From: Botryllus schlosseri
Lineage: Eukaryota
Length of the DNA stretch: 64,000 bases
NCBI GenBank assembly: GCA_051294905.1
Contig: CM119371.1
Location: 12,898,001-12,962,000 of the forward strand
Reading direction: 5' to 3'
This document shows positions 1 to 64,000 of this stretch, piece after piece. The notes beneath the pieces are model-generated. The model was not told the origin of the DNA, did no database searches, and saw nothing but the letters and a program-made list of their open reading frames with translations. The translations under genes were made by a program, and so were the position numbers. Each line of letters starts with the position of its first letter. Position 1 is the stretch's first letter.

Positions 1-275
1 GCCGTGCCACCCCCGGTTTCCCAGCCGCTTGCGACCTCCGCCATAAGAAATAAGAGCCGCTCGCCACCCCGCCATAAGACAAAAGAGCCGCTCGCCACCC
101 CCGCTTTCCCAGCCGCTTGCGACCTCCGCCATAAGAAATAAGAGCCGCTCACCACCCCCGCCATAAGACACAATAGCCGCTCGCCACCCCGCCATAAGGT
201 ATAAGGAGCCGCTCGCCACCCCCGGTTTTCTAGCCGCTCGCGACCCCGCCATAAGAACCCCATAGCCGCGTGCGA
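1..275. repeat. GC-rich minisatellite, ~27-30 bp units with a higher-order ~87 bp pattern; truncated by window start
   Basis: Recurring gccgctcgccacccc(c)gccataaga units alternating with gcttgcgacctccgccataagaaataaga. Confidence 0.9.
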
Positions 276-731
276 CCGATCTACTATACTACTGGGGTAG
301 AGGCATGCATTTCAAAATCAAGCTATCTAGAGCAGTGGTTCTCAACTGGGGTTCCGCGGGCCCCGAGAAGCATTTTAAGGGGTCCGCGAAAGCTCCCAAT
401 ATACAAAAGGTTGATAACCGAACTTGTATTATTTTTAATTTAGAGAAATCACGAAGCACTTTCGCTTTATAACTGGTAAAATGTCAAGGGCTCACAGAAA
501 CAGAATGGCGGCGAAATGAAATATTCTACAAGGACGAGGCCATACGTTATATTGGTGCCATAGATGTTGCGATCATGCCTAAAGGTGTCGTCGGAGGCGC
601 TACGCGTTATTATTACATCCGCCACCACCTATATAGGATATAGATATATCTTTTTGGAAATGGATTTTCAGCACTCGTTCTGTCGTTCATATCAAATCAA
701 CGGCGCGTATTTTCAAGACACGGCCGCGGAC

Positions 732-1300
732 CTGGCAAGAATGCAAATCTTTGGGTACGATAAACTGTCCCCTATACAGTTGAGCAGTGGGTACATTATG
801 ACGTAACAAGCAAATGGCGCATCTTTTATAGAGTTGTTATTTCTTTAGGCCTGTTCATCGCAATCCTTTGTCTTCCAATATACTATATCTTCTAAAATCA
901 GTTCTAAGAAACAAAAAAAAGGTAATCGTGAGTAATCGTGATTACTTTTGCAAAGTAGTCGTAATCGTAATCGACTACTTCCTGATATTGCTGTAATCGT
1001 AATCGTAATCGTAATCGCGTGATTCAGAAGTAATCGTAATCGCAATCGATTACATTCATGAAGTAATCACCCCATGTCTGTCAGACATGGGGTAATCGTG
1101 ATTAGTAATCGTAATCGATTACGACGATTACAGCATTTTCAAGTAATTGTAATCGCAATCGATTACATTCGATAAAATTCCGAAGTAATCGTAATCGTAA
1201 TCGCAATCGATTACATTCGATAAAATTCCGAAGTAATCGTAATCGTAATCGACTACTTCCCATATCTAATCGATTTCTCTGTGAAAGAACGATTACTTTT
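732..1300. mobile_element. (GTAATC)n-rich MITE ends joined tail-to-head
   Basis: Right end ...gtaatcaccccatgtctg (1080) abuts left end cagacatggggtaatc (1082); the right half recurs at ~9872-10206. Confidence 0.7.
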
Positions 1301-1862
1301 TATTTGTACAAGGACTATGACATGACATGAACTGAACATTCGTTAACAAGGAAAAGATGTTATACAAGGTTCGTGACAGCACCAACGTCTGATTTTCAAA
1401 CGCCACTGCTCATTGTTACGTAATAAGCCGCCTATTAGCTTTGCGCGTCATTGTGTAAGAAGAGAAGTATTCACAGTAAATAGATATTCGATGTACCTAC
1501 GTCGTCCATTAGTCTGATTGTAATAACACCCGCCGTGCTGTATATCAGGTTATCAACGCGTTCCACACGCCACTACCTCGCAGCAGTATAATTTATCTCG
1601 GCTCTGCCTGTAGTTTAAAATAGTAACTTATGTGTTGATGTTTGGTTATGCTTATGTTTAGTTAAACACAGTTTGACCGTTGCTGCTTTGCGAGCCTTAG
1701 GCCTATCCAGTACCTACGCACACCGGACAAAGATTTGAAATTTTGTACTCGTCAAATAAAACATTGCGGTTTCCACAACGACGCAGTAAAAATCAACAGC
1801 TGGTGATATATATCATCAGCGAGCCGTTTTGCCATTTCTCGTAACGGCAGCTTGCATTACAA

Positions 1863-2218
1863 CAGTGGTTCCCAACGTGGGCGATATCGCCCCCCAGGGG
1901 GCGATTTGGCGTTCTGGGGGGGCGAAAATGACGAAGGGGGCAACAGGGGGGCGAAAATGGACAAAGGGGGCGATAGGGGGGCGATGACGCGTAACAATGG
2001 CTGACCTTTTTTTTTTTTTAGTCATCCACCTAGCAATGCGAAGCGAAAAAACGTTATTTTCAGCTCTGAGCGGAGAAAGATGACCTTTTTTTTTTTTAGT
2101 CAACCCGCCGGTGATTACAGTCTGTATGCCCAATTATCGGTGCACAAAATTTGGGGGGCGATGATCGGTGTTGACCTTGAAAAGGGGGCGATGGGTCGAA
2201 AAAGGTTGGGAACCAATG
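1863..2218. mobile_element. hAT-type MITE
   Basis: TIRs cagtggttcccaac / gttgggaaccaatg; exact 8-bp TSD cattacaa. Confidence 0.9.
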
Positions 2219-3559
2219 CATTACAATATCTGTATTAACTTGAAGGCAGAATTTTATGTTCGCTTCGTCTTATTCTCATATGACTCTACGCGCCTATCGT
2301 TATTTAATAATTCTTTACTCAACATTGGGACCTGTTGCCATGGCCATGGGCTTATACATCATGTTAGCGTGGGTTGTAGCTGGAACCAGGACCAAAACAG
2401 CAATTCGTCCCCCAGTCCAAACGTTGGTCTTTGGCCCCCGTAGGGTGGTAATCTCAAGTTGAAGACTGAATTTCGTCAAGAAATTTAGTAATTGCAATAT
2501 ATTACTATTAATTTTTAATCTTCTCTCAGCCCGCGATGTTCAGATATACCTGTAGAGTTTATCTGTTTGAGGTACACTGTAAATCCGCAAGGTCGTATTG
2601 AACACTTCATAACACTTTTTTCTGCGTACAGACACACTTTTTGGGCATATAAACGCATTGGGTCATTATCGTCGCAACGCTTCTGCGTATTTCTCCGTTT
2701 ACATGTAACACTTCGCCACTGCGGCTTATTTTCAAGAAAATATATACTTGGTAATTTATCATCAATTTTGCATTCATAAACCATCGCTACGTTTGGAGAT
2801 CACATTAAATCACGGTATATGTAAAATAATATTACTGACTTGACCCAACACTAAGTTTAAGGGTAATATTTCAATGAAATATACATATTTCCCTGTGATG
2901 CAGAGGGGTCACAACCTTCGTTACGGTAGAGCGCGCTCGATTTCAGTTTGGATTTGAATTGGTGGTTCGTCAGGCTTCAGGCAGAGAGTAGGGTACACGA
3001 AAAAACTTGGCGAAATGGATATATTGAAGCAGTTTCTGCTACCTGATGGCGTAAAGGATCATAACATCCATGTACTGTAAGGTATGGAAATGCGGTAAAG
3101 GTTATTGAATGTATGTAATGTGAGAATAGTCATAAAATTAACTCGCTTTGACATTGCAGTAACGTCGTTTGTTTTAGATGTTTTAGCAGGCTACTGATAT
3201 CCCGTATTCATATGAATGTTCTTTAGATGTTTTGTAGTATATGATTCGTCTGATATTATTGCTGGATGATCGAGCTTCGAATCTGATAATATACCAGGCT
3301 GCGACCAGGTCCAGTACTACGGTACTGATGGGAAGCTGCTATAAAAGTAACTTTTTTGACATATGGATAAAGGGATGTTCTCTCTATCCACACTGAAATA
3401 TCACTATGTAGGCGATATTGTGGTCAATTGTGGACAAGTACTCCAATGTCAGCAATTGAATGCCGGTATGACAGTCATGCAACGGTTTTGATTGTTTTTC
3501 AACTGCAACACATTTTACACTGTATGCCTACTGTTTATTCCAAGTGGTAAGGTGTTAAC

Positions 3560-4412
3560 TAAAGCGATTTTTTTTGACATGTCAAAATAGGTCAGAATTT
3601 TGTCAAAATTGTACCGTTAGGTCAAAAATTGCCAAAATTCTTTACAAAATCAAAATTTTGTTGGCAACGTGCATTTCGTTTGTATCATAAATGATTGCAC
3701 TGTCGGTGAACTTATCATTTTACAATTTACATCTTGTAGCCTACTTTATAGTCCTACCGTTGTAGACGGACCATCGTCTGCTCATTGTGAATCATTAACT
3801 GTCAAATGAAACAAATACTCAACGTAGCCTATTGCACTATCCTAACTGAAGCAAGACTGCGTGGGCATTGGTTCTTCTATTAGAAACCGTATGATGAATA
3901 ATTGCGATGTAGACAACTTTGTCATAATGAGAGAGAGAGAGAGTGCAGTGTACGCACAACTTCAGTGTTGCCGGCCAACAACTGCAGCTGGTAAACATTC
4001 TTTCTTCATTCTTGCCAAGCTACTTAGTTAGGACAGACACTTTCTACCCGAAAATGTAGCAAAGTATCTTTCGTTGTACTACAACAAATTTTTAATTATT
4101 TCTACCATAATACGAGATGTAACTAATACTAGAATTATTCATGGGTCCAGATTTCGATAAAATAAGTTCTTTTTCATGTAAAAATTTGTCAATTTTCATG
4201 CTAAAAGATTTTTTCAGGTCAAATTACTTCGGAAGAACAGACAGCTCCAGCCAGAATTAAAAATAAGTTCCGCTAATACAATTCTAACACTATGTGAGAA
4301 ACACCTAATTTAAGTACATGGCGTCAAAATTAAGTTTTTCATCATCAAAATATGTGTGAATTTGAATTTTTTAGTCAACATCTTACCTTTTTAGGTCCAA
4401 AAAATCGCCCCA
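3560..4412 (+). mobile_element. Non-autonomous hAT element with a dimerization-domain remnant; paralog at ~15728-16231
   Basis: Ends taaagcgatttttt / aaaaatcgcccca; the paralog encodes TTAAAAVERSFS, a hAT C-terminal motif. Confidence 0.6.
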
Positions 4413-6052
4413 ATAATAGCACAGCCAAACAAGCAATCTTTTCAACAAACCATGGATCACAATGGGTAGTATTTGTCTTGCCCAATCCCCAAATTTGACT
4501 TTTCTGAGTTTATTGTGATACGGTAACTGAACTAAACTCTATTTTGCAGGTAGTATGTATTGAACTGGGCACCTTTTTGAAATGCATTTGCTGTATGGAA
4601 TACTGGTAAGCATCACGGTGTTTTGTAAGTGAACTGGTATATCCTTAGAGAATGAATTTGATTCTGTTGCAATCGGTTATCTTTGTGATAAAGATTTTTA
4701 TGAATGTTTACTGGTAAAATTTCACAAAAATTGTTAACAATCCAGGAAGTATACTAACTGTGCCAGAGTAAAATTGGTGGTAACGTCATGTGCAACTTTC
4801 CATTCCATTACTCAATTATTCTATGAAATACACCCTTCTGTCACGCACAACTTATTGCAGAAAAAAAACTGTATCCAGTATGATATCTGCGTGATTACTG
4901 AGCAGTTCATTTGTATTGCGAATTTTGGCAACAAATATTTCTTTTCAATAGTCTTGGATTGATCCTCAAATTCGTTCAACTGATGTCCACTCTTTAAAAA
5001 GAGCCCCCTGGGTCTACCGTGCCTGCGCTATCAGACAATGTTGACAGTGACGTGAGGAGTCGTTCGTAACGGGTTTTGTGCCTGCACAGTCATCTTATGT
5101 GATACAGACCTTTGTCTCAAGAGCCCATGGATACATGTGATTATGTAAGCCTATTTTTTCATTTTATATATCACCATTGATTATGTAATTTCCTGGTTTT
5201 TGCCGTCCTACTTTTCTCACGAACTATCTTGCAGAGTAGCTTACGGGCTATTCGATATGAGCTGTAAAAGGCTTCATCTGTGTACACTGTACAGTACAGT
5301 GTACCCTGAACTGTGTACACTGAACACTGAACAGAGATGTAGTTGAACGTAATGAGCTCGTGTATCTTGTACTTTAACTATTGCTTACTGAACTATAATG
5401 GGCTAGGTCAGTGGTTCTAAACCTGGGGGGCTGAGCACCTCTCCTGCGCTTCTGTAACCTATCTGTGTGAAATATTTATATTTACTTCTGCATCAAATTT
5501 ACAATTTTCCTTTGTAATGTTTCGTATTTTCTAGGAGCAGCATTTGGATTTGACCAGTAAAAAAAGATCCGCCATGGCACGCCACGAATCAGGGACTCAT
5601 CAAGCCTGGGTTGCGGCTGATGGAAAGAATATGAAAAATGCCCTAATGTGCAGGTAGTATGTATTGCAATTGGCACCTTCTTGAAATGCATTTGTTGTTT
5701 AAAATACTGGTAAGCATCGCGGTATTTCGTAAGGAAACTGGTATATCCTTAGATGATGAATTTGATTCTGCTGCATTCGGTTATTTTTATGAATGTTTGC
5801 TGGTAAAATTCCACTAAAATGATTAACAATCCAGGAAAGTATGCTACTTGTGCTGTAGTAAAATTGGTGGTACGGTCACATGCAACTTTCCATTACAATA
5901 ATTATTTGTTCTATGAAAGACACCCTTTTGTCACATACAAATGTATCCAGTGTGATATCTGCGTAATACTGAATGCCGGTGACGTCATATTTTGTGATAC
6001 GATTTTTGATGTACAACGTTCTTTCGAGTTCTCTACTAGTTGCTGACGATTA

Positions 6053-6084
6053 CCCCTGACGAGTCTCAGCCGAAAATATTCGGG
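6053..6084 (+). ncRNA. Candidate minimal type I hammerhead ribozyme (Penelope-like remnant)
   Basis: ccc-CUGACGA-g(ucucagc)c-GAAA-AUAU-UC-ggg: core boxes, palindromic loop 3, 3-bp stem I; degenerate inverted copy at ~11190-11250. Confidence 0.45.
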
Positions 6085-8794
6085 CTCATTTCAATATGCA
6101 TATACTATTCAATTTTATATTGAAGTTTTGCACCTCGAAGAAGCTGTTCGAATATTGAATAGTTCCCTTGTATTGCAAATTTTTGAAACAAGTATTTTCT
6201 TTTCAACAGTCTTGGATTGATCTTCAAATTCATCCAACTGGTGTCGACTCTTCGAAGAGAACCCCTGGTTCTACCGTGCCTGTGCTAACAGACAATGTTG
6301 ATAGTGACGTGAGGAGTCATCTGAACGGATTTTGTGCCGGTGCAGTCATCTTTTGCGATAATACTTTTGCCTCAAGAACCCATGGAAACATGTGATCATG
6401 TAAGTCTATTTATTCATTTCATATATAACCATTGATCATGTAATGTGCTGGTTTTTGCAGTCCTAATTTTCTTAATAACTATCTATATATGCGATATGAG
6501 CTGAAGAGAGGCTTGATCTGTGTACATTGAACAGAGGTGTTCTTGAATGTAAAGAGCTGGGGTAACTAGTATTTAAACTACTGCTTACTGAACTATACTT
6601 GGAACATCAAATTGAGATCATTTCCCATGTCGTGCTAATTCCAAATAATTTCGTTATTAAATTTAATCAGGAAGGAAGTATTTTGAAAGATTGAGAACAA
6701 TTACAATTACTGCAATGAAGGAAAAGTATTCAACACCTTCGATAAGATGTCACAAAGTTTTTTGTACTAAAGACAATCAATGTGTCCTTTGTCTGGTATT
6801 TTTTCTCGTCTCAATTCAAAGCAGCTATAAAATCTTAGAATCGAAGTTATATGTAAAGCCTACCGTATGTCAATTATTGTAATGGAAATCCAAACCCATA
6901 GGAATAACGATTCTACTATATTTATTTTCGGATCTTGTTTGCAATCAATTACATTTTCAGCAAAACGAGGTTGATGAAGTCAACTGTCTTCTTCTCCAAG
7001 CCAAATTGAGAGACAAGCTAATACAATCCAAGACCCAAGCGCATGTCTTATTGAAACAGGTATCGTAATCTTTCTGTTTTGTGGACCATACAAATTTACA
7101 TAGACCGTTCGTAGACGTTCTGCTATAAATTTCATTCTGAGTTACAGTTCTGCATTCTCACTGTGGCCTGTGCGTCTGAATGTCAATGTAAATGTCAAAA
7201 TGGCCGAATTGAAAAAAGCGCAGACCTAATTCAAGATATTTTTATTAGTCGTTATGCGAATTTTAGTAATTCTCAGTGATAGGATTTCACATGTACCCGA
7301 GCGCCTTTCCTGCGCTTGTGTAACCTGCATGTGTGAAATAGTTATATTTATTTCTGCATAAAATTTAGAATTTTCATTGACATATTCAAAACTTTGGAAT
7401 TTAATCACATTTTCAAGGAGCACAACTTGGAGTCGACCAGTAGAAAAGAAGCAAACACCATGGCACGCCACGAATCAGAAATTGACCGATCCTGGATTGC
7501 AGCTGATGCCAAGAATATAAAACTGCTTCAGTGAAAATGAAGTATTCAGAAACATTGACGTTTTGAGCTACTATGCATTGGATTGTCATACCCTGAATGA
7601 GTGGTTCTCAAACAGGAGAAAGCATTTGAAGGGGCGTGAACCCGCTGTCAACTAAAATCTTTTTCGCACATGGCAGCTTCTACTTATTTCTCTGTGTATG
7701 GTCAGAATTTAATATTTGAATATTCTCTCATCAACAACTATTACCGTCACTGCCATCCAACTATCAGTTGGGATTTCTAGCGTTCTGGTTGCTTTTATTA
7801 ATTTCATGATACGACGATAAGGGGTGTGTGAAATTTTTTTGCTATCATAACGAAGCGTGTCCAAATATGTTCAAGAACCAGTGCCCTAACGACTTCCAGA
7901 TTTCATATTTTGCAGCAGACTGGCAAATAACAACAAAATCTTTTCTGTAAATCTGCAAAATTTGTATTGACTCAAAGAAACGATTTCTTTGTTATTTAAA
8001 CAAAAGTGATTGGCATTAACCTGATATAAATACTTGTAATGCAAGCCCAAGAATATTTTTGATGCCTGGTTAGCAGGCCCAATTTCATTAAGAGTAAAAA
8101 AATACTTTGTTACTTGTTTATCGTGGTAGTGGTAGTGAAACTGATACATTCATTGTTTGTTTATTTACAATAAAATTAGAAATTTACAAGCCATAATTTG
8201 ATCAATTTTAAATAAGTTTTATTGATTTGTGTTGATCATGTTTTCCGTTAACGGACGTAACCAATGAATTTGACTCCATGCCATTGTCACGAAAGTTAAA
8301 GATACTAAATGATATTTTGTTATCACTATCCCTAATTCCCTATGCATTCATTTTCATGATTGAACGAGTTGCATGATATTTGTAGTGAGTTTGATCTTGA
8401 ACATTTGTGATGTTCGTGATTTCATGGACTATTCCGGAAACGGTTTCAACTGCTGATCTGAATTTATGAAACCCTGTCACAGCAGCTATTGGAAATTTCA
8501 ATGTTTGCACGTATTTAATCACCCAGGTTGGGTATTATAAGCGTCATCTATTCATGAATCAATAAAATCTGATTTTAATTTGAGCCCTGCGTTCCGGTGA
8601 CTAGTCAACCAGCCACTTTGAGGCTGAACACTTTTTAGGTAAACACTTTTAATTTAAACACTTCGCAACACTTCTAGGCATTCAATTTTTGGATCACGTT
8701 TCGTGTTCAATTTTCCGGGTTGAGCAACACTTCAGAATTTACAGTGTAATCATAGTGTTTGTCGACTACCACAGACATCTACACCAGGCCGATT

Positions 8795-9010
8795 TTATGC
8801 ATTTTCGATTCCGTATCTGCCGACTTGTAGCACGGCCCACTTCTAAGCTTTTTGTAAGACACCGCTTACGTGGATGAGGCGGCGAGGAGGAGCCTAGATA
8901 AACCTCCAACACTTAGGTAGGAATTCCGAAGTCGACCTCGTTCAGACTCGAACCCGCAACCCATTGGTGTTGCAGCCGTCGTGGATTATATCACTGCGCT
9001 ATCTCGCCAC
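8795..9010 (-). mobile_element. tRNA-derived SINE
   Basis: Minus strand has A-box-like tggcgagatagcgcagtg and B-box ggttcgagtc; body shared with 13592 and 57328. Confidence 0.75.
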
Positions 9011-9871
9011 ACAATTACCTACCTGTAGAGCTGGGGAACGTAATTCATGATTATGACCTCTGGTTTCTTGTTATAATTACTTTAGTGTTTGTTCTTAATT
9101 CGTGACCTCCGGTTTGTTATATAATCAAAAGATATTGCAGTGGCTCAAGCGTAGCAGACTAAAAGAAAAACTTTCGTGAGACGCATAAACAAATTGTCAT
9201 GTCTTTATATCTGACTGCATGTCTAGCAACTCAAGTTGTAAATTACTATAGGGTCAGTGGCCACATTAACTACAATAGGACTTGAAAACATTTTCATCAT
9301 GGTTAAAAAGCATTCATTCAATGCGGCCGTTGAACTTAACAATCAAGTCAAATAATCCATTGGTTTACTGGTCAGATAGCGTTGTAAAACGTGTTGTAAC
9401 ACCGCCTGCACTTAGTTAAGTCTGGTGAGGAGCAGACTTAAATTTGAGTGCCGATCCAGACGCATTTGAGTGTGAGCATACTTTTTACGTAAGTTGAGTA
9501 ACGAGATCGTTGCTGAGTAGAGAATCGCTATACTCGACACCAAAGGAATTGGTCTTCACCCTAAATTACAAACTCCAGATTCCAAGCAAAGCAAGTGAAA
9601 TTTTTTAATATCAATTTTTTTGTTATAGATTGATTTTTTATTATTTTTGTTGGATTTTCCAACGTCAAGGGGAGCCGCAAGTTTATCTAGCTGAGAGCCA
9701 CATGCGGCTCTCGGACCCGCGGTTTGCAATCATTGATCTAGAGAGGATTTTCAGGTTAATTAGATCTCTCGAAAATACTCTTACTTATGTTGGTTTACGA
9801 AATACTTTTTGAGTGCCCTTCGAACTCGCTCTCCACCCTATTGGGAAATTTGGGGTGCGGCAGTTATGGCC

Positions 9872-10206
9872 CTGGCAAGAATGCAAATCGTTGGGCGCGA
9901 TAAATTGACCCCTATGAAAATGGGCAATGGATACATTATGACGTAACCAACCAATGACGCATCTTTTTTAAAGGGAGTTTGTAATCTCATTAGGCCTTTT
10001 CAGCGCAATCCATATATTGTCTTCCAACATAGCTTCTAAGATGCAAAATAAATGTAATCGTGAGTAATCGTGATTACTTTTCCAATGTAATCGTAATCGT
10101 AATCGACTACTTCCTGATTTTGCTGTAATCGTAATCGTAATCGCGTCATTCAGAAGTAATCGTAATCGCAATCGATTACATTCATGAAGTAATCACCCCA
10201 TGTCTA
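9872..10206. mobile_element. Right half of the (GTAATC)n MITE
   Basis: Near-identical to 732-1080, ending caccccatgtcta. Confidence 0.75.
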
Positions 10207-12239
10207 TTCACAATTCAGGCCAACCGACGATACATGTTTTTTAATTTTTTTAATGGACGATTCGAACTGAAACGACTCACTTTACAATATCCGCAACTTA
10301 AAAATTGAAACACGGCCCGCATGCCGCATGCGGTCATATTTGGCGGCCCGCGACTTGATTTTAGATTTTAGAAGAAAGCTAAGAAAAACATTCGGAAATG
10401 CTGAAATCGACTACAGTTTCAGCATATGGTTGTTGTTGTTGTTTCAAAATAAGCTATCAGTATTCGCCATACTGGAGCCTTCTAGACCTTTTTGTCAGCT
10501 CTCAAAATCGATTTCTCCCAGCAAGCATTTTTCACTCGTGAAAAATATGTTGTATTTTGGATAGGTGTGCCGGGCAGATTTCAAGACCTGGCCATCCAAG
10601 CACTAAAAGACGTTCTTGTACAAAACCCAACAACTTATTTGTCCAAGGAGGGTTTCAGAGAAATTGTTGAAAGCAAAACGAGGAAAAATAGTAGCCTTTT
10701 TAATGAGACAAATTATAGCATAAGATACATAGTAGCGAATTTGTTGGAAATTTGAACAAATGAATGTTGGCTTTTCATTGCCTTTTTGTATGATAATTTT
10801 CGGTTAGTTTGTGCGAATGAATTTTATTTTACAAGAGAAGTGCGAATGAAGCTCGAAAGGGTTGAAAACATTGGTATACACTATTTTCGAGATCATTTCA
10901 AGGTTCTTATTACAACTATTGGGTACGCCCTCGGCCTCGTGCATTCATGAACCGTAAAAATAACATATCACATCAAATATAGTAAATACTGCATTCATGG
11001 AGACACTAATTTTTGCGAAAGTCGTGACGTAAATTTTGAATGTCGTAATTAAAGTATTTTATTGTGATGAATGAATGAATCTCGAGGTTATAGAACTTTC
11101 GAACTTTGTATCCCTATGACATATATCTGTAGAGCTTCTTTGAGGTACCGAACTTTAATATACAATTTTAAAAGTATATTATTATTGGAATGAGCCCGAA
11201 CGAATATTTTCAGCTGGTACTCAGCAGGGGTAATCGTCAGCAACTATTAGTTCAATTCAATATGGATAAACTATTCAATTGTATACCCAATCTGTACTGT
11301 TACGCCATTTTTCTTTGACACCACCATAACGTCCCTGCGCCCACCATATCGCCCCTGAGTGTTTCCGCCCCATTCCAAATACAAAAAGCCCCCAGGGGGG
11401 CGGGCGACATGGTTATGAGCCCCTGTTTTTGAGTATTCCACTTCCAACTAATTACGTTTACGATTCGATTTTAAAAAGTTTAAAGTTATTGGGATAGGTT
11501 ACATCACAATTTTTCTACTGCGATAACTTCGCTTCTAGCATTTGGAATTGATCCAAATTTGACATGCATCATCTCTACCGATTGTCAAACAATTTTATGA
11601 GGTCGACAAAAAAAAATTTATATTTTCATTTTTTTTTTATCTTTTTATGATAAATTTAAAACTTTCTACTGCAAGAATATCGCTTCTTCTGGTGGGAATT
11701 GAGCCAAAGTTGGTGTACAGCGTCTTTTTACCCAACCTAACAAGTTTATCAAGTAGCCGGTGAAATCTGAAGGAAAAGTTTTTTTAAACAGTTCTAATGA
11801 GCACGCTTTGAAAGCTTCAAAGAATTTTAATAACAATCCTGCCGGCGTCTTCGGACCAATCAAGAGGCCCATAGTTGAATTTCATTGGAAAAAGGTAAAA
11901 CAGACATAAGTAAAGCAGACATTTTGTTACTTCGACAGAAACTTTTCTCATTTTCCATTTCATTTTATGCTATCACACTCCCTTTACAAAACTTGATCAA
12001 GGTCATTCGGCCAATGTGCATAAAACTCCACCCACTTCCAAAAATAGTGCATACCGACGGACTTGTACAAACGGCTGGGCTTTCGAGATGCGTAACTAGA
12101 AATAGAACTACAGCCACGAAAGATCTACAACTAACCATCTAGATTGCATGCGCTGTCTATTGTCGACAAAAACAGTATGAAAATGTGATAAGTGCAAATA
12201 TGTACATTCCATGCAACCAAAAAGAATATTGCCCGTCAA

Positions 12240-13357
12240 CGTCTTCGTTCTTTGAATCCGAAGATCTTTTGTGGAAAAACGTACGTAGGTGTTGTACAGA
12301 CGGAACCCCTGCTATGTTAGGAACCCGATCTGGATGTCAAGCTCATGTTAAGATACAAAGTCCGAATGTAAAAGGTATTCACTGTATGATTCATCGTCAT
12401 GCGCTGGCTTCTAAAACGCTTCCTGCTCCATTACGCGAAGTTCTTGATCAGGTAGTTAAAATAGTCAACTTCGTTAAAGGAAGTGCTCTTAACTCCTGAT
12501 TATTGAAGAAACTATGCAATGATATGGATGCAGATCACCAGGTACTTTTTTTTCATACGAGTACTCGTTGGCTTCCAAGGGTAAATGTTACCCAATGTGT
12601 TTTCGAGCTGAGAAACGAGCTTAAATTATTTTTTGATGTTCAAAAGAAATCGGAATTTGTTTCATTGCTGAATGATGATGAATGGATTAGACGTCTTGCT
12701 TATTTGGTAGATATGTTTGGTCAATTGAATAAACTAAATCTGAAGACGCAAGGGAAAAACACCAATAAATTACTATTTAAATACGCTTTGAAAGCTTTCA
12801 CCAGCAAACTGGACAACTGGAAGAGAAAAGTTCGATTGAGCAATGTTGCAATGTTTGAAGTAATATCATCAGTCATGGTTGTTGATGGAGAGGAACAAAT
12901 TATTCCAGAGATGGAAAAAGAATTGATTTTGCAACATCTGGCGTCAGTGGAATCTGAATTCATTCGATATTTTCCCGAAATTGATGACGATGAGCTTGAT
13001 TTAATCCAATGTCCATTCACATTGCCGGTGGAAAAAGTTCCCGATAAGTTGCAGGATGAATTTTTAGAACTCAAAACGGATTCTCGCGAAAGAGACTTGT
13101 TTAGGGAAAAATCAATTACCGAATTTTGGCCATTGATGTTTGAATCATATCCCAAAGTGGCCGAGAGAGCTATTAGAACTATACTTCCGTTCGTCTCCAC
13201 TTACCTATGTGAATCAGGATTTTCAACGCTTTTGCAAATGAAAACAAAGCAAAGAAACAGGTTAAACGTGGAGAATGATATTCGCTGCGCTCTGTCCAAT
13301 ACTCTTCCACGCATTCAGGAGTTGTCGAAACAAAAGCAATCACAAGCTTCACACTGA
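12240..13357 (+). pseudogene. hAT (Buster/Charlie, ZBED8/SCAND3-like) transposase, 5'-truncated with an internal stop
   Basis: TDGTPAM, IHCMIHRHAL (CxxH), TRW, FVSTYLCESGFS dimerization motif; right TIR ggttgggaaccactg ends at 13591. Confidence 0.9.
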
Positions 13358-13591
13358 TTGTTATATGGAATGCCTCTTATATTTTGAACACATTCATTGA
13401 ATAAAATTCGATTCAGCAATGATCATGACCATCAACTTTAGTACAAAGAGACTAAATAGCTTATAACCAGTGAGAAATACATTAAGATATTCAATGCCAA
13501 CCCCATTTTAGCAAACTAAATTTTAGGGCGGGAATTCAATTCGAATATCGCCTAAAAGGGGAAAAAGCACAAGAAAGGTTGGGAACCACTG

Positions 13592-13790
13592 AGTTACGGC
13601 TCGAGTCCGACCGAGGTCGACTTCTGAATTCTTATACACAAATGTAGGAGGTTTATTTAGGCATCTCCTCGCCCGCGTAATCGGTGTCTTACAAAAAGCC
13701 TGGGAGTGGGCCGTGCTAGAAGTTGGCAGTTACGGAATAAAAATCAAGAATATCGGCCTGGTGTAAATGACCATAGTAGTCGACAAACAC
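13592..13790 (+). mobile_element. tRNA-derived SINE, 5'-truncated at the hAT terminus
   Basis: Matches the reverse complement of 8795-8960. Confidence 0.7.
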
Positions 13791-16700
13791 CATGAATACC
13801 ACAAACAATAACGATAATGCCTTGCATTACGTGGTAGATTACTATTTTCCGAAGTAATAATGATATGCCTGTCTCGGCCGCCCAAATCTTGAGTTTTATG
13901 ACTGGGTCGAGTTATGCACACCGGTCGAGTCACTTTCCATATCATAGCACTGATTCGAGTCAAGTCTAGTCACCTAAAAAGCTCGAGTCGAGTCATTTTG
14001 CCATGTCATATCCATTTACGAAGTTACAATATATTGCTAGCCATATTTGGTTGCTTAGCTAACTGTGCTGCATTCTCCAATCACGTGATTACGATCTATC
14101 CCCAGTTTAATTATGTTATATATCTACAGCACTGACTTCTGTCTCCATCTGTATGAATAAACACAATTCGCAGGTTGACACGGTATAGTTTAGTCACGCA
14201 GCGAATTAGATAACTGGAAGTAGAACTGCTTCAATCGAAATCCCAACAGCCTCGGTATTATCTCTGTCTGAACGAGAAAAAAAGGGGATGAAGGGATGTG
14301 GATTGTGGATATAATGTGGCTGCCATATGCCTCCGGCGGCTTTGCAAATGTCTTCTTATAGTCAGTAATAATTGGCCTCGCAGGTAAAGTGAAAAACCAC
14401 TGGCTCGGTTACTGCAGAATATTTTGCAATTGAGCACAGCTGCTCCAGTTGTACAGTCGAGGGTGGTTAAAAGGCAGAGGGCAATGATTCATGTGCTCGA
14501 ATCTGAATGAATTTTCAATTGCACGGATTCGAGCCGAGTAGTGAGAAATGATTCTTTAGAATATTGAAATTATGCATCGCTAACAATTGATTTATCAACG
14601 ACAATAATAGTTTCGACAGTGTTTCCCAAGTGGTTCATGATAATTCTACATTTCAAATAGCAATTTACGACACAATATGAGAACGCTTCTCAGAAGTGAT
14701 GTATCTCGGTACTACACTCTAAATCCGCAAGGTCGTTTTGAACACTTCGTAACACATTATTCCGTGTGCAGACACACTTTTTTTACGCATATTAACACAT
14801 TGGGCCATAATCGTCGCAACACTTCTGCGTATTTCACCGTTTATATGTAACGCTTCGCATTGCGGCTTACTTTCAAGGTAATTTATACTAGGTAATTGGT
14901 TATCAATTTTGTATTTAACATGAACAATAGGTAGGTTTGGAATTACATAAAATCACAGCGTAATAAAATAATATTCTTCAACGGACCAAATCACTAAGTG
15001 AGTAATATTTCAGTAAAATAGACATCTTTCCCTGAGACGCAAAGACGTCACCACATTCGTTACGGTAGAGCTGTTTCGTTTTCAGTTAGGTTGAATTGGT
15101 GGTTCGCCAGGGAGAGAGTTCGGTACACTAAAAGACTTGGCGCAATGGATAAATTTAAGCAGTTTCTACTACCTAATGGCGTAAAGGATCATCACACCCA
15201 TGTACTGTAAGGTATGGGAATACGGTGAATGTTATTGAATATATTTAATGTGAGAATAGCCATAAAATGAGCTCGTTTTGACATTGCAGCAGGGTCGTTT
15301 GATTTAGATGTTTTGGTAGGCTACTGATATCTCTCACTAAAAAGTATGTTCTTTCGATATTTTGCAGTACGTGACTCGCCTGAGTTACGGGTTCTGGAAT
15401 AGATATAAGGATGGCAGGAATCGACAATCTTATTGCTGGATTCTTGAGCTTTGAATCTGATGACATGCCAGGCTGCGACCAGGTCCAGTACTACGGTACT
15501 AATGGAAAGCTACTATCGACCTAACTTTTTTGATGTATGGATAAAATTTTGTTCTCTCTAGCCACACTGAAATAGCCCTATCTAGGCGATATTGTGGTCC
15601 ATTGTGGACAAGTACTGCAATGTCAGAAATTGATCACCGCTATGACAATCAGTCAACGGTTTTGATGGTTTTGCAACTGCAACACATTTTACATTGCACG
15701 GTTTATTACAAGTTGTAAGGTAATAACTAAGGCATAGGAATTGATTCTTCTATCAAAATCCGCATGATAAAAAATTATGATGTAGGCAATATTGTCATAA
15801 TGAATAAAAACGGTTTGTCACCAATAGTGTACGCAAAACTTCAGTGTTTCCTGTCAACAACTGCTGCTGCTGCTGTAGAACGTTCTTTCTCCATTATTGG
15901 CAAGCTATACTTAGTAAGGACGGACACTTTCTACCCGATATTGTACTACAACAAATTTTTAATTATGTCTATCATAATACGAGATGTAACTAACTATTAC
16001 TGGAATTCTTCATGGGTCCAGATTTCGATAACATATGGTTTATTTCAGGCCAAACTACTTCGTAAGATTAGACAGTTCCAACCACAAATAAAGATACATA
16101 GTACATTTCTAGCATTATGTGGGAAAACACTTAATTTACATACATGAGGTCAAAATTTGGTTACAATTAAGTTTCTTAAGGTCATAATATGTTGAAATCT
16201 TGCTTCTTTTTAGGTCAAAAAAATCGCCCTAATAATAACACAGCCAAACAGTCTTTTCACCAAACCATGGATTACAAGTGGATGTAATTGCTTTACCCAA
16301 TCCCTGAATTTGACTTTCCTAAGTTTATTATGATACGGTAACTGAACTAAACTCTATTGTGCAGGTAGTATGTATTGAAATTGGCACCTTTTTGAAATGC
16401 ATTTGCTGTATGGAATGCTGGTAAGCATCGCGGTGTTTTGTTAGTATACTGGTATATCCGATAATGAATTTGATTCTGATGCATTCGGTTATCTTTGTTA
16501 TAAAGATTTTTATGAATGTTGATAAAATTTCACCAAAATGATTAACAATCCAGGAACTATACTACCTGTGCCTGAGTAAAATTTGTATGTATGTATAAGG
16601 GGTTTTATGGTGCTCGACTACTAAGGTCTTGTGCACCAGGCCTGGGGGAGCTAATAGTTGAATCATATACGTCTACACAATACAACAAATTCTATGACTG

Positions 16701-18416
16701 GATTAACCATACGCGGGTCAGTCAGACAGTCCAAGTTAAAGCTCACACTGCTCTGTTCAGCTACATTTTTTAAATATTGTCTCTGGTGATAGTATCGAGG
16801 ACACGTTAGTAGGAAATGTTCGACAGTTTCTGGTACGCTGCACGTTTCGCAGAGACCACTGTCATGACTATACTACCTGTGCGTGAGTAAAATTTGTGGT
16901 AACGTCACGTGTAACTTTCCATTAAATTTCCTAATTATTCTATGAAAGACTCCTATCTGTCACGCACAACTTATTTCCGATAACAACAACTGTATCCATT
17001 CTGATATCTGTGTGAATATTGAATAGTTCATTTGTATTGCAAATTTTTGAAACCAATATTTTATTTTCAACAGTCTTGGATTGATCCTCAAATTCGTCCA
17101 ACTGATGCCAAGTCCGTGAAAAGAGCCCCTTGGTTCTACTGTGCCTACGCTATCACACAATGTTGACAGTGACTTGAAGAGTCACTCGTTAGCAGATTTT
17201 GTACCGGTGCAGTCATTTCATGCGATACAGACGTTTCTCTCAAGAACCCCTAGAAACATGTGAGGATGTAAGCTTATTTAATAATTTTATATATCACCAT
17301 TGATTATTTAATGTCCTGGTTTTTGCAGTCCTACTTTTCTCAAACTATCTCGCAGACTAGACTACGGACTATGCGATATGAGCTTAAAAAGTCTTCATCT
17401 GTGTACGTAGGTGTAAACGTAATGATCTCATGTAACTTGTATTTAAACTATTGCTTACTGAAATATAACGCACTATGTGAACATCAAATTGGGAGCATTT
17501 TCCATAACCTGCTAATTCAAATTAATCGCATTAATTAAATTTAATCAGGAATGGAGGATTTTAAAACATTGAGAACAGTTACAATTGCTGCAATGAAGGA
17601 AAAGTACTCAACACCTTCGATAAGATGTCACAAAGTTTTTGCACTAAAGACGATCGTAGTGTCCTTTGTCTGATATATTTCTAGATTAAAAGTTTATGTA
17701 AAGCCTATGTCAATTATTATAATGGAAATGTGAACCCATAGGAACAACGATTCTAACCCCATTAATGCAATTTATTTTACTATATTTATTGTCTGATCCT
17801 ATTTGCAATCAATTTTATTTTCAGAAAAATGACGTTGACGAAGTCAACTGTCTTCATCTCCAAGCAAAATTGAGAGACAAACGAATATATTTTTCAAGAC
17901 CCGTGTTCATGTCTTATCATTGAATCAGGTAATATTTCTGTTTTATGGGACATACAAATTTAGATAGACCTGCAACGTTTTGTTATAAATTTCATTCAAC
18001 GTTACATTTTCTGCATTTTCACTGTTGTCTGTACATCTGAATGTAAATGTAAATGTCAAAATGGCCGAATTGATAAAAAGACAGACCTGAGTAAAGATAT
18101 TTTTATTAGTCGTTTTGCTAATTTTAGTCTTACTCCTACTCAGTGATAGGATTTCACATGTAGCCGAGCGCCTTTCATGTGCTTCTGTAATCTACCTGTC
18201 TGAAATATTTATATTTATTTCTGCATAAAATTTAGAATTTTCCTGGGCATATTCAAAACTTAGGTATTTCATCATATTTTCAAGGAGCACCACCTGAAGT
18301 CTACCAGTAAAAAGACCGAGCCGCCATGGCACGCCACGAATCAGGGATTCATCAAGCCTGGGTTGCAGCTTACCGCAAGAATATAAAAATGCTTCAGCAA
18401 AGATTGTTGCTACTAT

Positions 18417-19610
18417 CAGGGCTTTGGAGCCGGAGCCCGGAGCCGGAGCCCCGGAGCCGTACATTTTCACCGGAGCCGGAGCCGGAGCTCTACATAAAAT
18501 CCAGCCGGAGCCGAAGCCGGAGCTGGAGCCCGTTATTTGAGGAGTAGCTCCGGCTCCGACGAATTTCATAAAATGCTATTATATATGCAACAACCACATC
18601 TGCTGATTTATCATAATTGAACAGCAGGCCCGAATTTTAATGCTGTGCACAGCAATGGCATAGAGTAAAGTGCGTTCTAGTGCAACTATGACAATTGACA
18701 AGTATTCATTATGACGCCACACGCCGGCATGGCGGCACCTATGTCTTCGTTGTTACATCGGATGTTACTGACGGCTGACAGACTCTAGATTACTATAGAT
18801 AACTAACCTATGGGTAGATTAGTAATCTATATAGACCATGAATGGCCAACCTTATCGGCTAAATGGGCACATGCAATTGACGAACGAGTGCGCGGTCCAC
18901 TAGCCGCGCCAAGCGGGTAAAATTTTCAAAGTTTATAAATAAACTATAGGTCAATAATATTATTACTTGAGTATATTGCGGGTCTACTGTATACCGCCCG
19001 CTAGGCTCAGTTTGCAAGGACACGACTATTCGGCGTCTGGCCACATCGATATCGAAGGTCTCCAATAATATGCGACAATAATTTTGTGCCTACATTTCAC
19101 CGTCGACGATCTTTATGCGAGCGCAAACGTGAAAAGACTTTCTCCCATAATTGCGAATACAGTTAAACTCAATCGGACAAATTATAGGCGTTTTTTTTTC
19201 ATTCTCAGTAGAGGGTAGGCTACCAAGCATGAAATCATGTGACAATAAACACGCGAAGCGTGAAGAAAAATTTCACTACTATTTTATTTTTCACTTCTAG
19301 TTTATTGTAATGTATGACGATTTACTGAAAATGTGACTGGACCCTGGAGATGCCGATGCGTCGGAACTGATATTTTAGTCATCAACATCCCAAGTGTCGC
19401 AGCCAGACTTGTAATTTTTGGTTGGCATTGCAAGTTCACAATCTGAGCAATTCAGTTTCGATAATATAATAGTAAATTACCTCGCGGACCACGCAAAACC
19501 CTCTCGCCGGCCGCCGGTTGGCCACCCGTGATATAGACAGGGTCATTCGATAATTTCAGAGCCGGAGCTGGAGCCGGAGCAGTTTAAATTTACGGCTGCT
19601 CAAAGCCCTG
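18417..19610. mobile_element. hAT MITE with (CCGGAG)n subterminal repeats, carrying a nested MITE at 18837-19530
   Basis: TIRs cagggctttg / caaagccctg with TSD gctactat; the nested element has TSD atatagac; absent from copy A. Confidence 0.9.
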
Positions 19611-20654
19611 GCTACTATGTATTGGATTTCTCATATCCTAAATGAGGACTTCTCAAACTGGGGGCGTGAAATCGTTTGAAGGAGCGCGAAGCTGCAGTCA
19701 ACTGAAATTTTTTTCGCGCGCGGTCCGATTTACCTCCAACTCATAACAATTTCTCTTTGTATGGTCATAATTTCATATTTGAGTATTCTCTCCTCAACAT
19801 CCATTAACTTCCGTGCCATCAAACTATCCGTTGGGATTTCTAGCATTCTGGTTGATTTTTATTTTATGATATGACGATAAGGGGTGTGTGAAATTCTTGG
19901 GTGTCATAAAGGGGGGGGGGGCGTGTCTTACAAAGTTTGAGAACCACTACCCTAATGACTTCAAGATTTCAATTTTTTTGCAGCGGGCTGTGGTAAAGGA
20001 AAACAAAAATTTGTATTGACTCGAAGAAACGATTTCTTTGTTGTTTAAACTAAAAGTGATTGGCATTACCCTGATATAAATACTTGTAATGCAAGCACTA
20101 GAATATTTTTGATGCCTGGTTAGCGGGCCCAATTTCATGCCGAGGTAACAAATACTTGTGGTTGGTTTTCATGGTAGCGGTAGTGGTACTGATACATTTG
20201 TTTTGTTTGTTAATAATACAATTTGGAATTTACAAACCATAATTTGATAAGTTTTCAATAAGTTGTAATTATTTGCATTGGTCATGTTTTCTGCTAATCG
20301 ACGTAACCATAACCAATAAAGTTGATTCCATGCCCCTGTCATGAAAATTTAGGACACTAAATGATATTTTGTTATCACCATCCCAATGCATCGTTTTCAT
20401 TCCCATGATTGAGTGAGCTGCATGATTTGTAGTGAGTTTGCTCTGAATCATTTGTGATGTTCGTGATTTCATGGATTATTCCGGAAACGGTTTCAACTGC
20501 TGATTAGAATTTATGAAACTCTGTCACAGCAGCTATTGAAAATTTGAATTTTTGCACGTATTTATTCACCCAGTTTGGGTATTATAAGTGTCAATGATTC
20601 AATAAAATCTGATTTCATTTTGAGCCCTGCGTTCCGCTGACAGGTCAACCAGCC

Positions 20655-21500
20655 AGTCAGTCAGTCAGTATGCTTTATTCATCTCACCAACAAACACATG
20701 TAAATTGGTATAGATTGGGAGACGACGGGGGACCGGTAGGTCTTAGAATCAGTCGCCACCCAGCGGAGTTATATATGAGTAGATATGGCAAGATCAATAC
20801 TAACGAACTTATGACAGTTAACCAATGGACATAAAAATAAACAACAGATAAAAGTCATGGAAGATCAGCAGTAAGCATCCAAGCATAGTACTGGTATACA
20901 ATACACAGTGTGCACAGCAAAAATATGCAACAAAGCAAGAACAATGAAGACGAACCAAGTGGAACAGTATTACATCACAGTCAATGCAAATCATGGACCA
21001 TGACAGTATTTTTCAACAACAACAACAACGACAACAGAGGGAGGTGTAGCAAGTGGAACAGTATAACATCACAGTCATTACAAATTATACCTATTTCAGT
21101 ATTTTTCAACAAGAAAATTGCGGTATTTGATCTTGAACTGGTTGAACTGCATCGATCTATATTCTTCTGGATGGTTATTCCAGACCTTGGCACCCTTGAA
21201 GTTGAGACTGTTTTGTGACAATTTCTTAGAAACTTGAGGTAATGTTATTTTACCTTGAGAGCTAGATCTAGTGCCATATGAGTGAACCGAAGAAAATGTA
21301 TGGAAATAGTTCTTGAAAGATTTCCTATTAGAGTAGTATATTTTATGCATCATTTTGGCTAACTCGTAGTGATATAGATCTTTCAGTTTTAGAATGCCAA
21401 GTTTTTTATAGCCTGGTGACAATCGTTCACGTCGACCAAATCCACAGATGGCTCTAACAGCATGGTTTTGCAAAACTTCTAGAGGTCTAAGATAGGATTT
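20655..21500 (-). mobile_element. 5'-truncated L2/CR1-type LINE 3' end
   Basis: ORF 21096-21473 resembles a post-RT C-terminus (LQNHAVRAI..LGILKLKDL); aataaa followed by an (ACTG)n tail; absent from copy A. Confidence 0.8.
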
Positions 21501-22137
21501 TGAGACTGAACACTTTTTTTGGTAAAGACTTTAAATTTAAACACTTCGCAACACTTCTAAGGGTGGAGGCCAAAAAGCTGAGTAAAAACATCCTGGATTT
21601 TCGCCTAATCTGCGAGTTCCAAGATCTCCCGATTTAGAAGTAGATGATCCGCACGCCAAAACATTGGATGTTCGTGCGAAGTTAGTAGATCTACAAATCC
21701 AGGATGTAGGACGCTATTGCGTCAAAATGACGCAAAATGTAGTGATCCGTGGAAGGTTGCCATGTCGACCCATCGACTTCGTAGTAAATATTATGCTTTG
21801 GCAATGCTAATTGAAAATGTCGTCGATTTTGGTCATGTGCTATGAATGCCATCGTTTCCTAGGTAGACTTATGAAATTGATTTGAAGCCACTTTGCAGCT
21901 TTAATGCATATTACTCTGTAGTTTATTCACAGTTATAAGTTCTAAAAACGGCATTGCAAACTCTGGTACTGTTGTTATTACTGTATGTAGTATGGATATT
22001 TTGGACATCGTAGATGGCAGTTCGGACGACTAGAATACAATAAACACTTACGTGACCTTTGACACGGACCAATCAGATTGCAGTGTGATGTAAACAAACC
22101 GCGACATAGGGCAAACTTACTATTTGTGAGCTCTTAG

Positions 22138-22944
22138 TAGAGATGGGCTTAACCGATATTTTGCAGTAGCAGTTACGAACTGCTACTTTCGAAAACTTAA
22201 CTGTGATTTTTAACTGTTACTTTTTAGCAGTTAGATTGGAGGTAAACCCTACGTCACAATTGACCGCAAATTTAGTCGAAAAGTGCAAATGTATTCGTTT
22301 ACTTCTAAACTCGCCGATATCGAACCTCAACTTTAATCTAACAATTAATTATGATTGAAGTCATAATCGCACAGAGTCGTCTAGCCTCATCTTACTGTAA
22401 AGCTTGAAGAAAATTCATTCATGGAGTAGGCCTATATTTACAGAACCGCCCACCTTATGCCGTTCAAGTTTATTCATACAATTTCATCACTTCAAAACAT
22501 CACAAGACTGCAATACAATGAATGACAGGAAGATCCCGAAACGTCTAGGATAGTCTTTGAAATCAGACAACCACCTGGGCCTAGGCGATGTAAAGAGGAG
22601 GCATGCACACGACAGAAATGGATTTAATTTTGCAACCGAAGATGTCATTCAGTCTGATTGGGTGGTGGTTGAAGATGAGTACTGCTATTGTCACCAGTGT
22701 GATATGGTGGTCTGGTTGAGACTGTACTGTAGTGTAGTGGCACTCGTTTCTCGAATAATGAAACACACCAGAGAACTACCACTATTCCATCCGGTAGTCA
22801 AGGATAAATGTAGGCTATATTGAATGTCAAGGTGCTTATCTGCTATTCTGTTAACTGTGATTTGGGTTAGCAGGTAACTGCTACTGCTACTTGAGAAGCT
22901 TAACTTTTACTTTTTAACGGTCTGCTATTTTTTTCACATCTCTA
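22138..22944. mobile_element. hAT MITE inserted in the left TIR of the ISL2EU-type element
   Basis: TIRs tagagatg / catctcta; exact TSD gctcttag; the right TIR shows the empty site. Confidence 0.9.
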
Positions 22945-23303
22945 GCTCTTAGTCTTATGTCAAAAAGGTGAACGGATGAAGTCATAGTGCAATTACATTG
23001 TATCAGGCATATCTGATTTTGATGAATGGTAATAATATAGATCTAGTATGTATTTACAGTAATTCTAAACCAAAATATCCAGCAATGGTGGCAACTACGC
23101 AGCAGTATGATGTGTCCTAAAATGAATGCATTTTGATAACATTACGGATAAAGCCCAGCACTTAGCTGTTTCTTGTTATTCGTATACTGTAGGATTGCGA
23201 TACCGCATATTTCGACTGTTTCGTGGGCTAAGGTCTTAAGCAACATATACAAGCATATATTGTCTTCAGAAATTTATGATTTACATTGATTTGATTAGAA
23301 GCT

Positions 23304-26040
23304 ATGGAGATGCTACCAGATTTTTTTGATTTGAGTGGTATAACATTTTCTCCTAACGCCGCGGTAAAAGCTACGAAGTATTTCATGGAGTGCTATGTAC
23401 ACGATTTGGGCATACAGATTGAGGAGACAATCCACTCTTATTGTGGAAGCAATATTCTGGTGAGCGGGCGATGTTATCGCAGTATGCGGAAAAGTGAGGT
23501 GCCACATTCGATGGAAATCAAAGTTTTTGGAAAATCCATTATTGATTCATCTTGCACTTGTAAGACAGGGTAAATATCAAAACTGTCGTTTCTTCAGAGA
23601 ATCTTGCAATAGATATTGTTGATTTCTTTCAGACTTGGTTCTGATATATGCTCTCATGCATATGCATTAATAAAGACAATTCAGTACCTGAAGCTTCAAG
23701 GACTGAAAGACATCCCAAGGGATTTGTCATGCACAAGCATACCGCAATCATGGAATGTTCCACGTGGAGAAAAAATTCAGCCGGCACCAGTGAGCTCAAT
23801 CGTGATTGCCAAGCCATCTATTGATCGATATCGCAACCCATCTACTCCGTCTGCCTTAAGGTAAATTTTACTATATCTGGAGCCTTCACCTTTCTAATAC
23901 GCTTCCGAACATAACTAATCTTAGGACATCTGCACCTGGAAAACTGTTCATTCAACAAATCGGACATCTGAATGAGCTTCAAGGCACACCACTGGAATAT
24001 ATTGTGAACAAAGATACACCGTTGGTACCCACTGACCACGGCATCGCACAGTTAGGATCAGTAGCATGTTATCAGGTGATCAAGATATACGTTTACGATC
24101 TATACATTGGAACTTGAACAATTGCAGGATAATAATTTTCATTAAATTTTGTTTTTAATCAACTTATCTTGAAATAGAGTGTGCAAAGCACAGATAGTCC
24201 AGATTTTGTTGAGTTGATAGATAATACTGCATGGTATGACACCGGTCAAAATTCTATACTCTTTGATTCTTCCGATCAGTCGTTCAATATGGATACGGTG
24301 TCGTGCAATCCTTCTTGTTGTGGAGCAGTCCGGCCCTGACATTTGACGGTGTGCAGAAGGCCGTGGAGGAATATTCAAATTTAGATTCAATTTTTGATAT
24401 CTGACTCAATGGTGAATCCCTTGTCTGCCATAATAGCATCTCCTGCTGCGATATAGCCCAAGTCCATCATTTCTGCAATTTCCTGTATAATCCACATTGC
24501 TCGGTAATATTTTTATCTGATATGCTTCCGGTGAATAGTTCTCCCACAAAAATCACTGCACTGCCTGGGTCACAACCCACCAATCCTTTTAAAATCGTAT
24601 GTGATTTATAGTCCGAATAAAACTGTGATTGTAGTCGCAAAGAGCTTGGGGGTTGAGTCTTCAGCTCGGTACAGTCAATAATCACTATAGTTTGTGGAAA
24701 TTCACGAATGAATTCAGATGGTGCATTTTTTAGAATCACATCTCTATGTGGCCAGATTGAAATTTTGATTAAGCAGCTATACATGTGATTCACCCAATTG
24801 TTGAATATTATGCTTACAGTATTGATAGAAATTCGAATTCTGTGGGATAAGTCCAACAATTGGAAATTTCTCCTCAGTCTTGCCAATGTTAATAGCAGAT
24901 GATCTGCACTACCATGCAGGGATAACTCGAAGCGATTATCCGGATAATTCACATTACCATCACATGTCAGAAGTTTATGTAATGCCGAAAAAGAATTTGG
25001 ATGTAGTCCAATATAGAATTTCATAAGTTTCTCCGAATCTTTTGACATCATGATACTTTGAAAACTGAACTTTGCTAGCATTAGTTCGTTTGTCAAATTG
25101 TTATTTTCCTGGCGGAGTTTCCTGTTCGCTGCGTCTAACCCTTCTAGGAATTTTATTCTTGTGTTCTTTCCATCAATTTCCTCTTTCATACACTGGATCT
25201 GAGCAGCTTCACATAAGACGTCCAATGAGCCTGTAGAAACATATTTTTATTTTACAGAGCAATTCCGCTGTGCGGGCACCTGTCAAGGCATACTCCTCCA
25301 ACTCCTGCAATGTTTCACCACTACCAATAGCATCAACTATCCGCCTCCCTACTGAATATAACGGTCTCAAGCAATTTCAAGCCATTACACATCACCAAGC
25401 AACAGCACTAGAGCGGAATACTAGGATGAAAACAATAAGCCGGTTGTGGCACCATGAAAGAAAGCTCCGTCTGACCGCATCTCAGTTTGGACTTATTTTG
25501 AAACGGAAAAGTGTGCCTTCTAAATCATTTCTCGATTCCATATTTAAGCCACGGAAAGTTATTGCTGCATCAGTCAAGTATGGCCAGGCCAATGAACGAA
25601 AAGCTCGGCAACAGTACAGCAGATTGAAAACTGTCCACACTCATAACTGCGGCTTGGTAGTCAACCCAGAATTCCCATTTTTGGGTGCCACTCCTGATGG
25701 AACAGTTTGTGACGGCGACGGATTTGGAATTATGGAAATCAAGTGTCCATATTCTGCTCGGGAAATGTCAATTGAGGAAGCTGTCGCCAAAATAAAAATT
25801 GGCTGGCTTACTATGTCCCCCACGACTGGCTACTGTCTTCAACCTGGTAGTATATATTATTACCAAATCCAAGTTCAAATTTTGGTAACTGGTGCCCCTT
25901 GGTGCGACCTTGTTGTCTATACTAAAATTAGCTTGGAAGTAATCAGAATATACCCAGATATTCCTACAATTCCAAGACATGCTATCTCGCCTATGCCACT
26001 TCTACAATGAATATTGCCAGCCGTACATACGCAATCTTTA
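23304..26040 (+). CDS. Spliced SWIM zinc finger + YqaJ/lambda-exonuclease protein; predicted exons 23304-23569, 23633-23860, 23925-24075, 25258-26040 (probable 1-bp frameshift near 25970)
   Basis: GT-AG junctions join in frame; SWIM CTCKTG/LGSDICSH; YqaJ motifs RLTASQF, LGATPDG, EIKCPY, YYYQIQ. Confidence 0.85.
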
Positions 26041-26713
26041 ACTACTGCAACATTGTTTTCCATGTTAAATTAATACACTGATTGCTTGTTGAATGATTTA
26101 ACTGACTGACTAGGCTGATACTGTGAATGAGGTATCTCAACCATCTCCGATGCTATCTCTTGCACTTCATTAGGCTCGTCAGGCATATCTTGATTCTTGC
26201 TCGGAAGACTTGTACTGCTGAAAATGGAAGGTAAAAAGTGATAATTTTACATCATTTTAGGAAACAGATATAGTGTAATCTTGCAAAGATTTTGGATACC
26301 TTCAATAAGAAAATGGTAGGTTGGGAATGGGGACATAATCAATCACCTGTTGCCTGCTTTACGCCTCTTCCTTGAACGTATTTCCTTACCATCATGTGGT
26401 ATTGGATAGGGATACTGCTCCGTAGGACCAATCTGATTGTGAAAATGCTGAGGAAAGGAGAACTAGACTAATAATTCAAGCAATGGTTTGGTTTTTGGAC
26501 AATGTACCTTGGAGCATACATACGAGAATCTTCTAATCGAATCAGGATTTAGCTGACTATGAGAAGAGGACGTCCGCAGGCCTTTATCCATATTTTACAT
26601 TCTTCCATGAGTGTTTTTGGCTTTGGAAAAGGTGTGAACTGCACATCAGGATTACGATCTGGGTAGTGACTGTCACTGTTACAACGGCCATAGGAACAGT
26701 GTTTATGCGGCAT
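24142..26713 (-). pseudogene. Spliced THAP + HTH + DDE_Tnp_4 transposase; predicted exons 26713-26508, 26447-26347, 26217-26111, 25230-24142; about 3 frameshifts
   Basis: THAP MPHKHCSYGRC..FPKP..WIKACGR..VCSK/HF; DDE motifs IIDCTE, MADKGF, RIHIER. Confidence 0.85.
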
Positions 26714-27261
26714 TTGTATTGATAGATTCAATAAATAAGCTAGAAAAAATCAGGAATTTACTACTACATACGGTAGCCTATATATGATGTAGTGGTGTAG
26801 CGTGTAGGAAGCTTATAGGATTCCTTAAATAGAACACTTATCACTTTGAGCGCGCATAATTAATACCACAACCTATTCTGACTCAAGCCACCACTAACAT
26901 ATGCAATTCAGTACCGCTATCCTGCAGTATACTAATACTGGTAGCAAGAAATTCCACTTCTTGCTTCACCCGAAAAGTTGTTAAATACTGCTGCGTAATT
27001 GCCTTCATTGCTGGGTGTAGTAGGCTAATTTGAAAAGAAAACCGTGATTAGAATTACTGTAAATACATACTAGATCTATATTATTACCATTCATCAAAAT
27101 TAGATATGCCTGATACAATGTAATTGAACTATGACTTCATCCGTTCACCTTTTTGACATAAGACTAAGAGCTCACAAATAGTAAGTTTGCCCTATGTCGC
27201 GGTTTGTTTACATCACACTGCAATCTGATTGGTCCGTGTCAAAGGTCACGTAAGTGTCTAT

Positions 27262-28243
27262 TGTCATGGCCAGGCATTACTTGGCAAACATATCGGACTC
27301 ATTTGTAAAATACCTAGAAAATGAATTCGTTGACCGCTACAGATTTTACAAGGGAGCTACGGTAATTCTATTGGACATGATTAAAGACAGCCCATGGTTG
27401 GATGTACGGTGCCAAGCTTTGCACCCCGTGATGCAATTACTCTGTGCTCTCCGATTTTTTGCTACGGTCATTTTCAACAAACAGATGCTGACTTCATTGG
27501 TGGCAGCCGGACAACTGCACGCCAAATCATCCACTGCATTTCTCGGGCATTATCAGAGAATAGAGAAAATTTATCCCACGATTGGATGATTTGTTACAAA
27601 CAAAGAGTGATTTCTTTGACATAGGTGGAGTTCTAAATGTTATCGGTTGCATTGATGGTACCCATATCCCAATAAAGTCCCCCGGTGACTCTGTACCAGA
27701 AAAGCTTATCGTTGCAGGAAAGGATATTTTTCTTCGAACTGTCAAATGGACTGCAATGCCAAGAGAATACCGGTAGTGACTAATGCTGTTGAGAAATGGC
27801 CAGGGAGTACTCATGACTCAAGAACTTTTTCAAATTCCGTTTAAAATACAAGCTTGGCCAGAAAAAAATACAATGGGATTTTGCTGGGAGACAGAGGCTC
27901 TATGCTCTAAAAATGTACCTGATGACTCCATTACCAAATCCACAGGCTGCACAATAAAAAAAATACAGTTATATGCACTCAAAGACACGCGTGCTGATCG
28001 AGCAATGCTTTGGCGTTCTCAAACAGCGTTTCCAGATGTTGCTAAATCCTATGCGAATGCAAATCGAAAACACCATGCTGGCAATCATTGCAATAATATG
28101 TTTGCACAATTTTGCTACAAAAACCAATTAGCCAGTACCTGATATTGCAGTTACTCCCAAGGAAGCTACGGATATAACATCTGAAGTTGGATACAATGAC
28201 GCAATAGCCTATCTTGAAAATAAGATCAACACATATTTCTACT
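27262..28243 (+). pseudogene. Harbinger (HARBI1-like) transposase, frameshifted; the N-terminus lies at ~21992-22041, left of the nested element
   Basis: RYRF, QLLCALRFFAT, IGCIDGTHI, WPGSTHDS, LLGDRG, TRVLIEQCFGVLK across frames. Confidence 0.9.
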
Positions 28244-28814
28244 AATTATGTTTATTTTAAAATTTTAACGAACACAGTAAACCGTGCTGGTGTAAAAATA
28301 ATAAAGAGAATGAAATGTGCATGAATTCGTGGAATGAAAGATTCAACTACAATTGCACTGTAGATAATAAACAAAGAGCAGGTGTCCCATTATTTGTATT
28401 CAAATTGACAAATATGAATTGAAAAAATGTACCGAAATATTTGCACCGTCGACAATACCTATAAGGCGAGGAACATTTGGCAGGCAGGCACAATGAAATA
28501 TTATAAAGAAATGTTGCATTTCAAAAAATGTGCACCGTCGACAAAACCTATATAAGCAATGTTCCCTCTAAGCTACTCACGTGCGCAAATGCGCAGCGCT
28601 GACAGTGTGTCTGCGCACAGAAAATCCAAGTTGCCTATAAGCGCTGACAGTGTCTCTGCGCACAGAAAATCCAAGTTGCCTATAAGGCGAGGAACATTTG
28701 GCAGGCAGGCACAATGAAATATTATAAAGAAATGTTGCTTTTCACAAAATGCGTATTCGGCTATTTAGATAACTTGACATAATTGAACAAAGAAATATTG
28801 CATTACATATGTCA

Positions 28815-30841
28815 CTAATTCCTCAATTGTCCAAGTTCTAATCTATATTTTTCCATTTTTATCGCATGTTCTTCAATACGCATTTCGAATTCTTGCTTTC
28901 TTAAATATCATTCTTCGTCTCTCATGTCTTTTCTTCCTTTGAGGTTATCAATCTTGGACACCATCAGTTTAATTCTCAGCTCATTGTTTTTCTGAAGTTC
29001 ATATTGACTCTGCGATGAGGTATACTCAGTTACTATAGTAACCTATGATTAAACTAAAACTTGTATTAGGAAGCCAATCACAGAGAAATCATTTGGAAAT
29101 TCTCTTTGCCTTGTTGGCTGATATTATTTCCTCTACTGCCTGATATCAATATCTGTTTTCAAGTGTGGTATCCATTCGATATGAGCGGTGAACCAATAAT
29201 CGGTCAGTCTCCAGTCATTATAAACTTGTATTCTGCAACCAGCTGATCACAAAGTGCAGAATTGGTAGTTTTCATTGTATTGTATTTGTATACTAGAGCC
29301 CGACTGATATTGGAGTTTTGAGCCGATACCGATAAAACCAATATCTAACTCCTTCACCGATAACCACTATAGCCTATATGCAGATGGGGTGGAATACCTT
29401 GAAATGCGCATTTGAAAAACTTCAGGGCTTTACAGCCAATGCTATACTTGGACAGGAAATAAACTAGAAAGGCTGTATCAGGACACCTGTAGAGTGAAAT
29501 ATATGTGAAATATATCAATATTCTCAGTCTAGTGGTAAAAGATTATAATTTATGGACTTCCTATTACCATGCTGTGACCTCACGAAAACTGCCCATATAT
29601 ATTCATTTCCAATGGCCGATACTAATAATTCTTTCAAAGAGTGATATTGAGTCTATATTATCGGCAAAACGATATAATCGGTCAGGCTCCATTGTACACC
29701 ATCTTATATCAATTGTTACAGGATTGTAACTATGTGCATTGCACTGGTAATCAGCAATCTTTCGAGCAGTCAAACACCATTTCCAACTCTATCGTTCGCA
29801 GATACACTTCATTAGAAAACCAAGTACAAAGTGGGAAATTTTTACATAACAATGGTTGGGGCAGTGGAGCAAAAGTTTGCCAAACCCTCCGAAACTGCAA
29901 GATTGTATATTTTAAAATATCAACTCGACTTGATATCCAAATGAGTAGAAGCTACATACCAGGTGGCAGATCACTCGTCTTTGTCACGCATGTTGACTGC
30001 CATTCCATGTAGCATGTTTCTGAAAAAAAAATGTGAATGTTTCAGAAGGATTTGAGGCTATAGGCCTACATATGTTTACACATGTACAATTCACAATTGC
30101 ACATGCATATTCGCTAGTAATGGTGAAAAATACTGAAACCGATCATTTGACGACGAGCAAAAAATCTCATTAAAAATCGCTGAATGTATGACAAGAACGT
30201 TTGATATTGTGAATGAGTTCCCTTCAATACACCACCGGGTAAGAAATCGATATAATATACATCTACACTTGTACAATTGATATGTTAGCAAAAAGTAGTG
30301 ATGAAAATAACGAGAAGATTTGCCTCTGACACGAACCGATCTTCATCATGGGGAACATTTCTCGATGTGGTCAATGTATCGAACAAGTTCTCATTACTCT
30401 CTCGCAAAATAACTTACATGATTGATTTTCTGCAGTAACTACAGACAATATGGTGGAATCACTTTCAAAATGATGTTCAAATGGCTGAACCTGTGCTGGT
30501 ATGACAGCTTTAACCATTAATTTACTGATATGCGCCATATTGTGGATATAATTAGAGTCTACAAACTTACCTTGCAATAAATAGCACCGTCACCGGGTCA
30601 GATACCATTGAATGTTCTGAAGGCCTTCTGTCATTTTCAGTTTTGAGACTTTCTCTTGTTTTGAAGCAACCTTCAATTGCTGTTCTGTTTTTTGCCATGT
30701 TTGGTGATGTGGCATTTCACGGCTTGGTTGATTGTTTCCAATGCAAGAGAACGGCTGAACTCGTTTATTACATAGTTTGTATGCAATTATCATTAAACAT
30801 TCTGTAATAACATGATCATCTGTCAATAAGGAGAAGAACAA
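28815..30841 (-). pseudogene. Probable Harbinger ORF2 (Myb/SANT-like DNA-binding protein) remnants
   Basis: Convergent on the transposase; Myb-like basic segment at 30590-30841 and coiled-coil tail (LRKQEFEMRIEEHAIKMEKYRLEL) at ~28820-28990. Confidence 0.5.
29294..29691. mobile_element. MITE with ccgata repeats
   Basis: TIRs tagagcccgac / gtcaggctcca; near-exact TSD ttgtatac/ttgtacac. Confidence 0.7.
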
Positions 30842-32962
30842 TTGAGTACCGGTAACAAAATATCGCTAATATCGCTAACATGTAATATTCACTATCTTTA
30901 TAATGAGCCTCAGATAAGCAATTTCAATCTACAATGTCATAACTATTACAAACCTCGCCGAATTTATATGCTTGTGTACCTTAATCTATACTTTAATCCT
31001 GGTGGCGACCAGGATCAAGAAGCAGCGGTCTATACTCAGTCGGTCCTGGTAGAATCTTACTAATCTACCTTTCTGGTCCGCAGAAAATCCAGCAACGTGC
31101 AAAATCCCCAGATCTTTTATTTGATCTGTATTTTTGGCCTCCACCCTAAGTGTTCAATTTTGGATCACAAATCGTGTTCAATTTTCCGGGTTGAGCAACA
31201 CTTCTAAACTTAGAGTGTAGTGATGTGATCTCGAACGTTGTAATAATAATCAGATAGAATTGGCTGCATCCATTTTACAAGAATTCGTTTATCAGTACCA
31301 AGCAAATTAGGTTTCGGTTCGCATGCATATGGGATAAAAGGGATAGCGTTCTGTTGGGGTGGTTAAAAACATTTATTTTTCGGGACAGAGAATTTATGAC
31401 CGCGGTATTTGAAGAGATAGCGCAATATAAATACGAGTGTGACACGTCAAACAGTAAATTGACGGAATACAAGAAAACGCAATGTTCTATCAAGTAAGCC
31501 GTACCCCAATTGTGGAACAGCATCTCGCCGGCTATCCGTCAGTCGTCCACCATGTCCGCTTTCAAGTCAAAATACAAGAAATTTCTTCTAAATGAATACT
31601 AGCGAGCCTTCAGGACTACCGTGCCGCGACCTACCATCGACCTCGTCCTCCGCGACATGCCACCTCATTTTGTCGCTTGCGTCTTATATTATCTGCATTA
31701 CTTTTCATTCAGTGTGCAACTGTGCTTGCCTCTTTTTTACTTCGCCTAGGCTAAGGTGGGTGTCTGATCTTAAAAGCCATACTCCAAGTTGTTTCGACAC
31801 CCTCCTATCTTTTCTTTGTATCGCAGTCTTGTGATTTAAAATGATGAAAATGTTAATAGATTGATTGATTGATTGAATATATGAGGAAGTAGGCTAATTG
31901 ACTTCAAAGTAATGGCGCGCAGTGACACCGGGGCATAGGTGCCAACCCTTAAATGTATCATGTAAGAGGGTTTTGAGCGGTCGGTGTGGATTTTTTTTAA
32001 TATTATTAAGAATAAATTGTCGAGGCAAATTATTCTGATCTTACAAGGCAAACCGAAGCATTTTAGACTGACCAAGAAATTCGAGATATTGATGACTGAA
32101 ATATCATTCCGACGCACCAGCGTAGCCAGAGCCGGCAATATTTCTGTATACATATCATATATATTGCCATAAACTATATAGATCATTTTTGCGACCGGTT
32201 TATTTGTTAAAGGTTTTCTTCGCGCTTTCCGCGATCTAATGACGCATAAACTGCATCCATCGTCTCGAAATCGCAACACTAAACGGTCTTGGGTCGGCGA
32301 TCACACGGCCGTGCAGCACGACGTCTAGACCATAGAAAAGGATAATCTAATGAATACGGAAAATCATGTGGTGAGATGGTATAGTGCAGAGGTCTCAAAC
32401 ACGCGGCCCGCCAGAGCATTTTGTGCGGCCCGCGATGCCACATTAGATTTTGAAGTATTTTACAATATGTAAGTGCCAGATATATCCTTTAAGGTTTAAA
32501 AGTTTAAATAACTTCTCAAATTGCCCAGGAAGCCTGAAACTATTCCTGAAACTTAACCATCACATCAATTACAGACACTACCATGCAGTAGAAGATTTAC
32601 TATTTCGTCACATTTACAATTCATGACGATCAAACTATAGATAACTAACCGGATAGATGCGCAACATGTGATTCACGGTCGAGTGATGCGACAACGGCCG
32701 ATTTGTTGGCACTTCATAGCATGAAACGGCAACATAATTGCTAATCCCATAGATGACGATCCGAGCGTTCAAATTAAATAAAGTTGATCTTTTCTGAAAG
32801 CTACAGTCAAGCTGACTGTGATAGTATACATTAAACTTTCATCAGGGTAATGGAACCACTCCGAAATAGCCTTCTAAATCTAAAAATCGGCATTGTTCTA
32901 ATCGCAACCATGCAAGGACCGCTGTTATGGTCATTGTGCTGCGCCGTTGCGATTGTTTAGAA

Positions 32963-33859
32963 CAGGGGTCGCCAACTCAAAACAGGTCGCGGGCCACTTT
33001 TCAAATTTCGTACAGGCCGCGGGCCGCATGAATTCGATATCGATGTAAAATAGGCAACCACGTTCTAAAACTCTACGTCAGTACAGCGGTGAGCTATCTA
33101 ACATAGGCGATAGGCATATTTGACCACAAAAGAAATAATATTTCATACAAATACAACAAAAAATCATTATCACCAATTATATTTTATTTTGAACTGTGAG
33201 CTGTGCACGATACCTTGAAACTAAGGAATCGATATTGGGACTAGCGAGATGAAAGACCATCTCCACGTAGAGCATGATCTTGTGGGGAAGCCCTAAGCCA
33301 GTGGTTCTCAAACTTTTTTAGACACACATCCCTTTATGATACTGAAAAGTCGCCATGTCACAAAATGCAACCAGAATGCTAGAAATCCCAACGGCTAGTT
33401 TGATGGCATGGAAGGTTATGGCTGTTGATAACATAATTCTATAAGATGAATTCCGGACTATATACATAGCAATAACCAATAAATAGAGGTAAATCGCGCA
33501 GAGCGCGAAAAAATTTTCATTTTAGCGCATCTCCGCCTCCCCTTCTCCGCCCTAAGCCGTTTTCTATGCGTCTCGGTCGTGGCAGTGTTGGGGCCATTGC
33601 AAGTCAAGACAATATGCCCATTCACATCAGCTGATTCCGATGGAATGCTGATGCCATCAACACAGCCGTTTTAGCTATAATGACGAATAGTGATGTTGGG
33701 CACAAGAGAATAGCTTATTTTGAAACAACAACAACAACATGTTGAAACTGTAGTTAATTTCAGCATTTCAAATTGGTTTTCTTAGCTTTCTTCCTAAATC
33801 TCAAATCAGGTTGCGGGCCGCATAATATGACTTGGCGGGCCGCGTGTTGGTGACCCCTG
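32963..33859. mobile_element. hAT MITE with a nested insertion at 33299-33549
   Basis: TIRs caggggtc / gacccctg with TSD gtttagaa; inner insertion flanked by ccctaagc. Confidence 0.85.
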
Positions 33860-36812
33860 GTTTAGAACAATGCCAAACCCGACCTTTAGATGATTCGTAA
33901 CTGATATTTGTAAGTTGTGACTTGGACGCGAACTTTCATAGAATTACTCACACTGCGGCTGACTCGATGACAAGGACAATCAAGAGATTGATACCCCAGT
34001 TATCAGGAGTATAGCCTACCCGAATTCTGGAAAGGGCTACACTGCTCAACCATAAATGCTGTGATATCGGATCAATATCTTATCAATCTGTCAAGGCCCA
34101 GCAGTGAAGAGGAAAGTTCAAATATCCAGCTTAATATATGTGAACCTAATTAGACGCGTTCACGCGTACGTAATGTGAGACTGTTCTTACAGCTACACAA
34201 TGTTGATGAATAACCGCTATACTCGGTTATTTCCGATGTTTACGTTCATTTTGACGCACATTGATTGCTATATCTCTGATTTGAGAGTTTTCTTTTTTAA
34301 TTAAACTCGATGAAAAGCTAAATTATTTAAAACGATGTGCTTTAACATATATTTACCTAGACAGCCTTCTGCGTGTTCATATCGCTCTCGCGGAAATTAG
34401 CCTGTAGTGCACAAGTGCGTAGCGGGTGATGACAGCATTGTCAATGACAGAGATAAAGGATTGAAATATGCGATTGGTCATGACTATATTGAATCGGATA
34501 ATGAATGCAATTCAACCAATATTATTCTTTGCCTGGAAGTAGGTTGCTAAAAGAGAGTCCAAACAACAAGTGACGCTGTACAATGTGTTCATATATGGTA
34601 TATGCATCCGCTTGAAACTACTTCGTTACCACAAATACAGTTTATTTTAAGAAATAATGCGGCAGCATTTGACTGGGCCGGACTCTAAACGATCAAATAG
34701 TCTGAATGTGGCCAGCGACGGAAATTGAGTTCGACTTCCCTGCTACATGGCATGTGCTTTAGGCTCCACCCTGTTAGAATTATAAAGGATTTGACATTTG
34801 ACCACTCGTCGGTATTTGGTTTCTCCGCGTATCAATGATATACATTGCTCCCATTCCACCAGGACAAAGGAAATTGAACGATATTTACTGATTACTAGTT
34901 TGCGATAGCAACAAAAGACCAAGCAATGTACGATTATAGCATTACGTCACGCGCTCGGTATTGTTGCAACCATAGGAACGTAACGGATATCCCTATTCAG
35001 GCGTCGACAGAAAACTCCAAATCAAAACAAAGTCCATCGAGTGGAACAATGGCGACTTTTCAATATTGTTTGAGGGTCTTATCACTAAAATGAGTTAGAG
35101 CTCGGCTATACGCCGCAGTTAGTGCATTGTCAATATTTCTTCAGGCTGGAAGTGATCATATTACCAACAGAGTTCAGAGTTAAACTCATGATTTATGAAC
35201 CTGGGATCGCGTCCAAAGGAGGAGGCGGTGTATGGTTGTTTTTAGGGCACGAGTCGTGCTGTGGTCTGCAACCTAATCTTAAGCATTGAGCAATGAGTAT
35301 TCATCTACGAGTACAAAACATCAGTATGAACACCGAAAATATGGTACTTACGAGGAACTCGATACAGTGAGCGATTTCGCGATGTCATGACGTAATATAT
35401 GTAATATATCATTTTTTGTTTAGTGATTATAATCGAAATTTGAGGTTCGCCGAAGGCTTGCAGATCATTGAAACGCTTTCATGGTAGAAGTAATGACGCA
35501 CTGCAGTAGACTCACTTACTCATAGGTTTTAAATATGAAATCGAATACCGATAAGAGTAATTCCTACCGATCGATGCCAGATTGTATAGTGGTGCTAAGT
35601 AATAAGTATATCCTCGTTGTGCTTGAGTGTTGAGTGGGCTAGATCCAGATATATATGGAAGATATGTGCGACCGATTTCAAATGACAAACTTTAGAAAGC
35701 ATCTTGTATGCATGTTCATTGTTCAAGTCCACTATATGGAAACTGATGTGCAGGTTTGTATATAAATCCTACGTCTATATGTACAGAACTTCATATGTCC
35801 CCACGTGGAGTAGGGCCTTTCAATTGGATTGAAATGTTGTGGTTGGTTTATACCGTAATAGTAGTCTGAGGTCGTTTCTGGTTTCGTGTTCAAGGCTCAC
35901 GAAGGCTGTGTATTCAACACATCCATTTATTACGGGTGATAGAAGGGTGTGGTGAATACAGACTATTTCTCTAAGACTATACGGTTTAGTCATAGTGTGC
36001 AACCATGAAAAGTAATTGTAGCCGTTATTTCGAATTGTCAATATAAGATCAGCAGCTTTCGACAGGTTTACTCTCATGTTCAATTACTCGGATCCCCTAC
36101 TTATAAGTTGACAACAGCACCGTAGCTGATAACGATTTCGGCGCACAATTCGAATTCCAAGGTACTTGAGAATCAGCTGTTTATAAAAATCCCAAAGTTT
36201 CTTAATACAAATATGACGTCATACGATTGTGGTGATTGAATCTGTCGGTTTGGAGTTGGATGCGTGTACCCCGTTTATATTATGTATAAAGCCATAACGA
36301 GCATTATATAAATTGAGATATAAACGACATTATGACTTTGAGCAAGTATAAACAGTGAGCTTCGATGGCCGCTAAAGTGAGAAGCAAAATGTAGTTAAAT
36401 TGGATAATTCGCTATATTAATCCAACCATTCTCGCTGATAATGATTTGCGAGTCCACCAAAGAAATTGATAATTCGCGTGACAACACCGTAGTTTCCCCG
36501 TTCTGCAAAAGGTTCAGAAAATCAAAATTCACAGATCTGAAGCATTTGCAATTAGCAGTCGTAGTATTAATAATATCTAAACCTGCATGTATTCAACCAT
36601 TTCACATTGTGGTGGAATATATTTCAAACTGTCTGACTAAAATTTAATGCGGCAGCAAAAACCAGTCAAGCAATGATCGCGAGCTTTTCATGCCGTTGGC
36701 GGGACGCCTTGCCGAGTAATCGCACTTTATGCTACTAAAACTTCTGTGAGGTCATAATGAGTGATACTGGAATATCAGTCTCGAATCTAAGGCTATAATG
36801 TTCGATTGATAA

Positions 36813-39265
36813 CACTGGTCAACAAAATTAGAAACAAAATTTGGCAGAACATCTGAGAGCCGTTTCTGGGGTTTTCGAGGTTGCTGATTACGGACATCAC
36901 ATTATTTTTTCCAGATTGCCCCTTGTTCAGGAGATATTTATACCCCTAAAAAAGCCCAAAATTACTAGCCTTGAATATGTCACTTGATAGGACAAAAATC
37001 GTAATTCGTTTTCTAATTTTATCGGCCTACTGCGCATAAATATATAATTGACTATGAAGAACCCTAATGTCGTTGTCAGACATTCTATCAATATTAACAT
37101 GACGTGGTGCAACATTTTATTTTGTCAGAAAAGCGGTTTGTCAAGCTTAAAAATTGTACTTCTGCACAACGGAAATACATATTCCCTCTATCCATTAGAG
37201 GTCGACCAATATTGATTTTTACAGGCCGATACCGATATCATAGGCCGATATTAATATGGAAGGAGCAGAGAATAATTTCACCAAAAATATTATATATCAG
37301 GCAATATTGCACTTGTTCATGCCACAGAAAGCTGAACAACAAACGAGAAATCGAAATTTAAAAGAAATATTGCTTATTTGTACACATTCGTTGGAATTTG
37401 AGATAACCCATAAAGCAAAACATGATATACAATTGCATACCAGTCCATAAAAGGCAGATTGCAATGCAGGAAGCATAGTTTCTCTGCATGCTCACCCAGT
37501 TAAACTCGTCCTGCAAGGGTAAATCTGACATATATAGTAGAGGTCGACCGATTATCGACATGGCCGATTATCGAGGCCGATATTTAGAGCTTTCCCGATT
37601 ATCGGTATCGGCCAATGAAGGCCGATATCGCGGCCGATATTTTATATTTAAAAAACATTCAAAAATTTCGGAAATTCAATGCTCCGTGTTTTCAATCTCA
37701 AGAAATCGACGACGCAAAGGGCAATATATGACAGATTTACCCTTGCAGGACGAGTTTAGCTGGGTGAGCATGCAGAGAAACTATGCTTCCTGCATTACAA
37801 TGCACCTTTTCTGAACTGATCTGCAATTCTGTATCATATTTTGCTTTTTTGGTTATCCCAAATTTCATCGAATGTGCACAATTAAGGAATAATTCTTTTC
37901 AATTTCAGTTTTCTCGTTTGTTGTTCAGCTTTCTGTGGCATGAACAAGTGCCATCTTGCCTAATATATAATATTTTTGGTGAAATTGTTCTCTGCTTAGT
38001 CCATATTATTATCGGCCTATGATATCGGTATCGGCCTTGTGAGTGGCCGATATATCGGTATCGGTATCGGCCTGTAAAAATCAATATCGGTCGACCTCTA
38101 ATATATAGCCCTTTGGGTCGTCGATTTCTTGAGATTGAGAACACGGAGCATTGAATTTCCAACATTTTTTTAATATAAAATATCGGCCATGTCGAAAATC
38201 GGTCGACCTCTAGTATCAATTGGTCATTATACCAAGATTGAAGAGGAGCATAAGCAATAAAATTCGTCATTCAAAAGCTTAACTACAATAACCACGAGTC
38301 TGATTTCTTTAGACTTGTAAATTGATAAATTTCCGTTGAATCAACAAGTGGGTATATCCATAGTATCCCTATTAAACGAGAAGCTTAACTCTGGTATCTT
38401 TAATAGATTGTCGATTCGAATACAGATGAAAGTTTCCAATTTATTATTAGGAAGGAGCTCACTGCATGGCATTTACCATAAGATGTCGTAAATAAAACTG
38501 TTTGGAGGATCACTGATCACATAGCACCCAACTACAAATAGTTGGTCCGGCAATTCGTATCTGCATATTGAAAACTTGGAACGAGCATAAAAGTTCACTT
38601 CCTGTTCAGTCATCTTCATATATTTCTTGATGATCTTGTTGATTATCAAGTGCAGAGGTTCCACCAAGACATCAAAACAACAACAGAAAGATATTAGGGC
38701 AGATGAGATGAGTATATTACGGAAGACCATTGGTGGAACTTTTCGAGAAACTGCACTAAATTACTTACAGGCGAAAATCGTACGAAAACAATTGTGCCTT
38801 ATAATAAAAGAATAATATTATATTCCAACTGATTGTTAAAAATTTACAATAGCTTGTTGACGTAAAACTGATTGAAATAATGCCACGTTATTTGAGTATC
38901 TATGTAAATACTTATAAACATGACTGGAGTGTTTGAATGTGCATGATATCTGTGAAAATGTATAATTATGATGAATTTAATACCCCTAGATATAGCACTC
39001 TGTTGCTGTATTTTGATTTAAATGTGTATTTTGCGTGTAGAAAGAACAAGTGGATTGAATTTTTAAACTTTATAGTGCGACTGTGCCGATATTTTTCTAA
39101 CCATTACAGCGATAAATGGGAGATGTTGGTCAAAATAAACCCAAGGGTTATCTCCAAAACAAGAGCCAATTTGAAAAACACTAAGGTCATATTCGGAATC
39201 AGTGCCCTTCATAACCCCCTAAACCACTCCTACTTTGTCCGCTTAAAAATATGTGCTGACCAGTG
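36813..39265 (+). mobile_element. Chapaev3-like (CMC) DNA transposon remnant
   Basis: TIRs cactggtca / tgaccagtg, flanks taa/tga; decayed transposase C-terminus at ~38450-38745 (SIKVHFLFSHL..RFHQDIK). Confidence 0.6.
37196..38212. mobile_element. MITE with an inverted copy of itself nested inside (37538-38100)
   Basis: TIR tagaggtcgacc on all four ends; inner TSD atatatag is exact. Confidence 0.88.
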
Positions 39266-40299
39266 TGATCGAATTCTTCAGGTACCCCATTCTAGCCAGT
39301 CCTATATTTATGACTATAGGACGATTTTTGGACTTGTCAAAGAGAATCGAAATAAAGTTGAAATAATCACTTTTCGTCCGAAATTGTCAATATTAATAAT
39401 GACAATTCTCGCGTAGCTGGTATCGATGTCAGCAAAGAATCGAATTCCAAGCCCTGGTGAAATAACATCACGTTTAAAACAATTGCAACACTTTAAAAGA
39501 CAAATCTGACGTCATACGAATACGGTGATTCAACGGTGAAAACCGGTGAATTTTTCCCACCGCTCAGAACTCAAAATACCGTTTTTCACTCCACATTGCC
39601 AGTTGGATGACTAAAAAAAGGTCTTCTTTTCGCTCAGAGCTAAAATCATTGTTTTCACTCCGAAATACCCACCGGAGCTTCACTTCTGTGCTAATTTGCG
39701 GCATATCGCTCGCAATTTGCTCTAAATCTGACCTAAATTTTCAAAAAATTGGACAAAATCTCAAAAAAGAGGACAAAAGGGCGTCCTCAGAGGACACTTT
39801 CAAAAAAGTCAAAGAAGAGGACAAATCCTCTTAAAAGAGGACGTATGATAAGCCTAAGTTATAGTAAAGTTGCTTATGCTATCAACAGTACTTTTCGTAG
39901 ACCAGACATTGTGTTTCTTTACAGTTGCCATGAAACATATTGAACTGCTAGTCTGCTAGTCTGCTGGCTTTTTCGGAGTAGTTTTATTGCCCTGGCGAAA
40001 TTTCAATTCGTATTTTTGGAATCAGTGCGACACCTCCTTTCGATAAACACCGTCATATCAAATTTTTCGGACGCTTGGGTGGCGAGCTATAGGACTACCA
40101 ATTATGCTGTTTTTTGCCGGTTAAGCAGTACGCGTCTCGGCGTATTTAATCGTGAGTCACTTGTTGCACATCTATCCGTAAGTTAGTTACCAATACTCAG
40201 GGACGTAACAACACTTCGTCAGCACCCCCTAAACGTTGCTCTTGGCCCCCTCAGGCTAGATGGCTGTTCACCGCTATATATCATTAAATCATAGGTGTC

Positions 40300-41110
40300 C
40301 GTTTTAGGCAGCTTCTCTCGACTAATCGCAAGAAGCGCGAAAAATTTCAATAATTCAAGATTGAATTGGTCAATATAATCGGGAATTTAAAATATAGTGG
40401 TATCAATTTTTATCCTCTCTCTCCTCACGTAATCAGACTGACCGGTTGAGCCGAGTGAGTTGTGTTTGAAAAGGTAGGACCACTCAATAATAATTAAACA
40501 CCACTCAATAATAATTAAACATCTTCGGGCGTATACCCGTTGGCAGGAACGAAACAGCACTTAGTCAGGCCCCTCAAAACACTTAGGTCTTGATCTCCCA
40601 TAGGGTGATAAACCGACCCCCCGTCCCGTTGTTCTCTTCTGTCACGAAATCAGGATCGCCGTTTAGTGAGCCAGCGCGGAGCGTGAAAATTTTCGATAAT
40701 TCAAAATAAAATAGGTCAATAAGATCGGGAATTGCATATATATTGCTATCAATTACTTGTCCTCTCTGCTCACATAATTAGATCTAACGGTTGAGCTGAG
40801 TGAGGTGTACCGGAAACTGTAGGGCGAGTAAATAATAATTAAACATATTCGGACGGGCGGACCCGTTGGTACGACTTCGTTACATGATGTTATTTCGTAA
40901 CCTCCAGTCCGCTATATCAAAAAATATAGAATCGGCCAAACGTACTAAACTGAAAGATGCACACGATTACAATTTGGTAGTTCTTCACTCGCATATAATT
41001 CTTCCCTGCGGGATGGTAGCCTATTTGTCTCGTGAGGTTCAGATTGCCAAGATAGGAATATTCGGCGCCAGTCATTTAGGCGCCTTTGGTCAATTATACC
41101 TATATGTATT
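40300..41110 (+). repeat. Interspersed repeat with an inverted copy at ~46270-47280
   Basis: For example ggttcagattgccaaga..cagtcatttaggcgcc versus ggcgcctaaatgactgg..tcttggcaatctgaacc. Confidence 0.75.
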
Positions 41111-41489
41111 TTGTATATATACATAACAAAGTTTCTGGTCAGCGTGAGGGCAGTCCTTTTCGGCCAAGATTTTCTCGCTGTCGATTGTTCTCGCACACTT
41201 CTTGGAGTCACATGTTATATGGCCTAAAACTTTATATGTCTTCTTGCGTCGTGACGCGGTAATGGCCAACGCCGATATGCCCACTTCTATAAATGTATAA
41301 ATCCAATAATGAAGGTCCTTGGAAACTTGAAATCGCGACTAGCGCGAATTTTTTTTGAAAAAGTTGCATAAAATACTCTATAATTCATGCTAATTCACTA
41401 AATAATGTTGGGCCCCGTTCGAGCTCGTTCACCTAATTGGGGGACTTGGAGTGCGCCAGTTGCGGTCCTGTCAATACCTATATCTATAC

Positions 41490-43053
41490 TAGGGTTGTCC
41501 AAAATTTGGAAAATCTCAAAAAAGATGCGTATCCATGCTCATTCTGTAGATTATTGATAACAAACGTCAATGAACCTGCAATAAGCTTACAGGAAAGTCG
41601 TTAACATTTGTCTAAATGCGTTTGAAAGTAGCTGCCCTAGAGTGGGCGTGTTAGCGACCATAGAACGGCGAGAAGACTGGTAATCACGAAATCATGTCTC
41701 TTGATTGGTTAATCAACTATGCTTGAATGATCACGACCACGGCGGCTTGCTGATTATGTGCTTCTACTAGTCCAAGAAAGTACGCTAACAGCAATGATGA
41801 TTCTGTAAGCGCATTGTACGTTGGTGATTAAATAATAAAATGAGACACTTGGCCATTGAATGTTTAGTGTTAAAACTAGACAACGATAGGTTCAGAACAA
41901 CAATACCCTCTTGCAGGCATGACAGAGGTGAAACAGCGAATGCTTGTTACCTTATAGATCCCAGAAATACCTATCTGATATGATTGAGATTACGCCAAGT
42001 GGCCCTGCTTTTCTGGGTGCAGTGCAGGTAAAGTATATTAGTTATCGCCAAATTGGTGCAGCACACCATGTGAGATGGATTCTGGACACAATCCTGTATG
42101 CTCAGAAGATATGTGGGCCGACCAGATAGCTTACATTGAGACTCTAAAGAAATGTAACTACCGCACCGCTTCAATGCATTCTTTTTTATGTCCATATCTG
42201 GTTTGATTCAAGCATTAGCCGTGATGCAGCCGGTAATGATCTAAGATTTGCTGATCCTACCAGCATAGTCTATGCTTGCCTTTAGACCATTTTCCACGGC
42301 ATCATTGAGGACTTAGACAGCACTCGCGGGTATGATTCATTATGCTGCAAGAATGTGACAAGTGCCAAGCATAAATGGCTGATTCATCCAGCCCGTATAA
42401 CTTTTAAGACTTCAATTATATAGGCTACCACGACAAGATAAGATCAGACACAGTAATGTCAATGTCAAGTTATATATTTGTATTCAATCATGGAACATCC
42501 CCTCTGAAATTAGAAGTTCGTTCGCCACTTGCATAAGCGCCTTTGCAATATTTCTTCTCGTGTTTTTGTGCTTTCCCCCGATGAAAACAAGGCATGCAGG
42601 CTACAACAGTTGCCTTCACAATAAGCCATCAAGTCATGTATTTAAAGTTTTTGAGAAGCAGCTGTTCTTTGTTCATCATGTATTTCGTCACTCAACATGT
42701 TCTGAATTAATCTTAAATCATTATCTGCGGAGCAACCTACAATGCGTTAACCGAATCACCGCCGTTAGCCGACTCCTTGACCAGCTGATCAGCAAGCCGC
42801 CACCGTCGTGATCATTGAAGCATAGCAGATTAGCCAATCAAGCGCCGTGATTTCGTGATTACTAGTCTGCTTCCCGTTCTATGATCGCTGATACGCCCAC
42901 TCTACGGCAGCTACTTTCAAACGCATTTAGACAAATGTTAACGACTTTCCTGTGAGCTTATTGCAGGTTCCTTGACGTTTTTTACTTATAACCTATAAAA
43001 TGAGACATGGATACGCATCAATTTTGAGATTTTTTAAATTATGGACAACCCTA
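41490..43053. mobile_element. Non-autonomous DNA transposon with ~270 bp TIRs
   Basis: tagggttgtcca... / ...tggacaacccta; exact 8-bp TSD atctatac. Confidence 0.9.
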
Positions 43054-44337
43054 ATCTATACCTATATCTATAGGTACTGCTCGTTCAACTGGAAAGTTAG
43101 AGCTCATTGCATTGAAACAGCAGTGACGTAATCTTAGCAGTCTACTCACAACTTTCCTACAATCCTAATTGAAAACTCCAGACTATACTCCAGAGTATTT
43201 TATAAATATATCTTTTTTTTTGATAAATCGATTTCTCAATATTTTTGTGGGGGCTGCAGAAATGCTAGCTGGGGGCCGCATGAGGCCCGCGGGGCCGCGG
43301 TTGGGAATCACTGGTATATGCCTACAATTTGGAATAGTGACGTTCTTTCAATAAGGTATTGTAACCATTATTGAAGAATTGCAGCAATGTAGCACACATC
43401 ACTGCTACAATCAGCAAACAGTTACCGTGATGTGAACTACTCAATATTAACTGAGAACCATATTGTGTTCTAAGTAAATAACAATTACTGATCTGATTGG
43501 ATGCATACTGTCTTATTTGTAATCGTCTGCTTGACACACTCATTTTATTGTCACACGTCATTGCACAGTGGAACACATTACTCAAACAGCGCTTTGTGTA
43601 GTACAAGGTATATATAACTACATTGTCAAATATTCACTTAACACACGAATCTTAGTGGCATAAATTATTTGATTTTGTCTGATTCCTTTGAACGAAAACC
43701 TTCTATTTTCTATTAAATTGATCAATGTCTGATAGGCTGGTAAGAGTTACACTTTGGAATGGTCGAACCATTTGAAGATTTAATTCAACTGTATGGCTTG
43801 ACATTTATAACATGAGTGGTATTTAGAGTCGTGAGATGAATGACAGGTTGTCAGTCATAGATCATACCCGCTCAAATTAAAACACTTTCAGATGTAGAAC
43901 TGTTCTCTGATAGTTCAGTGGCTCTGAGAATAATAGGCGTTGAAGCACCGTTACAGTATTTATTAGTTCTAGAAATAATATGTCAGGGATTATAAAAATA
44001 TTCTGGAATATTACTCCTGAACTAAAAGCTTAGTTGATGACTGTTATGTCTGGCCTATGTTGGAGTTGGAATCCTGGTAAATGACATGAACATAATAAAA
44101 ACTGACTTCTTCTTGCACGGTTGATTGATGTGATTTGTTACTGAATGGTAATCGAACTTCACATGGATGATGGGACTTGTGAATTTGTGACTGTTTGCAG
44201 TTGCTGACTTGAACAGTCCAATCTTATTTTTGAGTCTCTATGTGTCATGGATATGGAGTAGATTTAACGTAATTAATTTTCTTGCATTTTCAGTATTGTA
44301 TGATGCGGTAACTATTTGATATCATGTGATAGTTATC

Positions 44338-47300
44338 ATGGCGGAAAGGCGTCAATATGAAGATTCTGATGTCGCTGATGTCCCTTCATCATCATCAAAC
44401 AAAGGTACCAGTAAAGAAATCCTGAATCATTAGCTATCTATTCATTTGATCATTATTATCAAAATGCGATACCATAATTTTCCATGTATAGGCCTATTGC
44501 ACAAATTTTTACAGTTTTTAGTCTTATGATCGGGGGGGCGCATTATGCTTGGGTATAATAAGCCTTGAAAAATATACCCCTAGAAATAAAACTTGAAATC
44601 ACACCTTTGTTCATGTTTGTTTTCAATTGAGCATGACATTCAGCCATCATGGCTAGTATTTTATATTATCAGTTATACCCCCTACCAGTAAGCGAGAAGC
44701 GTGTTGCTAATTAGCTGTAGTCGTCTGCACTGCACAACAGCACGCGATTCTCTGCGTTGGTTTGCCGATTGTAGAGGGGACTGGGTCTATTTAAGTGTAT
44801 TTTCAAGTTCGGGCAGCTGTCAATTTCATAAACTGTAAAATAAAAAAGGTGGTTGGTTGATATTTATTACATTGTATGGTGGAATTTTCGGTTGCAAATC
44901 AATTACAGGTTCAATCTGCTTACAGTAGAAAAATATCGCGATTTTTTTTACAAATTAGTATGCTCAATTTACCCTAATTTTATGGGAAAATTGAGTATAC
45001 TGTCTAAATTGCACTTGAAGCCACCCTTATCCCCATGTTATACCCGAATGAATCATTGTATGGGAGAACTGAGTATATTTACAGGTTTTTAAAAATGATA
45101 CTGGAACGAGATATGTTATATAGCTGCTTGAACAGAAACTTTTCAGAAGGAACAGCGGAACCAAATATTTCGATGTCTAATTTTCACTAATTGTTTGCAT
45201 CCAAATCAAATTTGAGAATCCCTCTTCTTTCTGAAATTGGTGCTTTCACTTTGAAAACTACTTCATTGAATGAAATAGAAAATATTCTCAACATCAATGA
45301 TTGAGGGATAGGAATATATGCAACCCGTTGGTTGGCTGCTATGTTCATATCCAACAAAAACTGATGTGTGAATGTTCCACCGCCACCCATCATATTTCCT
45401 ATCTGCCCTAGAAACTTTCTTTGTCTGTCTTGTATAACGAGCCCCACCAACTCCTTGATTCCCTCTTTCTGAACTGTTTCAACTCCCCCAAGCCCATCTC
45501 AGCACTGTATTTTGACCTCTTGAATTTTAGCTTTCATAACTTCTCTCCTTCTTAAGTCTGGTCATGCTTTCTTCTGATGTCAGCACCTCATCGGTTATGA
45601 CCAAAACAAGTAAACATGCCTCCTTTTGGCATTATGATTAGCTTAATCATTTCTGGTTTCGCTTTTCATTGCTTGAGAGACTACTGTAGTACTAGCCTGA
45701 GTCAAACTTTCCATCTCGTCACGTCAACGGATTCTTGCTGTTGGGGCTACAACTTTCTGTGTGTCGCTTTAATAAGCTTCGTTATGAGGGTTTCATAGGG
45801 ATTCCTTCCAGACTCTCTTATAACAGCTCTTTCCTGTCTTACTTTTTTGACAGCCTGATCCAATTTCTGTGGTGCATATTTAGGGGCTCACTTCTTATGA
45901 TACCTGATCATGCCTATTACTGTTTTAACTCTCTGATGTCATAACAAGATTCAAAATAGTAGGGTCGAACCTCTCTGATGATGATGCGACAAAGAACGTC
46001 CGCGTTCAATAGTATACTCAATTTACCCCAGTGGTTCTTAACCTTGCCTCCAGCGCCCCCCATCCTCCCAAGGGGCGCTGGTGATTTTTAATGCGACGGA
46101 AACGCTCAGGGGGCGATATGGGGGGCACTAGCCTCAGGGGAGAATGGAGGGCGCTGGAGAAAAATGGCTTCGCAGTAGATGAGTAGATGATGTGGTGGTC
46201 GGACATATCCTTAATGAGTAGTAAGAGCAATTTTACACCGAAAACTTCGTTATATATAGCTTACAAAAGACATATAGGTTTAATTGTCAATGGGCGCCTA
46301 AATGACTGGCACCGAATGTTCCTGTCTTGGCAATCTGAACCCCAGAAGACGAATTCCATCTGGGAGGGAAAATTATATGCCGGTGAAGAAATACCAATTT
46401 GAAATCGTGTGCGTCTTTCAGTTGTGGGCGACAGGGATATCTAAAACTAGATAGGCTATTCCTGTTGGGCGATATCCCTGGTGGGCGATTCTATATTTTT
46501 TGATATAGCAGACATGAGGTCACGAAATAACATCATGCAACGAAGTCATGCCAACGGGTTCGCCCGCCCGAATATGTTTAATTATTAGTTACGGGTCCTA
46601 CAGTTTCCAAGACACTTCACAATGTTCGCTCTAAGTTTTGATGAGTTTGCGCACACTCAACAACTCACTACGCTGACCCTTAGAAAACAGTGCGTAACGA
46701 CTAAAAAAGATCATAACTTCGGATTTGTTGTGCGCAACGTAGATTTTCCGTGCGCAGAGACCGTGTCAGCTTAGATGGAACATTGAACCTCACTCAGCTC
46801 TACCGGTAAATCTGGTAACGTGAGCAGAGTGGACAAGAAATTGATAGCAATATATATGCAATTCCCGATCTTACTGACCGATTTTATCATGAATTATCGA
46901 AAGTTTTCGCGCTTCGCACTGGCTCGCTAAACAGTACAGCTGATTCCGTGGCAAAATCGAACAACGTGATGGGGACGGTCGGGTTTTCACCCTATGGGAG
47001 CCCAAGACCCAAGTTTTTTGGGGGGCCTGACGAAGTGTCGTTTCGTTCCTGCCAACGGGTACACGTCCGAAGATGTATGATTATTATTGAGGGGTCCTAC
47101 CTTTTCAATCACAAATCACTCAGCTCTACCGGTAAATATGTTTACGTGAGCAGAGAGAGGATAAAAATTGATCTCAATATACATGCAACTCCCAATCAAA
47201 TTGACCAATTCAATCATTAATTAGTGAAATTTGTCGCGCTTGGCGCGTCTAGGCGAGAATAGCTGCCTTAGGAAATGGACACCCAATGTAGATGACTAGT

Positions 47301-50300
47301 ATCAGCAAATAGCGGATAGCCGAAGGGGGGTCTGGGGGCGAAGCCCAGCGGCGGTTGCTTCTGATTTCGCGGTCAGTTATAACTGGTACATCCCACAGAA
47401 TTTTTATCTGGTCGTTTTCTGTCACTGGTACTGGCCCAGTCAACAAAATGGGAAGCGATCGCCCGGCGTATTACGCGCATTCGATGTCAAAATGATGCTT
47501 CAAAAGAAACAATTTTCGCACTTCAGCCGCAGACTCATTAACCCTTTTGTTGCCGTTCATTAACCCTCTCGCCACCGCAGCTGACAACCGCTAGTAACCC
47601 TATCGCTACCTGAGTCATGGTTGCTTTCTGGCAGATATATTAACCTTATGTTGAAAGACATCACAATTTCACAATATGTTTTCATTGTCGTGTTAGTCAT
47701 ATTACAATCCAGCACGAGCATACATTCAAAATACCGGTCAAATACAAACAGACGGTCATATGAAATGCATAAAACGACACAGTCGAGATACAGAGAGATC
47801 TTCTTTCCTGGACCAGTTTCATACAACTATTCCTGCTCTTGAATTAAAATACAGACAATATCTGGTTTATCAAACAAGTCTGTGCCTTGGCGGGAAGAAT
47901 AGGATCAAGGCAACGCGGAGCTACCATCAGCGTCCAGCTCACTGTGTGGCACGCTAACTTGGAGTGTTTTTCTGATACTTTTTGCAGTAGGTTGTGATCA
48001 GCTGGGACAGCCAGTTCAATGAATAAGCATTCTCTTTTCTTTTTTAGTTTGACGATTATATCCGGGCGGTTGCTCCTGATTTCGCGGTCAGTTATAACTG
48101 GTACATCCCACAGAATTTTTACTTGTTCGTTTTCTGTCACTGGTGCTGGGCTGTAATCATACCAATTTTTTGTCGAAGTGGTGATGTTAAAATGTTTGCA
48201 TAATTCAAGATGAATGTAGTGACCAATCATATTGTGTCTCAACTCTCCATGTGTATTCGGTATTATTATTATATTCTTTTAATCACAGTAAAACTGGTAG
48301 ATACACACATAATCCGGGGAGCAACCTGCCCCCAAAGGAAAATGGCGAGATTGGAGTAGATTTTAAAAATTTCAGTAATACATTCAAATTGTTATTCCTA
48401 TGCAATACACGGAGAAGTCAGATTACAGAATTGCAGCAGATGAAGAATTGGCAAGGGTTACAGAGCAGAGGTAGAGATGATTGAAGATGAAGAATCGAAA
48501 TTACAGAAATTATGCTGTGATTCACAAGTGTAATTTTAGTCCAGTGGTGCATTCAAGGCCTTCCGAAGAATGTGCACAGTGCCCAATAATGTGATCTTCT
48601 GGATCATGTCGAATCGAACGTTACCCGGAATTTGTTGGATATGCCTCATGAGTTTTTTGCTCACGACCCCTGTAGCACCAATGACTATCGGTACAATGTT
48701 TATTTTGCATCGCCACATTTTCTCACATTCCATTTTGAGGTCTGCGTATTTGGAGTGTTTTTCTGATTCTTTTTGCAGTAGGTTGTGATCAGCTGGGACA
48801 GCCAGTTCAATGAATAAGCATTCTCTTTTCTTTTTTAGTTTGACGATTATATCCGGGCGGTTGCTCCTGATTTCGCGGTCAGTTATAACTGGTACATCCC
48901 ACAGAATTTTTACTTGTTCGTTTTCTGTCACTGGTGCTGGGCTGTAATCGTACCAATTTTTTGTCGAAGTGGTGATGTTAAAATGTTTGCATAACTCAAG
49001 ATGAATGTAGTGACCAATCCTATTGTGTCTCCATGTGTATTCGGTAGCTGCAAGTGCACCACAGCCGGACATGAGATGTGCTACAGTTTCATTTTGGTTG
49101 TGGCACATTCTGCATTTGCCGTCCGTGTTTTGCTTCAGAATTCTTTTCCGATAGTATTTTGTAGGAAGCGATTGGTCTTGTGCTGCGAAAATGAATCCTT
49201 CGCTTGCCGGTTTCAGGCCAGAGCTGGATAGCCAGGTCCATGAAAGCTCGTCTACATGGGGCTGTGAAGTTAACTTCTTGTGCTGTCCATGAAGAGGCAT
49301 CGATTCCCATATCGTTTCTCTCATTTTGAGCATTGCATTTTAGTACTGAACTCGTGCTGCTTTTGCTATTGTTGTGGGTTTGGCAACAGTGTTTTCAGCA
49401 GTGTACAGATTAGCTGTTTCCATGTTGACTTCTCTGACGTACTTGTCGTGACGATAGCTCAGAGATTTTGTTTTGCGCTGTTTGTCTTCCTGTGCAATGA
49501 GTATGCAGTAAATGTTTTCGCTGTTGTTGATGTACTGTGACAAGCCAATGATTTCTGTTTTGAAAGTTTGTTCAATTTCTTGTAGTCCTCGACCACCTTT
49601 TTTTCTGGGGATGTATAGTCTTTGTGTATCAGATTTTGGGTGATGCATGTGGTGCATTGTCATCAATTTTCTCGTCTTTGTATCCAATTTTTTAATTTCA
49701 TCTTTGCGCCAGTTCACCACACCAAAGTTATATTATTATTTTCTTTATTCACAGTAAAACTGGTAGATACACACATAATCCGGGGAGCAACCTGCCCCCA
49801 AAGGAAAATGGCGAGATTGAAGTAAATTTTTAAAATTTCAGTAATACATTCAAATTGTTATTCCTATGCAATACACGGAGAAGTCAGATTACAGAATTGC
49901 AGCAGATGAAGAATTGGCAAGGGTTACAGACCAGAGGTAGAGATGATTGAAGATGAAGAATCGAAATTACAGAAATTATGCTGTGATTCACAAGTGTAAT
50001 TTTAGTCTAGTGGTGCATTCAAGGCCTTCCGAAGAATGTGCACAGTGCCCAATAATGTGATCTTCTGGATCATGTCGAATCGAACGTTACCCGGAATTTG
50101 ATGGATATGCCTCATGAGTTTTTTGCTCACGACCCCTGTAGCACCAATGACTATCGGTACAATGTTTATTTTGCATCGCCACATTTTTTCACATTCCATT
50201 TTGAGGTCTGCGTATTTGGAGTGTTTTTCTGATTCTTTTTGCAGTAGGTTGTGATCAGCTGGGACAGCCAGTTCAATGAATAAGCATTCTCTTTTCTTTT

Positions 50301-53300
50301 TTAGTTTGACGATTATATCCGGGCGGTTGCTCGTGATTTCGCGGTCAGTTATAACTGGTACATCCCACAGAATTTTTACTTGTTCGTTTTCTGTCACTGG
50401 TGCTGGGCTGTAATCGTACCAATTTTTTGTCGAAGTGGTGATGTTAAAATGTTTGCATAATTCAAGATGAATGTAGTGACCAATCCTATTGTGTCTCCAT
50501 GTGTATTCGGTAGCTGCAAGTGCACCACAGCCGGACATGAGATGTGCTACAGTTTCATTTTGGTTGTGGCACATTCTGCATTTGCCGTCCGTGTTTTGCT
50601 TCAGAATTCTTTTGCGATAGTATTTTGTAGGAAGCGATTGGTCTTGTGCTGCGAAAATGAATCCTTCGCTTGCCGGTTTCAGGCCAGAGCTGGATAGCCA
50701 GGTCCATGAAAGCTCGTCTACATGGGGCTGTGAAGTTAACTTCTTGTGCTGTCCATGAAGAGGCATCGATTCCCATATCGTTTCTCTCATTTTGAGCATT
50801 GCATTTTTGTACTGAACTCGTGCTGCTTTTGCTATTGTTGTGGGTTTGGCAACAGTGTTTTCAGCAGTGTACAGGTTAGCTGTTTCCATGTTGACTTCTC
50901 TGACGTACTTGTCGTGACGATAGCTCAGAGATTTTGTTTTGCGCTGTTTGTCTTCCTGTGCAATGAGTATGCAGTAAATGTTTTCGCTGCTGTTGATGTA
51001 CTGTGACAAGCCAATGATTTCTGTTTTGAAAGTTTGTTCAATTTCTTGTAGTCCTCGACCACCTTTTTTTCTGGGGATGTACAGTCTTTGTGTATCAGAT
51101 TTTGGGTGATGCATGTGGTGCATTGTCATCAATTTTCTCGTCTTTGTATCCAATTTTTTAATTTCATCTTTGCGCCAGTTCACCACACCAAAGCTATATC
51201 TCAAGACAGGCACTGCAAGACTGTTTATGGCATTGATTTTGTTTTTGGAATTGAGTTCAGTTTTGAGAATTGACTTGAGCCTGCTAATGTATTCCTTTTT
51301 TAGACTTGATTTCATTGCAGCATGTTTAATGTTGTCGCTTTCACAGATCCCTAGATATTTATAGTGATCTTCGGCATTCAATTCTGTTATGGTTTCACCC
51401 AGTTTGAAAGTCATGTCGCCAGTGCTGGTGACTCTTCCACGTCGTATGGTAAGTTTTGAGCATTTATCCAAGCCAAATTTCATTTTTATATCTTCCGAAA
51501 ACTCATGAACAATTTTCATTTGGTTATTCAGGTCTGCATCGGATTTCGCGTACAGTTTCAGATCATCCATGAACAAAAGGTGATGAATCTTTTGACCTTC
51601 AGAGTTTGCTGCTTTTTTCATCACATATCCTGTTTCATTTTTTCTCAGCAACTCACTGAGTGGAGCTAAACTGAGGCAGAATAGAAGTGGTGAGAATGAG
51701 TCGCCTTGAAAGATACCATTCCGTATCTGAATTGTACAGGTTTCTGTTTCGCCTTGGTCATGTTTGATCAACAGTTTGGTATGCCAATTTTTCATTGAAT
51801 CTTCAATAAATCTGATGATGATCGGATTCATTTTGTACATACGCATTGTTTTCAGTATCCATGTGTGAGGGACTGAATCGAAAGCTTTTTTGTAGTCTAT
51901 CCATGCCATGCTGAGGTTAGTGTGTCTCCTCTTGCAGTTTTCAAGAATGGTTTTGTCAAGGAGCAGGTGGTCCTTACAGCCAAGGGCACCTTCCTTGCAT
52001 CCTTTCTGCTCAGGCGGAAGAAGGTTTTCTAGGTGTTTGTAGCTTCGTTTTGCCAGGATTTTGGTCAGTGTTTTGTACATGGTTGTCAGGCATGTTATCG
52101 GCCTGTAGTTCTTGGGGTCCCTGGTGTTTTCATTTTTTGGAATAAGATAGGTGATCCCTTGTGTGAACCAGGCTGGGATCTCGTGCGAGTTGGTTGAGGA
52201 TAAAAGCTCATTGTAGGTCGCCGCTAGGTAATTATGTGTTGCAGTTAGTTTTTTTAGCCAAAAGTTTTTGATCTGGTCAGGACCAGCTGCTTTCCAGTTC
52301 AGTGAACTTTTTAGGGCCTCCTTGATTTCTTGTTTTGTGATTTCTGACCATTGTTGTTCTGGTGTTTGTAGGTGGTCAGTGTGGAGGTCTTGTATCCAAG
52401 TTGCATTTGAGTTGTGCAATTTTTCGGTTTCCCATATTTCCTTCCAAAATGATTCCAGTTCTGCAGTGGCTGGAATTTTGCTGCTGGTAATTTTGTGGTT
52501 TGACTTTTGTTTCATCATTCGGAAAAATTGGCCAGGTTTGCGAGTAAATAACAAGTTTTGGCGATATTGTGTTTCACGTTTTTTATATCGTTTCAATCGT
52601 TGTGCTTTGGCGCATATTCTCATTTTCAATTCCTCTTGCAACATTGTCACTTTTTCTGTTGACTGCAGTTTTGTTTGGTGCTCCAGTTCTATTTTTTTAC
52701 TTTATTTTTTACTTTGCGGGAAACATTTCCTTTTTTTAGTTCCGAGAGTATCGCAACATCACACCTTAGTTTTGCGATTTTGTTTTCAATTCTGCGTTGC
52801 CAAGCTGGCGTATGGCTTCCCCTTTTTTTGTTGACAGGTCTTGGTATTTTGCAGTGCCTTTCTGAGATAACTGCCGCAGTGCTGTAAATGAGGTTGTTGA
52901 TTATCGTTAAGGGACATTGTGGTCTTTCTCCTTTTTTGTCATTTATTGCAGGTAGTATGGTTTCTGTCAAAATTTTGTTCGCTACTGCAATATCAGTTTT
53001 CAGTTTCTTTGTAATTTGTAGGTCAGGTAAATTCACTCTGTCATTTATATCCAATGTGGAGTTCATTCGGTCGATAATTTGATTTTTGATCTCCAATTCT
53101 AATTCTGTGTCCATGTCATCAACGTTAGGTGATGTTGGTTCATTCGGGTGCCCGATGGTGTTTTGTGATTCTACCTCTGGGATGTTCAGGTCGTCAAGTG
53201 GTTGTTGCGGATACAGGTCATCTTGGCCGAATTGAAGTTCTAGTGCCTCAGAGTTTTCTGTGTTTTTGTCACAAATTTCGCTCTCGATTTCTGCGAGTTC

Positions 53301-56300
53301 TTGTTCTGATAATTTTTTCATTACACAGCGTCTCATAGTTGCCAGGGTATTGGCAGTCATGGTTGGAGAGTTGTTTGTTCTCTCTTTCCATTTTTGAAAA
53401 GTTCCTACGGTTACTCCTGCCGAGTTTTCAAGTTTGGCTAAGAAGTAACATCTCATTATTTCTTTATACTCTTCTTTACTCCATCTGTGTCTCTTCTTTT
53501 TTTCTTTTGCAGCAGAGCTGTTTTGTGGGCCACAGTTCGGTGTTGCACAGGCGCCATGTTGAGAAATATCTTCTCTTTGGTGTTCCTGTGTGGTCGGAGT
53601 TGACGAGTCCTCTGGGGTCATCCGCTTGGTCCCACGGCGGGTACGTCCAGGTGCGATATATCCAGATCGTTTCGCAGGCATCCACAGCAGTGATGCGTCA
53701 GTGCAGAAGTTAGGTTACGTTAAAGTAATTAATTAATTATTAATTAATGCTTAATACAACCAAATACTCCAATTATTATTATTATTATTAATTACGTGCC
53801 CTTTATTTTCCCATACAACAGCTCACTCAACGCTACTGGTAAATCTGATTACGTGGGCTGGGAGGATAAAAAGTTTATAGCGACTTATATGTAATTACCA
53901 CCTATTCATTCATGCATTATAGAAATTGTTGGTACCTAGGACGACCAGGCCACACAAACTTTGCTAACCATCGAAATCACGCTACGGGGTTCTTGGGGCG
54001 AAGCCCTCAGAAGTTTGGCTTATCACGCTATGGGTGCGCAAGGCAATCGTTTTTAGGGTGGGTTGACGAAGTGCTGTTACGGCCCTCCCTCTTACTCATT
54101 TTCTTTATTACATTCCTTACAATATGAGGTTGGGGGGCGCTGGAGCACGATAGTTTTTGAAAGGGGGCGCTGGAGGAAAAAAGGTTGAGAACCTCTGATT
54201 TATTCCATACCTAGTTTATACTATACCCAAATTACCCAAAATAATATTCTTCAAATTAAAACTTACTCTTACCACCATTTACAAAATGCATTGCCATACC
54301 TTGTAGTATGATCACCCATCACAAACTTAAGCAATATTAGGATATACAACCACGATTTTTATGCTGTCTGCAAAGAAGTTGAAAAATTGTGTGAAAAATG
54401 AAAAACTTACAATTCCGCATTGAAGCTATAATCTGCCTTAACCCACGAAGTGCGACGATGAAGACATCGTGCCATGTAACGGATTAATCAGCCGCGACAG
54501 CTAGAGCGTGAAGGTCCTGTGGAAATTTCAATAAATTGCTGCTCCATTACGGCGGCGTTATGAAGGAAATGGCTGCGGCCAAAATTGTTTCTTCGTTTTG
54601 CCCTTCAATTTGAGACCACATCCTTTTTAGAGCGCAGTGCCCCTTTAACGTCTCTTTCCACTGCCTGGTTGTGCCAATTATAATTGAGCCTTAATGGCGA
54701 TGGCCTTAGATTTTCTTGCTCGAGATATGACTAGTTTTTGATTTCTGGTGGCTGTTCCATATCTTTTAGATTCAAGTTGACAATTTGGTGGTTTGATTTA
54801 GCCTTGATGTTTATAATTGGGATTTTAAACAATCTGATTCCAGTGCCAACGTTGTTTTTAGGTTTTGGTTCGTTAACATATCCTCCTTCAAAGTCGTCAA
54901 TTGGAAACTGGTATTCTGTTTGATCTGCTCATAGTTGTATTCTTGTTAACTGCAAGTCTTCTGAGGCCTTCATCATCATCCCTGGGCATTCCCAGAAAAC
55001 ATTTTCCGTATGTGCAAAATATGCCTTTTGCTGTAGCACCGATAGTGCAAGTTTACGAATTCGTGTATCAGAAGGCTTTGTAACATGGGAAACTATGTTG
55101 TAGAAGTTTTTAGCGCCATCAACAATGGAATTGTGCAGTTGATCTGTCCCACATAGACCACAGATGACTTTCTCGAACATGGAGCCTCAAAATTCGGCAT
55201 GTTCTATGTGGGATTTTAACGGCATCATTGCGATGCGATGGGGATCACAGCTATGAGTACGCCTGCCACAGTCATCATCAGTTCATCCACATATTTTGTC
55301 TGTCGTGTGCGAAATATTTTTGAAATATTGTTTTCGCTAATCATCTCGTACGTGGTGCAAAAGACCTAATCGGTTATAAGCGCCACTATTCTGACTTCTC
55401 CGTGTATTGCATAGGAATAACAATTTGAATGTATTACTGAAATTTTTAAAATTTACTCCAATCTCGCCATTTTCCTTTGGGGGCAGGTGGCTCCCCGGAT
55501 TATGTGTGTATCTACCAGTTTTACTGTGAATAAAGAATATAATAATAACGGACTTGTGAATCACAGCATAATTTCTGTAATTTCGATTCTTCATCTTCAA
55601 TCATCTCTACCTCTGCTCTGTAACCCTTGCCAATTCTTCATCTGCTGCAATTCTGTAATCTGACTTCTCCGTGTATTGCATAGGAATAACAATTTGAATG
55701 TATTACTGAAATTTTAAAAATTAACTCCAATCTCGCCATTTTCCTTTGGGGGCAGGTTGCTCCCCGTAATATGTGTGTATCTACCAGCTTTACTGTGAAT
55801 AAAGAATATAATAATAATAAATCCACATATTTTGCCGTCACTGTCTATCTCTTTTACGACATCTCAAGAAAACTAGCTTTTCTGCTTTTAAAAGTAGCAT
55901 TCCTGCAGAGTGCTTAATAATTACCATATTTTGCCATATAAATGGTATTTTTAATCACCTAATAATAAAGAAATTTCACTCTAGCCTCAATCATTCAAGG
56001 AACCGGTGGCGATGTGCACTTTACGGTGAAAGACCAAGCAAAATTCAAAGTGGTGCTTGATCAAAGTACATCACGCCGTAAAGGTGAGTTTATTTGAATA
56101 TTTTCCCGTTCGCATCGTAGTACCTGTATGGTTGTTGTAAGAAAATACATGATGTCCACGAAAATGTTCATCAAAGAGCTATATCGTTGCAGTTAAATGA
56201 ACGACTCATTCAGGTGTTGAACCTCGAACCACCATCAGCATTTCAAGAATTTAAAGCAATGCTAAGTCGAAACCTATTGTGCTGCGCACAAATTACTTTG

Positions 56301-59300
56301 CTGAATTGAGTAGCTTATCAACGATAGCAATCCCTCATGATATATTTCCCGACGCGATTTTCACTTCTATGCATATATATTCCGCATCTGTGGCATTGCT
56401 GATTGGGATGAGTGTTAATGTTCGCAAAATAACTTTATCTGTTGACATGAGATGGAAATGGGATGAAGAAGCGGTGATCGACCATTTTACTATTCACTGC
56501 CGCATTTTGATTACATATATATTGCTTACTGGGCAACTTCGCACCGAGGAAAGTCCTTGTACAGTTCTGTGCCATCACTGTTTTCTTGTGACATATACCT
56601 TGCGCACGGAAGTTTCTAATTGTCGAACACTCCTGAACTTGCCCCTAGACCAAGGGTGGGCAACTTCTCCAGTCGGCGGGCCGGATATAGAAAGATTGGG
56701 TACTTGGCGGGCCAGATTGCTGAATCGATACATTATTTGCCCATTAATTCATACATATATCATAGATGGAATAGATCGTATTTAATGACAGTAGTTTAAC
56801 GAAGCAATGATATTTCAAAGCTACTTGTCGCCGATAATGACGAAGATAATGTAGATTTGATAACAACATTGTCATGTAGTTCTGATACTTTTTTGAACAC
56901 GCACCCCTTTTTGATAGTGAAAAATTCCGCGCATCTCTTATCGTGATATCACAAATATCAAAGAGGTGAATCAGAATGCTACCCCCCCCCCCCACCCCAA
57001 CGGATAGTTTGATGGCAATAAAAGTTATGGCTATTGATGAGATAATTCTGAAATATGAAATTCGGACAATAGATAGAGTAAACAGCATGAGCTTGAGGAA
57101 AATCGCGTGGAGTGCGAAAATTTTATTCAGTTAACTGTGACTTCGAGCCTCCTTCAGATGCTTTCACGCCTCCCAGCTTGAGAACCACTCTGATACATGC
57201 ACCGCCAATAATGCTTTTCTCCGATCAATCAACACACGGTGGTGCAATCCTTAATTAGGATTTTAAGTTGTTTGATAAGCCCGGTACCCCAAATTTACCA
57301 AGATATCAATTCATTAGGATTGAGTAGGTGGCGAGAAAGCGCTGTGGTATAATCCACAGCTACAAAACCCAATGTGTTGTGGGTTCGAGTCCGACTCTAG
57401 AATTGCTACTTAAGTGTTGGAGGTTTATCTAGACTCCTCCTCGCCTCGACTCCACTACTAAGCGGTGTCTCACAAAAGCCTTAACGCGTACCGTGCTACC
57501 AGTTGGTGGTTACGAAAGCAGTCGACAAACACCATGATTACCACAAAAACATTGGGGTTAAGTAGCTCCATAGTAAATGCTGACAGTGCAAGTCTTCTCG
57601 CTTCGACGAATTTACCCGTTAGCTCAACTCTCACACGCTGCTGCGCAGTGCACACACACGAATATATTACCATACAGTCACTTAAATTTGACGTAGTAAG
57701 CAAGTAGTGGGGAATCTCCGCAGACTGACCGGCTGCAGGCCACATTATCATGTGAGGCGGGAAGTGGCTCGCGGGCCGGACAAAATGCCGTCGTGGGCCG
57801 GGGCCGTAAGTTGCCCGGCCCTGCCCTAAACAATACTTGCTTAGAATGTGAGGCTGCTGTCCGCCACAAACTCATCCTAGATATTTTAGAATCCTCTATC
57901 TTTCAGTCGTCACGCTACGAAAATCGCTACAAACTTGCAACAACAACAAAAAGGCAGTTGGAGTAGAAAGGTCAATTAGGCTATGTTCCGACACGGCACT
58001 GAAATCAATGAGTGGCGCTTTATCAGGTGTCGGGATCCTGTCTGCTGCACACTAAATCTGGCAATCTGGGTACTAAGCAAGCGTTGCGTATCAACTATCT
58101 TCTTTTGTCAAATACAAGCAGTCCAAATGAATATACGGAACAGCTTATTCAGAAGATACACGTTAAATGGCGAGATTCGCAAGATTGCTTGCTCGTCCGA
58201 TAACAGTTGAAAAGGAGAATGAAACAACAGCAACAGCGAAATATAAAGGTTAACGAGAACGGACGGCGCAATAATTAACCAATCATCAACCAAACAGAAC
58301 AATTAAGAGGTGTCGAGGAAAATAACGGAACGCAAATAAAGGACAGTTGAATTAAACTGATTCACTAAAACATCCAAACTGATTAACTAAAAACATGACT
58401 CGTCAAAACACTCCCCCACTTGACCGACTATGATCGGTCAACAGATTCTTCTATCAGCAAATCTTTCCAACTTGTCGTTCAACGAAATCCATGGATCAGG
58501 TTTCAACGAAACGTCCATTGACGCGGCTGTTTCAACTTCACCTTTGTGGTGGATTCGTCCCAACGCAGTAGGCAATAATGTGTCTGTATCGAAATCCCGA
58601 AACGCGGGAGTGGAAACGTCAACAGTTGATACCATACACTTAGCGTCAATCAATGGTCCCGCAGAAACGTGTAACAATTTGTGGTGGGGTTTCCCACAGC
58701 CAGTAACGGAACAACGCTCCATACATTGATGAAAATGCTTCGGGTGGTGTTTGTGTCCTTTCGGGGATAAGCATCTAAAACACACTTTACCAGCCTTCAT
58801 AACCAAGTCAGCCAATCGCTGGGCGGGATTTAATTTCAGAAATTTAAAACAATCTTTCAATAAATGAGGTTTTGAGCAGTAGGTGCATGATAGCTGGACG
58901 GATTGAACCACGAGAGACTGGGCAGAAAATGAATTGTCAGGTTTATCGGTACCAACACTAACCAGCTCATCTTTATGTGGGGGCTTTTCACGTACGTCAA
59001 CAGGGCAACGCCCATTCTGCGACTTACGCAACGATTCCATCGTCGCCAACTCGGTTCTTAGAAACTCAAACAGGAGATCAGAATCAGGAATCTTATCGGC
59101 TTCGATCAAGGGGCTAGTTTTTCTGATCCAAAGCTCATGCAACGTACCAGGCAACTGGGACTCTAGTACCTGTGTAAAGAGTTGGTCCCAAGAGACGTCA
59201 TACTGCGATAAAACGGCCCTTTTAGCAGTAGCGGCATCGAGAAGTTGTCTGACTTTGTCGATCTTAAATTCTACTTTCTCACCCTGTAGTAAGTCTTCGA

Positions 59301-62300
59301 TGTGATTTCTCACGATCGCTTGCTTCTTTCCGTACCTTTTAAGAACGGCCTCTACTGCAGGCTCATAATTCACTGCCGCCGAGGGGAAACCATTGAGAAG
59401 GCCGGATGACGAACCTTTAAGAGCTGCCTTTAAATACGAGATTTTGTAAAACGGACTGACCTTTGGATTTTTGTGAACCAATGGCTCGAACGACTCCCAA
59501 AATGCCGGAAAAGTCAAAATATCGCCATTGAATGTAGGCGGCACTATTCCACTCGGGAGGGATCCAGCAGCTTTTTCCGCTTCTTCGGCAGCTTTCAGCG
59601 ATGAAGACTTGGATTTGGCAAGAGGAATGTGTACAAAATAAATTTCTTTTGATCTTCTCATGCCATCAATGATTTCGGTCTTGAAATCACCATCGTCAAG
59701 CTGGTCGACTTTTGAATCCACGAATGCCTTGAGATCGGTCATTGATATTTCTACCGACCGTATGAAGACCTCAATTTCTTCGACGAAGGTGGAATGTGCA
59801 TGTTTCTTCTCCAGAGCTTGCAAAGACTCTAAGAGGTCAGCATTCATGCGCCTGAACTTCTTTATAACAACCTCGTGTAGACATGAATGTTCACTTCTTG
59901 CCGATGAATGGTTATCGGACTGCTGGCGAATTTCTTCTAATTTATCGGACTGCTGCCGAATTTCTTCTAATTGCAGTCTGAATCGTCTTTCGGATTCTTC
60001 ACGGTCTTGGGCGTGTTTCTGCTTGATCTCCTCGAGCTGCAGCTGAAACTTACGGTCAGAAGCTTCCCGATCTAATTGCTGCTGCTGCCGATCGAGATCT
60101 AGCTGATGCTTCATCATCTGAAAAAGCATAACCAGTTCAGATGATGTACTCTCGGTGGTGCTCAATGGAGAGGGCTTTGGTTCTTTCTTTTGTGAAGGTT
60201 TGTCGGAATCTCGGATTTTCCCTAATCGGTCAGTCAATACAGCTTCGCTCCCACTTGTAGCTTCGCCAAGTTCTTGTAATTCGGGTCGTAAATCGTCGAC
60301 CGTCATCTTAGCTAATGGCTTCCAAGTCGGTGCCAAGGTTGGAGACTTGGGAGATTCCGATGGAGACTTCACAAACGACATCGTTCAATTGAATATAACA
60401 ACTATGTAAATGTAGCAGATTTAGTGCCAAGCAGAGTCGATCGATCTTCGTAGCGCAGCAGAGTCTTGAATATAGAGTAATACCATGCGGCGCCTGAATC
60501 GAAGAGCGTCTCGAAGATATCGGCTTTAATAGGCTTCTTGCGAATTGTTCCGACACGGCACTGAAATCAATGAGTGGCGCTTTATCAGGTGTCGGGATCC
60601 TGTCTGCTGCACACTAAATCTGGCAATCTGGGTACTAAGCAAGCGTTGCGTATCAACTATCTTCTTTTGTCAAATACAAGCAGTCCAAATGAATATACGG
60701 AACAGCTTATTCAGAAGATACACGTTAAATGGCGAGATTCGCAAGATTGCTTGCTCGTCCGATAACAGTTGAAAAGGAGAATGAAACAACAGCAACAGCG
60801 AAATATAAAGGTTAACGAGAACGGACGGCGCAATAATTAACCAATCATCAACCAAACAGAACAATTAAGAGGTGTCGAGGAAAATAACGGAACGCAAATA
60901 AAGGACAGTTGAATTAAACTGATTCACTAAAACATCCAAACTGATTAACTAAAAACATGACTCGTCAAAACAGGCTATGACTGCGAAATGTTTGCAAAAC
61001 ATTTTGTATTTGAAGTTTTCAGGATCGGCAAATTAGTGAACAGTCGTTTAAAATACAAATTCCTCATGTGTTTCCCAAATTTGACCAAAATAAGGGATTG
61101 AAACCTCGCGACGGAACCATTTTCTCCTGTGAACTTCCAGAAGAAATGGTAGCTCCCAGTAAACACTTTACAGACCAAAGATGTAGAAAAGCTGAGTCGA
61201 TATAGTAGATATTAGATCTCGGCAGGTCGTAGAAAGGGGGATTTTGTGTCGACTCGTTTTAATGTCTTTCAAGAATGTAAATATTACGCATATACTACAG
61301 CGTTTTTAACAGCGCGCGGGATGTAGATCCGCTGGTTAAAAGACCACCCTGACACACTCCCTTCCTGCTTCACCTATTTAGGCATACCTGATCATAATAG
61401 CATGCCGTCACATATGCAATGGTATCCACTACCCATTACCTTGTATTATATAAAGATCATAAAACAGATAATAACATGAAATGAGTTGGAGAAGCGAAAA
61501 CAAATTAGAATTGACATTATAGAAAAAGCCAATACAATTAACAATACAATAAAACGAGGATCAAGAAACTTTACTGAGTGGATAATATGTCTCTGCAATG
61601 AGTAATAAAATTGCTTTCAAGTGTAGGCAGATACAAAATATTACAGTTACTATGACAAATATCCATACATATTAGGATACAGCACATGAAAAGTTTACTA
61701 TATAGTCAATAGACCGAACCAAGAACATCCAAATATCATCATATTACGGAAGTAGATACTGAGGTCAGCGGAGTGCATGGATTCAGTGACAGAAAGGTTT
61801 ATGTAACAGTTATGGCACAGTGCGCAAGGATTAGGTTGGAGAGATAAATACTCGAGTCTAGAAAGTGGAATGATACTCTGCCTGGTTAGCTGAAGACCTA
61901 ACAATATTGTGTACAGAGAACAAAACATTTGAGTGGCTGCACTGGTATAGACATTACCAAATTATTAGAATTGACAGCAAGATAACCAACAAGACATTAA
62001 AATGAGAATTAGCGCAGTTTCTTAGGCTGTAGTGATACTCAGCCAGGAAAGTAATTGACCTAGCAGAGAGCAAAACGTTGTAAATAAAGCGAGCGAAACC
62101 TCCGACAAATGATACGATAAAAGATTAGAATCGACAGTCTTACTAGAAGCAGAATAACTATCATGAGGGGTTAGACAACAGAAGCCCGGGAAGTGACCAT
62201 CAGAAATTACTGCATACTGGCCGAACAAATTCATGACCACTAACAAATTGTCTTTTAATAGTCAATATTGATACCAAATGACACCACCCCTATTTCACCG

Positions 62301-63034
62301 CAACATTTAGCAAATACAGCGCTGGAGTCAACCTTATATAAGCGCTAACCAAACGCCCCATTAGTTTTCCCATCTACTACTTAGCGCTTCGCGGATGGGA
62401 ATACGCATTAAAGCGAACGGACACGACTTGTCATACTCTTGCTATTTCTGCTCCTTATTTCTCTTCGTTCCTCTTCTATGTCGCTTCCGCTTGAGGAGAA
62501 AAACAGTCGGAGGCGTTTACGGATCGTGAATTCCCGGCTTAAGGGTGATTCTTCCTCCAATGGTCAGCACCTTGAAAATTGAGAACAATGTTGTTGCAAA
62601 ATGCATGACAATTTGAAAGTTACATCATTCTAATTATTGCAGTTATGGCCGTGAATCGTTACAAGTGCGGTAACCATAAGTATTATAACTATACTTCAAC
62701 TACAATATATTGTATAAAATAATTAACAGTTCTTTTACGTTGATCGAGTCCCAAATAGATGAAATATGTCAAAGAATTGGTTAAAATTTTTTGTATAATT
62801 TGACAGATTCCGAAATCTTCTCAGAGTGCACCTTTCAAAAATTTGATATCAAGACTCCCAACATTTTACAATTCGAAGTTGGATGGCTTAACCAATACAA
62901 GCGAAAAGTTTGTATCGCAATTGACAATTATGTAGAGAACGCTGCGAGACATGTGAGTAGGCCTACCCTTAAACGTTTCTCTGACATGGACATTAGGGCT
63001 CTTAAAAAATTTGAAAATTTTCTGTTCACCCAAT
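44338..63034 (+). CDS. Putative host gene of unknown product; coding exons 44338-44404, 55985-56083, 62807-63034 (continues beyond the window)
   Basis: AG/GT-bounded, stop-free, all phase 1: MAERRQYEDSDVADVPSSSSNK / ASIIQGTGGDVHFTVKDQAKFKVVLDQSTSRRK / DSEIFSECTFQKFD...FLFTQ. Confidence 0.4.
47958..48260 (-). mobile_element. Third, doubly truncated R4/Dong-like copy; a further fragment lies at ~47355-47435
   Basis: Nearly identical to the endonuclease region of the 50002-52650 ORF. Confidence 0.85.
48261..49727 (-). mobile_element. Second, 5'-truncated R4/Dong-like copy with a complete 3' UTR
   Basis: Near-identical to 49730-51192; a small lesion near 49340 splits the ORF. Confidence 0.92.
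50002..52650 (-). CDS. Reverse transcriptase with C-terminal CCHC finger and PD-(D/E)XK restriction-like endonuclease
   Basis: KAAGPD, YRPITCL, IDYKKAFDSV, GIFQGDSFSP, FMDD, CRMC..H..SGC, RHN, RPDI..IEL. Confidence 0.95.
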   Translation of the reverse strand: MTMLQEELKMRICAKAQRLKRYKKRETQYRQNLLFTRKPGQFFRMMKQKSNHKITSSKIPATAELESFWKEIWETEKLHNSNATWIQDLHTDHLQTPEQQWSEITKQEIKEALKSSLNWKAAGPDQIKNFWLKKLTATHNYLAATYNELLSSTNSHEIPAWFTQGITYLIPKNENTRDPKNYRPITCLTTMYKTLTKILAKRSYKHLENLLPPEQKGCKEGALGCKDHLLLDKTILENCKRRHTNLSMAWIDYKKAFDSVPHTWILKTMRMYKMNPIIIRFIEDSMKNWHTKLLIKHDQGETETCTIQIRNGIFQGDSFSPLLFCLSLAPLSELLRKNETGYVMKKAANSEGQKIHHLLFMDDLKLYAKSDADLNNQMKIVHEFSEDIKMKFGLDKCSKLTIRRGRVTSTGDMTFKLGETITELNAEDHYKYLGICESDNIKHAAMKSSLKKEYISRLKSILKTELNSKNKINAINSLAVPVLRYSFGVVNWRKDEIKKLDTKTRKLMTMHHMHHPKSDTQRLYIPRKKGGRGLQEIEQTFKTEIIGLSQYINSSENIYCILIAQEDKQRKTKSLSYRHDKYVREVNMETANLYTAENTVAKPTTIAKAARVQYKNAMLKMRETIWESMPLHGQHKKLTSQPHVDELSWTWLSSSGLKPASEGFIFAAQDQSLPTKYYRKRILKQNTDGKCRMCHNQNETVAHLMSGCGALAATEYTWRHNRIGHYIHLELCKHFNITTSTKNWYDYSPAPVTENEQVKILWDVPVITDREITSNRPDIIVKLKKKRECLFIELAVPADHNLLQKESEKHSKYADLKMECEKMWRCKINIVPIVIGATGVVSKKLMRHIHQIPGNVRFDMIQKITLLGTVHILRKALNAPLD
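52689..53681 (-). CDS. N-terminal part of the same retrotransposon protein, separated from the RT frame by a -1 shift
   Basis: RHRWSKEE..IMRCY and PAWQRRIE motifs typical of R4-clade N-termini; ends GTA AAA AAA TAG. Confidence 0.8.
   Translation of the reverse strand: MPAKRSGYIAPGRTRRGTKRMTPEDSSTPTTQEHQREDISQHGACATPNCGPQNSSAAKEKKKRHRWSKEEYKEIMRCYFLAKLENSAGVTVGTFQKWKERTNNSPTMTANTLATMRRCVMKKLSEQELAEIESEICDKNTENSEALELQFGQDDLYPQQPLDDLNIPEVESQNTIGHPNEPTSPNVDDMDTELELEIKNQIIDRMNSTLDINDRVNLPDLQITKKLKTDIAVANKILTETILPAINDKKGERPQCPLTIINNLIYSTAAVISERHCKIPRPVNKKRGSHTPAWQRRIENKIAKLRCDVAILSELKKGNVSRKVKNKVKK
55390..55820 (+). mobile_element. Two tandem 3'-UTR-only copies of the R4/Dong-like element
   Basis: Reverse complement of 49730-49998; each copy ends aataaagaatataataataa. 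Confidence 0.9.
56651..57823. mobile_element. hAT MITE with a nested MITE and a tRNA-derived SINE (57328-57540)
   Basis: TIRs caagggtgggcaact / agttgcccggccctg; TSD ccctagac/ccctaaac. Confidence 0.75.
57984..60972 (-). mobile_element. Non-autonomous BEL/Pao LTR retrotransposon; 427-bp LTRs at 57984-58410 and 60546-60972
   Basis: TG..CA LTRs identical by eye; 5-bp TSD ggcta; PPT agtgggggag at 58411-58420 (minus strand). Confidence 0.95.
58438..60381 (-). CDS. gag: BEL/Pao Gag: SAP-like N-terminus, coiled coil, DUF1759-type capsid, three zinc knuckles; truncated at the start of the protease
   Basis: LAKMTVDDLRPELQELGEATSGSEAVLTDRL; PTFNGD..FWESF..KISYL; CTYC..H..C, CFRC..H..C, C..C..HH..LH; LLPTA. 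Confidence 0.9.
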   Translation of the reverse strand: MSFVKSPSESPKSPTLAPTWKPLAKMTVDDLRPELQELGEATSGSEAVLTDRLGKIRDSDKPSQKKEPKPSPLSTTESTSSELVMLFQMMKHQLDLDRQQQQLDREASDRKFQLQLEEIKQKHAQDREESERRFRLQLEEIRQQSDKLEEIRQQSDNHSSARSEHSCLHEVVIKKFRRMNADLLESLQALEKKHAHSTFVEEIEVFIRSVEISMTDLKAFVDSKVDQLDDGDFKTEIIDGMRRSKEIYFVHIPLAKSKSSSLKAAEEAEKAAGSLPSGIVPPTFNGDILTFPAFWESFEPLVHKNPKVSPFYKISYLKAALKGSSSGLLNGFPSAAVNYEPAVEAVLKRYGKKQAIVRNHIEDLLQGEKVEFKIDKVRQLLDAATAKRAVLSQYDVSWDQLFTQVLESQLPGTLHELWIRKTSPLIEADKIPDSDLLFEFLRTELATMESLRKSQNGRCPVDVREKPPHKDELVSVGTDKPDNSFSAQSLVVQSVQLSCTYCSKPHLLKDCFKFLKLNPAQRLADLVMKAGKVCFRCLSPKGHKHHPKHFHQCMERCSVTGCGKPHHKLLHVSAGPLIDAKCMVSTVDVSTPAFRDFDTDTLLPTALGRIHHKGEVETAASMDVSLKPDPWISLNDKLERFADRRIC

Positions 63035-63322
63035 GTAAGTGTTAGGTTATGTATAGAAACGATGTTCATCAAATTTGGTTCGATTCAAACAACTGGAAGC
63101 GGAGTTATTGCCATCGAAAAATTTGGATTTGAATAAAATAGTATTTACGGTGGGCACCACTATAATAAATAATTAAAGAATTGTGTCACGCTGTCATACT
63201 GTTCTTCGGGTTTCAATAACGTTTATCATGAAGGTACTTTTGGAAGCAGTATCAAAATTTTGTACCACCAACCAGTTATTCAATTACTATTTATATTCAA
63301 AGTAAATGCTCATTGCATGAAG

Positions 63323-63770
63323 CAGTTGTTGTAATGACTCGAGTCATGATTTTCTGTTGACTCGACTTGACTCGGGTCATCTTCTCAAAGTAGGGAAATG
63401 ACTTGACTCATTGCGCATGACTTGAGACTCAGACGGCCAAGACCGACATTTCATGGTTATTTCAAAGAATAGTACATTAAACCGCTATTGGGATTTCGTC
63501 TATTGACACTGGTATTTGAAAGTGTGACCAGAAACTGCTAAATGTAAGGAAAATTAGTATATTATAAATGCGACCCACTCGATATCACAAAAAATGTAAA
63601 AAGCTGGTTTAACAGGACTTAAATTGAAAACTGAGCAGCTAACACAATGACTTAGACTCTAACTCGAGTCATAATACCATAACTCGGTGGTGAATTGAAA
63701 ATGACTCGAGTCAAAACTATAAAAGTGAGATTGACTTGTGACTCGGAGCCTTGTGACTTGGTTACAACTA
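63323..63770. mobile_element. (GACTCGAGTC)-repeat MITE, followed by the start of another MITE
   Basis: cagttgttgtaatgactcgagtc / gacttggttacaacta; related fragment at ~13890-14000. Confidence 0.6.
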
Positions 63771-64000
63771 GGGCTGGGCAAAATCGAGTACCTGAGTGAT
63801 TCGATTCTGAATCACGTAAAATGCTTCGTAATCGAGTATCACTCATTATGACGTCACAACAGAATGTAATATGTCAAAATTCAAATATGTTCCTTTTAAG
63901 CGACGACAAAGACTATTATTCCTGGTATCCATCACATGAAAGATACTTTGGTATTTTTCGACCATGCTGATTTCATTGCACTTGGTGACAATGTTGTGGG

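Follow-up and report, generated by a model that had tools for sequence, protein, structure and literature searches.

Two facing genes in a 64,000-nucleotide stretch of Botryllus schlosseri DNA (hereafter the window) have exchanged their last, enzyme-coding exons, so that each of these exons lies inside the last intron of the other gene, an intron which for the minus gene is predicted. Both genes sit in an ISL2EU transposon spanning positions 22042-27259 of the window, a broken copy of a family which has intact members. We read it, with a probability of roughly 80%, as a broken ISL2EU copy from a clade with swapped transposase and nuclease exons, in which each gene splices out the catalytic exon of its partner. 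Conservation of order, whole reading frames, selection, terminal inverted repeats (TIRs), the AT duplication and membership in one clade are what we count as shown in favour of this explanation. The first-pass annotation had proposed this mutual nesting with in-frame joins; gene models of the window and of intact copies bear it out, and its coordinates and exon models all check. The features are as follows.

22040..22041, no strand: left copy of the AT target-site duplication (target A/AT/T), from paralogous empty sites
22042..23068, plus strand: left TIR (about 215 bp) with an 807-bp insert inside; a fainter match runs on to about 23108
22138..22944, no strand: non-coding insert in the left TIR, 807 bp, its inverted ends and its duplication each 8 bp long
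23304..23569, plus strand: exon 1 of the plus gene, with ATG and the first half of a SWIM-like CxC..CxH motif (gene model; intron 1 joint in contigs)
23633..23860, plus strand: exon 2 of the plus gene (gene model and contig joint)
23925..24075, plus strand: exon 3 of the plus gene, ending at a phase-0 GT donor common to the clade (model and contig joint)
24076..25257, plus strand: last intron of the plus gene, 1182 nt, containing the antisense DDE exon (X1 and X2 contigs, joint 24072>25255, GT..AG)
24142..25230, minus strand: last exon of the minus gene, with coiled coil, HTH_Tnp_4 and DDE_Tnp_4; two 1-bp losses in the window copy
25231..25257, no strand: 27-bp spacer in which the splice acceptors of the two strands stand back to back
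25231..26110, minus strand: predicted last intron of the minus gene, 880 nt, containing the antisense YqaJ exon (in frame in L031, L032, L033 and L035)
25258..26010, plus strand: last exon of the plus gene, a YqaJ / lambda-exonuclease-like PD-(D/E)XK domain; in intact copies the end is near 26040
26111..26217, minus strand: exon 3 of the minus gene, with acidic linker and phase-1 donor (model; phase identical in L051)
26347..26447, minus strand: exon 2 of the minus gene, with the end of THAP and a basic stretch
26508..26713, minus strand: exon 1 of the minus gene, with ATG and THAP zinc finger; 5-bp insertion in the window copy
27048..27259, minus strand: right TIR (repeat search and printed copies)
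27260..27261, no strand: right copy of the AT target-site duplication (printed copies and empty sites)

Removal of the plus introns (63, 64 and 1182 nt, all GT-AG) leaves 465 aa in frame in the window model, the YqaJ tail being frameshifted by 1 bp near 25972. Pfam recognises YqaJ, the domain characteristic of the second ISL2EU gene, at 1.8e-14, and the PD and ExK motifs are present. The CxC-x8-CxH motif, kept in the window, P0001 and P0002, is the ground for the label SWIM, a putative zinc finger; the Pfam SWIM model matched neither the separate exons nor any of three full-length relatives. The spliced protein is collinear over about 440 aa with proteins of Ruditapes (residues 2-450, 39%) and Haliotis (residues 10-448, 35%). 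Two tandem YqaJ-like domains were seen in P0006, P0007, P0011-P0014, P0018, P0022 and P0025. The modelled minus introns measure 60, 129 and 880 nt, again all GT-AG. Here Pfam finds DDE_Tnp_4 (7e-18 and 2e-10) and HTH_Tnp_4 (7e-08); THAP, at 5.5e-4, falls under the cut-off on the frameshifted piece in the window and rises above it in clade members P0067, P0082 and P0136. THAP, HTH and DDE, the components of an ISL2EU transposase, are all present, although the window gene itself is broken by a 5-bp insertion near 26561 and 1-bp losses near 24394 and 24469. By hand count, L031 has residue spacings of 22, 29, 30, 18, 23 and 3, fitting the PHIS pattern D(19-29)K(29)D(18-40)D(11-19)P(18-28)R(3)E.

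The coding region has 141 matches across the 495-Mb genome, divided between subfamilies A (96-100%), B (84-85%) and C (about 74%, with many internally deleted copies), plus a deleted group comprising L049 and L050. The order SWIM(+), DDE(-), YqaJ(+) recurs in all 20 copies fetched, which are the fullest among these matches, and THAP(-) lies beyond YqaJ in 17 of them. Together with the metagenome loci described below, this shows that the layout is not a one-off. An internal inversion confined to the window copy was rejected on these grounds and by geometry, because a flipped middle block would fuse THAP with YqaJ and SWIM with DDE. Five further copies were modelled (L031, L032, L033, L035 and L036, the misaligned minus model of L036 being left out of counts). 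Both reading frames are whole through GT-AG introns in L031 (475 and 499 aa) and L035 (476 and 496 aa), which are 85% alike; L032 and L033 retain a whole minus frame and carry a stop in the plus frame, and L036 has a whole plus frame. Four copies thus hold a minus frame of 496-499 aa via phase-matched GT and AG, and L035 does so with predicted minus introns enlarged by about 1.0 and 0.6 kb, both frames unharmed. Between L031 and L035, dN/dS is 0.13 for the SWIM exons, 0.22 for YqaJ, 0.08 for DDE and 0.09 for THAP, and the antisense frames contain 11-26 stops each. Both genes are under purifying selection. Since both frames are whole in these two copies and dN/dS is 0.08-0.22 in all four exon groups, the layout cannot be ascribed to chance. 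The 27-bp spacer is identical at 26 of 27 positions between subfamilies A and B, and other non-coding stretches reach 67-84% (L031 vs L035).

The pre-mRNA overlap of about 1.9 kb proposed earlier agrees with our measurements, being 1869 nt from stop to stop (24142-26010) and 2035 nt from donor to donor. The spliced coding sequences do not overlap, and each mRNA is complementary to an intron of its partner. Two further suggestions of the first-pass annotation were not supported. The genes were called inseparable, yet in L049 and L050 the DDE exon is largely gone while the SWIM exons and the plus acceptor remain. The layout was also said to be a possible limit on silencing by double-stranded RNA; compared with convergent genes, nesting would oblige the pre-mRNAs to overlap by at least 1.87 kb, and would therefore add complementary RNA.

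A repeat search placed inverted repeats at 22037-22138/22944-23068 and 27048-27264, flanking both genes, and the same termini were found in 15 copies printed end to end, of which 14 have AAT..ATT flanks and one was printed one base short. The insertion lies in a decayed Harbinger transposase gene (21556-22041 and 27260 to about 28996), of which at least 11 near-identical copies with the same short broken frame occur elsewhere. Of the other Harbinger copies, 12 of 12 serve as paralogous empty sites, each having a single AATT at the place where AAT-element-ATT stands in the window. This makes the duplication AT and puts the limits at 22042-27259. The TIR is 214-215 bp long (98%) in L032 and L033, within the ISL2EU range of 6-259 bp, and about 300-325 bp (85-89%) in subfamilies B and C; it begins with AG (AA in the window copy), departing from the GG tendency of ISL2EU. 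The similarity of dispersed copies, at 96-98%, shows mobility in the recent past and no more. The 807-bp insert was absent from the other element copies searched, and is probably a hAT-type MITE; part of it (22138-22944) matches window positions 31721-31864 in reverse at 77%. Elsewhere in the window, a 144-aa open frame at 21096-21530 (minus strand) has no Pfam match but resembles the tail of a LINE reverse transcriptase, and positions 47000-55000 show a strong T-over-A skew, down to -0.41, across several kilobases.

Joints were examined in four of 24 listed sequencing runs; X1 and X2, both from one study, are RNA only by our guess. All three plus introns are removed in X1 contigs and the 1182-nt intron in X2 contigs, with short sides of 25 and 21 letters at the long-intron joints; unspliced contigs in these runs span both long introns at similar depth. 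A genomic copy without plus intron 3, considered as a source of the joint, was sought with exact-match patterns, which miss diverged copies, and the one match proved unrelated. Splicing of all three plus introns is thus observed with modest support. The splicing proposed in the first-pass annotation is accordingly upheld for the long plus intron, in contigs from two runs, probably RNA, of a single study, and was not recovered for the exact minus joint (26111>25230), absent from all four runs; the 880-nt minus splice is predicted. Five raw RNA reads of run X23 run through THAP exon 1 to 26580 and continue at the start of the DDE exon of subfamily C. As this subfamily has lost THAP exons 2-3, the reads imply a GC-AG join over about 710-760 nt holding a YqaJ remnant, and no such THAP-to-DDE join was found in the genome. 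The minus acceptor therefore functions in vivo in a sister subfamily. Alternatively, the join may be a deletion in an unsequenced allele, because a short word is common to both ends and the GC donor falls in exon 1. Subfamily C (L038-L048) is itself a non-autonomous derivative of 3.55 kb, present in many copies, in which both genes are broken and splice sites are shifted (a 68-nt intron 1 and the THAP GC donor), and appears the most transcribed in X23. A pile of X21 reads at 25829-26086, against a depth of about 1 elsewhere, may correspond to the 3' end of the plus gene, shortly before THAP exon 3 is reached; behind neither stop was a standard poly(A) hexamer found.

The missing minus joint, and a methionine about 14 codons into the DDE exon, would also fit a minus gene left unspliced across YqaJ, with a separate small THAP protein, DDE expressed alone and only the plus gene nested. 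We regard this as highly improbable. Against it stand the phase-matched frames of the four copies and of L051 (described below), a THAP exon 3 that reaches its donor without a stop, and exon starts only 27 bp apart; the X23 reads, moreover, use the DDE acceptor, and some clade members carry THAP and DDE in a single frame on contigs barely longer than that frame. One such case is a 505-aa THAP+DDE protein on a 1616-nt contig, from an oyster-labelled cluster in which a 352-aa DDE-only form, starting at the THAP/DDE junction of the window, occurs on 167 contigs.

Beyond this family, 74 metagenome loci were fetched with a transposase alignment and scanned by purpose-built profiles. The interlocked order, or part of it, was found in 32, a convergent order in 26, and 16 were unclassifiable. 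The former include 10 in which DDE has antisense YqaJ upstream and antisense SWIM downstream, seven with YqaJ upstream only and 15 with SWIM right after DDE; they derive from 10 assemblies, two of which supplied 19 of the 32. The latter comprise 20 convergent loci and six with THAP right before DDE. In the Botryllus genome, the top 30 DDE_Tnp_4 loci are convergent in 23 cases, interlocked in six and unclear in one. The interlocked order is thus not the general ISL2EU layout, and the possibility that it is standard for the group was rejected. L051, from another assembly, has the full order: its DDE (355 aa) and YqaJ (273 aa) exons are open, 37 bp separate its acceptors, and its THAP introns, donors and acceptors agree in phase. 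Of 16 interlocked-class loci, 14 have a GT after the same point in the SWIM linker; of 10 convergent ones, none does. Acceptor spacing varies from 27 to about 140 bp across the clade; strict acceptor filters were passed by 3 and 8 of 17 loci, many of which are decayed. Convergent relatives are unbroken and in frame across THAP-DDE in 9 of 14 and across linker-YqaJ in 6 of 8. Two other arrangements were encountered: P0010 (735 aa, Logan), a third combination of both catalytic domains in which HTH-DDE_Tnp_4 is fused with YqaJ, and L110:1377-2106, where a THAP exon lies upstream of SWIM exons in the same orientation and would belong either to a second element or to a THAP-SWIM join. Among viral contigs, eight pattern matches included no relatives; plasmids gave no match and therefore no bacterial outgroup.

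A single branch parts interlocked from convergent elements in every transposase and nuclease tree. Its support is 100 (SH-aLRT) in a 97-row transposase tree, where coverage retained 56 of the 74 metagenome loci; 100 (quick) and 84/100 (careful) in a 90-row tree from which 22 short, long-branch or near-duplicate rows had been removed by hand and 15 added; 98/100 in a 34-row tree under a mixture model; and 100/97 in a 40-row nuclease tree. The window transposase groups with convergent THAP-DDE/YqaJ elements, apart from Harbinger. Proteins on the interlocked side are labelled bivalve, abalone, chiton, Lingula, Glandiceps, eel and cod; from their placement, the mollusc-, Lingula-, Glandiceps- and fish-labelled elements would be expected to share the layout, and horizontal transfer may explain the spread. 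The layout is kept across transposases only about 45-50% identical.

The direction of change has weaker support. Were the interlocked layout ancestral in ISL2EU, with the intron-poor convergent one derived, the Harbinger outgroup should attach where the careful 90-row and 34-row transposase trees place it, at or inside the interlocked rows; one quick 90-row tree roots among convergent rows instead. However, the branch to the outgroup measures 4.5-8.6 changes per site, support values are low and an AU test rejects neither alternative root (p 0.40 for both). In the nuclease tree, whose outgroups are much closer (one of eight misplaced), the interlocked clade sits within the convergent rows (85/88), and convergent lineages are far more diverse. 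An ancestral interlock is hence improbable to us; the transposase tree being unrootable, the nuclease tree suggests that the layout is probably derived within ISL2EU.

Under the favoured reading, that of swapped exons in a derived clade, each gene would be transcribed inward from beside its own inverted end. The long repeats are nearly identical, and each start codon is 235-335 bp inward of them, which makes inward promoters likely. Polymerase would cross the catalytic exon of the partner in antisense, to be removed as an ordinary intron, giving predicted products of THAP-HTH-DDE (about 499 aa) and SWIM-like-YqaJ (about 475 aa). The layout would have arisen once, from THAP-DDE> <YqaJ-SWIM to THAP> <YqaJ DDE> <SWIM, by two neighbouring blocks trading places, each on its original strand, and not by inversion. 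The simplest route would be tandem duplication of the middle block followed by loss of the two outer copies, equivalent to moving a single exon; the two exon starts would thereby come to face each other across the duplication joint, the present site of the paired acceptors. Thereafter the layout would persist mainly by lock-in, reversal needing another block swap, and mutual damping of the genes by collision or antisense pairing would be a likely side effect.

We favour such lock-in, with damping as a by-product, over usefulness of the layout. The contrary case, in which the interlock is a selected regulatory device whose obligatory antisense of the partner's exon damps or alternates the genes and balances transposase with nuclease, can draw on the persistence of the layout across these divergent transposases, the conserved donor position (14 of 16 loci) and the near-identity of the paired acceptors relative to other introns of the same subfamilies. 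However, a locked-in accident predicts conservation equally, two splice signals within 27 bp account for that of the acceptors, and convergent ISL2EU families thrive alongside in the same genome; we consider the device somewhat unlikely. A broader proposal seems unlikely to us as well, namely that of a widespread undescribed lineage in molluscs, brachiopods, hemichordates and fish, of one permutation origin, with reciprocal nesting as a coupling device and antisense balancing the enzymes.

Whether the layout has been noticed before is a separate matter. No description of it was found in the open literature searched, nor in the accessible text of PMC4482050, PMC4122938, PMC9179366, PMC12730594, PMC9587614 and PMC3673617. 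The first-pass annotation, which knew of no such description, thus agrees with the literature searched, though curators may know of the layout. There is a fair possibility, somewhat short of even, that the Repbase/Dfam coding annotation of some ISL2EU/IS4EU families already contains the layout, curators being aware of it and papers silent. Oyster- and teleost-labelled proteins fall within the clade, and Table S2 of Han 2015, in the accessible part of PMC4482050, lists oyster and zebrafish families with full THAP-DDE and YqaJ proteins of like size; full-length proteins would have needed a spliced model, if any listed family is interlocked.

The interlocked ISL2EU is, then, a real, conserved, clade-defining and apparently undescribed variant. 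ISL2EU falls into two classes of architecture, cleanly separated in the phylogeny, and two cooperating genes can trade catalytic exons, with two introns gained in one step, and still survive. Convergent and interlocked elements offer a compact (4.4 kb) natural pair for studying the effect of obligatory antisense transcription on transposon output and silencing, while the intact L031 and L035 make the role of the YqaJ nuclease open to assay. The layout also explains the THAP-less transposases of about 350 aa and short YqaJ pieces which ORF-based annotation yields in this clade.

ISL2EU (IS4EU) is a group in the PHIS superfamily, according to the accessible text of PMC4482050, PMC4122938 and PMC9179366. 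The first of these, in its accessible part, defines the group by an AT duplication in A/AT/T, a TIR of 6-259 bp and a usual GG start, and gives protein sizes and no gene order. The recognition of the element as ISL2EU holds on its target duplication, TIR length, THAP-HTH-DDE protein, YqaJ gene and PHIS residue spacing. Protein sizes within the listed ranges and an animal host are further likenesses (PMC4482050, accessible part); the window family element, at 4.36 kb, is shorter than the ISL2EU mean of about 4.84 kb. Unlike in described ISL2EU, the window genes are interleaved exon by exon rather than placed side by side. PIF/Harbinger membership was rejected, the duplication being AT and not TWA and the second gene YqaJ and not Myb/SANT. 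KolobokE, as far as the accessible text of PMC9587614 goes, is likewise a DDE transposon with a lambda-exonuclease-like nuclease, but has its nuclease downstream of its transposase domain, duplicates TTAA and has a transposase of another superfamily; membership in it was rejected on the AT duplication and nuclease placement. Also close are the convergent ISL2EU elements of the same genome (L126-L155) and of metagenomes (such as L065, L070 and L074), which share the four domains, homologous proteins and genes running outward-in, but are ordered THAP-DDE> <YqaJ-SWIM and mostly intronless at both junctions. In En/Spm (CACTA) elements, tnpA and tnpD are nested by same-strand alternative splicing from a single promoter, and interleaved opposite-strand host genes of Drosophila are unrelated neighbours. 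These cases have in common with ours a coding sequence within an intron of the gene for another product; the window differs from them in that its two genes cooperate within a single element and, on opposite strands, are each nested in the other.

Follow-up and report, generated by a model that had tools for sequence, protein, structure and literature searches.

A gag-only BEL/Pao-lineage element of Botryllus schlosseri that likely primes reverse transcription from its own RNA

Described priming systems and the anatomy of the element

According to the ICTV profile of the Belpaoviridae, replication is primed by a host tRNA, with an 18-nt primer-binding site (PBS) for the 3' end of tRNA-Arg or tRNA-Gly (PMC8742986). 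Self-priming has been proven for Tf1 of fission yeast and is listed for Tf1/sushi, Tcn1, and the copia TAR lineage in the available part of PMC6317226. The Tf1 structure, as given in the accessible portion of a preprint, comprises a primer:PBS duplex and two duplexes that join PBS-adjacent sequence to LTR sequence downstream of the primer (bioRxiv 10.1101/2022.12.06.519325). The TAR lineage of plant Ty1/copia (Houba, Osr-1) is the nearest parallel to the case reported here in that self-priming was predicted from sequence in an otherwise tRNA-using superfamily; however, these are unrelated plant elements, for which self-priming is likewise a prediction (PMC6317226, same part). The available portions of PMC3118150, PMC554778, and PMC6238403 contain nothing on PBS or tRNA. 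No report of a self-priming BEL/Pao element was found in the literature covered, outside which lay most subscription journals, Repbase notes, and supplements, so that an earlier mention is possible. Cer7, a BEL element of C. elegans, has a tRNA-like insert with a TGG-type site and has been proposed to provide its own primer. Unlike Cer7, the element described below contained no detectable tRNA-like structure, and an element-encoded tRNA-like primer was ruled out on this ground.

The window, i.e., the whole 64-kb stretch of DNA analysed, contained a 2,989-bp gag-only BEL/Pao-lineage element on the minus strand, running from 60972 to 57984 (Table 1). The two 427-bp LTRs showed zero differences and had TG...CA ends. 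The element had a polypurine tract of 11 nt and was flanked by a target duplication of 5 bp. The gag gene was a single frame of 648 codons (DUF1759, E 3.7e-21), with an N-terminal SAP-like match under the Pfam cut-off and three Cys-His boxes seen in the translation; its likeness to full BEL polyproteins ended where the protease region begins, and its stop lay 27 nt ahead of the 3' LTR. Neither a pol piece nor a second copy of the element was found anywhere in the window. The element is a pol-deleted, recent, non-autonomous insertion, and since its LTRs are identical and its target is duplicated, this form or its immediate parent has probably completed reverse transcription recently. The insertion target was itself another high-copy repeat (60978-61020; contig depth 120-154 in run X10).

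The LTR length (427 bp, against 0.2-1.2 kb for BEL/Pao), the polypurine tract (11 nt, against about 10 nt), the gag, and the single gag-pol frame of the relatives resemble those of Belpaoviridae, and the gag nested with the BEL polyproteins P0002, P0034, and P0053-55 (SH-aLRT 96). Unlike Belpaoviridae, the window copy carries no pol (protease, RT, RNase H, and integrase), and none of four clade members has an 18-nt, tRNA-type PBS for the 3' end of tRNA-Arg or tRNA-Gly. Because pol is missing, we class the window copy as a non-autonomous derivative of the lineage and not as a complete BEL/Pao member. Named lineages of BEL/Pao include Sinbad, Suzu, Sparrow, and Surcouf. Tf1/Tf2/Tj1, Tf1/sushi, and Tcn1, which are Ty3/gypsy chromoviruses, share with the clade the lack of a tRNA site and a PBS that follows the CA of the LTR and pairs over about 10-11 nt with the element's own LTR. 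Membership in Tf1/sushi was rejected, as that group belongs to another superfamily, whereas the elements studied here have BEL-type domains (DUF1759 gag, with Peptidase_A17 and DUF5641 in relatives) and no chromodomain match in four coding relatives.

Table 1. Coordinates of the element and of its putative priming signals in the window
Feature	Position	Strand	Basis or remark
Target-site duplication, upstream copy, 5 bp	60973..60977	minus	five letters identical at both element flanks
5' LTR, 427 bp, TG...CA, terminal inverted repeat 7/9	60546..60972	minus	same as 3' LTR
TATA-like TTTATAT; presumed initiator-like hexamer at 60784-60779	60803..60809	minus	sequence; putative promoter
43-nt block without listed variants in 80-99% alike relatives, containing the predicted primer	60722..60764	minus	variant listing
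Predicted self-primer (3' ten nt), exact PBS complement	60737..60746	minus	only in the window's two LTRs
LTR stretch pairing with both PBS flanks, pretzel-like	60698..60711	minus	7/7 with 60552-60546; 6/7 with 60534-60528
LTR arm of long U5-leader stem	60612..60622	minus	pairing with 60426-60416
U5 hairpin beside LTR end	60550..60593	minus	60593-60587 with 60556-60550; 17/300 shuffles
PBS position, no TGG, immediately after the LTR's CA	60536..60545	minus	sequence
Leader arm of long U5-leader stem	60416..60426	minus	pairing with 60622-60612
gag frame, first Met to stop	58438..60381	minus	SAP-like start, DUF1759, three Cys-His boxes; no pol
Polypurine tract	58411..58421	minus	sequence
3' LTR, 427 bp	57984..58410	minus	holds second PBS-complement copy at 58184-58175
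Target-site duplication, downstream copy	57979..57983	minus	matches upstream five letters

The window held several further repeats. A LINE-type element (RVT_1, zf-RVT; 899-aa frame) occupied 47844-53714, with its 3' part present as a tandem repeat (96-98%) and once more, in inverted orientation, at 55387-55817. At 24467-26010, divergent DDE_Tnp_4 and YqaJ frames stood back to back, an arrangement that we take to be that of ISL2EU-type DNA transposons. A segmental duplication (2978-8554 and 15108-20601; 84-90% alike, spacing of about 11-12 kb) had a hAT fragment (12500-13357) between its copies.

Pairing of the PBS position with the LTR and leader

The last base of the 5' LTR, which lies on the minus strand, is 60546; the next ten bases (60545-60536) read ATTCGCAAGA instead of opening with TGG, and the nearest TGG was 60 nt from the LTR end. 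The original prediction had placed an exact 10-nt complement of this non-TGG sequence inside the LTR, and both observations were confirmed (complement at 60746-60737). A pairing of this length at offset 0 was equalled by 21 of 20,000 LTR shuffles, or 63 of 20,000 when offsets 0-3 were allowed; in a set of 4,000 shuffles, 13 reached it. Together with an 11-nt stem, it was one of the two longest perfect inverted matches in the LTR plus leader. Matches of at least 10 nt to the LTR occurred at three separate sites among approximately 2,100 positions of the internal region, two of which were these, and no PBS complement longer than 5 nt was present in the internal region itself.

The 11-nt stem (60622-60612 with 60426-60416) is likewise exact and, once a 2-nt mismatch is bridged, comprises about 18 pairs out of 20; an LTR-leader stem of at least 11 nt arose in 64 of 5,000 shuffles. 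As a pairing it stands as first described, but it does not represent a Tf1-type PBS-adjacent duplex, since it lies about 110 nt downstream of the PBS. As in the available description of Tf1, sequences adjacent to the PBS can pair with the LTR downstream of the primer in a 'pretzel' (bioRxiv 10.1101/2022.12.06.519325). This arrangement reached 13 of 14 pairs, a score attained in 1 of 6,000 shuffles with Watson-Crick pairs, in 99 of 6,000 with G-U pairs, and in 3 of 714 real tiles of the window; the test followed the published Tf1 definition, with the scoring rule fixed after the stretch 60711-60698 had been spotted by eye. A U5 hairpin competes with the 7-bp flank as partner of the LTR end. Extension of the duplex upstream of the primer, first spotted by eye in the four elements considered below, was not clearly above chance (266, 47, 168, and 100 of 1,000 shuffles) and is not counted in favour of the model. 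The duplex energy over the whole leader set L003 (8 of 300) and L006 (3 of 300) apart from shuffles, but not the window element (27 of 300) or L001 (207 of 300).

In a pseudoknot-free fold of the whole 5' RNA, the long U5-leader stem outcompeted the primer:PBS helix, which had a probability of about 0 and a cost of 3.4 to 11.5 kcal/mol. When the leader was shortened, the probability rose to 0.94-0.96 in three of the four RNAs. Like the Tf1 duplexes, the primer:PBS helix and the U5-leader stem cross each other and cannot be predicted together by the program, so the fold speaks neither for nor against the model. Folding of the 371-nt region was only marginally more stable than that of shuffles (z -1.57). 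In the leader, short imperfect repeats (60410-60470) offer two alternative partners for the LTR stretch 60610-60603. Should transcription begin upstream of 60755, a small hairpin (60736-60757) could also cover the predicted primer and would compete with the PBS.

The TATA-like motif was found where it had been reported (60809-60803), about 60 nt upstream of the predicted primer. A hexamer at 60784-60779, about 36 nt upstream of the primer, is initiator-like. Such spacing would give a primer longer than that of Tf1. Reads were aligned to 60250-61020 at 80% likeness (15 from run X24, 94 from run X22, and none from run X21), as were 75 contigs from run X10; because only 3 of the 109 RNA reads were at least 99% alike, the reads report relatives. 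Transcription, with the usual library orientations assumed, was mostly sense over U3 and ran past 60722, which would place RNA 3' ends downstream of the predicted primer. Among these 109 reads from two runs, mostly of relatives, neither a pile-up of starts or ends nor a splice joint was listed. A splice-made primer was rejected for the window element, as none of 391 GT-AG pairs yielded a match longer than 6 nt and the read listing showed no RNA joint.

Among the variants listed in relatives (40 of 99 substitutions and 12 of 29 indels), none fell in 60764-60722, 60622-60612, 60545-60536, or 60426-60416, and none at 60802-60810, while 60782 varied and at least 23 variable positions lay between 60657 and 60813. 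The 43-nt gap over the primer was matched in 443 of 100,000 random placements, a figure that is indicative only, given the listed share of the variants. Cross-family similarity in run X10 peaked at the LTR segment around the primer, with a depth of 62-96 vs 17-31 in the four bins on either side. Listed variants of close relatives also fell inside the pretzel flanks (60703, 60709, and 60531) with no visible compensation.

Pairing in clade relatives and control elements

Protein searches led to a clade of BEL elements, many with a SAP-domain gag, with SH-aLRT support of 99 (gag) and 100 (RT). Scans of viral contigs, genome contigs, and a first metagenome set yielded no DNA of relatives, and the ESM Atlas gave leads only, all under 0.9. 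A second metagenome scan retrieved 33 BEL loci, seven of which belong to the clade (L005 according to its best hit, the other six according to the tree). L001, L003, and L006 were the only clade loci holding an LTR end and leader; L002, L004, L005, and L008 came without an LTR end or PBS. The three informative loci fell on three sub-branches distinct from that of the window element and, like P0002, code for pol (Pfam architecture: Peptidase_A17, DUF5641); the aspartates and glutamate of the RNase H region were invariant in the clade alignment. A SAP domain at the gag N-terminus was seen in many clade members (including the window element, P0002, and L003) and in a neighbouring coral-associated group.

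No TGG occurred within 12 nt of the LTR end in any of the four clade members; the nearest was 25 nt away in L003, and L001 and L006 had none. The original prediction had named a TGG PBS in autonomous relatives as evidence against itself, and all three testable pol-coding relatives lack one. The PBS matched the element's own LTR over 9, 11, and 11 nt in L001, L003, and L006 (77, 21, and 3 of 4,000 shuffles) at offsets of 0, 3, and 2, respectively, so that the pairing started 0-3 nt from the LTR end in all four elements, with some post-hoc choice of offsets and LTR ends. The four PBS sequences differ, and each matched its own LTR over 9-11 nt vs 4-8 nt for the other three LTRs. Because the LTR ends of the relatives had been set by terminal inverted repeats (8, 7, and 5 of 9 in L001, L003, and L006) and not by two full LTR copies, the test was run again with each CA of the 220 nt preceding the ATG admitted as a possible end. 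Among 10, 10, and 11 candidates, the ends set by terminal inverted repeats were the best (164, 25, and 19 of 2,000), although that of L001 tied with a repeated PBS copy 15 nt further on; the Fisher combined p, with no LTR end assumed, was 8e-4. The L001 leader carries a PBS-like word three times in tandem (2051-2093), and three similar A+T-rich words, 19 nt apart, lie upstream of these repeats in its LTR (1841-1887).

The helper structures were less uniform. The pairing cores of L001 and L003 were A+T-rich and weak (-5.1 and -7.3 kcal/mol), and the pretzel flanks reached 9, 0, and 9 of 14 pairs in L001, L003, and L006, no better than shuffles. Of the three relatives, L006 alone had a long R-U5:leader stem (10 bp, 1 of 200). 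L001 had a U5 hairpin at the same place as the window element; the two hairpins have a 5-bp core in common and differ in two pairs (10 of 300). Since the flanks and the long stem are not common to the relatives, the shared feature is the PBS:LTR duplex, and the helper structure varies. The expected conservation of both pairings was therefore borne out in part: the PBS:LTR pairing is kept with different letters in three of three relatives, whereas a comparable second stem exists in only one of three, and no compensatory pair appeared among the close copies, whose PBS and leader were thinly covered.

In L001, the best of 430 GT-AG pairs is predicted to extend the 9-nt PBS match to 11 nt. The predicted 68-nt LTR intron (1811-1878) has a GTAAGT donor at 1811 and a pyrimidine-rich acceptor that ends at 1878, right before the pairing core; such an intron would imply a start upstream and a primer longer than its paired part.

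For the 26 loci outside the clade, the ends of 11 were viewed and five with LTR and leader (L007, L009, L013, L015, and L017) were tested, L021-L033 being left out. TGG was present in four and TGA in one, within 8 nt of the LTR end, and the best own-LTR match was 3-7 nt, none below 478 of 4,000 shuffles. The LTR ends of these controls were assigned by eye, in knowledge of the tRNA-type motif, 450 nt were used for L013, whose LTR start was not found, and L017 was placed by best hit. Own-LTR pairing in four of four clade elements vs none of five controls gave p 0.008, which overstates independence because the control elements are related to one another. In L013 (2120-2140), TGA replaces TGG in an otherwise tRNA-type site.

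Self-priming, rival explanations, and implications

We consider it likely, with a probability of roughly 0.78, that this young gag-only BEL/Pao-lineage element primes minus-strand DNA from its own RNA, without a tRNA site. What was observed is the structure of the element, the pairing, the recurrence of this pairing in family-specific form across the clade, and the lack of it in TGG-type BEL elements; the TGG-less relatives and family-specific PBS:LTR pairing support the proposal of tRNA-independent priming in a BEL lineage. By analogy, the element likely works like Tf1. Following the available portions of work on Tf1/Tf2 (PMC5341516, PMC4600332), the transcript would begin inside the 5' LTR, no further downstream than 60746 (candidate starts, 60748 to about 60782). 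The segment 60746-60737 would then anneal to the PBS, its 3' U lying on the base that immediately follows the LTR. Supplied by a pol-coding partner, RT/RNase H would act in trans and cut after 60737, as in Tf1, the new 3' OH would be extended into U5, and the 3' LTR copy would serve to restore the sequence that lies upstream of the cut. As the primer is copied in plus-strand synthesis, the PBS would be rewritten in each cycle, so that both sequences could stay matched while drifting. Differences from Tf1 are that the primer here is only predicted and may extend past its paired part at the 5' side, i.e., it may be a longer 5' piece than one starting at 60746; that the pretzel flanks do not exceed chance in the three relatives; and that one relative (L001) is predicted to assemble its match by splicing.

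The primer could be the element's own sequence but come from the 3' LTR copy, a second packaged RNA, or a small LTR-derived RNA, which we judge improbable. The PBS complement does occur in both LTRs, sense reads of relatives cross it from U3, so their 3' ends contain it, and no start site was found in the RNA reads. The corresponding segment of L001 is also TATA-box-like, with AATAAA 38 nt later (32 nt in L006), a spacing that would equally suit a start downstream of the segment. Against this, the window segment is not TATA-like, and that of L001 directly follows a canonical-looking acceptor whose use lengthens the match, which points to a transcribed exon. Moreover, cleavage within the 3' LTR would deprive that molecule of the R copy on which strand transfer depends, and the only tested precedent uses the 5' end (PMC5341516, available portion).

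A structural or regulatory pairing (site masking, or a translation or packaging switch), with a host RNA such as a half-tRNA as the actual primer, seems a shade less probable again. Four different PBSs would each require their own host fragment in addition to the own-LTR match, and the start of the pairing within 0-3 nt of the LTR end in all four speaks against it, even though half-tRNA priming has been reported in several Ty1/copia lineages (PMC6317226, available part) and the predicted fold contains competing structures. In half-tRNA-primed elements (Osser and Bianca type), the PBS is complementary to a cut point inside the tRNA. Chance matching in a defective copy that lost its tRNA site, with coding partners that use tRNA, is very unlikely: the copy is non-autonomous, its own coding partner was not found, and offsets and ends were partly chosen post hoc, but the identical LTRs and target duplication point to recently completed reverse transcription, and three coding relatives repeat the pattern at the combined p of the conservative test.

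The feature is real; self-priming is known, and BEL/Pao is the superfamily in which it has not been described in the literature covered. Self-priming may also extend beyond this element: we regard it as an even bet that a whole old animal BEL/Pao clade with SAP-domain gag left tRNA priming independently of Tf1/sushi and copia TAR, with a capped 5' fragment that pairs by its last 9-11 bases as primer, and that some members build this end by splicing an LTR intron. Bulk and single-cell RNA data exist for a species in which the family is transcribed, and the start site and primer junction should therefore be readable from natural material. If true, the BEL clade would mark a third independent origin of self-priming, this time in animals, and would show that the RT/RNase H of all three LTR superfamilies can adopt it; a primer end built by splicing would tie retrotransposition to host splicing. 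Self-priming would also explain why PBS-dependent LTR finders miss such elements. tRNA fragments act in defence at the PBS, as known from work in mouse, and the clade would be freed both from the tRNA supply and from this defence.
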